A stretch of 64,000 bases of DNA, from the NCBI GenBank assembly GCA_963662795.1, contig OY759746.1:1536001-1600000 (forward strand), given 5' to 3'. Position numbers and translations under genes: made by a program. The stretch comes from Spirochaetia bacterium. GTDB taxonomy: Bacteria; Spirochaetota; Spirochaetia; CADAEX01. Of the stretch, positions 1-64,000 are shown in pieces; position 1 is the stretch's first letter; each line of letters begins with the position of its first letter. Under the pieces are notes generated by a model that saw nothing but the letters and a program-made list of their open reading frames with translations, was not told the origin of the DNA and searched no databases.

Positions 1-90
1 CCCCGGGTGGGGCGGCATAGCCTCTGCCTGGAAAGCTGTAAATATTATAAATGCAATAAAAAGCACATATTTTCTTAAATCCTTAAACAT
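1..90 (-). CDS. 5' end (partial) of a secreted protein, probably M6-family (immune inhibitor A-like) metalloprotease
   Basis: ATG at 90 with GAGGA RBS; translates MFKDLRKYVLFIAFIIFTAFQAEAMPPHPG, a signal peptide followed by the AMPPHP start typical of M6 propeptides; runs off the window. Confidence 0.6.
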   Translation of the reverse strand, partial: MFKDLRKYVLFIAFIIFTAFQAEAMPPHPG

Positions 91-166
91 TATCCTCTAA
101 TCCTTACTCTGCAATGAACCTGCCCTTTAAAAAACGGAGAGCAGGTAAAGCAATATTTCCTTTCTC

Positions 167-394
167 TTAATATTTACGTTCTTTCTCTTCAGGAGTCAAC
201 CAATTATTTGCCGTGTACTTCCTAATCCTGTTGTAATAAATTTCAATATCCCAATAAAGATCCTTAATCAATTCATCCATACTTCAATATTTTCGGTAAT
301 AAACCAAGGGAGTTTTTACTGTATGAAAGAATGACTCTGCTGCTACATTATACCACAGGTAAGCTTCGCTCTCCCAATAGTTTCCTTTCCTGCT
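167..394 (-). pseudogene. IS3 transposase OrfB C-terminal remnant
   Basis: SRKGNYW..WYNVAAESFFHTVKTPLVYYRKY*SMDELIKDLYWDIEIYYNRIRKYTANNWLTPEEKE matches the IS3 SRKGNCWDNA.ESFF..LK.E...IE.FYN..R.HS..YL.P consensus; in-frame TGA at 284-286. Confidence 0.85.
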
Positions 395-397
395 TAT

Positions 398-454
398 ACC
401 TTATTCTATTAAAAATCATCTTAACTACTACTTCGGGAAATCAAGGCATGATCA
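398..454. repeat. ~57-bp direct repeat copy A (IS3 left end)
   Basis: accttattctattaaaaatcatcttaactactacttcgggaaatcaaggcatgatca, similar to 2781-2838. Confidence 0.9.
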
Positions 455-1814
455 TTTTCTTAAGTTCGGGTTTTCTGAATACATTCTTTGATTCCCGACC
501 CACAACAACAAAAGACAGGACTCCGATGGTTATGAAGCTGATCAGGATGGCGGTGAACACCCCGTTGACACCCAAAAATCGGGACAACAGATATGCCAGG
601 GGGACTGCAACAACAGCAATCTGCACCAGAGAAAGGGCCCCGGCCAGAAAAGGTTTGTGGAAAGTGTTCAGAACTGCCGCTCCAATCTGGCCGCAGCCAT
701 ACATTCCGTATCCGATAGGGACGATCATCAGGTAGGCTTCCGCTGTGTTCCGTATCAGACGCTCCCCGTTGAAGATGCCGGCAAGTGAGCCTCCGGTGAA
801 GAAGAGGAGGACCGCCGACAAAATCCCTATGATATGGGCATAAAGACGCATCAAGCGGATTCCCTGCTTTGCTCTGTCTATGTTTCCTGCACCCAGGTTT
901 TGTCCTACAAAGACTGTGGCGGTGACTGCCAGTGCGTTGAATACGGCAAGCACAATCCCTTCTATTTTAGCCGCTACACCGAAACCTGCAACTGTTTCGT
1001 GTCCGTAACCGGCAAGGATCGAGGTGAATATGGCCGTTCCCAGGGGCAAGATCGCTTTTATAGCCGAATTCGGCAGACCGATATGCAACAGGGCTTTCCA
1101 TTTGTTCCATACGCTGGAAACTCTCAGGCCGCGAATGGTTATCAGTTTTTCCCGGAATACCTGAATGAGAATGGAAACGGTTGCCGCAATGGCTCGTGAG
1201 AATATAGTGGCCAATGCTGCTCCCGCGACACCCATCTTCGGGAAGGGACCGATGCCGAAGATAAGAAGAGGATCAAATATTGCGTTTACTACAGCTACTG
1301 TCAGCATGACAAAGGCTGGGGTAAAGGTGTCACCGAGCCCCCGGAGGATAGAATCGCCCAGCATTGGAATGACCATGAAGGCTGACCCCAGGTACCATAT
1401 TCTCATATATGTGATGATGACGGGCATCAGTTCGTCTCCGGCTCCGAGCAGGCGGAAGATCGGTTCGATGGTGAAGAATCCGATCATGCCTACGACAATA
1501 GACATGGAAATGCCCAGGGCCAGGGAGGATGTGGCCAGCAGTCGTTCCTCTTCAAGATTATGATTTCCTACGGCACGGGAAAACAGAGCCATGGAGGCTG
1601 TTCCAATACCGAAGACGATACTGCCGATGACCATGATCACGGGGAATGTGAATGATATGGCCGCCAGTTCAAGCGCGCCCAGGCGTCCCACAAAAAACGT
1701 GTCTACTACGTTAAATATCATCATCCCGAGCATCCCGACAATCGAGGGAAGGGTAATGCGGATCAGGGTAGTGGGCAGGGGCCCATTAAGTATAGCTTGT
1801 CTTTTCTCTTTCAT
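441..1814 (-). CDS. MATE family efflux transporter
   Basis: 457 aa, about 12 TM; FNVVDTFFVGRLG, RGLGDT, MGVAGAALAT and GQNLGAG motifs; stop codon lies inside the IS left end. Confidence 0.95.
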   Translation of the reverse strand: MKEKRQAILNGPLPTTLIRITLPSIVGMLGMMIFNVVDTFFVGRLGALELAAISFTFPVIMVIGSIVFGIGTASMALFSRAVGNHNLEEERLLATSSLALGISMSIVVGMIGFFTIEPIFRLLGAGDELMPVIITYMRIWYLGSAFMVIPMLGDSILRGLGDTFTPAFVMLTVAVVNAIFDPLLIFGIGPFPKMGVAGAALATIFSRAIAATVSILIQVFREKLITIRGLRVSSVWNKWKALLHIGLPNSAIKAILPLGTAIFTSILAGYGHETVAGFGVAAKIEGIVLAVFNALAVTATVFVGQNLGAGNIDRAKQGIRLMRLYAHIIGILSAVLLFFTGGSLAGIFNGERLIRNTAEAYLMIVPIGYGMYGCGQIGAAVLNTFHKPFLAGALSLVQIAVVAVPLAYLLSRFLGVNGVFTAILISFITIGVLSFVVVGRESKNVFRKPELKKMIMP

Positions 1815-2248
1815 TTCAATTCTACCATGTTGCTGTGAACGGTTGATGAGAAAGAGTCCAGCATCTTTATGAATTGTTCCAGTTCTTTCTCCGAAAGCTC
1901 ATCGGACAGGAGTCGGTCAAGGCGGTTAAGAATCTTCACGACCTCGGGGAAAATAGCCCGGCCCAGGTCGGTAAGATAGACTCCATTGATCCGGTTGTCC
2001 TGCCGGTTCGTCCTCCGTTCTGCGTAATTTGTCTTTACAAGGTGATTGACCGCTTTGGTGGTTCTTGTTTTATCGGTAACAACCTTTTCCATAAGTTCTT
2101 TCTGGGAAATTCCCTCGTTATGAGCCACGGTCAGATAGAAGGGCAGGGTCCGTTGACCCAGTCCGAAAGATTCGAGATGATGGTTAATATATCGTTCCTG
2201 CCATCGGGCAGCCCGGGCCAGGGAATGGCCTAGTTTTTGAATGTCCAT
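1811..2248 (-). CDS. MarR family transcriptional regulator
   Basis: GISQKEL..KTRTTKAVNHL..DNRINGVYLTDLG wHTH; likely start MDIQKLG at 2248; 4-bp overlap with MATE. Confidence 0.92.
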   Translation of the reverse strand: MDIQKLGHSLARAARWQERYINHHLESFGLGQRTLPFYLTVAHNEGISQKELMEKVVTDKTRTTKAVNHLVKTNYAERRTNRQDNRINGVYLTDLGRAIFPEVVKILNRLDRLLSDELSEKELEQFIKMLDSFSSTVHSNMVELK

Positions 2249-2251
2249 GGC

Positions 2252-2288
2252 AAGTGTGTAACACTTAATAGTTGCCGATGTCAACCAT
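2252..2288 (-). promoter_or_regulatory. marR-MATE promoter with two palindromic operators
   Basis: AAGTGT-gta-ACACTT (2252-2266) and ATaGTTGcC-gat-GtCAACcAT (2268-2288), the second overlapping a TTGACA -35 on the minus strand. Confidence 0.6.
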
Positions 2289-2589
2289 TAAGAGCTTGAA
2301 TCTATTCATATTGAAACTGCATATGAGAGTAATCAGCCAAACTTTACTGAGTAAACACTGTTTTAAAAAAATACAATGGTGATGGTTTTCCGGGTCTCAC
2401 TCAATCTGCAAGCTTGTAGTGAGAATCCAATATTCCCTGAGGGTCGTGCGTTAGTTTTTTATATCTTTAAGCACTTGAACGATAATAAGGATAATGCAAG
2501 TCAGATAAGATCTCCATTTTCCTGATTCTCATGATGCATTCAGGTTGGGTTAAGCAAAAGAAGTGAGGAGTCCTTTAATACCATAAATC

Positions 2590-2779
2590 CGCTCTCGGAT
2601 AATTTGAGATTATCTCCCATTATCAGAAAGCTGACGCTTCCAATTGCCAATTAAGCCATTAGCAATTCCTGAAGATTGCTCAACGCTGTGGGGTGTCCTG
2701 TCTGGATATTCTGATAGAGCTATGGTATTCCTTTTAAACCCTGCGTCATAACGGCATCTTTTTTTTCATTCATAGTCAT
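2590..2779 (-). pseudogene. IS3 transposase OrfA N-terminal remnant (frameshifted)
   Basis: MNEKK/RCRYDAGFKRNTIALSEYPDRTPHSVEQSSGIANGLIGNWKRQL resembles HTH_Tnp_1; starts right after the IRL; frameshift in an A8 run. Confidence 0.75.
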
Positions 2780-2780
2780 T

Positions 2781-2838
2781 ACCTTATTTTATTAAAAATC
2801 GGTCTTAACTACTCCTCCGGGAAATCAAGGCAGGAACA
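2781..2838. repeat. ~57-bp direct repeat copy B (IS3 left end)
   Basis: accttattttattaaaaatcggtcttaactactcctccgggaaatcaaggcaggaaca. Confidence 0.9.
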
Positions 2839-3346
2839 CAATATCGAGAGACGCAACCTCTATTCTGTAGCCTGCGTCAAAAGGTGCCCTTCCTTTGGCT
2901 GCCGGCTCATCCGATGGTATCCGCGAAAGACTTTTTATGTAGCCCAGTTTTTCATCATAAACTGCTTTAAGAACCATGGGAGATGGCTTATCCGATTCAA
3001 GGCTCCCTTTCATTTTCTCAAACATGCTTTTTACTGTAAGAGACTGAATAAAACTCTCTGAAAGAGAGGCCCTGTCCGTATTACCGGTTTTCCAGTCTGT
3101 TACAATATCATCCGCAACTGTAATATTTATTTCTTCAGGCACAAACGTCCCGCGTATATAGATAATATCAGCCTTATAAGATGTAATCTTCAGCCTGTCC
3201 CACTTTTTTTCTGACTTTTCGAGCATTTTCAGCTCACTTTTTTTATCTGTCAGAGTGTTTTCCCTCTTTTCAGACCTTCCCGAAGCGTAAAGGGTTGAGT
3301 ATGCAAGAACAGCAAAAATTATCAATAAAAGAGCTTTTTTGGACAA
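2825..3346 (-). CDS. Secreted protein, DUF6174-like
   Basis: TTG start at 3346 after GGGAG RBS; signal peptide; KKW...ITSY..., TVKSMFE and YDEKLGY pattern; last codons supplied by the IS end. Confidence 0.65.
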   Translation of the reverse strand: MSKKALLLIIFAVLAYSTLYASGRSEKRENTLTDKKSELKMLEKSEKKWDRLKITSYKADIIYIRGTFVPEEINITVADDIVTDWKTGNTDRASLSESFIQSLTVKSMFEKMKGSLESDKPSPMVLKAVYDEKLGYIKSLSRIPSDEPAAKGRAPFDAGYRIEVASLDIVFLP

Positions 3347-3482
3347 CTGTTTATCTCCCGCAAATATACACTTATTATAAGGCAATTATATTTTTTATGC
3401 GTAAAAGTTACAAATAAAGTGTATATACATCAAGGATTTAAAGTCTTAAAATAGGAGTGAAAGCAGATAAGGGAAAAAAATA

Positions 3483-4382
3483 ATGGATGTGATAAAACTA
3501 AAATCATTTATCGCTGTCGCAAAACTCAGGAATTTCAGAAAAGCATCTGAAGAGCTGTTTTTCTCCCAGCCTGCAATCAGCGCCCAGATAAAAGAACTTG
3601 AAAACTATTACAACGTGATTTTATTTGAACGGACAGGAAAAAAGGTTGAACTTACCGAGGCAGGAGAACTTCTGCTTCCTTACGCCGTTGACCTTGTGAG
3701 TAAATTTGAAGAGTCGAGGTACAGTGTCCAGAATGCTGCCAGTGCAGACAGGGGACGGATCAAGATCGGCACAAGCATTCTTCCCGGACTTTATTATCTG
3801 CCTGACCTTATTGCAGAATTCAAGGAAAAGAATCCTGATATTGTTTTTGATATATCACTTTTATATTCTGCAGAAATTGAAAAACTTGTCTATGACATGA
3901 ATATTCACCTGGGTGTTATCGGTACTCCGGAAGATTTCACATTTCAGGAGCACCTGTCCTATGAAAGTGTTTTCAGGGACCGTCTTGTAGGCTGTGTATA
4001 TTCCGGACATCCGTTTTTTGAACGGGAATTTGTTTCTCTTTCGGAATTTGCCGATGAAGAGCTTATTCTTCCCACAAAAAACACCTTTACCCGGAAAATA
4101 GTTGAAAAAAGCATGAAGGAGAAAGGGATCCCGTTCAAGACAGCTTATGAAATAGCGAATAACGAAATGATAAAGCGAATGGTTGAGAAGAAACTGGGAA
4201 TAACTATTATGTGCTCTTCAATGATACAGAGTGATCACCCTGTTCTCAAGCCTGTTATTATAGATGATCTTCACTCGTACAGGCACATAAACATTGTTTT
4301 CCGGAAAGACAGAAAACTGTCCCCGCCTCTCCGGAATTTTATAGAATTTTTAACTTCACATCCCAAGAAAAACGTTATTTAG
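3483..4382 (+). CDS. LysR family transcriptional regulator
   Basis: NFRKASEELFFSQPAISAQIKELE HTH plus LFERTGKKVELTEAG; 299 aa. Confidence 0.97.
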   Translation: MDVIKLKSFIAVAKLRNFRKASEELFFSQPAISAQIKELENYYNVILFERTGKKVELTEAGELLLPYAVDLVSKFEESRYSVQNAASADRGRIKIGTSILPGLYYLPDLIAEFKEKNPDIVFDISLLYSAEIEKLVYDMNIHLGVIGTPEDFTFQEHLSYESVFRDRLVGCVYSGHPFFEREFVSLSEFADEELILPTKNTFTRKIVEKSMKEKGIPFKTAYEIANNEMIKRMVEKKLGITIMCSSMIQSDHPVLKPVIIDDLHSYRHINIVFRKDRKLSPPLRNFIEFLTSHPKKNVI

Positions 4383-4390
4383 AATTTTTT
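4258..4390. repeat. ~133-bp direct repeat copy 1 (lysR 3' end)
   Basis: Nearly identical to 4913-5044, differing by a few substitutions and a 1-bp indel. Confidence 0.97.
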
Positions 4391-4454
4391 ACAAGAAAAT
4401 TTAACAAGACAGGCTTTAAATATAAAATCAACCTCATTCAATGATTCAAAACAA

Positions 4455-4556
4455 TTACGCAGTTCTGTCTCCAATTCCCAGTAAAAGGCCTGAGACACTG
4501 ATATCTTCGTCTGTCCAGACTTTTGATGCAAATACTTCTTTAATTAAAGTATTCAT
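4455..4556 (-). pseudogene. DUF2442-family protein, internally deleted
   Basis: MNTLIKEVFASKVWT-DEDISVSGLLLGIGDRTA*: N- and C-terminal family motifs joined with the middle missing. Confidence 0.7.
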
Positions 4557-4781
4557 GCCACTTTCTCCTTATTAACTCCTGATTTTCTTCTATCATTCTT
4601 TCTATTGTATTAAGTTCTTTTGAAGTCATACCATAATTTGAAGCAATAATTACTTCGGAGTCTAACCAATATTTTGCAACTTTTGTATGTTTTCTGACAT
4701 GAATATGACATTTCTCCAGAGGTTCTCCCTCATTAGAGTAAAAAAAGAATTTATAACGTCTATTTCAAGAATCTTCGGCAT
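4540..4781 (-). pseudogene. DUF4160-family protein (predicted TA component), frameshifted
   Basis: Restoring one base near 4757 gives MPKILEIDGYKFFFYSNEGEPLEKCHIHVRKHTKVAKYWLDSEVIIASNYGMTSKELNTIERMIEENQELIRRKWHEYFN. Confidence 0.82.
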
Positions 4782-4912
4782 TCACGTTCCTGAATTAATT
4801 ATACTATTAATAGATTTTTGTTGCATCACTTTATTCTGATGATCTTGCTTTTGAAAAAAGTATTTTTTAAATTTTCTCCGGCAGTAAGATACGTCTCTCA
4901 TTGGCCGGGTTT

Positions 4913-5044
4913 TTATAGATGATCTTCACTCGTACAGGCATATAAACAGGTTTTCCGGAAAGACAGAAAACTGTCCCCGCCTCTCCGGAATTTTATGGAA
5001 TTTTTAACTTCACATCCCAGGAAAAACGTTATTTAGAATTTTTT
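4913..5044. repeat. ~132-bp direct repeat copy 2 (degenerate lysR 3' end plus Prune stop)
   Basis: Copy of 4258-4390 with a 1-bp deletion. Confidence 0.97.
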
Positions 5045-6117
5045 GCAAAGTATTCCTGTACAACCGGCTGAAGCTTTTTCCTTGACCATCCGATATTTCC
5101 CTGAAGATAAAATCCGGCTCTTCTGTCTACAGGCACTTTGATCTGAGCCGGGGCAAGTTCCCCTCCATTATCCTGAAGGTATGCGTATACGCTTTCAAGC
5201 AGTACAGCATCTTTTGAAAATAGAATCAGCTCTCTTGTAAATTCAGGCTCTGTGTAGGCAATCATTATAAAGAGTATATCAAGGGAGTTTTTTGTATAAT
5301 ATTTATCAGCTGCTTCAAGCAGCTGAGGGTCTTTTTTCAGCCAGTTTTCCATTGAAATGAGGGCAGAGCTGAAACCTGTTTTTTTACTGCCCATTACCCA
5401 TTCCTTGTAGTCTTTTCTTAGAATATCGTAGCTTGAAAGAGGGGCAGTATTAAACTTTTCAAACTGAAGCCTGTCGAAAACCTTGTTCCGGTCAATCTTG
5501 AATGCTGTAGTGATGTAGTCAATAACTTTTATGTCTTTCTCTGTTGTTCTTCCTGCTTCCTTTGAAAAGTTTACTGTATCAAGCAGTATAGGTCCGGCAA
5601 GCAACAGCGCCTCTTCCCTGTTTTCCAGTGCTCCTGCTTTGTCCCTGATTTTTTCCGCCACCAGAGTCGCGCATGATCCCACAGGCTCAATAGTTTTGTT
5701 TTTAACAGGATATGCGTTTTCATCCTTGTGATGGTCAAGGATCTCCTCAATACATCCGGAAAGATATTCCTGTCCGCCGGAAAGTTTATTGTGATCAATT
5801 AATGTGATTTTAAGTCTTCCTGATTTAAAAATTTCTTCAATATTAATTTCATCAATGAAGAGAAGGTTTGTTGTTTCAATTCCTGCTTCCGCAAAAAGAT
5901 ATACAGCTTCTGTCCTTAATTTAAAATCTGCCGCCGGTATGTTTATCAGCGGAATAAAAAGCTCATCATCACTTTTACTTGTTTTTTCCAGAAAGCTTGC
6001 ATAAACTATTGATGATGCCATGGAGTCAAGGTCTGAAGCTTCATTTCCCATGACTACATGAATGATCTTTTTATTGTTTAGATTGAATTTTGAATCAAAA
6101 AGATAGTTATTTAACAT
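5029..6117 (-). CDS. DHH/DHHA2 phosphoesterase, Prune/Ppx1-type exopolyphosphatase
   Basis: GNEASDLDS, IDHN, LDHH, VGSCATLV, ILLDT, ILRKDYK and SRKKLQP motifs; start MLNNY at 6117 after GGAGG. Confidence 0.85.
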   Translation of the reverse strand: MLNNYLFDSKFNLNNKKIIHVVMGNEASDLDSMASSIVYASFLEKTSKSDDELFIPLINIPAADFKLRTEAVYLFAEAGIETTNLLFIDEINIEEIFKSGRLKITLIDHNKLSGGQEYLSGCIEEILDHHKDENAYPVKNKTIEPVGSCATLVAEKIRDKAGALENREEALLLAGPILLDTVNFSKEAGRTTEKDIKVIDYITTAFKIDRNKVFDRLQFEKFNTAPLSSYDILRKDYKEWVMGSKKTGFSSALISMENWLKKDPQLLEAADKYYTKNSLDILFIMIAYTEPEFTRELILFSKDAVLLESVYAYLQDNGGELAPAQIKVPVDRRAGFYLQGNIGWSRKKLQPVVQEYFAKNSK

Positions 6118-6191
6118 AATATTCCTCCATAATAACCTGTATTCAGAATAGAACATTGTCAGTATTCGTCAATAAGATATTGATGATCTTG

Positions 6192-6210
6192 TGATAGAAG
6201 TTTTCTATCA
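6192..6210. promoter_or_regulatory. LysR-type recognition box in the divergent promoter
   Basis: Perfect TGATAGAA-gtt-TTCTATCA containing T-N11-A; a half-site repeat TGATAGA follows; TATAAT at 6255. Confidence 0.65.
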
Positions 6211-6288
6211 GGCTGATAGATTTTTTTCATTGGAAAAATTATACGCCGGGCAGGTATAATGTCGTATAATCGATGGAGGAGATCAGAA

Positions 6289-6930
6289 ATGCCAGACGTG
6301 TTTGAGAAAAACAAGGCAACTTCAGCAGAAGAAGCTGCGAAAATAATTCCAAGGGCTGAGTTCAGAGTATTCGGTCAGGGTATAATTGATATTGTAAAAA
6401 GTAAAATGTGGAATGGAAAGACAATTCTTTTTCAGGCGAGAAAAATGCCGCTTGAGACATATTTTCTTTCAGGACTTACCAACGAGGCAAATGTCAAGGT
6501 TAGAGACGGTCTTCTTGATATAAAAGTAAAAGTCGGTGAGACTCCGGAAGGTTATGAGATTTTCCAGCCAAGCGGAAAATTCCAGTTCCCCGTAAAAAAA
6601 GCAGATCTTGCAACTATTGTTTCCCATCTGAAAGCTGACATGAAACTTGACAAAGAGACTTACACAATTGATGAATTTATCGAAATGGCGAGGAAACATC
6701 CTGACCTTGCGCCTGTCACTGTTGAGAAAATGCGCTACGGTTTTACAATTGACGGTATTATCTGCGAATATGCCCAGGTCTGGTTTAACGGCGCACTGAT
6801 AGAAACCGCATGCGCTGAGAGTGAGAATTACGCTGGCATGAAAGTTGTAGTAGAAGGGCTGGGCATTTCTGAAATGCCGAATACAAGTTATTTAAGAGCT
6901 GCAAAACGTGTTATTGGAATGGCAAAATAG
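6289..6930 (+). CDS. CYTH/triphosphate-tunnel-like hypothetical protein
   Basis: PRAEFR, ETYF, NVKVR..LDIK, VEKMRY, ETACAESE and TSY follow the order of CYTH motifs; GGAGG RBS before 6289. Confidence 0.6.
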   Translation: MPDVFEKNKATSAEEAAKIIPRAEFRVFGQGIIDIVKSKMWNGKTILFQARKMPLETYFLSGLTNEANVKVRDGLLDIKVKVGETPEGYEIFQPSGKFQFPVKKADLATIVSHLKADMKLDKETYTIDEFIEMARKHPDLAPVTVEKMRYGFTIDGIICEYAQVWFNGALIETACAESENYAGMKVVVEGLGISEMPNTSYLRAAKRVIGMAK

Positions 6931-6980
6931 TATTATAATTAAGTAATACTGGAAATATAAAATATTTTTGGAGGAAAATA

Positions 6981-7961
6981 ATGAAAAAATTGTATATTGT
7001 ACTGTTGATATTATTGGTATCAGCAACAATGGTTTTCGCTGGCGGCGGACAGGAAGCAAAAAAAGCTGATACTGCAAAGGCAGCTGCGCCGGCATTTCCT
7101 GAAAAACCGATAAAACTTGTTGTTTATCTTGCGCCGGGCGGAGCCGGAGATATTCTTGCGAGAAAATTCACCGATGTTGCATCAAAGTATACAGATGCGA
7201 CTTTTGTTGTTGAGAACAAACCAGGCGCAGGCGGAATCGTAGCTCTTGAATATATCAGAAGCCTTCCTGCGGACGGTTATAACCTGATGTATGTAACAAA
7301 ATCAATTGTATCCAAAGTAGCGACAACTGAAACAGATATTGATATTACAAAAGAATATGACTGGATAGCGATGCTCCAGGTCGACCCTGAATGTGTAATT
7401 ACCAATGTAAAAAACAAGGCAAATACATGGGAACAGATTTTCGAAGACTCTAAAGCTAAAAACGGAAACCAGCTCTGGCTCGGACCGGCTGCAGGCGGAC
7501 TTGACCATGTAACAGCACAGAAAATATGGGCTTCTGCAGGAATGCAGGCAAAATGGGTTCCTTTTGACAGCGGCGCAAAAGCGATTGCAGCTCTTCTCGG
7601 ACAGCAGGGAGTTGTTTATGTTGGAAACCCGGCAGAAGTTAAGGGAAAACCCGATCTTAAGGTTGCCGCGGTATGCTATTCGGAGAGGCTTCCCGAATTC
7701 AAGGATGTGCCGACATTCAAGGAACTCGGTATTAACGGAGTTGAAAATGAGGTTATGTGGAGAGGTTTTGCCGTAAAAGCCGGAACACCTGATCCTGTAG
7801 TTGCGTGGTATGAAGATCTTTTCGCAAAGGTATCCAACGATGCTGAATGGAAAAAAACATACGAGTCAGACGGTATAGCTGTTGTTAACTGGAAGAAAGA
7901 CAAATTCAACAAGCTTGTTGCTGATGACCTGGCTGAAGGAAAAGCAGCCGCAGCAAAATAA
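6981..7961 (+). CDS. tctC: Tripartite tricarboxylate transporter substrate-binding protein
   Basis: FPEKPIKLVV..APGGAGDILAR, VVENKPGAGG and DVPTFKELG; signal peptide. Confidence 0.93.
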   Translation: MKKLYIVLLILLVSATMVFAGGGQEAKKADTAKAAAPAFPEKPIKLVVYLAPGGAGDILARKFTDVASKYTDATFVVENKPGAGGIVALEYIRSLPADGYNLMYVTKSIVSKVATTETDIDITKEYDWIAMLQVDPECVITNVKNKANTWEQIFEDSKAKNGNQLWLGPAAGGLDHVTAQKIWASAGMQAKWVPFDSGAKAIAALLGQQGVVYVGNPAEVKGKPDLKVAAVCYSERLPEFKDVPTFKELGINGVENEVMWRGFAVKAGTPDPVVAWYEDLFAKVSNDAEWKKTYESDGIAVVNWKKDKFNKLVADDLAEGKAAAAK

Positions 7962-8000
7962 TATTTCAGTTGATAAAGTAACTAAATAATTCTATCAAAC

Positions 8001-8031
8001 AGAGGAGGAGGGCATATTGTCTTCTTCCTCT
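8001..8031 (+). terminator. Intercistronic stem-loop after tctC
   Basis: agaggaggagggca-tat-tgtcttcttcctct hairpin. Confidence 0.55.
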
Positions 8032-8059
8032 TTAAAATTACAATTCTTGCAGGCAAAAA

Positions 8060-8623
8060 ATGGAAACTTTTAAATATTTCGGAAAAGGGACAGGTCTTTA
8101 CATGATGGTATCGGTTTTAATCCTGCTGTTTGCTGTCATCGCATTTGTCATTTCAAGATCATCAAAAAAGGAATACTTCTGGAGACTTATTATTCCTGTT
8201 TTTTTAATTGAAGCATCTCTCGGCTTCCTCATGGTATCACTGGGCCTCCCTGTGAAAGGGGATGAGGTAGGCCCTTCGGTAGTTCCCAACCTCTGGATTA
8301 CCGGTATAATATTATTAAGTATTTTAATCATTATCAGGACACTGTTTGGTTTAGAAGATAAAGACCCCAAATGGGGAAGAATTGGAATAGCGGGAATTTT
8401 TCTTGCGTTTACCATCTTTTACCTATACATGATAATTTATATCGGTTATTACATTGCTACATTTCTCTACTTATCAATCAGTATTTACTCACTTTCATAC
8501 AGAAACCTCAAAGTTATTGCCGGTCTTACATTCGGCTGGATTCTGGTTTCATATTTTGGCTTTTACCGGCTTCTCTATGTTCCTCTTCCCAAGGGAATGC
8601 TGATAGAACGGATATTCGGATAA
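8060..8623 (+). CDS. tctB: TTT small permease
   Basis: Hydrophobic; VGPSVVP, GYYIAT and C-terminal LYVPLPKG. Confidence 0.88.
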   Translation: METFKYFGKGTGLYMMVSVLILLFAVIAFVISRSSKKEYFWRLIIPVFLIEASLGFLMVSLGLPVKGDEVGPSVVPNLWITGIILLSILIIIRTLFGLEDKDPKWGRIGIAGIFLAFTIFYLYMIIYIGYYIATFLYLSISIYSLSYRNLKVIAGLTFGWILVSYFGFYRLLYVPLPKGMLIERIFG

Positions 8624-8636
8624 GGAGTACACTTTT

Positions 8637-10139
8637 ATGGATTTATTAATTAATCTCTACAATGGTTTCGGATATCTTGCAGGATGGGAACCTGTTGTGG
8701 CCATGATCGTCGGCGTTATTCTGGGAATTCTTGTAGGCGCCATGCCGGGGCTTTCCCCTTCAATGGGTGTTGCCCTTCTTGTTCCCTTTACCTACAAAAT
8801 GGCGCCCCAGATTGCGCTGATCCTGCTTGTTTCAATATATATTGCATCGAATTACGGCGGTTCAATTACAGCTGTTACAATAAATACCCCCGGTACGCCA
8901 TCTGCAGTTGTTACGGCATTTGACGGATATCCTCTTACGCTTCAGGGAAAAGCAGGCGTCGGGCTTGGAGTTTCTCTTGTTGCTTCAACAATCGGCGGAA
9001 TTATAGGAACAATCATTCTGATTTTCTTTTCCGTTCCGCTTGCCTCCCTTGCGGTAAAGCTTCATCCTGCTGAGTATTTCGCTCTTGCAATATTCGGGCT
9101 TACAACTGTCGCCTCCCTTGGCGGTAAAAACTGGCCCAAGGCATTTATCGCTGCTTTACTGGGGCTTCTGATAAATACAATCGGACTTGATCCCATATCA
9201 GGCGTAAAAAGGTTTACTTTCGGCACATACCGGCTTTTTGACGGGTTTGCCCTTATTCCCGCCCTTATCGGACTTTTTGCGTTAAGTGAAGTTTTTATGA
9301 GGCTTGAAGAGTTCAAGCTGGATAAGGAAAAGATGGACACAGATATTAAAAAAACTGTGTGGCCGTCAATTCTTGATTACTGGAAGCTGAAGTATACAAT
9401 CCTTAAAACTTCAATAATAGGTACGCTGATTGGAATCTTCCCCGGAGCTGGCGCTACAATTGCTACCTTTATCGCATACGATTTTACAAAGAGGGGGAGC
9501 AAGGATCCTGACAGTTTTGGAAAAGGCAATCCCGAAGGTGTTGCTGCAGCTGAGGCGTCAAATTCGAGCTCAGTCGGCGGCGCGCTTGTTCCTCTCCTTG
9601 CGCTTGGTATTCCAGGAAGCGCTACAACCGCGGTCCTTGTCGGCGCGCTTATGATTCACGACCTTAATCCCGGCCCTCTCCTTTTTACGGAACGGCCTGA
9701 CATTGTATATTCCCTTTTCGCCTCCTGTCTTGTCGCAAACGGCATTATGCTTGTTCTCGGTCTTATGGGTTCGAGACTCTGGATAAAGGTTACAGACATC
9801 CCGAAGAAAGTTCTTTTCCCAAGTATACTTGCTATTTCCATAATCGGAAGCTTTGCGGTCAATTACTCATTCTTTGATGTATCTGTATGCATAGCATTCG
9901 GAGTTGCAGGATGGCTGCTTAAAAAATATGATTATCCGGTCGCGCCGATAGTTCTGGGTATGGTACTTGGAAATCTTGCTGAAACAAATTTCAGAAGAGC
10001 GGTAATTATGGGAGGATATCCCGTATTCTTTGTAAGACCTGTCAGCGTTATACTCCTGCTTGTCTCTGCCTTATCACTGGCATATCCTTTTTATCAGAGC
10101 TACAGAAATAAGAAAAAATCTACAGCTGCCGGCAAATAA
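8637..10139 (+). CDS. tctA: TTT large permease
   Basis: GAMPGL, YGGSITAVTINTPGTPSA, FPGAGAT and GVAAAEASNSS motifs. Confidence 0.97.
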   Translation: MDLLINLYNGFGYLAGWEPVVAMIVGVILGILVGAMPGLSPSMGVALLVPFTYKMAPQIALILLVSIYIASNYGGSITAVTINTPGTPSAVVTAFDGYPLTLQGKAGVGLGVSLVASTIGGIIGTIILIFFSVPLASLAVKLHPAEYFALAIFGLTTVASLGGKNWPKAFIAALLGLLINTIGLDPISGVKRFTFGTYRLFDGFALIPALIGLFALSEVFMRLEEFKLDKEKMDTDIKKTVWPSILDYWKLKYTILKTSIIGTLIGIFPGAGATIATFIAYDFTKRGSKDPDSFGKGNPEGVAAAEASNSSSVGGALVPLLALGIPGSATTAVLVGALMIHDLNPGPLLFTERPDIVYSLFASCLVANGIMLVLGLMGSRLWIKVTDIPKKVLFPSILAISIIGSFAVNYSFFDVSVCIAFGVAGWLLKKYDYPVAPIVLGMVLGNLAETNFRRAVIMGGYPVFFVRPVSVILLLVSALSLAYPFYQSYRNKKKSTAAGK

Positions 10140-10167
10140 TCGGTTATAGTATTTAAACAATTTTCCA

Positions 10168-10201
10168 TGCCGTCCTGCAGTCACTGCGGGGCGGTTTTTT
10201 T
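10168..10201 (+). terminator. Rho-independent terminator
   Basis: gccgtcctgcag-tca-ctgcggggcggt followed by a T tract. Confidence 0.8.
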
Positions 10202-10246
10202 ATTTTTATGGAACTCTCCATGTGCAGGGTCTATAATAATTTTATT

Positions 10247-10906
10247 ATGAAAATCAGTATGAAAAAAGTTATTATACCGCTTTGTACGGCAGGTTTAGTT
10301 CTGTCAGCTTATTCCGCATGGCAGCTGTTTTCTTCTTCCGGTTTTGTATTCAGGCTTGTCATAAGATCCGGGTTTTTCGCATTGAAAATATGCGCGGGTC
10401 TTATAAAACTGCTTTTTATTAAATCACTACCCGTAATCTGGTTCCCTGTTCTTGCATATTTTGTTCTCTCCTGGTTTGTAAGGGACAGTCTGAAAAAGAA
10501 AATATTTCTTTTCGTGATTGTTTCTGTAGAGGCCGCTATACTTGTAAATATTATTCTCCCTTCGCTGACCTCTGTAATGTTTGCCCTTACCCGCTTCCCT
10601 TTTGTCTTCTGCATGACCCTTCAGTTTTACATGTTTCTTCTTTTTCTGCTTCCCAATGAACTCTGGAATTTCCTGGGAGGACTTGTCCTTTTCCTGAAAG
10701 GCTCAGCCGTTATCCTTCTTCCTGATTTTCCGACCTTTATTGATGACATCGGAATACTTTTTGCCATCTTCTTTTTTCTGTTTTTGTATATAAATACTCT
10801 CTCAGCACTTGTGAAAAGAATTGGAAACAGGGAATCCATGGAGACGGCGGAAAAAGTTTTTAAAAACCTGATTTTACGGTTAAGCAAAAAAAATGAAACA
10901 ACCTGA
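10247..10906 (+). CDS. Hypothetical membrane protein
   Basis: Multi-TM ORF with PDFPTFIDD motif; start uncertain (10208, 10247 or 10259). Confidence 0.6.
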   Translation: MKISMKKVIIPLCTAGLVLSAYSAWQLFSSSGFVFRLVIRSGFFALKICAGLIKLLFIKSLPVIWFPVLAYFVLSWFVRDSLKKKIFLFVIVSVEAAILVNIILPSLTSVMFALTRFPFVFCMTLQFYMFLLFLLPNELWNFLGGLVLFLKGSAVILLPDFPTFIDDIGILFAIFFFLFLYINTLSALVKRIGNRESMETAEKVFKNLILRLSKKNETT

Positions 10907-10969
10907 TTGGCTGTATACTGTTTAAAATGATACAGGATAGGACTTATAAGATTTAATAATTATCTTAAT

Positions 10970-11749
10970 TCAGTTTGCTATAATCAGCTTAATATTAAGA
11001 TCCTCTATCGTTTCCCTGTATTCCTGCGATATCTTATTATCAGTTATAATTGTGTCAATATTTGAAAGATCTCCAAAATGCGAAGGACTTACCATTCCGA
11101 ATTTGCTCGAATCTGCCACAACAATGACCTGCTTGCTGGACCGCATTAAAATATTTTTTATTGTTACGTGAAAGTTATGGTAGCAGGTCAATCCCAGTTT
11201 TTTTTCAATACCTGCAGCCGAAATAAAAACTTTATCTGTTCGTATTTTACTTAGAAATGAAATTCCCTCTTCCGAATAGAAAACATCTGAATCACGGTCA
11301 AGATAACCGCCTGGGAGGATTATATTGGCATTTTTCTTGTTATAAAGTTCGCATGCGCATTCAAAGGTAACACAAATGGCGCTAATTCTTTTATCCCCGG
11401 GAATATATTTTGCAATTAATGGTACTGTTGTGCCAATATCAAATCCTATCGTTTCATTTTCATTAATCATGGAAGCTGCGCAATAGCCGATGGCGCTTTT
11501 TAAATTTACATTTTTAGACATTTCATTACCGATCAGGTATTTATTGCTTTCAGTAATATTAAATGATGATATTGGTATAGCTCCGCCATGAATTCTCTTA
11601 ATCAGGCCATTATCTTCAAGATTATCCAGATATCTCCTTACAGTCATTTCGGACGTCAGAAGTTTGTCAGAGAGTGTTTTAACGCTAACTTCACCTTCTC
11701 TCTGGAGCATTTCAACAATCTGTTTCATACGTTTATCTTTTTTTGACAT
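10970..11749 (-). CDS. DeoR/GlpR family transcriptional regulator
   Basis: SEMTVRRYL, RIHGGA, FDIGTT and ADSSKFG; divergent from the sugar operon. Confidence 0.95.
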   Translation of the reverse strand: MSKKDKRMKQIVEMLQREGEVSVKTLSDKLLTSEMTVRRYLDNLEDNGLIKRIHGGAIPISSFNITESNKYLIGNEMSKNVNLKSAIGYCAASMINENETIGFDIGTTVPLIAKYIPGDKRISAICVTFECACELYNKKNANIILPGGYLDRDSDVFYSEEGISFLSKIRTDKVFISAAGIEKKLGLTCYHNFHVTIKNILMRSSKQVIVVADSSKFGMVSPSHFGDLSNIDTIITDNKISQEYRETIEDLNIKLIIAN

Positions 11750-12194
11750 TTAATCTCTCATTACTCAATTTTATTTATTATAAAGAGTAAAGTACCATTT
11801 TGCAATACAAATTGCATTAATTACAATTATTAGTGAGATAAATAACAATAAAACAATCATAAAAACAATAATAATCTGTTATAATCAGGAAAGTAATGAC
11901 AAAAAACATACTTTACCAATGCTGTATTGATAAGGACAATTAGTTAAAAACACATAATAAAGTTTATATATGTCTGTAAGTAATCTAAAAAAACAATATA
12001 AAAGCTTTAATGTGAGTATTACCCTTTAAAAAACTATTAAAATGAATTGACATGAACAAATAAACAGTATAAAGTGTTTTTGGTGTTTGCAAAAAGAACA
12101 CAATGACATGATAATGTTCTTTTTATGATGTTTCAAGCTTGTTGAATGGTTTGTGCTGCTGAAAAATAATGAATACAAGTAATTAGAGGTTAAA

Positions 12195-13682
12195 ATGAGA
12201 GAAATTACATGCGATAAAGAAAAAAATCGATATAGAATGTATATAAATGGTAACTGGCGTGAAAATCGTGATAATAAAGTCATTGAAGTAATCAATCCTT
12301 CAAATCTTGAAGTTATAGGAATAGTTGAGGAATCTGACGATGCTGATGTAAATGAAGCAGTTGAGAGTGCGGATGCTGCCTTTAAAAAATGGTCAAGAAC
12401 TTCACCCGAGGCAAGATCTGAATTGTTATTTAAGGCCTCCGGAATTATCAGGGATCGCGCGGATATACTAGCCTACCTTATGACACTGGAACAGGGAAAG
12501 CCTCTTGCTGAAGCAAGGGGAGAGGTTCTCAAGGGAGCTGAAATCCTTCATTTTTACGGGGAAGAAGCAAAACGTATCCATGGAGAAGTTATTCCCGGGT
12601 TTGATCCGGCAACAACCAGTTTTACAGTATATGAACCGGTTGGGGCCGCGGCTGCGATTTCTCCATGGAATTATCCAATTGAGCTGATTGCGTGGAAAAT
12701 CGGCGCGGCATTAGGCAGCGGTTGTACAATAGTTATAAAACCGCCCTCGGAGACTCCGCTGTCTCCCGCGGGATTTGTTGAATGTATTGCAGATGCCGGT
12801 GCACTGCCTGGAATAATTAATCTTATTTTTGGCCGGGGCAGCCGGATTGGCCCAAAGCTTATTAATAACCCGAAAATCAGAAAGGTCGCATTTACAGGTT
12901 CTACCAGGGCCGGAATTGAAGTCGCATCTTTATGCGGAAATGTCATGAAAAAGGTTTCTCTTGAGCTTGGAGGTCAGTGTCCGCTTATCGTGACAAAGAA
13001 TGCCAATCTTGATGAAGCGGCTAAAGCGGCGGCCAGGAGGAGTTTTAGAAATAATGGACAGATATGTATTGCGATAAACAGAATTTATGTTGAGAGGCCG
13101 GTTTATGACCAGTTTATTGAAAAATTTGTTAAATTGACCTCAAAACTTGTTATTGGCGACGGTATTCAAAATCCAAAGGCAGATATGGGCCCTATGGCTA
13201 CAATTGCAGGACTTAATAAAACAAAAGAACATATAAATGACGCATTATCAAAAGGAGCGAAACTTTGCTGGGGCGGGAAAAAACCCGAAGGCAAAGAATT
13301 TGAAAAAGGATTTTTCTATATGCCTACAATTCTGGCTGACGCAAACCATAATATGAGAATAATGCAGGAAGAAACATTCGGCCCCGCGGTAGGGGTCATG
13401 CCTTACGATAGCACAGATGAAGCAGTAAATCTGGCTAATGGAACAAATTATGGACTTGCTGCCTATGTGTTTACTGATAATATCAATGAGGCTGATAAAT
13501 TTGCCAGAGAACTTGAAATGGGGAATGTGGCTATAAATAATCCGGATGCCGGTGTTATAAACGCTCCATACGGCGGATTCAAGGCAAGCGGCACAGGGTA
13601 TGAACATGCCAAAGCCGGTATGATGGAATACCTTCATACAAAACATATACGGATAAAATATTCCATGCGCGGAAATAATTAG
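12195..13682 (+). CDS. NAD(P)-dependent aldehyde dehydrogenase (SSADH-like)
   Basis: SPWNYP, FTGST, LELGG, GQICIA and EETFGP. Confidence 0.93.
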   Translation: MREITCDKEKNRYRMYINGNWRENRDNKVIEVINPSNLEVIGIVEESDDADVNEAVESADAAFKKWSRTSPEARSELLFKASGIIRDRADILAYLMTLEQGKPLAEARGEVLKGAEILHFYGEEAKRIHGEVIPGFDPATTSFTVYEPVGAAAAISPWNYPIELIAWKIGAALGSGCTIVIKPPSETPLSPAGFVECIADAGALPGIINLIFGRGSRIGPKLINNPKIRKVAFTGSTRAGIEVASLCGNVMKKVSLELGGQCPLIVTKNANLDEAAKAAARRSFRNNGQICIAINRIYVERPVYDQFIEKFVKLTSKLVIGDGIQNPKADMGPMATIAGLNKTKEHINDALSKGAKLCWGGKKPEGKEFEKGFFYMPTILADANHNMRIMQEETFGPAVGVMPYDSTDEAVNLANGTNYGLAAYVFTDNINEADKFARELEMGNVAINNPDAGVINAPYGGFKASGTGYEHAKAGMMEYLHTKHIRIKYSMRGNN

Positions 13683-13696
13683 AAAAGGAGTTGTCT

Positions 13697-15244
13697 ATGG
13701 CTGAAAATCCTCTGCTTTTAGGAATTGATATTGGAACAAGCGGGTGCAAAACAATATTAATTGATGCTTCAGGAAATGTTATTGAAAAGGCTATAGAAAA
13801 TTATCCGCTTTATATCGAAAGACACGGTTGGTCTGAGCAGGACCCGGAAGACTGGTGGAAGGCAGTATTGCTGTCAATGAAAAAAGTTCTCGGAGCTTCC
13901 TCTGATTATGCAAAAAGAGTTAAGGGGATAGGTCTTACCGGCCAGATGCATGGTCTTGTTATACTAGGTAAAAAGGGAAATATACTCAGGCGAAGTATTT
14001 TGTGGAATGATCAAAGAACTGCCGAACAGTGCGAAGAAGTTTACAAAAAGGTTGGTGGATTGGATAATCTTCTTCAAATAACGAATAATCCAATGCTGCC
14101 GGGTTATACCGGGGGCAAAATTCTCTGGATCAAAAAATATGAACAGGAAATATATAATCAAATATCCGGTTTTTTAAATCCGAAGGATTATATCAGATTC
14201 AAGCTTACCGGAGTCCTGGCCACCGATGTTTCTGATGCTTCGGGTACAGGGCTTTTCAATGTAGGAAAAAGGAAATGGGCAACAGAACTTTTTTCTGCGC
14301 TTGATATTCCTTTTCAGTTTGCTCCCGAGGTTTTTGAATCTATGGAAATAACAGGGTACGCGAGTAAAAACATCTGTTCTGAATTTGGTATTCCTTTTGA
14401 TACTCCGGTAACCGCCGGCGGCGGGGATGCCGTAATTCAGACATTGGGTTCAGGCGTTATATCTGATAAGGATCTTATGACAACTATAGGAACTGCGGGA
14501 ATAATTTCAACAGCACTTGAAAAATGCCAGAATAATCCCGGAGGGAGACTTCAGATATTCTGTAATGTAATTCCTGATACCTGGCATTTAATGGGTGTTA
14601 CACTATCGGCAGGTTCTTCATTACGCTGGTTCCGTGACAGATTCTGTCAGCCTGAAAAATTTGTGGCAGAAATACTTGGAAAAGATGATTATGAAATATT
14701 GACTGAAGAGGCCTCCAATGCAGCAGCCGGATCCGGCGGATTAATTTTTCTTCCTTATCTCGGGGGAGAGCGCTGTCCGTATACGGATCCGAACCTCAAG
14801 GCTGCATTTACAGGAATAAGTTATAATACAACCAGGGCAGAGTTAATAAGAAGTGTAATGGAGGGTGTTATCTTCAGTTTGTGGGATGTTCACTCGCTTA
14901 TTAAGAAAATGGATATGGAGTTTGATCAAATAAGCACATCCGGCGGAGGATCACAATCTAAATTATGGAGACAGATACACGCGGATGTTTTTCAGAAAAA
15001 AGTGATTACAGTTAATGGAAGCCGTGAAGGGGCAGCCTATGGCGCAGCAATGGTAGCCGCAGTTGGAACAGGTGTCTGGAATTCCTTTAAACAGGGTGTT
15101 GATATGATGAAAATTGAAAATGAAGCAAAACCTGATAAAAAAATGAAAAACTTGTATCAGCACCTTTTCGGAATTTATAACAGTTTGTATGGCAGACTAA
15201 AACCAGAGTTTGATAGTTTGGCTGAATTTGAAAAATTATACTAA
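13697..15244 (+). CDS. xylB: Xylulokinase (FGGY kinase)
   Basis: GIDIGTSGCK, GQMHG, LWNDQR, DVSDASGT and PYLGGERCP. Confidence 0.85.
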   Translation: MAENPLLLGIDIGTSGCKTILIDASGNVIEKAIENYPLYIERHGWSEQDPEDWWKAVLLSMKKVLGASSDYAKRVKGIGLTGQMHGLVILGKKGNILRRSILWNDQRTAEQCEEVYKKVGGLDNLLQITNNPMLPGYTGGKILWIKKYEQEIYNQISGFLNPKDYIRFKLTGVLATDVSDASGTGLFNVGKRKWATELFSALDIPFQFAPEVFESMEITGYASKNICSEFGIPFDTPVTAGGGDAVIQTLGSGVISDKDLMTTIGTAGIISTALEKCQNNPGGRLQIFCNVIPDTWHLMGVTLSAGSSLRWFRDRFCQPEKFVAEILGKDDYEILTEEASNAAAGSGGLIFLPYLGGERCPYTDPNLKAAFTGISYNTTRAELIRSVMEGVIFSLWDVHSLIKKMDMEFDQISTSGGGSQSKLWRQIHADVFQKKVITVNGSREGAAYGAAMVAAVGTGVWNSFKQGVDMMKIENEAKPDKKMKNLYQHLFGIYNSLYGRLKPEFDSLAEFEKLY

Positions 15245-15268
15245 ATATATTTATATCAGGAGGATGCT

Positions 15269-15976
15269 TTGACTCAACAACAAATGAAAGTTCTGGTCGC
15301 CAGGACAGTCGTCGATCAATATGTACGCAGCGGTATGAAGCTTGGACTTGGAAGCGGAACAACTTCGGAATATGCTGTACGCTATATTGGACAGCTTTTA
15401 AATGAAAAAAAACTTTCAAATATTATTGGTGTTACAACAAGTACACAGACTGAATTTGTCTGTCATGAATTAGGTATTCCAATAACAACTTTAAATGATC
15501 CGTTAATAGATGGCCGGCTTGATGTAGCCATTGATGGTCCGGATGAAGTAGACAGAAGGCTTAATCTGACCAAAGGCGGCGGCGGGTGTTTGACTCAGGA
15601 AAAAATCGTTGACTATGCAGCTGATGAATTTATAATAATTGCGGATGAAACAAAGCTTGTAGATGAACTGGGGATACTATTCCCAATCCCGATAGAGGTA
15701 ATGCCGTTAGCACGGGTACCTGTTATGCATGCCCTCGAAAAAATGTCTGCAACAGTAGAAATCAGGATGGCATTGAAAAAAATGGGAGCGGTTATTACTG
15801 ATAATGGAAATATTATACTTGATATTAAATTTTCTTCTCCGTTTGATCCTGTAGAATACGAAAAAATATTTAACACAATTCCAGGCGTTATTGAAAACGG
15901 GCTCTTCGCGTTAAAAAAATCCAAAGTATTTATTGGCTATAAGAATGGAGAAGTTAAAGAGTATAACGGAAGATAA
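15269..15976 (+). CDS. rpiA: Ribose-5-phosphate isomerase A
   Basis: GLGSGTT, IDGPDEVD, KGGGG and TDNGN. Confidence 0.95.
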   Translation: MTQQQMKVLVARTVVDQYVRSGMKLGLGSGTTSEYAVRYIGQLLNEKKLSNIIGVTTSTQTEFVCHELGIPITTLNDPLIDGRLDVAIDGPDEVDRRLNLTKGGGGCLTQEKIVDYAADEFIIIADETKLVDELGILFPIPIEVMPLARVPVMHALEKMSATVEIRMALKKMGAVITDNGNIILDIKFSSPFDPVEYEKIFNTIPGVIENGLFALKKSKVFIGYKNGEVKEYNGR

Positions 15977-16362
15977 TCAGGATATTGCTCTAATATAAAC
16001 AATTAAAAAGCATAATAAATAGCATAAAATTAATATAAAACATGTAAATAGCACAATAAATAAATTTTAATGGATAGATACATTTTTAAAAATGTGCAAG
16101 TAAACATATAAACTTCTATAAAGGCTGTTATAATGATTATAAGAACTTTATAAACAGCATTATGGTGTTTATTATGATGCAAAATGTATAATTTGTTCGT
16201 ATATATTAACATATAAAGCTTGACATCTGAAACAGCAGTGTTATACTTCTTTTATCTTTATTATCATGTTCATCGTTTTTCTGAATAATCTATTTTTATT
16301 TATCTGCGATAGATATAAGCAGAAAAAATGAATTGTTTAAAAAATAACAGGAGGATTTATTA

Positions 16363-17868
16363 ATGAAACGAGTGATTCTATCATTGCTTGTGATTTTACT
16401 TATCGCAAGTGCGGGATTTGCCGGAGGAAAACCGGAAGTCAAGGCGTCTGAAGAAAAAGCCGTAGTAAAATCAACCCAGCCAATACCAGCATTGTTCAGT
16501 CTCAAAGATATTCCGGAAATAAAAAATAAAAAAACCATTACTATGGCTGTAGAGACCGGTGAAGCGTGGGATAAGGTTATTGCCTATATCAAGGATTTTT
16601 CAAAGAAAACGGGTGTTGAGGTTAACGTTGAAAGGGTTGCTTCTCCAGTTGTTTATTCCAAGGAAAATGTAGAGCTTTTAGGCGGAACCGGTTACTACGA
16701 TGTAGTTTATGTGGAAACAGCCTGGACAGTAGAATGGTCAGATTATCTATATAAACTAAAAGAACTCGCAAATACCTATGACCCGTGGGGAGCTGCGGGA
16801 TTTGAGGCAGAATTAAAGAATTTCTCACCGTCAATTCTGGTTTGCGGACAGGCTTACGGCGACCAGATGGTAATGCCGTTTTACACATATCATGTAGCCA
16901 TGTTTGTAAGACAGGATGTATTTGATAATCAGCTTGAAAAAGAAAATTTCAGGAAAAAGTACGGATACGATCTTAAACCCGCAAAAACAAACAAGGAACT
17001 AAGCGATCAGGGTGAATTTTTTACCAGGAAAAAAGGCGAAAAACTGATGGGTAAGACTCTTGATTATGATATTTACGGACTTGCCATGATGGCCGGGGCA
17101 TATCAGATCAATGATGAAATCAGCGGAAGGCTGTGGGGAAAAAACTCGGATTACGCAACTGTAGTTCGTGACGGAAGCGGAAATATCAAGGAATTTGTTA
17201 TTACAAAAGAAAACAAGAAGATGCTTGCCGAAACCCTTAAGGAATACAAGGATCAGCTTGAATACTGCTCGCCTGGATGTCTTACAGCTAATTTCGACTT
17301 TGTTGTTGCCCAGATGGGCGAAGGCAGAGCTATTATTCAGCCGCATCAGTTCTCGAGCTGTTTCGCATGGAACGCGGGAATACTGAAAAAGAATCTCCCT
17401 GAAGCAAAACTGGGTGTCTATAATGCTGTTGGAGAACAGCCTTATACCGGCGCATGGTCTGTAGGTGTTGCCAAGGCTTCAAAGAATCCGGAAGCTGCTT
17501 ACTGGCTTTTAAGATATCTTTCCTCATTTGAAACACAGATGGTTGTAATGTCTGAAGGCGGCCAGATTAGCACAAGAATGGATGTTGTTGGAGATAAAAA
17601 ATGGCAGACACCTGAAAACAGATATCCAATGGGTGAACTTGCCGATGTATTGCTTGCATCATGGAAAACCCAAGCCAAATATGTTCCCAACTACTGGTAT
17701 TTCAACACAAAAGCGGGCGGGAAAGTTTATGAAATGCAGATGAATGTATTCCACAAACCAATGAGCGGTGAAACAACTGTTGAACAGGCTGTCGCAGAGT
17801 CTGTAGCAAAGACGCTTGAACTTACTTCCAAATTTGATAAAAAAGTACCGATACGCGAAGAAAAGTAA
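16363..17868 (+). CDS. CUT1 sugar ABC transporter substrate-binding protein
   Basis: Signal peptide FAGG, 501 aa, SKNPEAAY motif; heads the ABC operon. Confidence 0.88.
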   Translation: MKRVILSLLVILLIASAGFAGGKPEVKASEEKAVVKSTQPIPALFSLKDIPEIKNKKTITMAVETGEAWDKVIAYIKDFSKKTGVEVNVERVASPVVYSKENVELLGGTGYYDVVYVETAWTVEWSDYLYKLKELANTYDPWGAAGFEAELKNFSPSILVCGQAYGDQMVMPFYTYHVAMFVRQDVFDNQLEKENFRKKYGYDLKPAKTNKELSDQGEFFTRKKGEKLMGKTLDYDIYGLAMMAGAYQINDEISGRLWGKNSDYATVVRDGSGNIKEFVITKENKKMLAETLKEYKDQLEYCSPGCLTANFDFVVAQMGEGRAIIQPHQFSSCFAWNAGILKKNLPEAKLGVYNAVGEQPYTGAWSVGVAKASKNPEAAYWLLRYLSSFETQMVVMSEGGQISTRMDVVGDKKWQTPENRYPMGELADVLLASWKTQAKYVPNYWYFNTKAGGKVYEMQMNVFHKPMSGETTVEQAVAESVAKTLELTSKFDKKVPIREEK

Positions 17869-17875
17869 ATAAAAA

Positions 17876-17902
17876 CAGGGCCGTCTTTAATGGGCGACCC
17901 TG
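17876..17902 (+). terminator. Intercistronic stem-loop after the binding protein
   Basis: cagggccgtct-ttaat-gggcgaccctg hairpin. Confidence 0.5.
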
Positions 17903-17982
17903 GCATTTATCACATAATTAAAAATAATTATTAATTTTCAAATTGCAGTAATCATTTCAGGTACTGTGATAATGACTTAAAA

Positions 17983-18948
17983 ATGAATCTAAGGACGGCG
18001 ATAATGTCAGAGGTTGAAAAAGCAGTAAAAACTTCTGCTGCAGCAAGGGCATCTTTCGGAAACAGGAAAGAATCATTCCTGGAAAAACTGACTAACGAAA
18101 AGTATTTTAAGTGGACGCTATTAATTCCGCTGATTATAGTATTGCTTATTTTTATGCTATATCCGCTTATCTACTGTATTTACTATTCTTTTCATGAATG
18201 GGGCATGGTCGGCGACCCGATTTTTATCGGGCTGGATAACTATCGCGAAATGTTTAAGGATGAGTCCTTTTTAAAAGCTCTCGGAAGAACTTTCGAAGTA
18301 ACTGTAATATGTATTGTCATGGAAATATCCATTGGCCTTGGTCTGGCGCTTCTCTGGAACAAGGATTTTAAAGGGCAGTCCATTGTAAGAGGCCTTACTT
18401 TAATTCCTCTTTTAATTGCTCCGCTGGTTCTTTCCCTGTTATGGAATTTTCTGCTTGAATATGATTTCGGGGCTCTTAATCTCCTTCTTGAATCAATTGG
18501 ATTGAAAAAAGTGTACTGGTGGTCTCCTGACGTCGCTCTTTTTACAATTTGCGGTATTACCATATGGCAGTGGTTCCCTTTCGCGACTTTTGTTCTGGTT
18601 GCAGGATTAAAAAGCCTTCCCAGGGATGTTTTTGAAGCGGCCAGAGTTGACGGCGCAAAAGGGTGGTATATATTCAGGCGGCTGACACTTCCCATGTTAA
18701 GCCCACTCATAATGATTATTATTGTGCTAAGAGTCATGTGGTTAATAAGGTTGTTTGATCCGTTATACGGGACAACACGCGGGGGAGTAAAAACCGAACT
18801 TCTTGACTGGCTCGTTTACAGGACCTCTTTTGTATATTTTGATATCGGATATGGTTCGGCAATGGCAATATTCTCGTTATTCCTGACTATTACTGTATGC
18901 GCCATAATGTTCAGGGTACTTATGAAAGTTCTGGGTGTCATAAAGTAA
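17983..18948 (+). CDS. Sugar ABC permease
   Basis: FIGLDNY and EAARVDGA loop; start may be 18004. Confidence 0.93.
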   Translation: MNLRTAIMSEVEKAVKTSAAARASFGNRKESFLEKLTNEKYFKWTLLIPLIIVLLIFMLYPLIYCIYYSFHEWGMVGDPIFIGLDNYREMFKDESFLKALGRTFEVTVICIVMEISIGLGLALLWNKDFKGQSIVRGLTLIPLLIAPLVLSLLWNFLLEYDFGALNLLLESIGLKKVYWWSPDVALFTICGITIWQWFPFATFVLVAGLKSLPRDVFEAARVDGAKGWYIFRRLTLPMLSPLIMIIIVLRVMWLIRLFDPLYGTTRGGVKTELLDWLVYRTSFVYFDIGYGSAMAIFSLFLTITVCAIMFRVLMKVLGVIK

Positions 18949-18984
18949 AAAGATTTATTGGCACAATTTATTGGAAGGTGAATA

Positions 18985-19800
18985 ATGTTAAAAAAAATTG
19001 TTTTTTGGATGGTAACTATCTCGGTTTTATTGATTGTTGTTTCTCCGCTTGTGTGGGTGTATCTGACATCAATAAAAGCCCCGGATGATATTTTTACAAC
19101 TGAATTAAAAAAACTGGTTGTCTTTAAACCTACCCTTGATAATTATTTTAGGCTTTTTAATGATTATCCATTCTGGAATAATCTAATTAATACAGCAATA
19201 GTAAGTATTGTCAGTACAATTATAGTAATGTTTGTTGCATTGCTTTCCGCGTACAGTTTTGTAAGATGGAATACCGGCGGAGGGCATCTCCTGTTTACCA
19301 CTATTTCGACAAGAATGTTTCCGGGAGTTGTGGCCGCGATACCATTTTTCGTCGCATTCCGGTCTCTTGGAATGATTGACACACATCTGGCGCTTATTCT
19401 TCTTTATGTTTATTTCAATACTTCATTCGCTACATTTCTATTATACGGATTTTTCAGGGAAGTTCCGGTTGAACTTGAGCAGGCCGCGATGATTGACGGA
19501 TACAGCAGGCTGGAAATATTCAGAAAAATTGTTTTCCCCCTGATACTGCCGGGCCTTGCCGTTACTACGGTATTCTGCCTTATCTGGTCATGGAATGAAT
19601 TCTTTTATGCATTTTTGTTTACACGGGTTGCGGCTAAAACCGCAACAGTGCTTATATCCTCTTTCTGGGGATCAATAGAAGTTCAGTACGGACCAATGGC
19701 AGCGGGTGCGGCATTTACAATTCTGCCGACACTTATCGCGGCACTTGCAATGCAGAGATATATTATCAGAGGCCTTACTTTCGGTGCAGTAAAAGGCTGA
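18985..19800 (+). CDS. Sugar ABC permease
   Basis: ELEQAAMIDG, SWNEF and GLTFGAVKG. Confidence 0.95.
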   Translation: MLKKIVFWMVTISVLLIVVSPLVWVYLTSIKAPDDIFTTELKKLVVFKPTLDNYFRLFNDYPFWNNLINTAIVSIVSTIIVMFVALLSAYSFVRWNTGGGHLLFTTISTRMFPGVVAAIPFFVAFRSLGMIDTHLALILLYVYFNTSFATFLLYGFFREVPVELEQAAMIDGYSRLEIFRKIVFPLILPGLAVTTVFCLIWSWNEFFYAFLFTRVAAKTATVLISSFWGSIEVQYGPMAAGAAFTILPTLIAALAMQRYIIRGLTFGAVKG

Positions 19801-19834
19801 TATCCTAAAAATTATAGAGGAAAGGTGATTATAT

Positions 19835-20029
19835 ATGTTACCAAGAATGACAACAGGCAACTGGATATTCTGGGCGATTATTATCTGGATCGGAGTAAAT
19901 TTTTTCTGGCTCGCGATTTTTGAAAGATTTATAACTCAATGGGTTGGTTTTGCTCTTGCAACAACTGCGGCGGTACTGGTATTAAAGTATGGCCCCAGGC
20001 CGGAAGAATCTGACGAGGGGGATGAATAA
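19835..20029 (+). CDS. Small integral membrane protein (DUF2160-like) of the ABC operon
   Basis: 64 aa with 2 TM; tightly packed between permease and ATPase; upstream purine-rich RBS. Confidence 0.7.
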   Translation: MLPRMTTGNWIFWAIIIWIGVNFFWLAIFERFITQWVGFALATTAAVLVLKYGPRPEESDEGDE

Positions 20030-20031
20030 CC

Positions 20032-21156
20032 GTGGCAGAAGTAAGAATTGAAAATGTGTCAAAATTATATGGCCGAAAAAAGGCTGTTAAAAATGTTTCC
20101 TTTACATGCAAAGAAGGCGGTTTTCTTTCTATAGTAGGGCCAACCGGCGCAGGCAAGAGCACTTTACTTAAAATGGTTGCCGGAATTGAAAGCGTCAGTG
20201 AAGGGAAAATCTATTTCAATGATACGGTTGTAAATGATTTACCCCCGCAGGAACGAAATGTCTCAATGGCGTTTGAGACATATAATCTTTATCCTCATAT
20301 AAAGGTTTATGACAATATAGCTTTTCCCTTAAGGGCAAAAAGATGGAACCTGAATCTTTCAAGGGAAGAGGAACGGGCCAGGGTTTTGGAAATCGCGACA
20401 TTTCTCGGTATTGATGAGTATCTTGAAAGACTTCCCCAGAATCTCAGCGGCGGACAGAAGCAGAGAGTGTCTCTCGCGAGGGCTCTTGTCAGAAAGCCTG
20501 AAGTTTATCTTCTTGATGAGCCTATTGCTCATCTTGACGCGCGTCTCAAATTTTCCACACAGACACTTCTCAAGGAGTTCGCTCAGGAATACAAGAGTAC
20601 GATAATCTATGTTACCCATGATTACAGGGAAGCTCTTGCTTTATCAGACACCCTGATTGTTTTACGAAATGGCGAAGTTGTTCAGAACGGTTCACCGGAA
20701 GACGTATATAATTATCCTGAAACTCCTTTTGTAGGCAGAACATTGGGCGAACCTCCAATGAATATTATCCGCGGAGACAGCGTCAGGACAGGTGAAAAGA
20801 TCAGATTCAAGGCAGGCAATGATTTCTCTTTTATATGCAATGATTTGCTTGCGGAAAAAGCATCTGCCCTCATGAAAGGGAACAGCGACAAAACCACTCT
20901 GCTGGCCGGGATAAGAAGTGAATATATAAGTCTTGGAAGAGATAAAATGTCAGAGCATTCCTTTCCTCTGCCGGTATATGCCATAACTCACGAGTCTGAA
21001 AGTTCCATTGTAACGTTCAAGCTTGAAGACGGCACTTTTTTGTATGTGCGGACTGGAAGTGAACAGGACAGTAATTATGAAATAACAGAGGTTGTCTGGC
21101 TTGATTTTGATCAGGAGAAAACTTTTTTTTATACCGAGCAAAGTATAGATAATTAA
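20032..21156 (+). CDS. Sugar ABC ATP-binding protein
   Basis: GPTGAGKS, LSGGQKQR and LLDEP. Confidence 0.96.
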   Translation: MAEVRIENVSKLYGRKKAVKNVSFTCKEGGFLSIVGPTGAGKSTLLKMVAGIESVSEGKIYFNDTVVNDLPPQERNVSMAFETYNLYPHIKVYDNIAFPLRAKRWNLNLSREEERARVLEIATFLGIDEYLERLPQNLSGGQKQRVSLARALVRKPEVYLLDEPIAHLDARLKFSTQTLLKEFAQEYKSTIIYVTHDYREALALSDTLIVLRNGEVVQNGSPEDVYNYPETPFVGRTLGEPPMNIIRGDSVRTGEKIRFKAGNDFSFICNDLLAEKASALMKGNSDKTTLLAGIRSEYISLGRDKMSEHSFPLPVYAITHESESSIVTFKLEDGTFLYVRTGSEQDSNYEITEVVWLDFDQEKTFFYTEQSIDN

Positions 21157-21175
21157 AATAGAGAGGTTCCGGAAT

Positions 21176-22297
21176 ATGAGCAGAATTGATGTTAATCATG
21201 TGTGGAAAATATATGACGGTAATGTAACAGGCGTTAAGGATATTACATTTACCTGTGAAGATAAAGAATTTCTCGCGATCCTCGGCCCCTCCGGCGGCGG
21301 TAAAAGTTCAACTTTGAGAATGCTTGCGGGACTTGAAGAAATTTCCAGAGGTGAAATTTCTTTTGACGGTAAAATTGTCAACAAAATGGAACCAGCTGAG
21401 AGAAATATTGCGCTTGCCTTTGAGTCATATGCCCTTTATCAGCGGTTAAATGTATTTGAAAATATTGCTTTTCCGTTGCGCGCTAAAAAAATGAGCAATA
21501 ACGATATAAATAAAAAAGTAAACGAGATTGCAGAGCTTATGAATCTGGGAGCAATACTTCACAAGATGCCCGGCGGGCTTGCAGGCGGACAGCAGCAGAG
21601 GGTATCCCTTGCCAGGGCTTTTGTGAGGAATCCGAACCTTACTCTGCTCGATGAGCCGATATCGCACATGGATCAGCGCGTCAGGATGGAGCTTCGGGCC
21701 AGAATAAGAAGGCTCCACAATGAATTGGGGCTAACGACGATATATGTTACCCATGACCAGTCTGAAGCAACTTCCCTTTGCGACAGGCTGCTTGTAATAA
21801 ACAGGGCAGAACTGCAGCAGATCGGCACGGTAAATGAAATATGGAATAAACCGGCAAATAAATTTATTGCCGCTTTTGTCGGCGAACCGAGCATGAATTT
21901 TATTGATGCGGTGATTGAAGATTCAAAAAGCGTTTCGGTTTTTCAGGGTGATAAAAAAATTATTTTCCCGTTTTCGGGAGAGCTTGAAAATATTCCGGCC
22001 TCATCGCCTGTAACAATGGGATACAGGCCCCAGGAAGTTAAAATTGAGAGAAAAACAAGTAAAGAGCAATCTGAAATAAATGGAATTGTCAAAGTTGTGG
22101 AGTTCCAGGGACATTTAACAATACTTACAATAGAATTAGAAGATAACAACAGAACGGAAATGAAAGCCGTCGTTGAAGCGCATGAAAAATATAAAGTGAA
22201 TGAGAAAATCAGCGTAATTGTAAATCCGGAAATTATTCATCTTTTCAAAGGAGAAGAACCGGTTCTTGTCCGCAAGGGATTCAAGGAAAAAAAGTAA
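21176..22297 (+). CDS. Sugar ABC ATP-binding protein
   Basis: GPSGGGKS, LAGGQQQR and LLDEP. Confidence 0.96.
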   Translation: MSRIDVNHVWKIYDGNVTGVKDITFTCEDKEFLAILGPSGGGKSSTLRMLAGLEEISRGEISFDGKIVNKMEPAERNIALAFESYALYQRLNVFENIAFPLRAKKMSNNDINKKVNEIAELMNLGAILHKMPGGLAGGQQQRVSLARAFVRNPNLTLLDEPISHMDQRVRMELRARIRRLHNELGLTTIYVTHDQSEATSLCDRLLVINRAELQQIGTVNEIWNKPANKFIAAFVGEPSMNFIDAVIEDSKSVSVFQGDKKIIFPFSGELENIPASSPVTMGYRPQEVKIERKTSKEQSEINGIVKVVEFQGHLTILTIELEDNNRTEMKAVVEAHEKYKVNEKISVIVNPEIIHLFKGEEPVLVRKGFKEKK

Positions 22298-22330
22298 AAT
22301 ATTCTGCCCTGCCAGCGCAGGGTTTGAGGG

Positions 22331-23125
22331 GTGATTATGAACAGAATGCCTGATCGTTTTAGTCTTGAAGGTAAAAAAGCAGTTATCACCGGCGGAGCGA
22401 GAGGAATTGGCGCTGCAATCGCAGCAGGGCTTGCCGAAGCCGGCGCAGATATTGCAATTGCTGATATCGCACAGATGGATAGTGCGCAGCATGTACTGTC
22501 AGGCATTAAAAATACTTACGGATGCGATACCTGCTACCTCAGGACTGATGTCACAAAGGATAAGGAAATAGCGCTTTTTTTTGAGACTGTAGAAAAAAAG
22601 TGGGGATCTGTTGACATACTTGTTAACGCTGCGGGTATCTGCATTAATACCCCCGCGGAGACAACCAGCCGGGATGACTGGTATAAGCTTATTGACGTAA
22701 ACCTTAACGCCGTATTTTTCTGCTGCAGGGAAGCGGCTAAAATAATGATAAGGCAAAAAAGCGGCACAATAATCAATATCGGATCAATGTCTGGCGACGT
22801 TGTTAATTACCCCCAGCCGCAGGTATCATACAATGTGTCAAAGGCCGGTGTTCATATGATGACAAAATCACTGGCCGTAGAGTGGGCAAAGTATAATATT
22901 AGGGTTAATGCAATTGCTCCCGGATATATCGAAACAGAACTTACAAAGCCTTTCATGGAAAAACAGCCTGAAGATTATCACAAGTACTGGATTGGTGGTT
23001 CTGTTCTGAACCGGATTGGTCAACCGGAAGAACTTGTCGGCGCTGCAGTATATCTTGCGTCAGAAGCATCATCATATACAACAGGTGCGGTTATAACCAT
23101 TGATGGCGGATACTCATTGAGATAG
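22331..23125 (+). CDS. SDR polyol dehydrogenase (arabitol/galactitol 2-dehydrogenase-like)
   Basis: TGGARGIG; GSMSGDVVNYPQPQVSYNVSK (YxxxK) is characteristic of polyol SDRs. Confidence 0.88.
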   Translation: MIMNRMPDRFSLEGKKAVITGGARGIGAAIAAGLAEAGADIAIADIAQMDSAQHVLSGIKNTYGCDTCYLRTDVTKDKEIALFFETVEKKWGSVDILVNAAGICINTPAETTSRDDWYKLIDVNLNAVFFCCREAAKIMIRQKSGTIINIGSMSGDVVNYPQPQVSYNVSKAGVHMMTKSLAVEWAKYNIRVNAIAPGYIETELTKPFMEKQPEDYHKYWIGGSVLNRIGQPEELVGAAVYLASEASSYTTGAVITIDGGYSLR

Positions 23126-23313
23126 TCAATCTTGGAGCATCAGGCTTTACATTATTGAGTGGTTGATTATTTCAGAGGTAATCTCCCTGTAAATGGTTTC
23201 AGTCCCGAAGTAATTAAAATATAGGTTTCTCCTTTTTCATTACAGATATTTTTCTCAAATATCTGCTTTTTCTATTTTCCTGCTATTAAAATATATATCA
23301 AATTGTTATTTTA

Positions 23314-24192
23314 ATGGTTATGAAAATCACTGCCAAAGCGAATCGGTTGAGGGGATTGTTAATTTCATCAGCAGGAATAATTATTCTCAGTTTCGATACA
23401 GCTCTCATCAGGCTGGCATCTTCTCCTTCGTGGAAAACCGCATTCTGGAGAGGCACATTAATTGCCGTTATTACATCCTTACTACTTTTTTTCAGGGAAA
23501 AAACAACTGTAGCGGACAAAATCAGAAAAGAAGGGATGCCTCTGGTTTTTTCGGGTATCATGTGGGGATTATCCGGTGTTTTATTTGTAATTTCGGTTAA
23601 ACTTACAGTTGCTGCTAATGTTCTGGTAATGCTTAGTCTTTCTCCCCTCTTTGCAGGCATTCTCGGCTATTTTCTGCTTGGAGAAAGGCTCAAAAAAATA
23701 ACCTATTTTACAATGACAGTTTCCGCGGCAGGAGTTTATATAATATTTGCAGGTGATATTGAAGGTGGAAACATTGCCGGAAATATTCTGGGATTCCTTG
23801 TTCCTGTTTTCCTTGGCGGTAATCTTGTCTGGATGAGAAAACATAAAGAGATAAGCAGATCTGCCGCTGTAGTTATCGGAGGGCTTGTTACAGCAATTAT
23901 TGCTTTTTATTTTGCCTTCCCTTTTAATGTTTCGTTTGTTTCATTTATTTATCTTGCCTTACTTGGTCTTGTTGCAATTCCGATGGGACAGCTTCTTATC
24001 TCGACAGGAACAAGGTTTATCCCTGCCGCAGAGGTTGCCCTGATCGTAATGCTTGAATCAGTTATCGGCCCCTTCTGGGTCTGGGTGCTGATAGGTGAAA
24101 TTCCTCCGGTAAGGACTTTTTTAGGAGGAATGCTGATACTTTCCGGAGTTTTTTTAAATTCTGTTTTTTCTTTTAACAAAGTAAAAGAATGA
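23314..24192 (+). CDS. DMT/EamA family transporter
   Basis: About 10 TM, two EamA repeats, LESVIGPFWVW. Confidence 0.9.
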   Translation: MVMKITAKANRLRGLLISSAGIIILSFDTALIRLASSPSWKTAFWRGTLIAVITSLLLFFREKTTVADKIRKEGMPLVFSGIMWGLSGVLFVISVKLTVAANVLVMLSLSPLFAGILGYFLLGERLKKITYFTMTVSAAGVYIIFAGDIEGGNIAGNILGFLVPVFLGGNLVWMRKHKEISRSAAVVIGGLVTAIIAFYFAFPFNVSFVSFIYLALLGLVAIPMGQLLISTGTRFIPAAEVALIVMLESVIGPFWVWVLIGEIPPVRTFLGGMLILSGVFLNSVFSFNKVKE

Positions 24193-24470
24193 AAAAAATT
24201 ATCATTTGATGCATAAGTAATCCGCCGCTTGCATCAAGCGTTGCACCTGTAATGTATTCGGCTTTATTGGATGCCAAAAAAATTACGGCAGGGGCAACTT
24301 CTCCAGGTTCTGCAATACGGTCGATAGGAATTCTTTTAATATATGATGATTCGTTTTCTGACAATGTTTTTTCTGTCATTGATGTTCTTATCATACCAGG
24401 AGATACTGCGTTTACAGTTATCCCTGATTCAGGCAGCTCTCTTGCAAGAGATTTTGTCATCATGTGAACA
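24173..24470 (-). pseudogene. SDR oxidoreductase C-terminal remnant
   Basis: VHMMTKSLARE..ITVNAVSPGMI.T..RIAEPGEVA..FLAS..YITGATLDASGG; Rossmann N-terminus and YxxxK are absent. Confidence 0.85.
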
Positions 24471-24477
24471 CTGGCTG

Positions 24478-24606
24478 TTGAGAGTTATAACCTTTACCCG
24501 CATATCAAGGTTTCTGGCAACATCGCCTTTCCCCTCATGGCAAAAAGGTGGAATTTAAATCTTTCCCGGGGAAGAGGAAAGAGATAAAGTTGTTGAGATT
24601 GCAGCT
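24478..24606 (+). pseudogene. Internal fragment of an ABC ATPase paralogous to 20032-21156
   Basis: ESYNLYPHIKVSGNIAFPLMAKRWNLNLS/EEERDKVVEIA versus ETYNLYPHIKVYDNIAFPLRAKRWNLNLSREEERARVLEIA at 20275-20400; 1-bp frameshift. Confidence 0.88.
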
Positions 24607-24695
24607 TGCAGGTGAAAAAGATTAATTGATTTCCAATAACATTTTTAATGAAAAAGATATTATAAAGTGTTTTTAACTTTTTCTGCAAAGCTCTT

Positions 24696-26150
24696 TCACT
24701 TTATTACTGATTTTATGGCAACTTCAAACGCTTCATTAATCATAGCTAAAGGCGGTTCTTTAATAAACCCTTCTTTGATCAAAGAATCTATCACTGAACG
24801 CGAATACTGAATGTCCAACTGGGCTTTCTGAAAAACCTCTTCCCTTGTTAAGCTAACTCTGGCCAGGCCTTCTTTTATAGCCTGCATAGCAACATCTGCC
24901 GCCTCATAAGGAAAAACTCCAGGTTCTTCCATTGTTGCAATAATATTATCCGGGCTTATCCCCCTGTTTTCGGCAAACCTGGCTAGAGATCTTGCTGCAG
25001 CTATCGCCATTCCGTCAGATATTTTTTTGGCCCTTACTAACAAGGTCCCTTTGAGGATTCCAGGAAAACCTACTGAATTGTTCACCTGATTAGGAAAATC
25101 ACCTCGGCCGGTAGCAACTATAAAAGCTCCAGCTTTTTTGGCTGCATATGGATAGATTTCAGGAACAGGGTTCGCGCAGACAAAAACAATAGACTTTGGT
25201 GCCATTCGGCGGATATCTTCCTGTTTGACTGTGTCAGGTCCTGGTTGAGAAAGGGCGATCAAAACATCTGCACCAGTCATCGCTTCACTAAAAGTAGATA
25301 TCTCTTTGGGATTAGTGACCAAACACAATTCCCATTTCCGATAAAAACGTTTGTCTGCTTCTATATCTTTGCGCTCTTTATGCAAAGAACCTTTAGTATC
25401 AAAGATTACAATATTTTCGGGTTTTACTCCCGCTGTAATCACGATACGTGCAATAGTAGCATTTGCAGCGCCAGCTCCTAAAAAAACAATTTTTATATCT
25501 TCAAATTTTTTACCCGCTAATTTAACTGCATTGATTAAACCTGCAAGAGTAACACAGGCTGTGCCTTGAGCATCATCATGCCACACAGGGATATCACATT
25601 CTTCACGAAGTGTGTCCAGCACTTTATAACAGTTTGGCTGAGAAATATCTTCAAGATTGATAGCACCAAAAGATGGCTGAGCCATTTTGACAAAATCAAT
25701 AATTTTATCAGGGTCATTTCTGCCGTTATTGCCCCTGCTATCCATACATAGGGCAGTAGCATCAATTCCTCCCAGATATTTCATTAAAAAAGCTTTGCCT
25801 TCCATCACACCAAGACCTCCAAGAGAGGTACAATCTCCATCTCCCAGTACCCTTGTAGAATCGCTGACTACAGCGACATAATTCCCCTTATCAGACAAAT
25901 CATAGGCTGCTTCATTATTATCCCGGATCGTTGTAGAAATTTTTGATACACCGGGTGTATACCAGACGTTAAACCAGTTAAACCCGAAAACACCAGCTTT
26001 AGGGACAGTCTGCATCTTCCCTCCGTAAAAACGGTGTGCTTTTTCCGACAATTCTTTTAAAAACAGTGTTTTGGCTTTAGCAGTCTGGGCCGGGTTTAAG
26101 CCTCTCTTTTCTATCTCATCGTTGATATTTGATAAATCCAGTTTGATCAT
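24696..26150 (-). CDS. NAD(P)-dependent malic enzyme
   Basis: YTPGV, VMEGKA, INLEDI, HDDAQGTA, GAGAA, ANPVPEI and ATGRGDFPNQVNN; start MIKLD at 26150. Confidence 0.93.
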   Translation of the reverse strand: MIKLDLSNINDEIEKRGLNPAQTAKAKTLFLKELSEKAHRFYGGKMQTVPKAGVFGFNWFNVWYTPGVSKISTTIRDNNEAAYDLSDKGNYVAVVSDSTRVLGDGDCTSLGGLGVMEGKAFLMKYLGGIDATALCMDSRGNNGRNDPDKIIDFVKMAQPSFGAINLEDISQPNCYKVLDTLREECDIPVWHDDAQGTACVTLAGLINAVKLAGKKFEDIKIVFLGAGAANATIARIVITAGVKPENIVIFDTKGSLHKERKDIEADKRFYRKWELCLVTNPKEISTFSEAMTGADVLIALSQPGPDTVKQEDIRRMAPKSIVFVCANPVPEIYPYAAKKAGAFIVATGRGDFPNQVNNSVGFPGILKGTLLVRAKKISDGMAIAAARSLARFAENRGISPDNIIATMEEPGVFPYEAADVAMQAIKEGLARVSLTREEVFQKAQLDIQYSRSVIDSLIKEGFIKEPPLAMINEAFEVAIKSVIK

Positions 26151-26172
26151 TTTTTTCTCCTTGTTTATTATC

Positions 26173-27423
26173 TTAAGCAGGCATGCCCGGTAAGGTAGAT
26201 CCACCGTACGGCATGATATGAACTCTTGCAAGAGGGCCTTGTTCTTTAATAGCTGTTTCCAGAGCTGTCTGTGGATCAACAAAGGGTATCATAAAAATAT
26301 TCCGTACAAAATCGGGATCCATTCTTGATACCAGGTAAATAGAACTTATTTTCAGAATCAGGGCAATTGCTGCAGCTTTATGCCCACCAAGGATAAAGTT
26401 ACGCTGTATTTCTTCGATCATTTCTTCAGAGTGATTATATTTTATCATCCATTCTTCAAAGGATTCACCACCAAGCCCTTCAGTGCAGGCTGCAATAAGA
26501 ATAATGATACCACCTTCTTTCACTGCATATTTGGCATTATCAAGAGCTTTCTGTGCCTGATAAAGATTGATATCTTTGGGGAATCCTCCAGGACATACCA
26601 CAACAATGTCTGCTTTTTCTTTAAGGGTATACATATAGATACTATCAAGGAAAAGACAGCCCTGCCGGTGGGAAGCCATTGGTTCGCCGGCAAAAACTCC
26701 AATTATATTTTTATTTTCATCCAGAACTACATTAAAAAGAAAATCGATTTTCACAAACTTTGCAACTTCTTCAATGTCGTCCCTAACAGGATTTCCGGTC
26801 AGTGTCCCTGCTTGTGCACCGGGTTTTACCATTAGACTATGGTTTTTCTGTATAGCGGTGAATGTTGACACACCAGGCATAATAGCCTTATACCCGCCAC
26901 TGTAACCTGCAAAATAATGGTATTCAATATTGCCCAAAGCAATAATCCGGTCTGCTTCTGTTACAGGCCTGAAAATATCTACAGGCGTTCCATTGGATGT
27001 TATCCCTAATGATGCTACATTTTCGGGATCACTATCGATACAGTTTATACGGTTAAAGGCTTCGGCCCCTGCCAGCCTTATTTGTTCTTCATGGGTATGT
27101 TTGCGATGGCTACCCAACCCGAATACTAAAGTAATATCTTTATCAGAAACCCCAGCCTTGTTTAATCTTTCAAGAATAGCAGGCAGTACTTTATAAGTAG
27201 GCATGGGCCTGGTAATATCACTTGAAATGATTACTATCTTCTCCCCCTGTTTGACTGCTTCCTCAATTCTGTATGAGTGTATGGGGTTATCCAGGGCATT
27301 GGCTATAATATCTTTTTCATTAAGTCTATTTTCAAACTTACCTGACCGTATAATTTCCCCCATATTCTGTTCAGGAACATTTAGCGGCAAATAACTTTTT
27401 TCAAAACCTAAATTGATTTCCAT
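26173..27423 (-). CDS. larA: LarA-family nickel-pincer racemase/epimerase
   Basis: SDITRP, GLGSHR, HYFAGYSGGYK and DINLYQAQKA. Confidence 0.92.
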   Translation of the reverse strand: MEINLGFEKSYLPLNVPEQNMGEIIRSGKFENRLNEKDIIANALDNPIHSYRIEEAVKQGEKIVIISSDITRPMPTYKVLPAILERLNKAGVSDKDITLVFGLGSHRKHTHEEQIRLAGAEAFNRINCIDSDPENVASLGITSNGTPVDIFRPVTEADRIIALGNIEYHYFAGYSGGYKAIMPGVSTFTAIQKNHSLMVKPGAQAGTLTGNPVRDDIEEVAKFVKIDFLFNVVLDENKNIIGVFAGEPMASHRQGCLFLDSIYMYTLKEKADIVVVCPGGFPKDINLYQAQKALDNAKYAVKEGGIIILIAACTEGLGGESFEEWMIKYNHSEEMIEEIQRNFILGGHKAAAIALILKISSIYLVSRMDPDFVRNIFMIPFVDPQTALETAIKEQGPLARVHIMPYGGSTLPGMPA

Positions 27424-27551
27424 TATACTCCCTTTTGGTCTTTGATTGCATATTATGTATTATTAGTAATTCAGAATCAAATTGGTATTTTCCAACCCTA
27501 TTTTTTAAACATGAAGATGCTGGTAAATTATTTCTCTATAGATAGCTGTAA

Positions 27552-28421
27552 TCATAACAATTTAGCAATAATTTCAACCATATCTTCAGTCCCTTCAGCT
27601 ATATGTACACCTGCGGCTTTAAGTTCTGTTTCTTTTTTTTCCGCAGAACCTTCCCCGTCAGGCGAAACTATAGCACCAGCATGTCCCATACTTGTATCTT
27701 TAGGTGCATTTTTACCGGCAATCATTGCTACAACCGGCTTTGTGACATTTTCTTTAATATATAATGCCGCAAGTTCCTCTTCATTTCCACCTATTTCACC
27801 AATTATAACAATAATCCTGGTCTCAGGATCTTTTTCAAAATAGGGCAGAAGATCAGTAAATGTTGATCCAGGTATCATGTCTCCGCCCACTCCTATTACA
27901 GTCGATTGCCCTATTCCACGTTTTTTCAGAAGAAAAGCAGATTCGTAACAATTAGTGGCACTGCGGGACATTATTCCAACATGTCCTGGTAAAAATATAC
28001 TGTGAGCCATAAATCCCGCTTTGGATTTTCCGGGAGAAATTATGCCAAATGAATTCGGACCTATCAGATGGCACCTTTTATCTTTTGCCAGGTGATGGAG
28101 TTTCAGCATTTCGTGTACAGGTACCCCGTCTGCTATTGTTATTACAAGAGGAATTCCTGACATAATTGCTTCGTAAGCTGCCCCATACATAAATCTGGGA
28201 GGTACAAATAAAACTGTAGCATTAGCCCCGGTCATTTCCATAGCCTGCTTAATTGTATTAAAAACAGGAACTCCCAGAATTTTTGTTCCGCCTTTCCCGG
28301 GAGTAACTCCGGCCACAATTTTAGTTCCATATTCAAGCATTTGTTCTGTATGAAAGCTTCCTTCACGGCCGGTAATCCCCTGGATAATCAGGCGGGTATT
28401 TTCATCAATAAAAATACTCAT
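27552..28421 (-). CDS. sucD: Succinyl-CoA synthetase alpha subunit
   Basis: QGITG, GVTPGKGG, IGPN, GEIGG and MGHAGA (phospho-His). Confidence 0.93.
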   Translation of the reverse strand: MSIFIDENTRLIIQGITGREGSFHTEQMLEYGTKIVAGVTPGKGGTKILGVPVFNTIKQAMEMTGANATVLFVPPRFMYGAAYEAIMSGIPLVITIADGVPVHEMLKLHHLAKDKRCHLIGPNSFGIISPGKSKAGFMAHSIFLPGHVGIMSRSATNCYESAFLLKKRGIGQSTVIGVGGDMIPGSTFTDLLPYFEKDPETRIIVIIGEIGGNEEELAALYIKENVTKPVVAMIAGKNAPKDTSMGHAGAIVSPDGEGSAEKKETELKAAGVHIAEGTEDMVEIIAKLL

Positions 28422-29560
28422 TGATATCTCTCCTTTGATAGTATTTTCACCCCGTTTCTAAGTCCCTCTGCCATTTTTATTGATCCCCTGACTTTCCGGA
28501 GTATTTCCAGACCTTTTTCTTTATTGGTTCCTTCCAGTCTGAGCACCAGAAGCGTTTTTCCAAGTTTTTCCATTGCGTTTTCAACTCCCCTGGCTATTTC
28601 ATCGCAACGGGTTATACCGCCGAAAATATTTATAAAAATAGTGTTTACTCTGGGGTTGGATGCGACTATCTGCAATGCCCCGTTAATGCGTTCTGCAGTT
28701 GCTCCGCCCCCAAGATCAAGGGCACAGGTAACTGTCATCCCATTTTTGGAAATAAGATCAATTGAAGACATGATCATACCTGATCCATTGCTGATTACAG
28801 CAATGGATCCTTTATTTTTTACTGGTATATACAAAAACTGGTATTTTCTGGCATTAAGAATAAGTAAGTTGTCTTCCATTTCATCCCTGAAAGACTGAAG
28901 ATCTGGATGCCGGTAAAGCGCATTGTTGTCCACATCTATCTTGCCATCCAAAGCCAATATATTATTTTCATAATCTACAATCAATGGGTTTATCTCTGCG
29001 AGCAGGCAATCCTTCTTGACAAACACTTTATACAGCTTGCTGCAGACATCTCTGAAAGATTGATTATATTTCTTTTCCAAGCCTGTTTTATCGATAGCAT
29101 ACTGGATATAATAATCATCCAGTTCCCGAGCAGGATGAAGAAGCACTTTCACAACTTTTTTAGGATATTTTTCAGCTATTTCATTGATATCTATTCCCCC
29201 TTCGGGGCTGAAAATCATTACCGGGAGTTTGTGCTTCCTGTCCAGAGTGAAGCTTAAGTACATCTCTTTTTTGATTTCCAACTTGCTTGTAATGAACACC
29301 TTTTTTACAGAGAGGTTTTTAATTTTCATTTCAAGAATAGCAGCTGTTTTTTCTTCCATTTCCTTAAAATTACCGGCGAACTGAATTCCTCCTGCTTTGC
29401 CGCGGCCACCTGTCTGCACTTGTGCCTTTATTACAACAGGATAGTTAACCGGCTTTTTTCTGCCATTTAATTCCTGGGAAGAACTTACAACAAATCCTTC
29501 ACTGCAGGGTAGTTCAAAATCGCGGAAAATCTCGTGAGCCTTATATTCCAGCAGTTTCAT
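28418..29560 (-). CDS. sucC: Succinyl-CoA synthetase beta subunit
   Basis: MKLLEY, KAQVQTGGRGKAGG, EINPL and NIFGGITRCD. Confidence 0.93.
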   Translation of the reverse strand: MKLLEYKAHEIFRDFELPCSEGFVVSSSQELNGRKKPVNYPVVIKAQVQTGGRGKAGGIQFAGNFKEMEEKTAAILEMKIKNLSVKKVFITSKLEIKKEMYLSFTLDRKHKLPVMIFSPEGGIDINEIAEKYPKKVVKVLLHPARELDDYYIQYAIDKTGLEKKYNQSFRDVCSKLYKVFVKKDCLLAEINPLIVDYENNILALDGKIDVDNNALYRHPDLQSFRDEMEDNLLILNARKYQFLYIPVKNKGSIAVISNGSGMIMSSIDLISKNGMTVTCALDLGGGATAERINGALQIVASNPRVNTIFINIFGGITRCDEIARGVENAMEKLGKTLLVLRLEGTNKEKGLEILRKVRGSIKMAEGLRNGVKILSKERYQ

Positions 29561-29565
29561 TTTAA

Positions 29566-30939
29566 CTAATCCTCCAGAGCCCAGATTTCTTCATCAGAGG
29601 GAATGACTGTATTCTTCTTAATACTGGCGACTCTGGTGATATTCAGCAGGTGTTTATAATAAAAATTTTCTGAAATACTATTATTACCCCATGAACCGCA
29701 TCCCAGGGTACTGGTAGGATTAAGACTGTTGTAAAAACTGCCCCCAATATTGGTAGAACATGCCTGATTGACCAATACCCGGCTAACTGGAACTTTTTCT
29801 GCAAGCTGCAGAATATGTTCACTGTTTTCAGAATGAATGACAACCGAATGTCCTTTCCCTTCAATATCAAGGTTCTCTAGAGCTATTTGAATAGCCTGAC
29901 TGAAATCCTTATATTTAAAAGGAGTAATAACAGGAAACATTTTTTCCCTGCGCAGCAGACTGTTTTTATTTGATGCTTCCTCTGGAATTACAATTAGCAA
30001 GGTATCTTCAGGCATCATCACTTCGGCAGCTTTTGCTATGGTCTGTATTTCCTGTCCGACAAGTTTTTTATTTAGTTGCCCTTCGGGAAACAGGGTTGAA
30101 ATCAGTTTCTCTCTTTCTTTAATGTCTGAAACTATATATCCACCATTAGCTCGAAGTTCACTTATAACCTCATCATACAGTTCTTCCGGGGCAATTACAG
30201 TCTGTTCACCTGAACAAATAATGCCATTGTCAAAAATCCGGCCGCTAACAAGTGTGGCCACAGCTTTTTTTAATTCAATGCCGCGGTCAATGATGCATTG
30301 CACATTACCCGCACCTACTCCGAAAGAAGGTTTACCGCTGGAATAAACAGCCTTAACCATTCCTGGGCCCCCCGTGGCCACAGAGACATCCGTCATTTTA
30401 ACCAGTAGATTGGTACGCTCTATAGAAATATCTTCAACACACTGAATAATATTTTCCGGTGCCTTAAGTTTTTTGATTGCTTCATTCCATTGATCTACCA
30501 GATACTTTGTACAGGTTTTTGCCCTTGGATGCGGAGCAATAATAATAGTATTACGTCCTTTAAGTGCTGCCATGGCATTTGCCATAGGAGTTACAATCGG
30601 ATTTGTTGTGGGCTGAATAGCACCAACAACTCCAACAGGCTTTGCGATTTCTATAATTCCCGCTTCCTTATCATTTGAGATAATACCCATTGATTTTTTA
30701 CCCTTGAGGCTATACCACATGATACGGGCTTTCCCCTTATTCTTTTGAGTTTTAAATTCTATACTGCCCATAACAGTTTCGTCATATGCCATTTTGGCTA
30801 GTGGTAATGCATTATCATAAACATACTTGCCAATTTCACGAACAATTCTATCCACAGTTTTCTGATCAAAGGATTCATATTCTTTTAAAGCTATTCGTGA
30901 TTTTTTTACCAAACTCTCAATATACATCCTGTCTTCCAT
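29566..30939 (-). CDS. CoA-acylating aldehyde dehydrogenase (succinate-semialdehyde dehydrogenase, acylating type)
   Basis: PTTNP, APHPRA, ATGGPGMV, GVGAGN, FDNGIICSGEQ, EKMFPV and TLGCGSWG. Confidence 0.88.
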   Translation of the reverse strand: MEDRMYIESLVKKSRIALKEYESFDQKTVDRIVREIGKYVYDNALPLAKMAYDETVMGSIEFKTQKNKGKARIMWYSLKGKKSMGIISNDKEAGIIEIAKPVGVVGAIQPTTNPIVTPMANAMAALKGRNTIIIAPHPRAKTCTKYLVDQWNEAIKKLKAPENIIQCVEDISIERTNLLVKMTDVSVATGGPGMVKAVYSSGKPSFGVGAGNVQCIIDRGIELKKAVATLVSGRIFDNGIICSGEQTVIAPEELYDEVISELRANGGYIVSDIKEREKLISTLFPEGQLNKKLVGQEIQTIAKAAEVMMPEDTLLIVIPEEASNKNSLLRREKMFPVITPFKYKDFSQAIQIALENLDIEGKGHSVVIHSENSEHILQLAEKVPVSRVLVNQACSTNIGGSFYNSLNPTSTLGCGSWGNNSISENFYYKHLLNITRVASIKKNTVIPSDEEIWALED

Positions 30940-30973
30940 AAAGATCTCCAAAATATTTGTTCTCAATACTTAA

Positions 30974-32326
30974 TTATTTTATTGTAAATTTATTTATTGC
31001 TTCTTCTATAATTTCCAGGCCTGCAGTTATTTGTTCATCTGTTGTTACCAAAGGCATCAGCAGTCTGATCGTCTGATTATAAGAACCAGCATTTTTTAGA
31101 AGTAATCCCTTATATTTGCAAAAGTTAATGATTTTTATTGCAGTTTCTGAGTCAGGTTCTTTTGTTGTCCTGTTCTTAACAAATTCAATCGAAAGCATTG
31201 CACCAATACCCCTGTAAATACCTATTGTTGGATATTTTTTATGCCACTCTGCAAACCGCAGCATACATTTCTCATTTATTCTCATTGCTTTAGCTGCATA
31301 ATTGTCCCGTTTCAATATTTCAATTACTTTTAATGCAGAAGCACATGCCAATGGATTTCCTCCATATGTTCCGCCTATTTCTCCAGATTGCAGAGACTGC
31401 ATGATCTCTTCTTTTGCAGTAACAGCACTGATAGGAAGTCCAGCCGCCAGTGACTTTGCACTTACCAGGATATCTGCATACACATCTTCATCGGCCCAAT
31501 AATCTGTAGCAAACATTCTTCCTGTCCGGCAAAAACCAGTCTGGACTTCATCGGCGATTAATAAAATTTCGTACCGGTCACACAGTTTCCTTAATTGCTT
31601 TATATATCCAGTCGGAGGTGCTATAAAACCATTTTCGCCCTGAATTGGTTCGATAATAAATGCAGCAACACTTTTGGGAGCAAGATAATCCACAAACATA
31701 TACTCCAATTGATTGATATAATGTTTAACAATGTCTTCTTTGGGAATATTTTTATCCGTTCTGTATTCATTGGGAAATTCTGCTCGATGAACACCAGGCA
31801 TAAGCGGTATAAACGAGGCTTTATAAATATTTCCACTAGTTAAAGTCATTGCCATATAGGTTCTTCCATGAAATCCACCTGAAAAAGCAATAATCTCTGT
31901 CCGCCCGGTATATTTTCTGGCTATTTTTACTGCATTCTCAATTGCTTCAGATCCACTATTAAAAAATGCTGTTCTTTTTTTAAAATCCCCGGGAGTAATT
32001 GCATTCAGGGTTTCTGCCAGATCTATATACTCTTTATAGTGGATGGTATTTATCTGTGGATGAAAATAACGTTCAGCCTGTTCCTGAACAACCTTTATAA
32101 CTTCTTTGTTGCTATGCCCTATGTTTAATACGCCTATTCCGGCTACCCAGTCCATAAAAATGTTGCCGTCCAGATCCTGCACCATTGCTCCTTCGCTTTT
32201 GTCAATAACATAGGGAGCAGAACAGGCAATTGCAGATGGAACAGCCTTGTTCCTTTTTTCTATAACTGATTTACATTTTGGTCCCGGTAATTCTGTAATA
32301 ATTTTAGGCAGTGAATTAATTAGCAT
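30974..32326 (-). CDS. gabT: 4-aminobutyrate aminotransferase (class III PLP)
   Basis: NSGSEAIENAVKIAR, FHGRT, EPIQGE, DEVQTG, AKSLAAG and GGTYGGNP. Confidence 0.88.
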   Translation of the reverse strand: MLINSLPKIITELPGPKCKSVIEKRNKAVPSAIACSAPYVIDKSEGAMVQDLDGNIFMDWVAGIGVLNIGHSNKEVIKVVQEQAERYFHPQINTIHYKEYIDLAETLNAITPGDFKKRTAFFNSGSEAIENAVKIARKYTGRTEIIAFSGGFHGRTYMAMTLTSGNIYKASFIPLMPGVHRAEFPNEYRTDKNIPKEDIVKHYINQLEYMFVDYLAPKSVAAFIIEPIQGENGFIAPPTGYIKQLRKLCDRYEILLIADEVQTGFCRTGRMFATDYWADEDVYADILVSAKSLAAGLPISAVTAKEEIMQSLQSGEIGGTYGGNPLACASALKVIEILKRDNYAAKAMRINEKCMLRFAEWHKKYPTIGIYRGIGAMLSIEFVKNRTTKEPDSETAIKIINFCKYKGLLLKNAGSYNQTIRLLMPLVTTDEQITAGLEIIEEAINKFTIK

Positions 32327-32363
32327 TGTTGATCCTCACTTGTGATTTGTATATCAGTTGTAA

Positions 32364-32379
32364 TGCAATTTACATGCCA
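32364..32379 (-). promoter_or_regulatory. Sigma-54 promoter of the gabT operon
   Basis: TGGCAT-gtaaa-TTGCA on the minus strand, just upstream of gabT. Confidence 0.85.
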
Positions 32380-32494
32380 TTTGATTAGTTTTTTCATTGA
32401 GGTGAGGTATTTTTAATATTTTGGCTGAAAAACTTTTATTACATTATTTAATTGCTATTCAAAACATGTATTCATTTAATTTTTTATTAAAATA

Positions 32495-32514
32495 AGTATT
32501 ACTAAAGTAATACT
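32495..32514. promoter_or_regulatory. Candidate upstream activator sequence
   Basis: Perfect AGTATTACT-aa-AGTAATACT about 120 bp upstream of the -24 element. Confidence 0.55.
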
Positions 32515-32573
32515 ATATTGCATTTTTAATAATTTAATTATAAATATTACTAAAAGAATGGAGAATTTAAATC

Positions 32574-34220
32574 ATGAACATCAATTTTTTTTCCTTGAAA
32601 GATCCGGCATTGCTAATCGATTCTCAAAATCAGATTATAACTTCTAACTCGTCATTCAATGAGCTTTTTGAGGATGATTATAAAAAAGAAAGAATAATAG
32701 ATGATCTGATAAAAAATAATGAAAATTTTTTATATTCAATTGATGGCGAAGAATATCTAATATTGTTTCTTAGTCTAAATGATATAGCTAAAAAAATAAT
32801 GATAATGATTAATATGAAATATATTGGAAATGTAATAAAAGATACAGAAACATTTAAATCAATGCAAGATGATTTTTTCAATATACTTGGGGCAATTCAT
32901 GATGATTTTGTTATAATAGACAGTAACGGTGTCATTACCCATGCTCTTCCAAACTTTGAATCATTATATGGTATTCCAAGTCAAATAGCGATAGGAAGTA
33001 CAATTTTCGATATGGAAAAACAAAAAATATTTAATCCGTCTGTTGCGGCGCGGGTATTAAAATCAAAAAAAACGGAGACAATGCTACAATATACAGGAGC
33101 GAATAAGTATTTGATGTGTACAGCGATACCAATAAAGGATAAAAATGACAATATAATTAAAGTAATTAGCTACACCCGTGATATTACAAAATATGAATCC
33201 CTTGAAATGGAATATAATAATCTAGAAAAAACCCTAAAGCTTTATAGCGCTGAATTAGAAGAATTAAGAACTTATAGAGCAATTCCGTCCATAATTGGCA
33301 CAGATCCATCTTTTAAAAGAATTATTGCAATGATACAAAAAATTGCGAAATTCGATGCTTCTGTTCTTTTCCTGGGAGAATCAGGAGTCGGAAAATCAAT
33401 GTTTGCTAAATTAATGCACTCTCAAAGCAACAGAAGTTCAGGCCCTTTTATTGAAATACATTGTAGTACAATACCTGAGAACCTTATAGAATCAGAATTG
33501 TTTGGTTATGAAAAAGGGGCTTTTACTGGAGCAAATAAAGAAGGAAAAATTGGGTTAATAGAGTTATCAAATAAGGGTACGTTATTTTTAGACGAAATAG
33601 GAGATCTGCCTCCCCATATCCAGGTAAAACTTTTAAAAGTTATCCAAGAGAAAAAAATTATCCACATAGGTGGTGTTTCAGAAAAAATTGTTGATTTCCG
33701 TTTAATAACTGCAACAAATAGAGATTTAGAACGTATGGTAAAAAATGGTGATTTTAGAGAGGATTTGTTTTACCGCCTGCATATAATGACTTTCAGGATA
33801 CCAAGTTTGCGGGAAAGAAAAGATGATATTTTCCCTTTGTGCGAATATTTTATAAAAAAAATTACTGCAAAACATAATATTTCACGCGCACTCTCAAACA
33901 CAACCTTAGATTATCTTATAGAATATAAATGGCCCGGAAATATACGGGAACTTGAAAATATAATTGAAAGATTAGTATTAACATCTGATGATTATCTGAT
34001 TACACCGGATGATCTCCCTGCATCAATAAAATCACAAGAATTTTCCTCAATAATCGGAGAAAATAGTTTAAAAACAATATTGGAGAAAATTGAAAAGCAA
34101 GTAGTAATAAATTCATTTGAAAAACATGGGACAACAATTGGGGTTGCAAAAGCTCTCGGAATTAGCCAACCATCTGCTTCAATAAAGATTAATAAATATT
34201 GTAAAATAGAAAAGAATTAA
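32574..34220 (+). CDS. Sigma-54 enhancer-binding protein (PAS-AAA+-HTH)
   Basis: GESGVGKS, ESELFG, GAFTGA, LFLDEIG, FREDLFYRL and WPGNIREL. Confidence 0.96.
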   Translation: MNINFFSLKDPALLIDSQNQIITSNSSFNELFEDDYKKERIIDDLIKNNENFLYSIDGEEYLILFLSLNDIAKKIMIMINMKYIGNVIKDTETFKSMQDDFFNILGAIHDDFVIIDSNGVITHALPNFESLYGIPSQIAIGSTIFDMEKQKIFNPSVAARVLKSKKTETMLQYTGANKYLMCTAIPIKDKNDNIIKVISYTRDITKYESLEMEYNNLEKTLKLYSAELEELRTYRAIPSIIGTDPSFKRIIAMIQKIAKFDASVLFLGESGVGKSMFAKLMHSQSNRSSGPFIEIHCSTIPENLIESELFGYEKGAFTGANKEGKIGLIELSNKGTLFLDEIGDLPPHIQVKLLKVIQEKKIIHIGGVSEKIVDFRLITATNRDLERMVKNGDFREDLFYRLHIMTFRIPSLRERKDDIFPLCEYFIKKITAKHNISRALSNTTLDYLIEYKWPGNIRELENIIERLVLTSDDYLITPDDLPASIKSQEFSSIIGENSLKTILEKIEKQVVINSFEKHGTTIGVAKALGISQPSASIKINKYCKIEKN

Positions 34221-34413
34221 AACTTATTTACTAAATTTTTAATATAATTATTATATTTTTAATAATATTACAGATTTTTTCGTTTAAATTTAATAGTAAT
34301 ATCAAAAATTTTATTCTTATAAATTTACCCCTTCTATTTATTCATAGAAAAGAATAATTATTTTCTATAATAAAAGTTTATTAATTACTCTAAAAGAAGG
34401 AGTTGTTAGTTTG

Positions 34414-34429
34414 TGGCACAATAATTGCT
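34414..34429 (+). promoter_or_regulatory. Sigma-54 promoter of the TRAP operon
   Basis: TGGCAC-aataa-TTGCT consensus. Confidence 0.88.
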
Positions 34430-34469
34430 ATAGTATTATTATGATTCAAATTACCTTATGGAGGATTCA

Positions 34470-35486
34470 ATGAAAAAAATACTTTTATTACTTCTAATTA
34501 TAGGATTAATAATACAGGTCACGTTTGCTACTGGACAAAAAGAAGTACCTGTTGAAAAGAAAACTTTCTTAATTCGAATAGGTCATGTTTTGCAAGAAAC
34601 AACGCCTAGCCATATTATGTTTTCAGATGGTTTAAAGAAATATGTTGAGGAGAAAAGTGATGGACGAATAAAAATTGAAATTTACCCAAATGGCTCTTTG
34701 GGCGGGGAAAGGCAAATGATAGAATCCACACAGCTTGGTACCCTTGACATTGCCTATGCAACAACGGCACTTCTGGCCAATTTTGATGAAAAATTTCTTA
34801 TTTTTGATTTGCCCTTTCTTTTTAATGATCAAAATATTGCACGCAAAGCTATTAATGGAGAACTTGGCCAGGCAATAGCATCTGATTTAAATAAAATAGG
34901 GCTCAAGCCTTTTGGTTATGCTGAAAACGGTTTCAGGCACATCTCCAACAATAAGAGACCAATTTTTAAACCGGAAGATTTAAAAGGTATTAAGATTCGA
35001 ACCATGGAAAATCCAATCCATATGCGATCATTTCAATTACTAGGGGCTTCTCCAACACCTATGGCGTTTACGGAATTGTATACTGGCTTACAACAGGGAA
35101 CTGTGGATGGTCAGGAAAATCCAATTTTTCTTACATATTCTTCTAAATTCAATGAAGTACAAAAATATTATTCTTTAACTGGTCATGTTTATGCTCCTGG
35201 TATTGCAGTTATGAATTTAAAACTATGGAACTCTTTGCCAAAAGATTTGCAAAAAATATTGGAAGAAGGAATGACCGAAGCACAGGAACTACAGTTTAAG
35301 CTTCTTGATGAACAAAATAAAACTGATCTTGTAAAATTAAGTAAATTAATGAATGTTAACGAACTTACTCCAGCGGAAAAAGCACTATTTATAGAAGCTA
35401 CAAAACCAGTGTATGATGAATTAGCAAAAAAAATTGGACAAAATATTGTTGATCTTGCCATGAAAGCAAACGAAACCTACAAATAA
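34470..35486 (+). CDS. dctP: TRAP substrate-binding protein
   Basis: YPNGSLGGE, ENGFR, DLKGIKIRTM, ELYTGLQQGTVDGQENP; conserved carboxylate-binding Arg. Confidence 0.95.
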   Translation: MKKILLLLLIIGLIIQVTFATGQKEVPVEKKTFLIRIGHVLQETTPSHIMFSDGLKKYVEEKSDGRIKIEIYPNGSLGGERQMIESTQLGTLDIAYATTALLANFDEKFLIFDLPFLFNDQNIARKAINGELGQAIASDLNKIGLKPFGYAENGFRHISNNKRPIFKPEDLKGIKIRTMENPIHMRSFQLLGASPTPMAFTELYTGLQQGTVDGQENPIFLTYSSKFNEVQKYYSLTGHVYAPGIAVMNLKLWNSLPKDLQKILEEGMTEAQELQFKLLDEQNKTDLVKLSKLMNVNELTPAEKALFIEATKPVYDELAKKIGQNIVDLAMKANETYK

Positions 35487-35493
35487 TGCATTT

Positions 35494-35529
35494 AATAGCT
35501 ACTTTAATTATTTAATTAAAGTAGCTATT
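35494..35529. terminator. Perfect 17-bp inverted repeat after dctP
   Basis: AATAGCTACTTTAATTA-tt-TAATTAAAGTAGCTATT. Confidence 0.7.
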
Positions 35530-35541
35530 TCTGGAGTAAGT

Positions 35542-36018
35542 ATGACGGTATTCAGAGAAATGAGAAGAAAAGAAAAACAGATGACATCAATTGAGGTCTT
35601 TAAAATTCTTGATAAAACAAGTTATATGGTACTTTCAACTGTTCTTGAAGACGAATATCCCTATTCCATTCCTCTAAACCATCTTTTTTCTGACGGAAAA
35701 ATATATTTTCATTCAGCGTTGGAGGGGCAAAAATGTGATGCATTTAATAAAGGGAACAAGGTGTGCATTTCCATAGTTGAATCTTTAACAGTAGTTCCTG
35801 ATAAATTTTCGACCAATTTCAGGAGTGTTACTGTTTTTGGAAAAATATACTTAGTAGAAAACCAGGATGAAAAAAAAGATGCTCTCATCGGACTGGTAAA
35901 AAAATATTCACCTGGCTTTACTGAGAGTGGAGCAGCATATATAGAAAAGCTTTTTGATAAAACAGCTGTATACCGTATTGAAATTGAACATTTTACAGGG
36001 AAGATGAGCAATAAGTAA
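35542..36018 (+). CDS. Nim-like pyridoxamine 5'-phosphate oxidase-family flavoprotein
   Basis: FREMRRK, YPYSIPL, IYFHSA, FRSVTVFG and IEHFTGK. Confidence 0.88.
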   Translation: MTVFREMRRKEKQMTSIEVFKILDKTSYMVLSTVLEDEYPYSIPLNHLFSDGKIYFHSALEGQKCDAFNKGNKVCISIVESLTVVPDKFSTNFRSVTVFGKIYLVENQDEKKDALIGLVKKYSPGFTESGAAYIEKLFDKTAVYRIEIEHFTGKMSNK

Positions 36019-36560
36019 GTGATATAGCGAAACTATAACAGAATTACAAGCCTGTTGATTAAATATAGAGGAGATTGTTTCGGTAAACTTTTGAAATAAA
36101 AATTGCGTTTTGTTTTATTTCTTTTAAATGTACTATGAGGTTTAATCCGAATTGCTTCTATGAATCGAAGTCATAAAATACATTATGACAATATTGTATG
36201 TGGATATAACTAAAAAATGCTTTTTTTAGTTAAAAACAACTATTGTTCATTTTATTATTGATAAGTCAATAAACAAAGAAAGGCTGATGATTATAGGATT
36301 TTACAGAAATATAGTAAAATGAAAAAGTATAAATATCCTTATAAAAAAAGCATAATTGTTACAATCAAGAAAACTGGTAATTTAGTTTATATAATTTAAA
36401 AAGAACAAAAAATAAATTGATCCTTTTATTGATGAATTTATAAGGAAAAATATAAGGATATGCGACGGCAGCATTGGATGTCGTGATGATCGGGTATCCC
36501 GACATAAAAACTATGAGCTTATATTTTAAAGTCTATGTGTGGCTTTATGGGGAGAAATTT

Positions 36561-37034
36561 ATGATAAAAAACATTTGGCAAAATTTTGAGGAATATATAT
36601 TGATTGGATCATTTTTCTTTGTCATTCCTTTACTATTCATGCAAATAATTATGCGCTATGTTTTTTCTAATTCAATTTCCTGGTCTGAAGAGCTAGCCAG
36701 ATATATATTTCTATGGCAAATATGGATTGGAGCAAGCTATGGTGTAAAAAAAACCCGGCATATTCGAATTGAAATCATTAAAGAACATATTTCCGAAAAA
36801 GGAAAAAATTTTATTGAATGTCTAACGATTAGTATTTCTATTATTTTTTGTGGATTTTTAGCAATAAAAGGAAGCGAATTGATTAGAAGTATTTTTTCTC
36901 TAGGGCAACTTTCTTCCGCACTTAGATTACCCATGGGATATCCCTACTTATCTGTACCAGTTGGTGCGACTTTAATGATAATTCGCTATAGTGAAAAGCT
37001 CTATGAAAACATTAAATCTTTTAAAGTGAGGTAG
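36561..37034 (+). CDS. dctQ: TRAP small permease
   Basis: RYVFSNSISWSEELARY and HIRIE; start MIKNI after GGGAG. Confidence 0.93.
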   Translation: MIKNIWQNFEEYILIGSFFFVIPLLFMQIIMRYVFSNSISWSEELARYIFLWQIWIGASYGVKKTRHIRIEIIKEHISEKGKNFIECLTISISIIFCGFLAIKGSELIRSIFSLGQLSSALRLPMGYPYLSVPVGATLMIIRYSEKLYENIKSFKVR

Positions 37035-37042
37035 TACAACAA

Positions 37043-38341
37043 ATGGAAATGACATTACTTTTTTTTCTTTTAATATTTTTCATTTCAATTAGTGTGCCTA
37101 TTGGCGTATCTCTTGGTTTATCAACATTAATTACAATGTTATTCACAAGTAAAATACCTGTGATTATGATTACACAGAATGCTTTCACTGCCCTTGACTC
37201 TTTTCCACTTATGGCGATCCCATTTTTTATTATGGCGGGGAATTTAATGTCTTTGGGTGGGATATCACGAAGAATAGTTGACCTATCTAATGCAATAATT
37301 GGAAACATTGTTGGTGCCTTAGGAATTATTACCGTATTTGCAAGTGCATTTTTTGCTGCTATTTCAGGTTCCGGACCGGCGACAGTTTCAGCAATAGGAT
37401 CCATGATGATTCCTGAAATGGAAAAGTCTGGGTATAATAAGGGATATGCAACAGCTCTGACTTGCTCTGCCGGAATTATTGGAGTAATAATTCCTCCTTC
37501 GATTCCTTTTGTAATTTATGGTGTTATCACTGGAACTTCTATTGGCGAATTATTTCTAGCTGGTTTTATTCCCGGATTATTGATTGCTGGGGTTTTAATA
37601 GCGATATCCGTTATAATATCTAAAAAAAATGGATATGGATTGAATGAAGTAAATAGTGCAAGACTTAAAAAGAAAGGATTTTTAAAAACCTTTAAAGATT
37701 CTTTTTGGGCATTATTAACACCCATTATTATTTTGGGAGGTATCTATGCCGGTGTTTTTACTCCGACAGAATCAGCAGTTGTTGCAATTGTCTATGCTTT
37801 GATTATTGGCCGCTTTGTTTATCATGAACTTACACTGAAAATAATCTTGACAACAATTAGAGAAACAGCAGTTATGACGGGAATTACATTATTTACAATA
37901 GGCTTATCAATGGCTTTTGCAAGTTTCTTAACCATGGAGCAAATTCCAATGAAAGTCGCAACACTAATGCTTGGGTTATCAAAAAATCCAATTATTATCC
38001 TTTTAATGATTAATGGGTTTTTATTATTTGTTGGACTCTTTATTGATAATATTTCCTCAATGACGATTTTAACTCCGATTTTTCTCCCTATTGTTGTATA
38101 TTGTGGCATAAACCCTGTTCATTTCGGTGTATTCATGACAGTAGCACTTTCAATTGGCTTTATTACCCCTCCCTATGGGGCAAATTTATTTATAGCATCA
38201 GCCGTAACAGGGTTAAAGATAGAAAAAATTGTAAAACACATAATCCCTTTTATGATCGGTTTAATTATATGTTTAATACTCATTACTTATTTTTCCGGGA
38301 TTAGTATGTTTTTACCAGACTTGGCATATCGATCATTTTAA
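37043..38341 (+). CDS. dctM: TRAP large permease
   Basis: AIPFFIMAG, ISGSGPAT, IIPPSIP, FTPTES and ITPPYG. Confidence 0.96.
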   Translation: MEMTLLFFLLIFFISISVPIGVSLGLSTLITMLFTSKIPVIMITQNAFTALDSFPLMAIPFFIMAGNLMSLGGISRRIVDLSNAIIGNIVGALGIITVFASAFFAAISGSGPATVSAIGSMMIPEMEKSGYNKGYATALTCSAGIIGVIIPPSIPFVIYGVITGTSIGELFLAGFIPGLLIAGVLIAISVIISKKNGYGLNEVNSARLKKKGFLKTFKDSFWALLTPIIILGGIYAGVFTPTESAVVAIVYALIIGRFVYHELTLKIILTTIRETAVMTGITLFTIGLSMAFASFLTMEQIPMKVATLMLGLSKNPIIILLMINGFLLFVGLFIDNISSMTILTPIFLPIVVYCGINPVHFGVFMTVALSIGFITPPYGANLFIASAVTGLKIEKIVKHIIPFMIGLIICLILITYFSGISMFLPDLAYRSF

Positions 38342-38353
38342 GGAGGGAAATAT

Positions 38354-39811
38354 ATGCCGGTTAATAAAAAAAAGATTGAAAAAATAATCAATAATTCAGA
38401 AATAAAAAATTTTATTGAATCGTGGATAGATAGTAATAAAAATGAGTTTTATGAACTTGCTGATTATCTATGGAATAACCCTGAATTAGGACTTGAAGAG
38501 TTTTTAGCTCATCAAAAAGTATCAGATCTCTTACAGAAACATGATTTTATTGTTGAAAGTGACTTGGCAGACATGCCTACTGCATTTATAGCCACTTTTG
38601 GCAATACTGCTCCAATAATTGGGATTAATGTAGAATATGATTGTTTACCAGGACTTTCTCAACAATCCGATGTTCCATTTCCTTCCCCAATTATTGTTGG
38701 TGCACCAGGTCAAGGATGCGGACATAACATTTTATGCGCAACAGCTGTAATGGCTGGTATTGCATTAAGATATGCAATTGATAAATTTAAAATAAATGCA
38801 GTAATCAAAATGCTTGGATCGCCTTATGAAGAGGCCAGTGTTGGAAAAGCAATGATGGCTAGAGCAGGATATTATAAAGGTATAGATGCCATTTTGGATT
38901 GGCATCCCTGGAATTATAATAGAGCTGACTATGACACATGTAATTCTGTTTTTGTGGTAAATTTTCATTTCACTGGTAAAACATGTCATGGTGCTATGCC
39001 TTGGGAAGGTGGTAGAAGTGCATTAGATGCGGGGCTTCTTTTTTCTCATGCTTTAGAAATGTTGAGGGAGCATATAATTCCAAACGGGCCAGAAGCAGCA
39101 CATACTATTAATTATACTTTTACCGATGTAGGCCCTAAATATGCAAATATTGTACCAGATAAAACCAGTATGCAGATTTATGGAAGATTTAAAAATATGG
39201 ATCTCTCCCAAGATGCTTTAAGACGGATTACCCTTTGTGCAGAAGGAGCCGCAATAGCAACTGAAACAAAATATATTCGAGATTTTACTACTTATACACA
39301 TAATAAAATTCCAAATAAAATACTCTCAGAAGTTATACACAGAAATTTTGAATATTATGGACCTCCAGAATTTTCTGAAGATGAACAAAATTTTGTAAAA
39401 GAAATGCAAAAATATATGAAGTTAGATCCAACAGGATTAGATACCAAGCTTAAAAAATTTGGAGCAAGCGAAACTATAATATGCGATACATCTGAATTTT
39501 CCTGGAATGCGCCTTATGCTACTTTTTGGGTCACTATGGGTCCAGAGAAAAGTTGGCATAATTGGATGGTTACAGCTTGTGCCGGGAACACAATAGGGAA
39601 AAAAACCATGGATAAAGCAGTCAAAATAATGACTGCTTCTGTAATTGATATACTGTTGAACCCCGATAAAATTATAGGAGCAAAGAAAGAGTGGAAAGAA
39701 CGTATGAATGGGAATGAATACAATTGTCTTCTTCCAAAGGAGCATAAACCACCTTTAGGAATCAATAAAAAAGCAATGGACGAATATTATCGTAAAAAGT
39801 TTGAAAAATGA
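38354..39811 (+). CDS. M20 amidohydrolase, AbgB (aminobenzoyl-glutamate hydrolase B)-like
   Basis: PELGLEE, EYDCLPGLSQ, GCGHN, PYEE, WHP and RSALD. Confidence 0.85.
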   Translation: MPVNKKKIEKIINNSEIKNFIESWIDSNKNEFYELADYLWNNPELGLEEFLAHQKVSDLLQKHDFIVESDLADMPTAFIATFGNTAPIIGINVEYDCLPGLSQQSDVPFPSPIIVGAPGQGCGHNILCATAVMAGIALRYAIDKFKINAVIKMLGSPYEEASVGKAMMARAGYYKGIDAILDWHPWNYNRADYDTCNSVFVVNFHFTGKTCHGAMPWEGGRSALDAGLLFSHALEMLREHIIPNGPEAAHTINYTFTDVGPKYANIVPDKTSMQIYGRFKNMDLSQDALRRITLCAEGAAIATETKYIRDFTTYTHNKIPNKILSEVIHRNFEYYGPPEFSEDEQNFVKEMQKYMKLDPTGLDTKLKKFGASETIICDTSEFSWNAPYATFWVTMGPEKSWHNWMVTACAGNTIGKKTMDKAVKIMTASVIDILLNPDKIIGAKKEWKERMNGNEYNCLLPKEHKPPLGINKKAMDEYYRKKFEK

Positions 39812-40045
39812 TTTATAGAATTAATAAAATATCTCATAAGAGTTCTTTACTATATAAAAATGTTCCTATCAAAAAATAGATAAACCCAAAAAACTGCTTT
39901 AGGATTTAACACGTCAAAGAAACAAAACCGAGGTTTTAACAAACCGAATTGATAGGGTAAAAGTTGATTTGGATGGTGTCAAGAAAATTGTCATTACAAC
40001 TTTTTGTAATAATACTAGTGCTATTTATAAATTAGTGTAAAGGAG

Positions 40046-41329
40046 GTGAGAGATATTACTAACCAAGATAAAAAAATTGAACTACCTTACGGATTGCAAA
40101 AATTACCTTTTAAAATGAAATCCGATTTGGCTAAGTGGGAAGTACTAGAATCTAAAGAATGTAGTGAACTTTTTCCCTATGAGGATGGTATAAAAGAAGG
40201 TTTTCGAAAACCAATAAATTCTAAGCCTCTTAATGAATTAGTCATACCAGGAGAAAAAGTAGTTATTGTGACTTCTGACGGAACTAGACCGGTACCGCAT
40301 AAAGATTTGATACCTGCAATTATTTCAGAACTTAATATATCTGCTGAAAATATTACAATTATCATTGGAACTGGATCACATAGGCCAAATACTCCTGATG
40401 AGTTAGCGAATATGCTTGGTAAAAATATTGTATCAAAATTTAAAATTCTAAATCATGATGCTTTTGAAAATGGCGAAAATATAAAAGTTGGTATTACAAA
40501 GGCTAATGGGCCGCTTTATTTAAATAAACATTACGTTGAAGCAGATAAGCGAATTGTTGTTGGATTTATTGAACCACATGGATTAGCTGGTTTTTCTGGA
40601 GGCCCAAAGGGTGTAATTCCAGGAGTTGCTGGGATAGAGACGATAAAATTTATTCATAGTTATCAAATGATCAAGAGCCCTTTGCGAGGATGGGGAAAAA
40701 TAGAGAACAATCCAATTCGTAATGAAATATTTGAAATGGCCGGTATGTGTCCTCCCGACTTTTTGGTGAATGTTACATTAAATAAAGAGAAACGGATAAC
40801 TAATATTTTTGCTGGTGATTATATAACAGCCCATGAAAAAGGGTGCTTTTTTGTTTCTAAAAATTCAATGATACATGTTAAAAAGCGCTATCCTGTCGTT
40901 GTTGTTACAAATAATGGGTATCCATTGGATCAAAACCTTTATCAGTCAGTTAAGGGTCTAATGGCTGCCGATCAGATTATTGAAAAAAACGGTGTTATCA
41001 TCTTGTTCTCTGAATGCTCTGATGGAATACCAGAACACGGGAACTTTGATAGGTTTGTTAGAAATAAAACATCAGAACAAATAATTAAATATTTTGAAAG
41101 TAAAAATATAACAGAGTCCGATCAGTGGGAAGCTCAAGTTTGGGCTCAAATAATTATGGATAGGGAAATTTATATTTATTCTACTTTAAGTGTTGTAGAT
41201 GCGAAGTCTTTTCAGTTAATTCCGCTTAGTGATTTTCAAAATGATATTGAAAACATTTTAGCAAAGTTCGATCACCCTGATGTTGCTATTCTGCCAGAAG
41301 GACCTGTTTCGGTTCCCATAATATACTAA
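40046..41329 (+). CDS. larA: Second LarA-family nickel-pincer racemase/epimerase
   Basis: SDGTRP, GTGSHR, EPHGLAGFSGGPK and DQNLYQSVKG; GTG start after AAGGAG. Confidence 0.9.
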   Translation: MRDITNQDKKIELPYGLQKLPFKMKSDLAKWEVLESKECSELFPYEDGIKEGFRKPINSKPLNELVIPGEKVVIVTSDGTRPVPHKDLIPAIISELNISAENITIIIGTGSHRPNTPDELANMLGKNIVSKFKILNHDAFENGENIKVGITKANGPLYLNKHYVEADKRIVVGFIEPHGLAGFSGGPKGVIPGVAGIETIKFIHSYQMIKSPLRGWGKIENNPIRNEIFEMAGMCPPDFLVNVTLNKEKRITNIFAGDYITAHEKGCFFVSKNSMIHVKKRYPVVVVTNNGYPLDQNLYQSVKGLMAADQIIEKNGVIILFSECSDGIPEHGNFDRFVRNKTSEQIIKYFESKNITESDQWEAQVWAQIIMDREIYIYSTLSVVDAKSFQLIPLSDFQNDIENILAKFDHPDVAILPEGPVSVPIIY

Positions 41330-41626
41330 AATATGGAGTATTCAATTACGGCATATGGCTGATTAAAAAGCTGATAAGGAGTGTTTTCTTTCAAGAGGAT
41401 TTTTCATATTCTCATAAAACTGCTCCAAAATGAGAGTAAATTTGACCATATTCCTGTTGTAATCAGTAATGTAGGTCATAGTAAGAATTATAGGTATCAG
41501 CGATCTTCCTTGGGTTAATCGTAAAATGAAAAATTATTTATGATAAAATTCCCTGAGGTATTGCGTTTACAGTATATTGTGCAATAGGGGAAAAATAATC
41601 TTAATCATGTATTAGGAGAAAATTAT

Positions 41627-42232
41627 ATGACGGAAGCAAAACTTTACCTTGTGCGGCACGGCGAGACAGAATGGAACAGGGAAGATAAAATGCAGGGTGT
41701 AAAGGACAGCCCGCTGACTGACAAGGGAATTGAACATGCAGGCCTTTTAGGGGAAAGGCTTAAGGGACTGCCGGGAGGAATAGATATAATCTATACAAGC
41801 GACCTCGGGCGGGCATCTGATACCGCCGGGATAATCGGCAGGTATCTATCTTTGCCTGTAACAGCTGATGAGAGACTCAGGGAAAGGAATATGGGTATCT
41901 TTGAAGGATACAGCTGGGATTATGTAAGGGAGAATTTTCCGCAGGAATTTAAAAAAACTGTATCGGATGATAACAGTTACAGAATCCCGGAAGGAGAATC
42001 AAAGAATGAATATATTGAAAAAGTGCGCTCCTTCCTTGATTTCGCATCTCATGAACACGAGGGAGACAGGGTGCTTGCTGTTACCCACAGGGGATTTATA
42101 AATTTCGCGCTGCGGATTATTCTTTCTGTTCCGTTTCATGAGCGGATGGGAATTGTTGTCCACAACACAAGCCTTGCGGGATTTACACTTCACAAGGGAA
42201 GATGGATGCTTGAAAGGTTCGGAGATTTATAA
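41627..42232 (+). CDS. Histidine phosphatase (phosphoglycerate mutase family)
   Basis: RHGETEWN, SDLGRA, LRER and VTHRG. Confidence 0.93.
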   Translation: MTEAKLYLVRHGETEWNREDKMQGVKDSPLTDKGIEHAGLLGERLKGLPGGIDIIYTSDLGRASDTAGIIGRYLSLPVTADERLRERNMGIFEGYSWDYVRENFPQEFKKTVSDDNSYRIPEGESKNEYIEKVRSFLDFASHEHEGDRVLAVTHRGFINFALRIILSVPFHERMGIVVHNTSLAGFTLHKGRWMLERFGDL

Positions 42233-42606
42233 TGTTTTTTATAGGAATATTCGGAATTGGTTCAAAAGAGTATCCCGCGGAAAATAAAGACGCGGCTGTA
42301 GGGTTAGCCCCCGGCAGCCGGTGCAGCCTCTGCGGAGGGGAAAACACTGTGAGAAGGTATGTGAGAAGGAAATACTTTCACATCTTTTTTATTCCCCTGT
42401 TTTTCTGGGGGGATGTGTTTTACTACAGGTGCTCAAGCTGCGGTGCTGCGGCAGGAGGAAATGATTCAACTTCAGGCAGGTTCAGGGGAGAGGTCGGTAC
42501 CGGCGGGCCCGGCGCGGACAGTCATCAGACCTGCAGACACTGCGGAAAAGAACTTGATAACACCGGCAGGTACAGGTTTTGCCCTTATTGCGGAAATCCT
42601 CTTTAA
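42232..42606 (+). CDS. Zinc-ribbon domain protein
   Basis: MFFIGIFG, four CxxC pairs and FHIFFIPLF. Confidence 0.8.
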   Translation: MFFIGIFGIGSKEYPAENKDAAVGLAPGSRCSLCGGENTVRRYVRRKYFHIFFIPLFFWGDVFYYRCSSCGAAAGGNDSTSGRFRGEVGTGGPGADSHQTCRHCGKELDNTGRYRFCPYCGNPL

Positions 42607-42682
42607 CCTGGTCCCGGGCGTTTAATCATCAGTAATGAAATCCTGTACACTTTTTTTTTATTCGGGTAATATATAAGCAATT

Positions 42683-44482
42683 ATGGCATCAAATAAAACT
42701 CAGGAATACGACGAAAGTAAAATAAAAACCTTAAGCTCCCTTGAACATATAAGACTCAGGAGCGGCATGTATATCGGCCGTCTCGGAGACGGAAACAATC
42801 AGGATGACGGCATTTATATTCTTTTAAAGGAAGTAATTGATAACAGTATTGATGAGTTTATCATGGGATACGGAAAATCAATTGTTATCGATATAAGTGA
42901 AAATGTTGTAAAAGTCAGGGACTACGGCCGGGGCATCCCTCTTGGGAAGGTGGTTGAGTGCGTCTCCCTTATAAACACGGGAGCCAAGTATAATGACGAT
43001 GTTTTCCAGTTCAGTGTGGGTCTTAACGGCGTAGGGACAAAGGCCGTGAATGCCCTCTCTTCCCGGTTCAGGGTAGTTGCCATCAGAGATGAAAAATACG
43101 CGGAAGCTGTTTTTGAGAAAGGGATCCTTAAATCGCAGAAAAGCGGTACCAAAAAAGGGGAGAAAAACGGAACCTATGTCGAGTTTACCCCGGACAGGGA
43201 CATCTTTGCTGAATATCAGTACAACAGCGAATTCCTTGAACAGAGACTGTGGAATTACGCTTATCTCAACAGGGGGCTAACTCTTCAGCTTGGAAAACAG
43301 AAATTCTATTCAGATAAAGGCCTTTATGATCTTTTAAACGCTGAGGTCGGAGATGACGTCTATTACGACATAGCATACTACCGCGGAGACAAGATAGAGT
43401 TTGCTTTTACCCATACTAAAACATACGGCGAAACCTTTTTCTCGTTTGTAAACGGGCAGTTTACAAGCGACGGAGGTACCCACCTTACAGCTTTCAGGGA
43501 AGGCCTTCTTAAAGGGGTGAACGAATTTTACAGGAAAAATTATTCAGGACAGGATGTAAGGGAAGGTATCGCAGGGACTATTGCAATCAAACTCAAGGAT
43601 CCTGTTTTTGAAAGCCAGACAAAAAACAAGCTCGGCAATACAGATATCAGAAGCTGGATAGTAAATGAAGTAAAATCAGGCGTTATCGATTTTCTGCATA
43701 AAAACAGGGAAGCGGCAAAGACCCTTGAAGACAGGATAGTCTATAACGAAAAGCTCAGAAAGGAGCTCAATGTTGTAAGAAAGGAAGCCAAGGAAGCCGC
43801 GAAGAAAATCGCGATAAAGATTCCTAATCTGAAGGACTGCAAATATCATCTTGAGGACGCTAAAAAGGGCGAGCTTACGACGCTTTTTATAACTGAGGGA
43901 CAGTCGGCAACCGGTTCAATGGTTGCCTCCCGTGATGTTTATACCCAGGCTATTTTTTCCCTCAGGGGCAAACCCCAGAATATGTACGGGAAGAAAAAAA
44001 CAGAAATATATAAAAATGAAGAGCTATATAACATGATGATGGCCCTTGGAATTGAAAATGATGTTGAAGAGCTGCGCTACGCAAGAATTGTAATCGCTAC
44101 TGATGCGGATAACGACGGATTTCATATCAGGAACCTTATGCTCACCTTTTTTCTGAATTATTTTGAGGAACTGGTTGTAGCAGAAAGGGTTTTTATTCTT
44201 GAAACTCCCCTTTTCCGCGTAAGGAATAAAAAAGAGACCCGCTACTGTTACAGCATTGCGGAAAGGGATATAGCCGTAAGCGCGCTTTCGGGGCCCGAAG
44301 TTACCAGATTCAAGGGTCTCGGGGAAATATCTCCCAATGAATTCGGGCAGTTTATAGGTGCGGATATTCGGCTTGTAAAGGTGAATGTTAAATCGCTCAA
44401 AACAGTTCCTGAAACACTGGAATTCTATATGGGAAAAAACACGCCTGAAAGAAGGCATTACATTATGGAGAACCTTATCTGA
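42683..44482 (+). CDS. parE: DNA topoisomerase IV subunit B
   Basis: EHIRLRSGMYIG, EVIDNSIDE, GLNGVG, TEGQSA, TDADNDG and RFKGLGE. Confidence 0.95.
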   Translation: MASNKTQEYDESKIKTLSSLEHIRLRSGMYIGRLGDGNNQDDGIYILLKEVIDNSIDEFIMGYGKSIVIDISENVVKVRDYGRGIPLGKVVECVSLINTGAKYNDDVFQFSVGLNGVGTKAVNALSSRFRVVAIRDEKYAEAVFEKGILKSQKSGTKKGEKNGTYVEFTPDRDIFAEYQYNSEFLEQRLWNYAYLNRGLTLQLGKQKFYSDKGLYDLLNAEVGDDVYYDIAYYRGDKIEFAFTHTKTYGETFFSFVNGQFTSDGGTHLTAFREGLLKGVNEFYRKNYSGQDVREGIAGTIAIKLKDPVFESQTKNKLGNTDIRSWIVNEVKSGVIDFLHKNREAAKTLEDRIVYNEKLRKELNVVRKEAKEAAKKIAIKIPNLKDCKYHLEDAKKGELTTLFITEGQSATGSMVASRDVYTQAIFSLRGKPQNMYGKKKTEIYKNEELYNMMMALGIENDVEELRYARIVIATDADNDGFHIRNLMLTFFLNYFEELVVAERVFILETPLFRVRNKKETRYCYSIAERDIAVSALSGPEVTRFKGLGEISPNEFGQFIGADIRLVKVNVKSLKTVPETLEFYMGKNTPERRHYIMENLI

Positions 44483-46419
44483 TGGCATATGTAAAAAATG
44501 TATTTGATATAAATTTTCTTGAATACGCCTCCTACGTAATCAAGGACAGGGCAATCCCCGACATTGCCGACGGACTCAAGCCGGTTCAGAGAAGAATACT
44601 CCATTCGCTGTTTGAAATGGATGACGGCAAGTTTCACAAGGTTGCCAACGTTGTCGGGCACTGCATGAAGTACCATCCCCACGGCGATATGTCAATCTAC
44701 TCGGCGCTTGTAGTCCTTGCCGAGAAAAACTTCTTTATCGACAAACAGGGCAACTTCGGCAATATTTTTACAGGCGATTCAGCATCGGCTGCCAGGTACA
44801 TAGAATGCCGGCTCCTTCCCCTTGCCAAAGAGGTCCTCTTAAACCCTGATATTACGGTTTATGAAGATTCATACGACGGCAGGAACAGGGAACCGGTCGC
44901 TTACCCGGCAAAGATACCTGTTGTGCTTCTGCTCGGGACGGAGGGTATTGCGGTCGGAATGTCGACCAAAATTCTCCCCCACAATTTTAACGAGGTGCTC
45001 GATGCCTTGTCCGATGCCTTAAGCGGAAAAAAGAGATTGATATATCCCGACTTTCCGACCGGAGGAATACTCGATGTATCAGGCTATGATGACGGCAACG
45101 GAAAGGTTCTGGTAAGGGCAAAACTTGATACAAAGGATCCCAAGAGAGTCATTATCAGGGAGCTTCCATTCGGACAGACAAGTGAAAGCATTATCGCATC
45201 CATTGAGGCGGCTGTAAGGAAGAACAAGCTTAAAGTAGCATCGATCAGCGATTTTACAACGGACAAGGTTGAAATTGAGATTAAGCTTCCCCGCGGCATA
45301 ATGACGGAAGATGTTGTTGATGCCCTTTATGCGTTTACAGACTGTGAAACCTCAATATCTGTCAATCTCCTTGTCATAAAGGATAAAAAACCTGTACAGA
45401 TGACAGTAACCGAGGTTATAAGCTATTACGCGCTCCAGCTTGTTGATGTACTTACCCGGGAGCTTAAGCTTGAAGAGAAAAACCTCAAGGCAAGACTTCA
45501 CGCTAAGACACTCGAGCAGATCTTTATCGAAGAACGTATTTATAAAAAAATTGAACAGATGAAAACTTCCGAAAGCGTAATAAAGGCTGTTATCACAGGG
45601 TTTGAGCCTTTTCTTCACCTGATAAAAAACGAAGTGACAGAAGAGGATGTGGAGAGGCTCCTTAAGATACCTATCCGGAGAATTTCCCTTTATGATATCA
45701 ACAAGGCAAAAAAAGAGATGGAGGATATCCTCGCAAGACTCAAGGAGATCAAATACCATCTTGCCCATATTAAAGAATATGCGCTCTCTTTTGTTTCCGG
45801 AGTAAAGGAAAAATACGGAGCCGCGTTTAACCGCAATACACAGATCACATCGTTTCAGAAGGTTGATATGCGGGAAGCGGCTATAAGAAGCCTTAAACTG
45901 CGCTATGACAAGGATACAGGCTATCTTGGGTATGAAGTTGCGTCCGGTGCTGCGTTATTCGATGTATCTATTTATGACAGGGTGCTTATTATAAAGAAGA
46001 ACGGCACTTATCTTGTCATGAATGTGCCTGACAGGGTTTTTATTGACAAGGGGATGCTGCATTGCGTCATTGCGGAAAAAGAACAGATGCCGGATACTGT
46101 TTTTACTATCCTGTACAAAAGTTCTGACAATAAAGCCTTTTATCTGAAGAGATGCAGGATTGAGCAGTATATTCTTGATAAGGCCTACAGCCTTGTGCCG
46201 GATAACGCCAAGCTGATTTATCTGACAACCAGGGAAGAGGGTAACATAAACCTTACCTATGCGCCAAAAGCGAGGGTAAAGGTACTTGAAGAAAGTTTTG
46301 ATATTTCATCCTACCTGATAAAAGGGGTAAAAGCAGGGGGAGTGCGGCTTACAACCCGCGAAGTAAAATCGTGTAAATTTGTTTCCGCAAAAAAGAAGGC
46401 TAAAAATAACGGAAAATAG
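44482..46419 (+). CDS. parC: DNA topoisomerase IV subunit A
   Basis: RAIPDIADGLKPVQRR, YHPHGD and AARYIE; short spirochaete-type C-terminal domain. Confidence 0.95.
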   Translation: MAYVKNVFDINFLEYASYVIKDRAIPDIADGLKPVQRRILHSLFEMDDGKFHKVANVVGHCMKYHPHGDMSIYSALVVLAEKNFFIDKQGNFGNIFTGDSASAARYIECRLLPLAKEVLLNPDITVYEDSYDGRNREPVAYPAKIPVVLLLGTEGIAVGMSTKILPHNFNEVLDALSDALSGKKRLIYPDFPTGGILDVSGYDDGNGKVLVRAKLDTKDPKRVIIRELPFGQTSESIIASIEAAVRKNKLKVASISDFTTDKVEIEIKLPRGIMTEDVVDALYAFTDCETSISVNLLVIKDKKPVQMTVTEVISYYALQLVDVLTRELKLEEKNLKARLHAKTLEQIFIEERIYKKIEQMKTSESVIKAVITGFEPFLHLIKNEVTEEDVERLLKIPIRRISLYDINKAKKEMEDILARLKEIKYHLAHIKEYALSFVSGVKEKYGAAFNRNTQITSFQKVDMREAAIRSLKLRYDKDTGYLGYEVASGAALFDVSIYDRVLIIKKNGTYLVMNVPDRVFIDKGMLHCVIAEKEQMPDTVFTILYKSSDNKAFYLKRCRIEQYILDKAYSLVPDNAKLIYLTTREEGNINLTYAPKARVKVLEESFDISSYLIKGVKAGGVRLTTREVKSCKFVSAKKKAKNNGK

Positions 46420-46458
46420 TCCCGAAGAGGGGGGGTATGGCGGCTGGCGCGCCGGATG

Positions 46459-46500
46459 AAAAAACCCCCGCCTGACTTGCTCGCCGGACGGGGGCCTGTT
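46459..46500. terminator. Terminator between convergent parC and ridA
   Basis: A-tract, then cccccg(c)ctg ... cggacggggg stem. Confidence 0.6.
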
Positions 46501-46526
46501 GGTATTCAGCTTTTTCTGACTTTCCG

Positions 46527-46904
46527 TTAAATTTCGGCTATTGCCTCAACTTCAACAAGGCAGTCTTTCGGAAGTCTTAAAACACCTACTGTCGATCGTG
46601 CGGGAAAATCAGATTTAAAAAATGATTTATATACTTCATTGAATTCGGTAAAATCATTCATGTCTTTGAGGAAGCATGTTGTTTTAACAATTTTTTCCAT
46701 TGAGCTTCCCGCCGCTTCTGCGACAGCTTTAACATTTTTAAGCGTTGCTTCCGCCTGTTCCCTGATTGTTGTGCCGGTTATCGCCCCGGTAGCAGGGTCT
46801 GAAGGAGTCTGTCCCGATATAAAAATCAGGCCACCCAGTTTTACCGCCTGGGAATAAGGCCCTATTGCTGCAGGGGCATTTTTTGTCGAAATTATTTTCT
46901 TCAT
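46527..46904 (-). CDS. ridA: RidA family enamine/imine deaminase
   Basis: APAAIGPYSQA, ISGQ, FPARS and LVEVEAIA. Confidence 0.93.
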   Translation of the reverse strand: MKKIISTKNAPAAIGPYSQAVKLGGLIFISGQTPSDPATGAITGTTIREQAEATLKNVKAVAEAAGSSMEKIVKTTCFLKDMNDFTEFNEVYKSFFKSDFPARSTVGVLRLPKDCLVEVEAIAEI

Positions 46905-46916
46905 TTTAACCTCCGT

Positions 46917-48188
46917 TTACTTTTTCAATAACCTGGATTCAAGGTAATACCGTTTTTCAATTGATTCCCCGATGGAAAAAGTTTTTCTGGGGTATACCCC
47001 TTTTGCGGTTATTCTTTTAAAAAAAGTTTTCTTGCTTATTACCGGTAATATAAAACCTATGTTTCCCTCTTTTTCAGCTATCTCAAGTGTGTCTGCTTCT
47101 CCGTGAATATAATCAATCTCATCCCCTGTTTCCGCCAGGTATTTGTCAAGAAATGTCTGAAGTTTTTCAGCTGCGAGAAGATTATCCTCATATTGCAGGA
47201 TTATTTCCCCGTATTTGTTTCCGGCGGCAAAGATTATCCTGCCGGGCTCTTCCGGAGTTTTTACTTCGCGGCTTGTACACTTTCTGATTTCGCAGCCTGT
47301 TTCCGCCTTGAAAGCATCAAGCATTTTTGCGCTGTCTGTACCAAATACAACCCTGTGAATCGGTTCGAAGTTAAGCCCTGAGCTGTTGATATTGATTATT
47401 TCAACAAGGGCATATCTTGCGGGATGATCTTCGCTTACGCCGGGCTGATTTTTGATTTTATTCCATACCTCTTTTGCCGCGGCAAGTGAGTGATTGCCGT
47501 CGCCGACTGCGAAAAGTGTTCTGTTGCCCTGAAGGAGCTTCTCAAACGCTTTTTTAATATGAGAGAGGTCATCATCACTGTTTACAAGCCATCCGCGGAT
47601 TTTACCCCCGTTTTTCATGAGGGTGAAATCATACAGTTTTTTGAGTTTATCTTTTTTTGCGTAAAGATATTCGACAACACTCTCATCAGCATCATCGATG
47701 AGAAAAAGTATATGGGGAAGGTCAAGCGATGCTTTTTCCCTGATTCTGATCCGGGGAGGAAGCCGGTCTACAACAGTCTTTTCGGTAGGGCGTATAAGTG
47801 AATCAGCTTTTTCACTGTAATCATATTTTTCAAGATCAACTGTAATCAGCAGCCCCTGTCTTGATTTTGTATACGGGGTTTCCCGGTCGATAAGCACAAA
47901 TCCGGGCTCTGTTTTTTTAAGCACTCCACCCGAAAGATAGTCTTCCATTGTCTTGTTTATTGATTTGATTTTATCATCAAGATTTACCTCTTTCAGATAA
48001 CATTCAGGGAGGATCAGATTAAGGGTGGAGGGTTTCCCTTTAGTTGTTTTTTTGACATCTTCCCAGTAATCCCTGTTGGATGTGAACTGGTCACACGCAA
48101 TAACCGACCATTTTTCAAAATCCGTTTTGCCGGTATCCGGAAGCAGAATTTCAGGTAATCTGACTCCGTATTTTTCGAAGCTGCTCAT
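46917..48188 (-). CDS. DUF1015 family protein
   Basis: WSVIACDQFTS, IRPTE, AVGDGNHSLA, FEPIHR, IDYIHG and PRKTFS. Confidence 0.88.
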   Translation of the reverse strand: MSSFEKYGVRLPEILLPDTGKTDFEKWSVIACDQFTSNRDYWEDVKKTTKGKPSTLNLILPECYLKEVNLDDKIKSINKTMEDYLSGGVLKKTEPGFVLIDRETPYTKSRQGLLITVDLEKYDYSEKADSLIRPTEKTVVDRLPPRIRIREKASLDLPHILFLIDDADESVVEYLYAKKDKLKKLYDFTLMKNGGKIRGWLVNSDDDLSHIKKAFEKLLQGNRTLFAVGDGNHSLAAAKEVWNKIKNQPGVSEDHPARYALVEIININSSGLNFEPIHRVVFGTDSAKMLDAFKAETGCEIRKCTSREVKTPEEPGRIIFAAGNKYGEIILQYEDNLLAAEKLQTFLDKYLAETGDEIDYIHGEADTLEIAEKEGNIGFILPVISKKTFFKRITAKGVYPRKTFSIGESIEKRYYLESRLLKK

Positions 48189-48192
48189 ATTT

Positions 48193-48681
48193 TTACTCCT
48201 TTGAGTTATCAGTTTCATCAAGTTCTATTACATCAAACTGGTGAGGTATTTTAAGGTTGAAGCTCTTAAAGACTATAAAGGTTTCGGTTACTGTAATACC
48301 TTTGATAGTGGAAAGCTCCTGGCTCAGGAAATCAAGAAGGCTGTAGTCAGGTTCAAGATGCACAGTTATAAAAAGATCATATCTCCCGGTAACAACGCTT
48401 GATGATATGACTCCATTAAGTCTGCTGATATTTTCCGCAGTTTCTTCAAGCTGAAGGTGGTTCAGCTGTATTCCCATATAGACAATAGTGTGCCCTTTCG
48501 CAACTTCCGGGTTTACAAGCGTTGTAATATCAATTATTCCAGTCTCTCTGAGTTTCTGTATTCTTGCCTTTACAGTATTTTCCGCAATCGAAAGTTCTTT
48601 GGCGATTTTTTTGTATGAAATCCTGCCGTCTTTAAGGCGGTTGATTATCTTTTTATTGATGTCATCAAGAATAAGCCCCAT
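48193..48681 (-). CDS. Lrp/AsnC family transcriptional regulator
   Basis: LDDINKKII..DGRISY..IAKELSIAENTVKARI and VTGRYDL. Confidence 0.93.
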   Translation of the reverse strand: MGLILDDINKKIINRLKDGRISYKKIAKELSIAENTVKARIQKLRETGIIDITTLVNPEVAKGHTIVYMGIQLNHLQLEETAENISRLNGVISSSVVTGRYDLFITVHLEPDYSLLDFLSQELSTIKGITVTETFIVFKSFNLKIPHQFDVIELDETDNSKE

Positions 48682-48821
48682 TATTTGCCCCTTTTGTCTA
48701 ATTTTTACATGTTTTTGTCCAGATTTCAACTGAAGTTTTTTTATAACCGGAAAAAGATCCTTTATCCCCCGCTTAATGCTCCCCTTACCGTTTGAATATG
48801 TTTTTTTCTATATGAAAAAAG

Positions 48822-48865
48822 CTACATTATTGTAGCTAAACATATATTTTACTACAATAATGTAG
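48822..48865. promoter_or_regulatory. Paired palindromic boxes CTACA-N4-TGTAG
   Basis: ctacattattgtag (48822) and ctacaataatgtag (48852) are exact reverse complements; a degenerate third box lies near 48925. Confidence 0.65.
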
Positions 48866-48992
48866 TAAAAATATCAGAGGTAAAAAAGAGCCCAAGCCGA
48901 AAGAGTAATATTATTTTAATAATACTACATAAATCAGTAAAAATATATTTCAAAACTGCATTTACAGCAATATCTATTTTTAAATAGCTGGT

Positions 48993-49008
48993 TGGCACTA
49001 TAATTGCA
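48993..49008 (+). promoter_or_regulatory. Sigma-54 promoter without an annotated downstream gene
   Basis: Perfect TGGCAC-tataa-TTGCA. Confidence 0.8.
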
Positions 49009-49018
49009 TAATATTAAT

Positions 49019-49168
49019 GACTTATGCTCTGTATCCTTCAAAAGAGGGTATGCGCAGAAGTTTTTTGATTATCAGGGTTTATACTTTGAAATCAAACCTT
49101 TTTATTGTTCTGAACAGTCTCCTTAAGTTCTCAGGCTCTTTACTTGTCAAGTAAAGAGCCTGCTTTAT
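49019..49168 (+). ncRNA. Candidate sigma-54-dependent small RNA (or small-protein mRNA)
   Basis: Begins at the predicted +1; 5' hairpin 49021-49060; CTCCTT anti-SD near 49119; perfect 15-bp inverted repeat at 49132-49162. Confidence 0.5.
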
Positions 49169-49183
49169 CTCCCCTTATCATTA

Positions 49184-49212
49184 TTGACACTTGAAAGTAT
49201 AATTTATAGAGT
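49184..49212 (+). promoter_or_regulatory. Sigma-70 promoter of gatCAB-aspS (likely leaderless)
   Basis: TTGACA-17 nt-TAGAGT, then 6 nt to the gatC ATG; no SD. Confidence 0.65.
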
Positions 49213-49218
49213 AATTCC

Positions 49219-49497
49219 ATGCAGAAAGAGGAATTATTTGTTACCGCAAGCCTTGCGAGGCTTGAGCTTGATGAGAGGGAAGCTGAGAAGCTTAATGAAG
49301 CTATTACAGGGATGATTGAATATTTTTCACTGATGGATAAAATTGATGTTGACGACCTGCCTCCAACAACGCACGCGGCATCGAAAGTGAACAGAACAAG
49401 AAAGGATCTCCCTTCAGACATCTCTCTTGCGGATAAAATGGTTGAAAATGCTCCCGAGAAAGAGGGCAGATTCATAACAGTACCGAATGTTTTATAA
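49219..49497 (+). CDS. gatC: Asp/Glu-tRNA amidotransferase subunit C
   Basis: ASLARLEL, NAPEKEGRFITVPNVL and operon position. Confidence 0.93.
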   Translation: MQKEELFVTASLARLELDEREAEKLNEAITGMIEYFSLMDKIDVDDLPPTTHAASKVNRTRKDLPSDISLADKMVENAPEKEGRFITVPNVL

Positions 49498-49525
49498 TGT
49501 TCTAAATTAAAAACCGGAAAAATCA

Positions 49526-50941
49526 ATGATGTGGAAAGATGTTTTAAATAACTCTGATAAAAAGAAAAAATATATAAATTATGTAAATGAATGGGAACAG
49601 AAAATTCATTCATTTCTTGAATTTGACACTGAAAGAATCTCTGCGGAGTCTGTTCCCGGGGGCGGCCGGTTTGCCGGGGTCCCCTATGCCGTAAAGGATA
49701 ATATCGCTGTAAAGGATTACCATCTTACATGCGGGTCAAAAATACTTGAGGATTTTATTTCTCCCTATGACGCGGAAGTTATCGGAAAATTAAACTCATC
49801 CGGCGCTGTCCCGGTTGCGAAGTGCAATATGGATGAGTTCGGGATGGGCTCTTCCACCGATAATTCAGCCCTTGCTGTTACCAATAACCCGTGGGATACC
49901 GAACGTGTCTCGGGCGGCTCAAGCGGCGGCCCTGCAGCGGCTGTTGCTGCGGGACTTGTCCCCTTTTCACTCGGTTCCGACACAGGCGGTTCTGTGCGCC
50001 AGCCCGCAGCCTTCTGCGGAGTTTACGGGCTTAAGCCTACCTACGGCGCAGTTTCCCGCTATGGCCTTGTCGCTTACGCCTCTTCTCTTGACGTTATCGG
50101 AGTTCTTTCAAGAGACCTTTCGATGCTGGGCAATGTTTTTGACCTGATCAGAGGCCGGGATGAGAAAGACCAGACTACTGTTAAACTTGACCCTGACCTG
50201 TCTTCCGATTTACAGGCAGATGACGGGAAACCGGTATTCGGCTATCTTGGCGGCGATCTTGGGCTTGATAAGTCTGTAGAGGCAGGATACAAAAACTGCA
50301 TTGATATGCTGATTAAACAGGGATACGGCGTAAAAGAGATTTCAATACCGGCACTTGAATATGTTATTCCGGCCTATTATACAATTGCGACGGCAGAGGC
50401 AAGTGCGAACCTTGCCAGGTTCAACGGCGTAAGATACGGTTACAGAAGCAAGGGGGCGGAAACGCCTCTCGACCTGATGAAAAAAACAAGACATGAGGGC
50501 TTCGGCGACGAGGTAAAACTCAGGATACTTCTGGGCACCTATGTCCTGAGGTCCGGCTTTCAGGACAGGTACTATATAAAAGCCCAGAAGATAAGGACAA
50601 AAATCATAAACGATCTTGCCTCTCTTTTTAAAACCATTGAGCTCCTTATCCTCCCGGCTTTTCCGACTCCGGCTTTCAGGCACGGAACGGCCGAACTTAC
50701 CCAGTATCAGCAGAAAGTGGCAGACAAGTTTACGGCAACTGCAAATCTCGCAGGTATTCCCGCATTAAGTTTTCCGGCCGGGGTATATGACGGGCTTCCT
50801 GTAGGGCTTCAGCTTTTTGCCCCCCACTCAAGGGAAAAGCTTCTGCTTAAAGGGGCTGCGATAATAGGCAGGGAAATCCCTGTTCCCGAGGTTCCCGGCT
50901 ACAGGAGCATTGAAGATATCTGCAGCGGACAGGGGCGGTAA
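49526..50941 (+). CDS. gatA: Asp/Glu-tRNA amidotransferase subunit A
   Basis: AVKDN, GGSSGG, GSDTGGSVRQPA and FGDEVKLRILLG. Confidence 0.96.
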   Translation: MMWKDVLNNSDKKKKYINYVNEWEQKIHSFLEFDTERISAESVPGGGRFAGVPYAVKDNIAVKDYHLTCGSKILEDFISPYDAEVIGKLNSSGAVPVAKCNMDEFGMGSSTDNSALAVTNNPWDTERVSGGSSGGPAAAVAAGLVPFSLGSDTGGSVRQPAAFCGVYGLKPTYGAVSRYGLVAYASSLDVIGVLSRDLSMLGNVFDLIRGRDEKDQTTVKLDPDLSSDLQADDGKPVFGYLGGDLGLDKSVEAGYKNCIDMLIKQGYGVKEISIPALEYVIPAYYTIATAEASANLARFNGVRYGYRSKGAETPLDLMKKTRHEGFGDEVKLRILLGTYVLRSGFQDRYYIKAQKIRTKIINDLASLFKTIELLILPAFPTPAFRHGTAELTQYQQKVADKFTATANLAGIPALSFPAGVYDGLPVGLQLFAPHSREKLLLKGAAIIGREIPVPEVPGYRSIEDICSGQGR

Positions 50942-50943
50942 TT

Positions 50944-52398
50944 ATGGATAAAACAGATAAAAAAGATAAAACAGTATTTGAAACATTTATTGGAATTGAA
51001 ATACATATTCAGCTTATTACTCAGACCAAGATATTCTGCGGCTGCAGAAACTCTTTCGGGGACCCTCCCAACACAAATGTATGCCCGGTCTGCATGGGTT
51101 ATCCCGGTGTTCTTCCTGTCTTAAACGAAGAGGCGGTCCGCAAATCATATCTCATGTGCCTTGCCCTAAACTGCACATTGAGCGAAAAAGCGGTCTTTGA
51201 CAGGAAAAACTATTTTTATCCGGACCTTCCCAAGAACTACCAGATATCGCAGTTTGAACATCCCTTCGGCATAAACGGATATGTTGAAACAGAACTGCCG
51301 GACGGGCAGGTCAAACGTATAAGAATTCACGAAGCTCACCTTGAAGAGGATGCGGGAAAGATGATTCATGAAGGGGCGGTATCGCTTTGCGATTTTAACA
51401 GGACGGGAACGCCGCTGCTCGAGATTGTAACTGAGCCTGATTTCAAGTCAGGGGAAGAGGTTGAGGCCTTCCTTCAGGATTTCAGGAGGATGATAAGATA
51501 TCTGGGCGTCTCTGACGGCAACATGGAAGAAGGCTCGATGAGATGCGATGCAAACATTTCAATCAACTATCCGGGAAAAGGGCTCGGCCAGAAGGTCGAG
51601 ATAAAAAACCTTAACTCTTCCCGCCATGTCAAGCTTGCCATTGGGCATGAAGAGATAAGACAGGCAAAGATGATCCGTTCGGGAGAGAGGATAATCCAGG
51701 AAACCCGGCTCTGGAATGAGGAGAAAAAAAGGACAGAAAGCATGAGGTCAAAGGAAGATGCCAACGACTACAGGTATTTTCCGGAACCTGACCTGCCTCC
51801 TTTTATCCCGTCACCCTCCTTTGTTGATGAAATAAGAGAAAATCTTGTTGAACTTCCACATTTGAGAAGGAAAAGATTTATTACTGAATATAATCTGCCG
51901 TCAGAAACTGCGGAATTTCTTACCGACGAAAAAGGGCGGGCGGATTTTTATGAAAGCGTATGCAGAAAAGGAACTGATCCGCAGACAGCCGCATCCTGGA
52001 TAAAAGGGGATGTCGCAAAAGTCCTTAACAGGGAGAAAATGGATATAACATCAAGCCCTCTTACAGCAGAGCGTCTTGTTTCGCTGCTTGAAATACTTGA
52101 TGAGGGGAAAATTAACGGACAGACAGCCAAGAAAGTACTTGATATGATAATCACTGAAAACAGGGACCCCGTTTCAATAATCAGGGAACACAGCCTCGAA
52201 CAGCTTGATGATTCTGATGAGCTTTCGTCCATAATTGACACTGTCCTTACGCAGAGCAGTGCGGCTCTGGAGCAGATAAAATCAGGCGACATGAAGCCGG
52301 TAGGGTTTCTGATCGGACAGGTGATGAAGCTTTCAGGCGGAAAGGCTGATCCCAAAAAGACAAAAGAAATGATAATGGGAAAAATATCAGCATTGTAA
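50944..52398 (+). CDS. gatB: Asp/Glu-tRNA amidotransferase subunit B
   Basis: GIEIHIQL, RKNYFYPDLPKNYQISQ, HLEEDAGK and DYRYFPEPDL. Confidence 0.97.
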   Translation: MDKTDKKDKTVFETFIGIEIHIQLITQTKIFCGCRNSFGDPPNTNVCPVCMGYPGVLPVLNEEAVRKSYLMCLALNCTLSEKAVFDRKNYFYPDLPKNYQISQFEHPFGINGYVETELPDGQVKRIRIHEAHLEEDAGKMIHEGAVSLCDFNRTGTPLLEIVTEPDFKSGEEVEAFLQDFRRMIRYLGVSDGNMEEGSMRCDANISINYPGKGLGQKVEIKNLNSSRHVKLAIGHEEIRQAKMIRSGERIIQETRLWNEEKKRTESMRSKEDANDYRYFPEPDLPPFIPSPSFVDEIRENLVELPHLRRKRFITEYNLPSETAEFLTDEKGRADFYESVCRKGTDPQTAASWIKGDVAKVLNREKMDITSSPLTAERLVSLLEILDEGKINGQTAKKVLDMIITENRDPVSIIREHSLEQLDDSDELSSIIDTVLTQSSAALEQIKSGDMKPVGFLIGQVMKLSGGKADPKKTKEMIMGKISAL

Positions 52399-52500
52399 TT
52401 TAATCAATACCGGGAATACCATGCATGCACGGCATGCTGAAATATGCGGCATGAAAAAATAGTTTAAAAAAGATATACAGACTAAAACAGGACAGACAGA

Positions 52501-54279
52501 ATGAAAATAAAAAGAAACAGTACTTGCGGAAGCCTTGAAATAAAGGATACGGGTAAAGAAGTTATATTAAGCGGCTGGGTGGAAAACTACCGCGATCATG
52601 GCGGAATTATCTTTATAGATCTATATGACAGATGGGGAATGACCCAGGTTGTCTTTGATCCCGAGGTCTCCGGAAAAGATGCCCATGCGACGGCGGGGAT
52701 TCTTAGAAGCCAGTTTGTTGTATCAGTACGGGGAGAAGTGAGAAAACGCCCTGAAGGTTCTGAAAACACAAAACTCGCAACAGGTTATATCGAAGTTTAC
52801 GCTAAAGAGATCGAGGTATTGAACGAATCAAAAACACCCCCCTTTGATGTGTATCACGCATCAGCTGTTAACGAAGAATCGAGACTTAAATACAGGTATC
52901 TTGATCTTAAAAATACAAAGCTCCAGAAATCAATGATTTTCAGGAGCAGCCTTACAAACACAATAAGAAATTATTTTTATGAAAATGATTTCATAGATGT
53001 TGAAACACCGATTCTCACCAAATCCACTCCCGAAGGGGCGCGTGATTATCTTGTCCCCAGCCGTGTAAATCCGGGGAAATTCTTTGCGCTTCCCCAGAGT
53101 CCGCAGCTTTTCAAGCAGATGCTGATGACAGCGGGTTATGACAAATATATCCAGATCGCAAGGTGCTTCAGGGATGAGGACTTAAGGGCTGACAGGCAGC
53201 CCGAGTTTACCCAGGTTGACCTTGAGATGTCTTTTGTCGACAGGGAAGATGTAATAAAAACAGTGGAAGGGCTGTTTAAGGAAATTTACGCAAGGCATCT
53301 CGGCCGGCAGCTGCAGCTTCCGCTTGAGAGGATAACATACGACGAGGCTATGCTCAAATACGGGTGCGACGCGCCTGACCTCAGGTTCGGCCTTGAGATA
53401 ACTGAACTTTCCGATATTTTTGAGAAGACAGGGTTCGCAGTTTTTAAAGGGGCCCTGGCGCAAAAGGGAAAGATAAGGGGAATAAACCTTAAGGGCTTAA
53501 GCAGTCAGCTCACCAGAAAAGACCTCGATTATATGACCGAGTTTGTAAAACCCCTGCGCGGGAAAGGTGTTGCCTGGATAAGGATGAACGAGGACGGTCC
53601 CCAGTCCCCGATAATTAAATTCTTCACCGATGATGAGGCAAATGCGCTTTATAAAAGGATGAACGCAGAGACAGGCGATGTACTTATATTCCTTGCTGAC
53701 AGGGAAAAAATTGTCTGCAGCTGCCTTTCGGAACTCAGAAAATTTTTCGCGAAAAAATGCTCCCTTTACAGCGAAGGCGACATGAGTTTGATATGGGTTA
53801 TAGATTTCCCGATGTTCGGCCCCGGTGAAAAAGGGAAACCTGAAGTCCTCCATCACCCGTTTACGTCACCTAAACCTGAAGATATCTCCAGACTTGACAG
53901 CGATATTTATGCGGTAAAGACAAATGCCTATGACATAGTTTTAAACGGCCATGAGGTAGGGGGAGGAAGCATCAGGATGCACAGCTCGTCCCTTCAGAGA
54001 AAGATTCTTGAGATAATCGGCATAGGCAATGAGGATGCGGAGAGGCAGTTTGGCTACCTTCTCGAAGCCCTTGATTACGGAACGCCTCCCCACGGCGGGC
54101 TTGCGCTCGGCCTTGACAGGATGGTAATGCTTTTTCTCGGGCTTGATTCGATCAGGGATGTCATAGCTTTTCCCAAGACACAGAAGGCTACCTGTCTGCT
54201 CACAAACGCTCCTTCTTCTGTGGCTGATGAGCAGCTGAAAGAGCTTTCAATTGAAACAGTTCTGCCTGAGAATGAATAG
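52501..54279 (+). CDS. aspS: Aspartyl-tRNA synthetase, probably non-discriminating
   Basis: RDHGG, TPEGARDY, FRDEDLRADRQPEFTQ, HHPFT and GLDR. Confidence 0.97.
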   Translation: MKIKRNSTCGSLEIKDTGKEVILSGWVENYRDHGGIIFIDLYDRWGMTQVVFDPEVSGKDAHATAGILRSQFVVSVRGEVRKRPEGSENTKLATGYIEVYAKEIEVLNESKTPPFDVYHASAVNEESRLKYRYLDLKNTKLQKSMIFRSSLTNTIRNYFYENDFIDVETPILTKSTPEGARDYLVPSRVNPGKFFALPQSPQLFKQMLMTAGYDKYIQIARCFRDEDLRADRQPEFTQVDLEMSFVDREDVIKTVEGLFKEIYARHLGRQLQLPLERITYDEAMLKYGCDAPDLRFGLEITELSDIFEKTGFAVFKGALAQKGKIRGINLKGLSSQLTRKDLDYMTEFVKPLRGKGVAWIRMNEDGPQSPIIKFFTDDEANALYKRMNAETGDVLIFLADREKIVCSCLSELRKFFAKKCSLYSEGDMSLIWVIDFPMFGPGEKGKPEVLHHPFTSPKPEDISRLDSDIYAVKTNAYDIVLNGHEVGGGSIRMHSSSLQRKILEIIGIGNEDAERQFGYLLEALDYGTPPHGGLALGLDRMVMLFLGLDSIRDVIAFPKTQKATCLLTNAPSSVADEQLKELSIETVLPENE

Positions 54280-54297
54280 CCGGAACTGCGCAATCAA

Positions 54298-54329
54298 CTG
54301 CCCCGGGCTGTCCAGGCAGCCGGGAGGCA
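54298..54329 (+). terminator. GC-rich stem-loop after aspS
   Basis: tgccccgggctgtc...ggcagccgggaggca hairpin. Confidence 0.5.
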
Positions 54330-54383
54330 TAATCGGCTGATTTTTTATATTGAATATTCTGTTTTTGACAGTATATTAATAAT

Positions 54384-54845
54384 ATGAAATTAAAACTTGT
54401 TATATTATTATTTTTTCTGGCGCCTCTTCTTTTTTCCCAGGAGATGGGCGGGTGGAAAGTTGACTGCTGCGACGGGTACTTTTACGCGGTCTCGGATAAG
54501 CCAATGACCCAGGGATGGAGCCCGTTTTTAGAGTTCAATGTAAAAAACGGAGAGATAAGCAATCTCAGGTTTGACAAGATTAAAAAAGAAAAATTAGCCT
54601 CTGAAAATAATTTTTATAACTCTCTCATGAAGAAAAAATCCGGAACCAGCCCTGCTGAATATTCAAAAACAATACCCGCCATGTTTCTTCAAAAACATGA
54701 TGCGGATAAAATGGATGTTATTGCAGGGGCAACCCAGTCAACAGAGGAGTTTAAGGTTATGATGAAATACCTGCTGCAGAAAGGGAAGGAAGGGACACCG
54801 GGTAAATTCACCATTGACAGCAGCCTTCTTGAACAGAAAAAATAA
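54384..54845 (+). CDS. Exported FMN-binding (flavinylated) protein, Tpp15-like
   Basis: Signal peptide, DGYF..GW, and DVIAGATQS flavinylation-like motif. Confidence 0.8.
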   Translation: MKLKLVILLFFLAPLLFSQEMGGWKVDCCDGYFYAVSDKPMTQGWSPFLEFNVKNGEISNLRFDKIKKEKLASENNFYNSLMKKKSGTSPAEYSKTIPAMFLQKHDADKMDVIAGATQSTEEFKVMMKYLLQKGKEGTPGKFTIDSSLLEQKK

Positions 54846-54865
54846 GCCTGCAATATGAAAAATCT

Positions 54866-55546
54866 TTACCGGATAATCCTTCCGTCAAGAAGCTTTATCC
54901 GGTTCGGATACCTCTTTATCACCCGCTCATCATGTGTTGTTATTATTACTGAAGTATTACCGGATGATGCAAGAAAATCGATTGCTGATATGACAGCGTC
55001 AGCAGATTCTGAATCGAGATTGGCAGTTGGCTCATCTGCAAGTATCAATTCCGGGTTATGAACAACAGCTCTTGCAACCGAGACTCTTTGTCTCTCCCCC
55101 CCTGAAAGATTTGCAGGGTAGGATAAAAGTTTTTCTGAAAGTCCGAGCTTCCTGAGGATTTCCATAACAAGGCTTCTTCTTTTCTTAAATGAATAACCAT
55201 TTATAACAAGAGGAATTTCAACATTCTCAATCACCGTAAGTTCAGGGACAAGGGCATCATCCTGAAAAATAAAACCAATTTTTTCCCGTCTGAAAGCAGA
55301 TGCCTTTTTCCCGGTCAGATATGTAATGTCATCCCCTGCATACTCAATTCTCCCCCTGTCCGGGCTGTCCAGTTTTCCGAGAAGATTAAGCAATGTCGAT
55401 TTACCGGAGCCGCTCGGGCCGGTTATAACAGTTTTTTCACCTTTTCTGATATCAAGTGATATATCTGTCAGCGCTGCTGTAAACGTTTTTCCTGTTTTAT
55501 ATGTACGGGAGATATTATCAAGTGATAAGAGAAGAAGATTTCTCAT
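54866..55546 (-). CDS. ABC ATP-binding protein, LolD/MacB-type
   Basis: GPSGSGKST, IGFIFQ, LSGGERQRV and ADEPTANLD. Confidence 0.93.
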   Translation of the reverse strand: MRNLLLLSLDNISRTYKTGKTFTAALTDISLDIRKGEKTVITGPSGSGKSTLLNLLGKLDSPDRGRIEYAGDDITYLTGKKASAFRREKIGFIFQDDALVPELTVIENVEIPLVINGYSFKKRRSLVMEILRKLGLSEKLLSYPANLSGGERQRVSVARAVVHNPELILADEPTANLDSESADAVISAIDFLASSGNTSVIITTHDERVIKRYPNRIKLLDGRIIR

Positions 55547-55547
55547 T

Positions 55548-56768
55548 TCATATATCCCTCATTCCTGTTGCAGGATTTCTTTTGACTGCAGTGTAAGCCG
55601 GCCAGAGTGATGAAACAAGTCCTGCCAAAAGTGCCAGTAATTGAGGAAGCATTGTCATTCCTAAAGTTAACCGGGGGAAAATAACAGAACTCATTGTGAA
55701 ATTAGGGTTGCTGGAAGTGTAGCGAGAAATATCAATTCCATATTCTGCCGTTATCAGAACCGAAACTATCCCGAGTATTGTTCCAAGGATTCCTGAAAAG
55801 AAACACATAAAAAAGGCTTCTCCGAAAACAGCGGCGGCAATCCCTGAAGGCTGGACTCCAACCGCTTTTAATACAGCAAAAGATCTGTACCTGTCCATAA
55901 CTGAAATAAGGAGGGTATTCGATATCCCGAAAGCAAGAATTCCAGTAACAAGCGCGATCATTATATACATTGAAAACCTGTTAAGATCCGAAAGCTGCTT
56001 TATCTCTGCTATTCTCTCTTCCCATGTTATAATTTTCTCGCTTGAGACTGTCCTGATTTTTTCCCTTATTTCATCAGCAAGCGGCTGAAGGTGAATCCCT
56101 CTTTTCAGAATTATCATGACCTCATACTGTACCTTACCGGTAAAATAGAATGAGGCATCTTCAATCCTGATAAAACTCATCTTTCTGTCCAGGCTGTCAA
56201 TTCCTGTTTTGAATATACCGCTTATTTCTGCAGTCCTTATACTGTCAGATGAGATGACGCTTATGATTTCGTTTATTCCTGAACCAAGTGATTCTGCTGC
56301 AGCCTCTCCGATCAGTATTTCCCCTTCATTATCAGGAGCTGAACCTGAAATAATGCTGTTTAAGACCCCTTTTAAATGTTTTTCATTATCAGTGTTTATT
56401 CCGGTCAGGATTGTGCCGGCATTTCTCATGCTTCCTGCTGAAATAGTTTCCGCCGCTGATATCCTTGATGAGACGCTCTCTATCCCGGTGTTTTTCTCTT
56501 TGGCGAAAGCTGATATTCTTTCCTCTAATTCGCGGCATCTCTCATGCGCGATAGATGGTGAATCTGATACTCCCTCAAATATTATATGCCCCGGTCTGAA
56601 AGCCAGTGTGTTTTCAATAATTGTATCATTTACTCCGTTCATTATTGAGCCCAGAAGAATAAGTACTGCTATTGCAAGTGTAATCCCTGTAAGTGTAATT
56701 GCAGTTTTTTTCCATCTTCTGATTGAGGATTTTAGTGCAAAAAACAGCCAGAATATAAGGGAACTCAT
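55548..56768 (-). CDS. ABC permease, LolC/E (MacB_PCD + FtsX) type
   Basis: TM1, large periplasmic domain, then 3 TM; NTLLISVMDR..FAVLKAVG and SLWPA. Confidence 0.9.
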   Translation of the reverse strand: MSSLIFWLFFALKSSIRRWKKTAITLTGITLAIAVLILLGSIMNGVNDTIIENTLAFRPGHIIFEGVSDSPSIAHERCRELEERISAFAKEKNTGIESVSSRISAAETISAGSMRNAGTILTGINTDNEKHLKGVLNSIISGSAPDNEGEILIGEAAAESLGSGINEIISVISSDSIRTAEISGIFKTGIDSLDRKMSFIRIEDASFYFTGKVQYEVMIILKRGIHLQPLADEIREKIRTVSSEKIITWEERIAEIKQLSDLNRFSMYIMIALVTGILAFGISNTLLISVMDRYRSFAVLKAVGVQPSGIAAAVFGEAFFMCFFSGILGTILGIVSVLITAEYGIDISRYTSSNPNFTMSSVIFPRLTLGMTMLPQLLALLAGLVSSLWPAYTAVKRNPATGMRDI

Positions 56769-57769
56769 CGGGAGAGGTTCCTGTCCGACATAATCTGTCT
56801 CCTTGCGGCAGCAGCTGCGAGAAGAAATTCCCTGCCTGCAAATTCCGGCGCGATTTGCTTAAAAAGCTGATGTGTTTTTCTGAAATATCTGAATGACTTT
56901 CTGATGCATTCACGTTTTGATTTTTTCAATTGTTTTGAGGTTTCCAGTGCTTGCCTGAATGTTATGGCATCAAGTTTTTCAAGATTATCGATCAGTAATT
57001 TTTCATCTTCAAATCCGGCGGCTGATGATGCAACAGCATTGTTTTTTTTATTATAAAGATCCTCGGCCGTATCCATTACATCATCAAGCAGCTGACAGGC
57101 TATTCCAAAGGAAGCCAGGGCGCTGCATTGAAGAGCAACCGCATGGTCAGACAGCCCTTCCCCTGCCTGGATGAGTTTTACCGGCGCCTCAAAAAGAACT
57201 CCGGTTTTTCTGTAAAGGATATTTTCTATTACATCCCCGGCATCCGTATCTGTCCACCTGACTCCTGTTTCCTCTTCGTGTTCCTCCACCCCGCTCGGCA
57301 TAATTACTGAAAGGGCGGCTTTTGATATTACACCCGCTTTGGCAGATGTAATTATGCCGCTGTTTATATTTTCAATGAGAATATGGGATATGATTTTTTC
57401 TGCGGCTATTATGTGCAGAACTGATTTGAATATCGTCCCACTGCCGGGAAGCGACAGCGGAATAACCTCCTTGTATTCGCTGTCAAAAATATTGTCACAG
57501 CCGGTGACAAGCGTTCTGAGGCAATGGTTAAGGACCGCATAGAATTCAAGCTCCTCATCGGTCAGACCAAGTGTTGCAGAGACAGCAATAAAAAGTGTTG
57601 AAAATATATTATCGGCTAATTTGATCTTATTATTCCCCCTGCCCGGAATAAAGACATTGTTATCAAATATCAGTGAAGTTATTTCATTAAATTTTTCTAT
57701 GCATCTTTTCTGGATTTCAAACGCGTTTTTCCATTTTTGATTGACCAGAATAAACTTTAAATAATCCAT
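56765..57769 (-). CDS. Class 1 isoprenoid synthase/prenyltransferase-fold protein
   Basis: Degenerate first motif CDNIFD, YRKTG.LF, and FGIACQLLDDVMD second Asp-rich motif. Confidence 0.7.
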   Translation of the reverse strand: MDYLKFILVNQKWKNAFEIQKRCIEKFNEITSLIFDNNVFIPGRGNNKIKLADNIFSTLFIAVSATLGLTDEELEFYAVLNHCLRTLVTGCDNIFDSEYKEVIPLSLPGSGTIFKSVLHIIAAEKIISHILIENINSGIITSAKAGVISKAALSVIMPSGVEEHEEETGVRWTDTDAGDVIENILYRKTGVLFEAPVKLIQAGEGLSDHAVALQCSALASFGIACQLLDDVMDTAEDLYNKKNNAVASSAAGFEDEKLLIDNLEKLDAITFRQALETSKQLKKSKRECIRKSFRYFRKTHQLFKQIAPEFAGREFLLAAAAARRQIMSDRNLSR

Positions 57770-58446
57770 TACATCCCCGGTTTGAATGCTTCAGTAATTG
57801 TAATATATCCTGAAAACCTTCCGGTCTTCCTGATATTAATAAAGCCGGTCTCTTTGAGCAGTTTTCCTGTCAGCCCGTCGATGTTCTCCTTTATTTCCGG
57901 CTGCCTTAATAAAATCCACGCTCCATAGGAAAGGAGAATTCCCGCAGGATTATAGGGCTTATCCATATCCGCCAGTATCAGTTTCCCGCCCGGTTTCAGT
58001 GTTCTTAAGATTTCCTTAAAACACCTTTCCTTTAGATTCCTGTTAATATGGTGAAAAAAAAGAGATGTAACGGCTGCATCAAAAGTACAGTCTTCAAAGG
58101 GAATATCCTCTCCAAGTCCCTGTATGAATGAACATCTTCCGGGAATTGATCTTTTTCCTGCAGCTGTCTGAATCATGGGGAGAGACGCGTCAATACCTGT
58201 AATTATTATCCCTGGGTTATTCCCGGCTATAAGATTTGTGAGTGCCCCGGTACCGCATCCGATATCAATTACTCTTCCTTTCCGGGAAGCTTCAAACCCT
58301 GAGGCAATAAATCTGTTAAGCCGTCCCTCCTGCCCAAGTGTCACAAACGGCTGAACAGCATCATATATTTTTGCAGCTTTGATGAGGACTCTTCCCTCTG
58401 TCGGCAATGATAATTTTTTTTTACCATTATTCTGTTTCATATACAT
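57769..58446 (-). CDS. Class I SAM-dependent methyltransferase
   Basis: VIDIGCGTG, GIDAS, FDAAVTSLFFHH and LKPGG. Confidence 0.93.
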   Translation of the reverse strand: MYMKQNNGKKKLSLPTEGRVLIKAAKIYDAVQPFVTLGQEGRLNRFIASGFEASRKGRVIDIGCGTGALTNLIAGNNPGIIITGIDASLPMIQTAAGKRSIPGRCSFIQGLGEDIPFEDCTFDAAVTSLFFHHINRNLKERCFKEILRTLKPGGKLILADMDKPYNPAGILLSYGAWILLRQPEIKENIDGLTGKLLKETGFINIRKTGRFSGYITITEAFKPGM

Positions 58447-58554
58447 TCAAAGTATATATTAAAAAAATTATATGTAAAGGATAAATATCATAAGTGTTTC
58501 TATGGCATGAATAGAGTTGAAATCTAAATATAAAAGCAATATACTCAAAGCATA

Positions 58555-58959
58555 ATGGATACTAAAAAAGTCGACAGAATATTATCAGGAGATAAATTTG
58601 CCCTGGTTTCCGGCATAACGCTTATTTCCATAGGTGACGGGGAAGCAGTCGCATCTGTTAATGTTGAGGACAGACATTACAACGGAGTCGGGATTGTACA
58701 GGGCGGACTAATATTTACGCTTGCGGATTTTGCCTTTGCGGCCGCATCAAATTCGCGCGGCAGAATAGCAGTCGCGGTGAGGTGCGATATAAGCTACATA
58801 AAACCTGTTAAAGGCGGAACCCTGACTGCCAGCGCAAAAGAGGTCTCCTGCGGCAATAAAATATCAAACTACCGCGTCAAGATAAATGACAGGACAGGGG
58901 ACCTTGTCGCAGTTTTTAACGGCACAGCATACCGCAAGGATGACAATAACGGAAATTGA
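58555..58959 (+). CDS. PaaI-like hotdog-fold thioesterase
   Basis: HYNGVGIVQGGLIFTLADFAFAAASNS. Confidence 0.9.
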   Translation: MDTKKVDRILSGDKFALVSGITLISIGDGEAVASVNVEDRHYNGVGIVQGGLIFTLADFAFAAASNSRGRIAVAVRCDISYIKPVKGGTLTASAKEVSCGNKISNYRVKINDRTGDLVAVFNGTAYRKDDNNGN

Positions 58960-59026
58960 ACATATTTCCGCCGGTGTACGGAATGTGAAATATCATTTAT
59001 CCCGCAGACCGGCAGAAGAATATCTG

Positions 59027-59137
59027 CTAAGCCTTGACCCTGTCAATGAAGCTCTTTAGTGTAATATTTTCCGCTGTCAGCTGAAACAAAGATGATGAAT
59101 AAAAAAATATAAAAAACAGAATAATAAATTTTTTCAT
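59027..59137 (-). pseudogene. Truncated secreted-protein gene (signal peptide only) or small protein
   Basis: GGAGG RBS; MKKFIILFFIFFYSSSLFQLTAENITLKSFIDRVKA*. Confidence 0.45.
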
Positions 59138-59302
59138 TTGCAGCCTCCGTCTTAAGCATATAATATATATAGATTTTTATATATTAACAAATTAATTAAC
59201 TCCATTATAATAATTACTATAGATTATTTATCTGCCGGTTGTTAAATTAAATATGGCGTTCCGAATTTTATTCCGGATGACGTGATAAGTGAGGAAATGA
59301 GG

Positions 59303-60025
59303 ATGAAAAACAATTACGATAAACTGAATGCTGCCATGGTTATTTCAGCATCAATTATTATCTCATCCATGGTTCTCGGGGTCCTTTTTTATAAGGCAAG
59401 GGCTGAAAATCCCTCCCTGATAGTAAAAGGGCTTGCTGAGAGAGAGGTTAAGGCAGACCTCGCGCTTTGGGAGATTAATTTCTCGGCAGGGGGAGATGAC
59501 CCCGCAACGATACAGGGCAAGCTTGACCGCGACCGTGATGCGGTAGTCTCATTCATAAAAAAGCAGGGTTTTACAGAGGCGGAGATCATCCCTGGCCGTC
59601 TTTTAATGATTGACAAGCTGGCATACGGCTATTACCAGGAAGGGCAGAAGGGAGAAAGGTATCAGGTGCGGACTTCCGTAATACTGCGTTCTGAAAATGT
59701 TGATCTGATCGACAGGGTAAGCAGAATGACGGGCGACCTTGTGAAACTCGGGGTAGTTTTAAGCGAGAATTATTCCGGCCCTTCATTTTTATTTACAAGA
59801 CTCAATGAAATCAAGGGCGAGATGCTTGATGAGGCAGTTGTCAATGCAAGAAAAGCTGCCGATACTTTTGCCGCGAAAACCGGTTCTTCAATCAGGGGGA
59901 TAAAAAGCGCCAACCAGGGAATTTTTTCAATTCTTCCCCGTGACATGACAGCCGGCGCGATGGAAGAGCATCAGATCCATAAAACAGTCAGGGTAGTATC
60001 GACTATCGATTATTATATTAAATAA
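59303..60025 (+). CDS. SIMPL (DUF541) domain protein
   Basis: VKGLAEREVKADLALW, SANQGIFSI and KTVRVVSTIDY. Confidence 0.9.
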   Translation: MKNNYDKLNAAMVISASIIISSMVLGVLFYKARAENPSLIVKGLAEREVKADLALWEINFSAGGDDPATIQGKLDRDRDAVVSFIKKQGFTEAEIIPGRLLMIDKLAYGYYQEGQKGERYQVRTSVILRSENVDLIDRVSRMTGDLVKLGVVLSENYSGPSFLFTRLNEIKGEMLDEAVVNARKAADTFAAKTGSSIRGIKSANQGIFSILPRDMTAGAMEEHQIHKTVRVVSTIDYYIK

Positions 60026-60184
60026 TAATTCAGAATAGTGTATTTATGCGGATAAGGGTGAAAATAACAATATTCATTGCGTTATATTATTAATCTTATG
60101 GCATTTTAAGAATTTCCTTGCAGTTTTTGAGTTTATCTCTGATAATTAAATGTATCAAAGCAATAAAATAAACAGGAGTACGAT

Positions 60185-60673
60185 ATGGATATGTATGAAT
60201 ATTCAATTCAGATGGAGAAAGATGCTGAAGCGTTATATCTGGACCTTGCAGATAAAAGCAAGGTAGGCGGAATAAAAAAGGTATTTAAAATGCTTGCTGA
60301 GGATGAAGCATGGCACCAGAAAACAATAAAAAGCCTTCAGAAAAAGGCTGATGTAGATTCCAAAAAGGGTTCTGCCAAAGAAATTGCTACTGTTTTTGAT
60401 GATATCAGACATAATTTCAGAAATATCAAGCTTGAAGATTCTGCAGTAAAGGATTATGAAAGGGCTCTTGAGATTGAGAAAAAAGGGATCGAGCACTACA
60501 AAAAACTGTTTGAGGAGACAAAAGATCCGAAAACCAAGGATTTATTCGACCTTCTGATGAAGCAGGAATCCTATCACCTTAAAACAGTTGATAATCTTCT
60601 GGATATGGTCAGAAAGCCTGAATGGTGGGTGGAAAATGCTGAATTTACTCCTAAAGGCGATGACTATTACTGA
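60185..60673 (+). CDS. Ferritin-like/rubrerythrin family protein
   Basis: MEKD..Y, LAEDEAWH, IEKKG..Y and QESYH diiron motifs. Confidence 0.9.
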   Translation: MDMYEYSIQMEKDAEALYLDLADKSKVGGIKKVFKMLAEDEAWHQKTIKSLQKKADVDSKKGSAKEIATVFDDIRHNFRNIKLEDSAVKDYERALEIEKKGIEHYKKLFEETKDPKTKDLFDLLMKQESYHLKTVDNLLDMVRKPEWWVENAEFTPKGDDYY

Positions 60674-60758
60674 TAAGCTATTCAGTATTAATGTTATGCG
60701 CAATAGCGTGAGGCATTTTAATTTAACTTCATGCAGGCCTTTCTCCGGAAACATCTGC

Positions 60759-61562
60759 ATGAAGTGTTTTTTTTCATTAATATTTCTATTTTACTTATCA
60801 ATTTTTTCCTGCGCTACGTCTGTCCCTGTGGAATTCGGTGAGGATAAATCTCCGGCAGGCAAGACAGGGTATCCTGAAGTAAACACTTACCGGACATTTG
60901 CTGATATCCCGAAACCGCTTTCTCCGGATGAGCAGAAATTTCTGGTTTCGGCCGGTTCACTGATGGGCCGCCCTCCGGGCTCAAAAGTTACTGTAAACAG
61001 CAGGGTTTTTACCCCTGACTGCATAGGCACAGTATGCGCTGTTTACTACGGAGTAGATTTTGATCTTACAAAAGATTTTTCACGGTATCCGGGCAACGGA
61101 GTAAAAAGTCTCCATGCCAGTCTCGGAGAAAGGGGAGTTCTTTACCGTGATAAATATCCCGGAACAGGCGATGTTGTTTTCCGGGACAATACCTGGGACG
61201 CTAATGAAGACAATGATAAAAACAATGACCCGCTGACCCATGCCGGCGTTGTAATAAAAGTTGAAGAGGATGGAACTGTTTGTTACATGCATTCCCATAT
61301 AACGCGGGGGATTATTGTCGAAGTAATGAATCTCAGACTCCCCACGGAATATTACGGGGATAATCAGAAAATCATAAATAACGCGCTTGCTATGGGTTCA
61401 GGAATTTCAAGACCTGTTAATCCCGGACACTGGCTTTCCGGCGATCTCTGGAATACATTCGGTGATGTTATGAAAACAGGAGAATACCATTCCTGTTCTA
61501 CGGCTTTAAACAACTGTGAAACGTTACAGGAACCTGCTGAAACAAGGATTTCATTGAAATAA
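60759..61562 (+). CDS. Lipoprotein with NlpC/P60/CHAP-like catalytic motifs
   Basis: Lipobox IFSC; DCIG, PGTGDVVF and THAGVV (Cys-His dyad). Confidence 0.72.
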   Translation: MKCFFSLIFLFYLSIFSCATSVPVEFGEDKSPAGKTGYPEVNTYRTFADIPKPLSPDEQKFLVSAGSLMGRPPGSKVTVNSRVFTPDCIGTVCAVYYGVDFDLTKDFSRYPGNGVKSLHASLGERGVLYRDKYPGTGDVVFRDNTWDANEDNDKNNDPLTHAGVVIKVEEDGTVCYMHSHITRGIIVEVMNLRLPTEYYGDNQKIINNALAMGSGISRPVNPGHWLSGDLWNTFGDVMKTGEYHSCSTALNNCETLQEPAETRISLK

Positions 61563-61673
61563 CTGAGCGCTTCCTGATGAAAATATACCTGTATTACTGA
61601 TTATCTGCGGATTAAATAATCGGCAGAACTTTTTTATGTTTGATAGCTCTTAAAGTGGGGAGGAAAATTAATT

Positions 61674-64000
61674 ATGCAGAAAATTTACCATGATCCCGAT
61701 CCCGAAGAAACCAGGGACTGGATTGATTCATTAAAAGGGGTAATTGACAAGGAAGGAGGAGAAAAAGGGGATTACCTGTTGTGTACCCTTACCGACACGG
61801 CCCGCTCAAAAGGGGTGTCAACTTCACCCGGAATAATTTCTCCTTATGTGAATACGGTTTTCCCCCCGGATGCCGCAAAAATACCGGAAGACTCACTTAC
61901 GGCCAGAAATGTCGCCGCTTTTGTCCGCTGGAACGCGATGGCGATGGTGGTTCGCGCAAACAGGGGAGATATGCATCTCGGTGGGCATATCGCAAGTTTT
62001 TCATCATCATCAACGTTATATGAAGTGGGATTTGACTGGTTTTTCAGGGGCCCCGAGTCTGAATCGGGCGCTGATTTGATTTTTTTTCAGGGGCATTCCT
62101 CTCCGGGGATATATGCCCGCGCCTATATCGAAGGAATACTGACTGAGGAAAATCTTGATAATTTCCGGCAGGAAATCGGCGGAAAGGGGCTTTCCTCATA
62201 TCCGCATCCGTATCTTATGCCGGGGTTCTGGCAGTTCCCGACAGTTTCAATGGGGCTCGGTCCCATGATGGCAATCTACCAGGCTAAATTCATGAAATAT
62301 CTTGAAGCAAGGGAGATTATACCGGCGACTGGACGTAAAATCTGGGTTTTCATGGGTGACGGAGAATCTGATGAACCGGAATCCCGCGGTGCCCTTTCCC
62401 TTGCCGCCAGGGAAAAGCTGGACAACCTTATATTTGTTGTTAACTGCAACCTTCAGAGACTTGACGGCCCTGTAAGGGGAAACGGAAAAATTATTCAGGA
62501 ACTTGAGGGGGTTTTCAGGGGAGCCGGCTGGAATGTCATTAAACTGATATGGGGCTCTGAGTGGGATGAAATTATGGCCCGTGATAAAAAAGGGCTTCTT
62601 TATAAAAAATTCAACTCCATGGTTGACGGTGATTTTCAGACAATAAGGTCAAAAGGGCCTGAATATCTGCGTGAAAAGATCTTCGGGGATGATCCCCAGC
62701 TGCTTGAGCTTGTAAAGGATAAAACCGACAGGGAGCTTTGGCAGATGTCCAGGGGCGGCCATGATCCGAGAAAGGTCTATACCGCCTATTCCGAAGCTGT
62801 AAAACATACGGGAGAACCTACCGTAATACTCGCGAAGACAATCAAGGGATTCGGACTGGGGAAGGAAGGCGAATCAGCTATGGGAGCGCATAACGTAAAA
62901 GTCCTTGATATTGAGGCGCTTAAACAGTTCCGCGACCGTTTCCATGTGCCGGTTATTGATGACGACCTCGCGGGCCTCCCGTACATAAAGCCGAAAGAGG
63001 GAAGCAGTGAGGCGGAATTCCTCAAACGGCAGAGGCAAGTCCTGGGCGGCTTTGTCCCGTCAAGAAAATATAAAAAAGAAAAGCTTGAGCTTCCTGCCTT
63101 AAAAATATTTCAGAATCTGCTTGAGTCTTCCGGTGAAAGGGAGATTTCCACAACAATGGCTTTTGTCAGACTTCTCGGTGTGCTGTTAAAGGATAAATCA
63201 ATCGGTAAGAGAATTGTTCCGATTGTCCCGGACGAGGCGCGTACCTTCGGCATGGAAGGCCTTTTCCGGCAGCTGGGAATTTATTCATCCGCCGGTCAGC
63301 AGTATGAGCCCCAGGATTCGGAATCCCTGATGTGGTACAGGGAAGACGCCCGCGGACAGATCCTTGAGGAAGGAATAACCGAAGCAGGCTCCTTTTCCTC
63401 CTGGATAGCGGCCGCTACATCATACGCAAATTACGGCAAGGTTATGATCCCTTTCTATATTTATTATTCCATGTTCGGATTCCAGAGGATAGGGGACCTC
63501 GCCTGGGCCGCGGGAGACAGCCGTGCGCGGGGTTTCCTTCTCGGCGCGACCGCGGGAAGGACAACGCTTAATGGAGAGGGGCTGCAGCATCAGGACGGAC
63601 ACGGCCTTCTGCTTGCGTCAACTCTGCCGAACTGCATTTCCTACGATCCTGCTTTTTCCTATGAGCTTGCTGTTATTATCCATGACGGCCTTAAAAGGAT
63701 GTTTGATAACGAAGAGGATGTCTACTACTACATAACGCTGATGAACGAGAATTACATACAGCCTCAAATGCCTGCCGGAGCTGACGAAGGGATTATAAAA
63801 GGGGTATATCTTTTCAGGAAAGGGGAAGAAAGCAAGACAAGGGTGCAGCTTATGGGAAGCGGCACGATCCTGAGGGAAGTTATCGCCGCTTCAGATCTTC
63901 TTAAGAAGGACTTTGGAATTGAATCAGATATCTGGAGCGCACCCGGAATAAATCAGCTGCACAGGGACGGTATGGAAGCTGAAAGATGGAACATGATCCA
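61674..64000 (+). CDS. aceE: Pyruvate dehydrogenase E1, homodimeric type (partial, runs off the window)
   Basis: Absent from the ORF track; MQKIYHDPDPEETRDW start after GGGAGG; GGHIAS, QGHSSPG, YPHP, GDGESDEPES, NLQRLDGPV and GEGLQHQDG; frame spot-checked at the start, the TPP motif and the window end. Confidence 0.96.
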   Translation, partial: MQKIYHDPDPEETRDWIDSLKGVIDKEGGEKGDYLLCTLTDTARSKGVSTSPGIISPYVNTVFPPDAAKIPEDSLTARNVAAFVRWNAMAMVVRANRGDMHLGGHIASFSSSSTLYEVGFDWFFRGPESESGADLIFFQGHSSPGIYARAYIEGILTEENLDNFRQEIGGKGLSSYPHPYLMPGFWQFPTVSMGLGPMMAIYQAKFMKYLEAREIIPATGRKIWVFMGDGESDEPESRGALSLAAREKLDNLIFVVNCNLQRLDGPVRGNGKIIQELEGVFRGAGWNVIKLIWGSEWDEIMARDKKGLLYKKFNSMVDGDFQTIRSKGPEYLREKIFGDDPQLLELVKDKTDRELWQMSRGGHDPRKVYTAYSEAVKHTGEPTVILAKTIKGFGLGKEGESAMGAHNVKVLDIEALKQFRDRFHVPVIDDDLAGLPYIKPKEGSSEAEFLKRQRQVLGGFVPSRKYKKEKLELPALKIFQNLLESSGEREISTTMAFVRLLGVLLKDKSIGKRIVPIVPDEARTFGMEGLFRQLGIYSSAGQQYEPQDSESLMWYREDARGQILEEGITEAGSFSSWIAAATSYANYGKVMIPFYIYYSMFGFQRIGDLAWAAGDSRARGFLLGATAGRTTLNGEGLQHQDGHGLLLASTLPNCISYDPAFSYELAVIIHDGLKRMFDNEEDVYYYITLMNENYIQPQMPAGADEGIIKGVYLFRKGEESKTRVQLMGSGTILREVIAASDLLKKDFGIESDIWSAPGINQLHRDGMEAERWNMI

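Follow-up and report, generated by a model that had tools for sequence, protein, structure and literature searches.

An unannotated protein family with a predicted triphosphate-tunnel fold and a candidate spirochaete system for import and hydrolysis of condensed phosphates

The analysed window, a 64,000-nucleotide stretch of a Spirochaetia bacterium genome (contig OY759746.1), carries at positions 3483-10201 a group of genes that we are inclined to read as a LysR-controlled system importing and hydrolysing condensed inorganic phosphates. Candidate solutes would be tripolyphosphate and short polyphosphate, possibly also pyrophosphate or trimetaphosphate. Among these genes is one for a protein of 213 residues, here called X213, which, judged from its predicted structure, belongs to the triphosphate-tunnel fold class and founds a family there that has so far carried no annotation. 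We compared 80 genomic X213 loci from at least six phyla; the conserved hub is X213 and not the TTT system, a point missed by the original prediction, and the context of X213 suggests a way of using pyro-, tri- or polyphosphate that has not been described.

Organization of the locus

The features of the locus are as follows:

3483..4382, plus strand: lysR-type regulator, 299 aa (Pfam HTH_1, 1.9e-20; LysR_substrate, 1.1e-41)
4254..5048, no strand: insertion of 654 bp separating lysR from the DHH gene, whose 3' ends converge (repeat search)
5029..6117, minus strand: DHH/DHHA2 phosphoesterase, PPX1/Prune-like, cytoplasmic, 362 aa (Pfam DHH, 2.8e-10; DHHA2, 1.4e-17)
6118..6288, no strand: divergent regulatory region, 171 bp (direct sequence reading, palindrome and promoter scans)
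6289..6930, plus strand: X213, 213 aa, predicted CYTH-like tunnel fold (structure prediction)
6981..7961, plus strand: tctC, exported substrate-binding protein of the TTT system (Pfam TctC, 2.5e-27)
8060..8623, plus strand: tctB, small membrane subunit (Pfam TctB, 5e-13)
8637..10139, plus strand: tctA, large membrane subunit (Pfam TctA, 3.9e-158)
10169..10195, plus strand: terminator-like hairpin closing the operon (12 pairs, 8 of them G-C, then a T-run)

Open reading frames and domains agreed with the gene content, order and divergent arrangement originally described. The longest DHH reading frame reaches 6156, and the true start is likely the ATG at 6117, which has GGAGG upstream and is also used in a 94%-identical locus (L002); the X213 start at 6289 is preceded by the ribosome-binding site GGAGGAG (6275-6281). 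One flank holds MatE, MarR and DUF6174, and the other a membrane ORF, DeoR, aldehyde dehydrogenase, FGGY kinase and RpiA; within positions 1-16000 no carboxylate-catabolic gene was found, as had been claimed for the locus.

In the proposed system, TctC would capture the anion outside the cell and TctBA would bring it in, where the cytoplasmic PPX1-like DHH protein and X213 would cut phosphoanhydride bonds; the products would be orthophosphate and pyrophosphate, the latter usable by the membrane H+-pyrophosphatase, of which the host genome encodes one. No carrier known to us takes condensed phosphate intact across the inner membrane. The host genome (a single 3.93-Mb contig, estimated to be 98% complete) gave no match for PPK1, PPK2, Ppx/GppA, family-I PPase or canonical CYTH, and thus a cytoplasmic exopolyphosphatase would have no known endogenous source of polyP. 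PstS and PiT are encoded elsewhere in this genome, so that orthophosphate uptake is already provided.

X213 and its predicted fold

X213 had no match in Pfam or NCBIfam. Its AlphaFold (AF2) model (pLDDT 95.7, pTM 0.90) is a tunnel-type beta-barrel of nine strands with a C-terminal helix, as the original prediction had expected of the protein starting at 6289. Of the 42 Foldseek matches in PDB with E<=1e-3, all those listed up to E 2.4e-4 were CYTH/TTM enzymes; the exceptions among the matches listed were Mediator Med18/20 subunits at ranks 30, 33 and 41. The top matches were ThTPase, AtTTM3, ygiF, SaTTM and CyaB (prob 1.0, TM 0.4-0.5). On the other hand, a profile search of PDB sequences reached only E 0.13-0.35, and hhalign comparison with the co-located canonical CYTH was not significant (probability 0.3, E 0.2). 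The earlier label of a CYTH-fold gene therefore holds for the predicted structure, from which the likeness comes, but found no counterpart at the sequence level.

The closest known enzymes are bacterial CYTH tripolyphosphatases (NeuTTM, ygiF and SaTTM; PF01928), with which X213 would share an eight- or nine-stranded barrel with C-terminal helix, strands of alternating basic and acidic character and the leading Glu of ExE. It differs from them in having no PF01928 match or significant profile similarity, in being ~60 residues longer, in possessing two more conserved basic residues (counted against the alignment of co-located CYTH proteins) and in strand 1, which reads R22-x-E24-x-R26 where CYTH has ExExK. 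Seven residues (E24, R26, Y58, K70, K79, K147 and R149) are invariant across 80 family members, and the invariant or near-invariant charged residues alternate along the modelled strands (R22/E24/R26, E56/Y58, K70/R72, D77/K79, K147/R149, E160 and E177), as would be expected for a tunnel lining. Each of six acidic positions of the putative tunnel (E24, E56, D77, E90, E160 and E177) is retained by 73 or more of the 80. Of the two Glu residues in the C-terminal ExE motif, the first, described as the family-wide metal-1 ligand (PMC8233210), is present in 78 of 80 members and the second in only 41. We take X213 to be a metal-dependent hydrolase of short, highly charged phosphate chains, acting beside an exopolyphosphatase and fused to one in some organisms; the missing ExExK, the second Glu, the non-significant profile matches and the TM values are counted against this assignment.

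Among Spirochaetota, Acidobacteriota, Pseudomonadota, Desulfovibrio, Gemmatimonadota and Chloroflexota, identity of X213 stays at 73-98%, a level of conservation that no neighbouring gene reaches. A total of 1893 homologues were found at E<=1e-3, the best 120 of which (79-99% identical) were all named just 'hypothetical protein'.

Conserved neighbourhoods of X213

A phosphoanhydride-hydrolase-type gene (canonical CYTH, DHH, exported PPase or an exported second new tunnel-fold protein) was found in 69 of the 80 loci, a carrier (TTT, DASS, SulP, PiT or Na/Pi) also in 69 and both in 64, counts that are not independent because many of the loci are related (~25 are from Holophagaceae). When only loci flanked by 5 kb or more in both directions were counted (49), the corresponding numbers were 46, 48 and 45. 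The families accompanying X213 were DASS (44 loci), canonical CYTH (40), LysR (36, within the fetched flanks), DHH (28), phosphate-selective porin O/P (Porin_O_P, 22), DUF4010 (20), exported family-I PPase (17), TctC (16), PiT (12), PhoU_div (11), SulP (11) and Na/Pi-PhoU (5). Of the 77 loci in which no edge intervened, 63 had a carrier or carrier-associated gene (DUF4010, TctC, SulP, DASS, PhoU_div or PiT) directly 3' of X213. Homologues thus clustered with phosphatases and phosphate transporters, and neither citrate-lyase nor other carboxylate-catabolic genes occurred among the annotated neighbour clusters; all computational tests named in the original prediction came out favourable. Porin_O_P, PiT, PhoU_div and Na/Pi-PhoU recall OprO/OprP porins, selective for phosphate or pyrophosphate, and Pst/Pit uptake, although those known systems deliver orthophosphate. 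According to PMC3440374, CYTH (NeuTTM, ygiF), the DHH protein Prune and family-I PPase hydrolyse tripolyphosphate, and it is these three families that gather around X213.

It should be noted that the X213-TTT link is confined to Spirochaetota; in other phyla the adjoining carrier is DASS, SulP, PiT or a DUF4010 membrane protein, which is counted against import of condensed phosphates. Several hydrolases of the non-spirochaete loci carry signal peptides, including the DHH proteins of Desulfovibrio and Holophagaceae loci, unlike that of the window. This is likewise counted against the import reading, since hydrolysis may there be external, with orthophosphate alone imported. A further exported, Pfam-less protein of Desulfovibrio and Burkholderiales loci also has a predicted tunnel fold (pLDDT 90), with CYTH/TTM enzymes as top Foldseek matches.

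Known substrates of DASS, SulP and PiT include orthophosphate, sulfate and dicarboxylates. The shared solute might be another oxyanion (sulfate, selenate, arsenate or tungstate), with the pyrophosphatases serving activation chemistry such as ATP sulfurylase. DASS (Na_sulph_symp), SulP and PiT each include sulfate carriers; the PiT neighbour matches a single NCBIfam model, that of the CysP sulfate permease, and scores well short of its cut-off (68.9 versus 400 bits), and the best match of the window LysR, which scores below every NCBIfam equivalog cut-off, is a selenium-associated model. However, no sulfate-activation, selenium or arsenic genes were seen among the annotated conserved neighbours, and Ppx/GppA, PPX1-like DHH, CYTH, Porin_O_P, PhoU_div and Na/Pi-PhoU are phosphate-specific families. 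We consider this explanation very improbable.

Exopolyphosphatase-type partners and fusions

The best PDB sequence match of the DHH protein was yeast exopolyphosphatase PPX1 (2qb6; E 3.6e-20, residues 29-370), aligned over the full length with its GNExxDxDS and DHH motifs and ranking ahead of family-II pyrophosphatase among solved DHH relatives; the protein also fell below all Mn-PPase NCBIfam cut-offs. This bore out its original assignment as exopolyphosphatase-type. It resembles yeast PPX1 and human Prune, the latter given in PMC3440374 as the main mammalian tripolyphosphatase, whereas the window protein is bacterial, is a predicted enzyme and is encoded divergently from an importer operon with a LysR gene. 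As the sole DHHA2 gene and sole soluble PPase-like gene of the genome, it could simply be the host's pyrophosphatase, which is also counted against the condensed-phosphate reading.

In all four full-length divergent spirochaete relatives (~31-33% identical), a Ppx/GppA gene lies directly after the X213-like gene; in three of them tctC and tctB come next, and tctA was seen in two, the third contig ending first. This is a non-orthologous replacement, in which the TTT link persists when the unrelated Ppx/GppA exopolyphosphatase replaces DHH. Fusions were also found: of eight longer homologues, six (497-522 aa) joined X213-like and Ppx/GppA domains and one (P0271) joined CYTH and X213, while scanning of six long cluster representatives revealed Ppx/GppA in four and a SulP C-terminus in one. 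The X213-like domain lies N-terminal to a short Ppx/GppA, an arrangement that parallels ygiF-type CYTH-CHAD fusions, in which a tunnel enzyme is likewise joined to a module that handles polyP, although here the partner domain is a new family and the window carries DHH rather than Ppx/GppA.

X213 might instead be a tunnel-fold module with a sensory or regulatory role, analogous to that of PhoU or PhoU_div. On binding a phosphate-rich signal (PPPi, polyP or a nucleotide polyphosphate), it would adjust the carrier or exopolyphosphatase next to it, and the carriers, TTT included, would move orthophosphate. X213 almost always directly precedes the carrier gene, whatever its family, and is fused to SulP or Ppx/GppA; similarly, ygiF carries a polyP-binding CHAD domain (PMC6537752). 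The lost ExExK hallmark and a whole-length identity across phyla that is typical of multi-surface interaction proteins would also fit. Nevertheless, the six retained acidic positions suit metal-dependent catalysis better than mere binding, a single conserved protein docking on five unrelated carrier families would be unlikely, and the host already possesses PstS and PiT for orthophosphate. We therefore regard a sensor role as unlikely, and hydrolysis by X213 as the preferred reading.

The TctC clade and its ligand

The importer comprises all three subunit families of the TctCBA citrate transporter in canonical order. TctC has a hydrophobic signal-like segment at its N-terminus, and its PDB relatives are Bug/TctC proteins (E 1e-24). 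In contrast to those systems, all 19 X213-linked TctC proteins (16 from DHH-type and 3 from Ppx-type loci) formed a single clade (support 100/99, stem length 1.21), which left out eight other spirochaete TctC in the tree and has its own conserved residues (for example, K62, W128, W166, W183, N216, K266 and W276); the host genome's seven other TctC paralogues lie outside it. In its operon the transporter is accompanied by putative phosphoanhydride hydrolases instead of enzymes for carboxylates. A condensed-phosphate ligand would be unprecedented for TTT, and our literature search found no paper describing such a TTT.

Every TctC ligand in Table 1 of PMC10443332 is a carboxylate, and the window TctC retains family-wide conserved positions (G53, G54, D57, R61 and others), both counted against the condensed-phosphate reading. 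The TTT system might thus import a carboxylate, or a phosphorylated or metal-complexed one, as other TTT systems do, while X213 and DHH would have a substrate unrelated to the solute, either an organic triphosphate or a nucleotide (thiamine triphosphate, NTP or cyclase chemistry). Thiamine triphosphatases are indeed the best Foldseek matches of X213, SulP neighbours bear a cNMP-binding domain, and one proteobacterial subgroup of relatives has a guanylate-kinase-like gene, a CBS protein and a Metallophos gene alongside. However, HF and W/YxRxR, the motifs assigned to cyclases and ThTPases (PMC8233210), are both missing from X213, which shows nothing of the former ahead of strand 1 and reads NxKxR instead of the latter. 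The absence of carboxylate-catabolic genes from the window flanks and annotated conserved neighbours, the company of one TctC clade with two unrelated exopolyphosphatase families, and a context dominated by phosphate porins, PiT/PhoU_div and Na/Pi carriers also argue against this reading, and we consider a carboxylate solute quite improbable.

Regulatory region and insertion

The divergent region contains a perfect 8+8 palindrome with T-N11-A inside (6192-6210), a third half-site (6214-6220) and a promoter-like TGGAAA-18-TATAAT (6231-6260, consensus promoter scan). A box of this same kind, ATAnAAGTTTTtTAT followed by TTTTnATTGGA, lies at the same position upstream of the X213 orthologue in other spirochaete loci, whose LysR proteins are only ~36% identical. 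The comparison covered 17 orthologous upstream regions; the recurrence is more than expected by chance and suggests a putative LysR site, through which LysR may control the locus.

The original prediction placed lysR adjacent to the DHH gene; this needs correction, as the 654-bp insertion separates their convergent 3' ends, which abut in L002. Its edges are a direct duplication of ~140 bp (4254-4394 and 4909-5048) comprising repeat families D1 (99 nt, 97%) and D2 (53 nt, 85%) at a spacing of 654-655, and its interior holds only short, degenerate ORFs.

Gene organization and regulatory region

Six genes occupy the interval 3483-10201: lysR, a DHH gene, the gene of a 213-aa protein here called X213, and tctC, tctB and tctA of a tripartite tricarboxylate transporter (TTT).

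Features of the X213 locus
3483-4382, + strand, LysR-type regulator with HTH_1 and LysR_substrate domains
5029-6156 (longest ORF), - strand, DHH/DHHA2 phosphoesterase, both Pfam domains above cut-off
6118-6288 (171 bp), no strand, divergent region, read from the sequence
6192-6210, no strand, perfect 8+8 palindrome with T-N11-A inside, candidate LysR box
6214-6220, no strand, third half-site in the divergent region
6231-6260, no strand, promoter-like hexamer pair in the divergent region
6289 (start), + strand, X213, with GGAGGAG seven bases ahead of the start
6981-7961, + strand, tctC, Pfam family above cut-off
8060-8623, + strand, tctB, Pfam family above cut-off
8637-10139, + strand, tctA, Pfam family above cut-off
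10169-10195, + strand, strong terminator-like hairpin with T-run, ending the plus-strand unit

The three tct genes share one strand and lie 99 and 13 bp apart. For the DHH gene, 6117 is the most likely start, with GGAGG ahead, and the 94% identical L002 (a locus of an X213 relative in another genome) has the same start. Other spirochaete loci, whose LysR proteins are only ~36% identical to that of the window, have a similar box, followed by TTTTnATTGGA, equally far upstream of their X213 orthologue. Since box type and position are kept despite this level of identity, the regulatory layout is conserved, and sequence comparison favors the divergent promoter with a putative LysR box (palindrome 6192-6210) put forward in the original prediction. 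The same prediction placed lysR directly beside the DHH gene; both are indeed in the locus, but a 654-bp insertion (4254-5048) separates them, bounded by a ~140 bp direct duplication of the lysR/DHH 3' junction. Both genes are intact despite the insertion.

The insertion holds only short broken minus-strand ORFs and resembles a decayed small gene or a mobile remnant; a gap at the same site is also present in L001 (98% identical) and absent in L002. Some 40-60 bp upstream of the LysR-type box there is a recurring TGTCAA(G/T) motif, seen at 6150-6160 in the window and also in L016, L021, L030, L047, L048, L052, L055, L065, L079 and L006, one of the loci bearing it being gammaproteobacterial. Past the terminator, a 232-aa hydrophobic ORF (10208-10906) has no family match, and only L001 (85%) and L002 (77%), the closest two loci, share it. 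Beyond it, at 10970-15976, come a DeoR regulator (- strand) and genes for aldehyde dehydrogenase, an FGGY carbohydrate kinase and, last, ribose-5-phosphate isomerase A, a separate sugar-catabolic unit with no relation to the X213 operon.

Predicted fold and conserved residues of X213

An AlphaFold2 model of X213 was built on an alignment of 80 family members and predicted nine strands and a C-terminal helix (201-208), with a pLDDT of 95.7 and a pTM of 0.90. Foldseek comparison of the model with the PDB gave 42 matches at E<=1e-3 (probability 1.0, TM only 0.4-0.5), and, Mediator Med18/20 aside, those listed were triphosphate tunnel enzymes (thiamine triphosphatase, AtTTM3, ygiF, SaTTM, class IV cyclases and Cet1). 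Mediator Med18/20 are structurally related to such enzymes. The available text of PMC8233210 describes the TTM fold as a tunnel-shaped beta-barrel of eight strands with a C-terminal plug helix. Structure prediction therefore bears out the CYTH-like tunnel fold suggested earlier for the product of the gene at 6289, as far as a model can.

At the sequence level, assignment of X213 to CYTH did not hold. The PF01928 model was unmatched, no Pfam or NCBIfam family matched at E<=0.01, hhalign of X213 against 15 co-located canonical CYTH proteins was non-significant (probability 0.3), and a PDB profile search returned only weak archaeal CYTH matches (best E 0.13). In a protein atlas, all 30 clusters nearest X213 were unnamed, and the nearest named cluster was CYTH, with a score of 0.85 that serves as a lead only. 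Given a predicted tunnel fold without a sequence match, X213 is treated here as a new family within the tunnel-fold class and not as a member of PF01928.

Among the 80 members, E24, R26, Y58, K70, K79, K147 and R149 are invariant, and R22 (79 of 80), E56, N68, R72, D77, E90, K97, E160 and E177 are nearly so. Their alternation along the predicted strands would be expected of a tunnel lining. In place of the CYTH hallmark ExExK, strand 1 of X213 carries R22-x-E24-x-R26. For the C-terminal ExE, with positions matched by strand order, E177 is found in 78/80 members and E179 in only 41/80, though the window protein has it (motif definitions for ExExK, ExE and HF from the accessible part of PMC8233210). 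Two other readings of the fold were considered: for a VTC4-like polyphosphate (polyP) polymerase, VTC was absent among the Foldseek matches listed, and an adenylate cyclase was down-weighted as the HF motif was absent.

The DHH protein and the host genome

The DHH protein aligned over its full length with the yeast exopolyphosphatase PPX1 (2qb6; E 3.6e-20), including its DxD and DHH motifs, and more weakly with a family-II pyrophosphatase (diphosphatase 9m0m; E 1.7e-11); it fell under all NCBIfam cut-offs for Mn-dependent pyrophosphatases. Being nearer to PPX1 than to family-II pyrophosphatase, it is probably of the Prune/Ppx1 type, in agreement with the original prediction. Neither the window protein nor the other spirochaete DHH proteins had a signal peptide. 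Three complex predictions of the DHH protein with X213 scored 0.00, 0.45 and 0.00 and are not counted for or against a complex.

In the host genome, a single 3.93-Mb contig estimated to be 98% complete, searches for PPK1, PPK2, Ppx/GppA, family-I pyrophosphatase and canonical CYTH found no match. Its single DHHA2 gene is the one in this locus; there is one membrane H+-pyrophosphatase, and PstS and PiT each occur once elsewhere. The operon's DHH enzyme may just serve as the soluble pyrophosphatase of the cell. An exogenous condensed phosphate is the substrate that best fits a cytoplasmic exopolyphosphatase apparently co-regulated with an importer where no polyP synthesis is known and Pi uptake is covered elsewhere.

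Distribution and gene neighborhoods of the X213 family

At least 1893 homologs of X213 were found at E<=1e-3, and the best 120 of these 1893 were 79-99% identical and all named only 'hypothetical protein'. The wider family consists of ~200-aa relatives with 25-45% identity (734 cluster representatives at E<=1e-3). The family is rare in sampled genomes, its profile matching 8 of 401 in Spirochaetota, 7 of 401 in Pseudomonadota, 18 of 301 in Acidobacteriota and 3 of 301 in Desulfobacterota. For neighborhood analysis we used the best 80 of 148 confirmed relatives on one-genome-per-species contigs (73-98% identical), which came from Spirochaetota, Holophagaceae, Thermoanaerobaculia, Burkholderiales, Rhodocyclales, Gammaproteobacteria, Gemmatimonadota, Chloroflexota, Krumholzibacteriia and Desulfovibrio, cultured isolates included. 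In 74-100% of locus pairs, X213 was better conserved than each of its neighbors, with a median identity of 77-86%, against 33% for LysR, 50% for DHH, 53% for DASS, 56% for TctC, 72% for TctA and 73% for CYTH. This unusual conservation makes the family a tractable target, as do a length of 213 aa, a model of high confidence and clear candidates for catalytic residues.

Neighbors were grouped by GC3-weighted ORF clustering and annotated with Pfam and NCBIfam; gene calls in high-GC loci are crude, and the neighbors classed as 'other' include antisense-ORF artefacts. The families found, in counts that are not independent as the 80 loci include many related genomes, were as follows.

Gene families near X213 (number of 80 loci)
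DASS carrier, 44
Canonical CYTH with ExExK, 40
LysR, 36
DHH, 28
Porin O/P (phosphate-selective), 22
DUF4010 membrane protein, 20
Family-I pyrophosphatase, 17
TctC, 16
Two Pfam-less exported proteins, 13 each
PiT carrier, 12; with it PhoU_div, 11
SulP-STAS-cNMP carrier, 11
Na/Pi cotransporter with PhoU domain, 5

A hydrolase-type gene (CYTH, DHH, exported pyrophosphatase or exported tunnel-fold protein) was present in 69/80 loci, a carrier likewise in 69/80, and both in 64/80, in favor of a conserved neighborhood of transporter and PPase/PPX genes. When only the 49 loci with >=5 kb on each side were considered, the respective numbers were 46, 48 and 45. Of 77 loci not truncated at an edge, 63 had a gene for DUF4010, TctC, SulP, DASS, PhoU_div or PiT right after X213. 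Homologs clustering with citrate-lyase genes would point to carboxylates; neither citrate lyase nor any other carboxylate-catabolic family occurred among the annotated neighbor clusters of the 80 loci, a set that many small clusters are not part of.

Signal peptides were present on the family-I pyrophosphatases and on the DHH proteins of Desulfovibrio, Holophagaceae and Rhodocyclaceae loci, which suggests that pyrophosphate might be hydrolyzed in the periplasm in non-spirochaete X213 loci; the carriers there may then move the orthophosphate freed by exported hydrolases. Among the Pfam-less exported proteins, one with 18 members in 13 loci had a predicted tunnel fold (pLDDT 90, top Foldseek matches CYTH/TTM) and is thus predicted to be a second unannotated tunnel-fold family, located outside the cytoplasm.

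Several neighborhoods deserve description. Signal-bearing family-I pyrophosphatases (~255 aa) and family-II-like DHH proteins (343 aa) are encoded at L011:12948-13721, L075:4213-5244 and in related loci, and the exported tunnel-fold protein (~310 aa, with signal peptide) at L075:9379-10311 (+) and L075:5361-6281 (-). In Desulfovibrio, the exported tunnel-fold gene is followed by a gene for another Pfam-less secreted protein (~280 aa) and one for an exported family-I pyrophosphatase. In Holophagaceae, X213 lies between two genes for DUF4010, for which we know of no function (L005:5448-6911 and the gene after X213), and ~5 kb upstream are porin O/P, an X213 paralog (24-33% identical), canonical CYTH and DASS. 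In Burkholderiales and Gemmatimonadota loci, the SulP carrier encoded right downstream of X213 (L011:7665-9905) has C-terminal STAS and cyclic-nucleotide-binding domains.

Divergent relatives, fusions and the TctC tree

Four other spirochaete genomes contain a full-length X213-like gene ~31-33% identical to that of the window. In all four, the next gene encodes a short Ppx/GppA exopolyphosphatase, followed in three by tctC and tctB; tctA was seen in two, the third contig ending earlier. The link with the TTT thus outlasts a swap of the exopolyphosphatase for an unrelated family. A phylogenetic tree of 27 spirochaete TctC proteins, with a small outgroup, placed all 19 X213-family-linked proteins in one clade (100/99, stem 1.21), outside of which fell the seven other TctC paralogs of the host and the second TctC of L055. 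Clade-specific residues were identified in the X213-linked proteins.

Eight longer homologs included six fusions of an X213-like domain with Ppx/GppA (497-522 aa) and one of CYTH with X213, and among six long cluster representatives scanned, four carried Ppx/GppA and one a SulP C-terminus. These fusions, the loss of ExExK and the position ahead of many carrier types would agree with X213 being a binding or regulatory module rather than an enzyme, which it could be. In divergent proteobacterial relatives, the X213-like gene lies beside canonical CYTH in 5/6 loci, one of which also has DASS, porin O/P, PhoU_div and PiT. In one proteobacterial subgroup (L107:8504-12079, L109:6900-10200), the X213-like gene is accompanied by canonical CYTH and by genes for a CBS-domain protein, a guanylate-kinase-like protein and a Metallophos phosphoesterase, a context that looks nucleotide-related and not transport-related.

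Proposed substrate and significance

According to the available text of PMC3440374, tripolyphosphate (PPPi) hydrolysis has been shown for CYTH, the DHH protein Prune and family-I pyrophosphatase. As all three families gather round X213, PPPi or short polyP would be the most economical common substrate. Table 1 of PMC10443332, in the part of that paper available, lists carboxylates throughout as TctC ligands. Citrate or another carboxylate was down-weighted here for want of a catabolic partner gene, and the gene context argues for phosphate as the probable ligand of this TctC. We propose that LysR might sense the solute or a product and switch on both divergent promoters, and that condensed phosphate could be bound by TctC and brought in by TctBA. 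The PPX1-like enzyme would then remove terminal phosphates, X213 would handle short, highly charged chains such as PPPi, and pyrophosphate (PPi) would be passed to the H+-pyrophosphatase.

A literature search covering few subscription journals yielded nothing about a condensed-phosphate TTT or about the X213 family. PolyP metabolism is considered confined to intracellular cycling in the accessible part of PMC13318637, and bacterial use of external polyP is credited to alkaline phosphatases and a 5'-nucleotidase in that of PMC9303572. Bacterial use of exogenous condensed phosphate is so far explained only through external phosphatases. The TTT importer and the tunnel-fold and DHH hydrolases are of known kinds; what we rate as new is the proposed substrate class and the central protein family.

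It is conceivable, if somewhat doubtful, that X213 marks a widespread unrecognised pathway by which many phyla import intact environmental condensed phosphate. Unrelated secondary carriers would then import PPi, PPPi or short polyP, the TTT in spirochaetes and DASS, SulP or PiT elsewhere, and X213 would be a new tunnel-enzyme class, acting as hydrolase or sensor. As a hydrolase it would be the missing enzyme for short-chain phosphate, cyclic phosphate or pyrophosphate that completes the work of PPX-type enzymes; as a sensor it would couple transport to hydrolysis. If true, this would be the first TTT for condensed inorganic phosphate, and no inner-membrane carrier of whatever kind would have preceded these for such compounds. 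A dedicated importer-plus-hydrolase module, if real, would add a route to the phosphorus cycle, widen the ligand range of TTTs past carboxylates and give a function to a protein family of at least 1893 'hypothetical' members. Wastewater sludge, sediments and lake water are rich in polyP and PPi, and, as judged by record titles, many X213-carrying genomes came from sources of these types.
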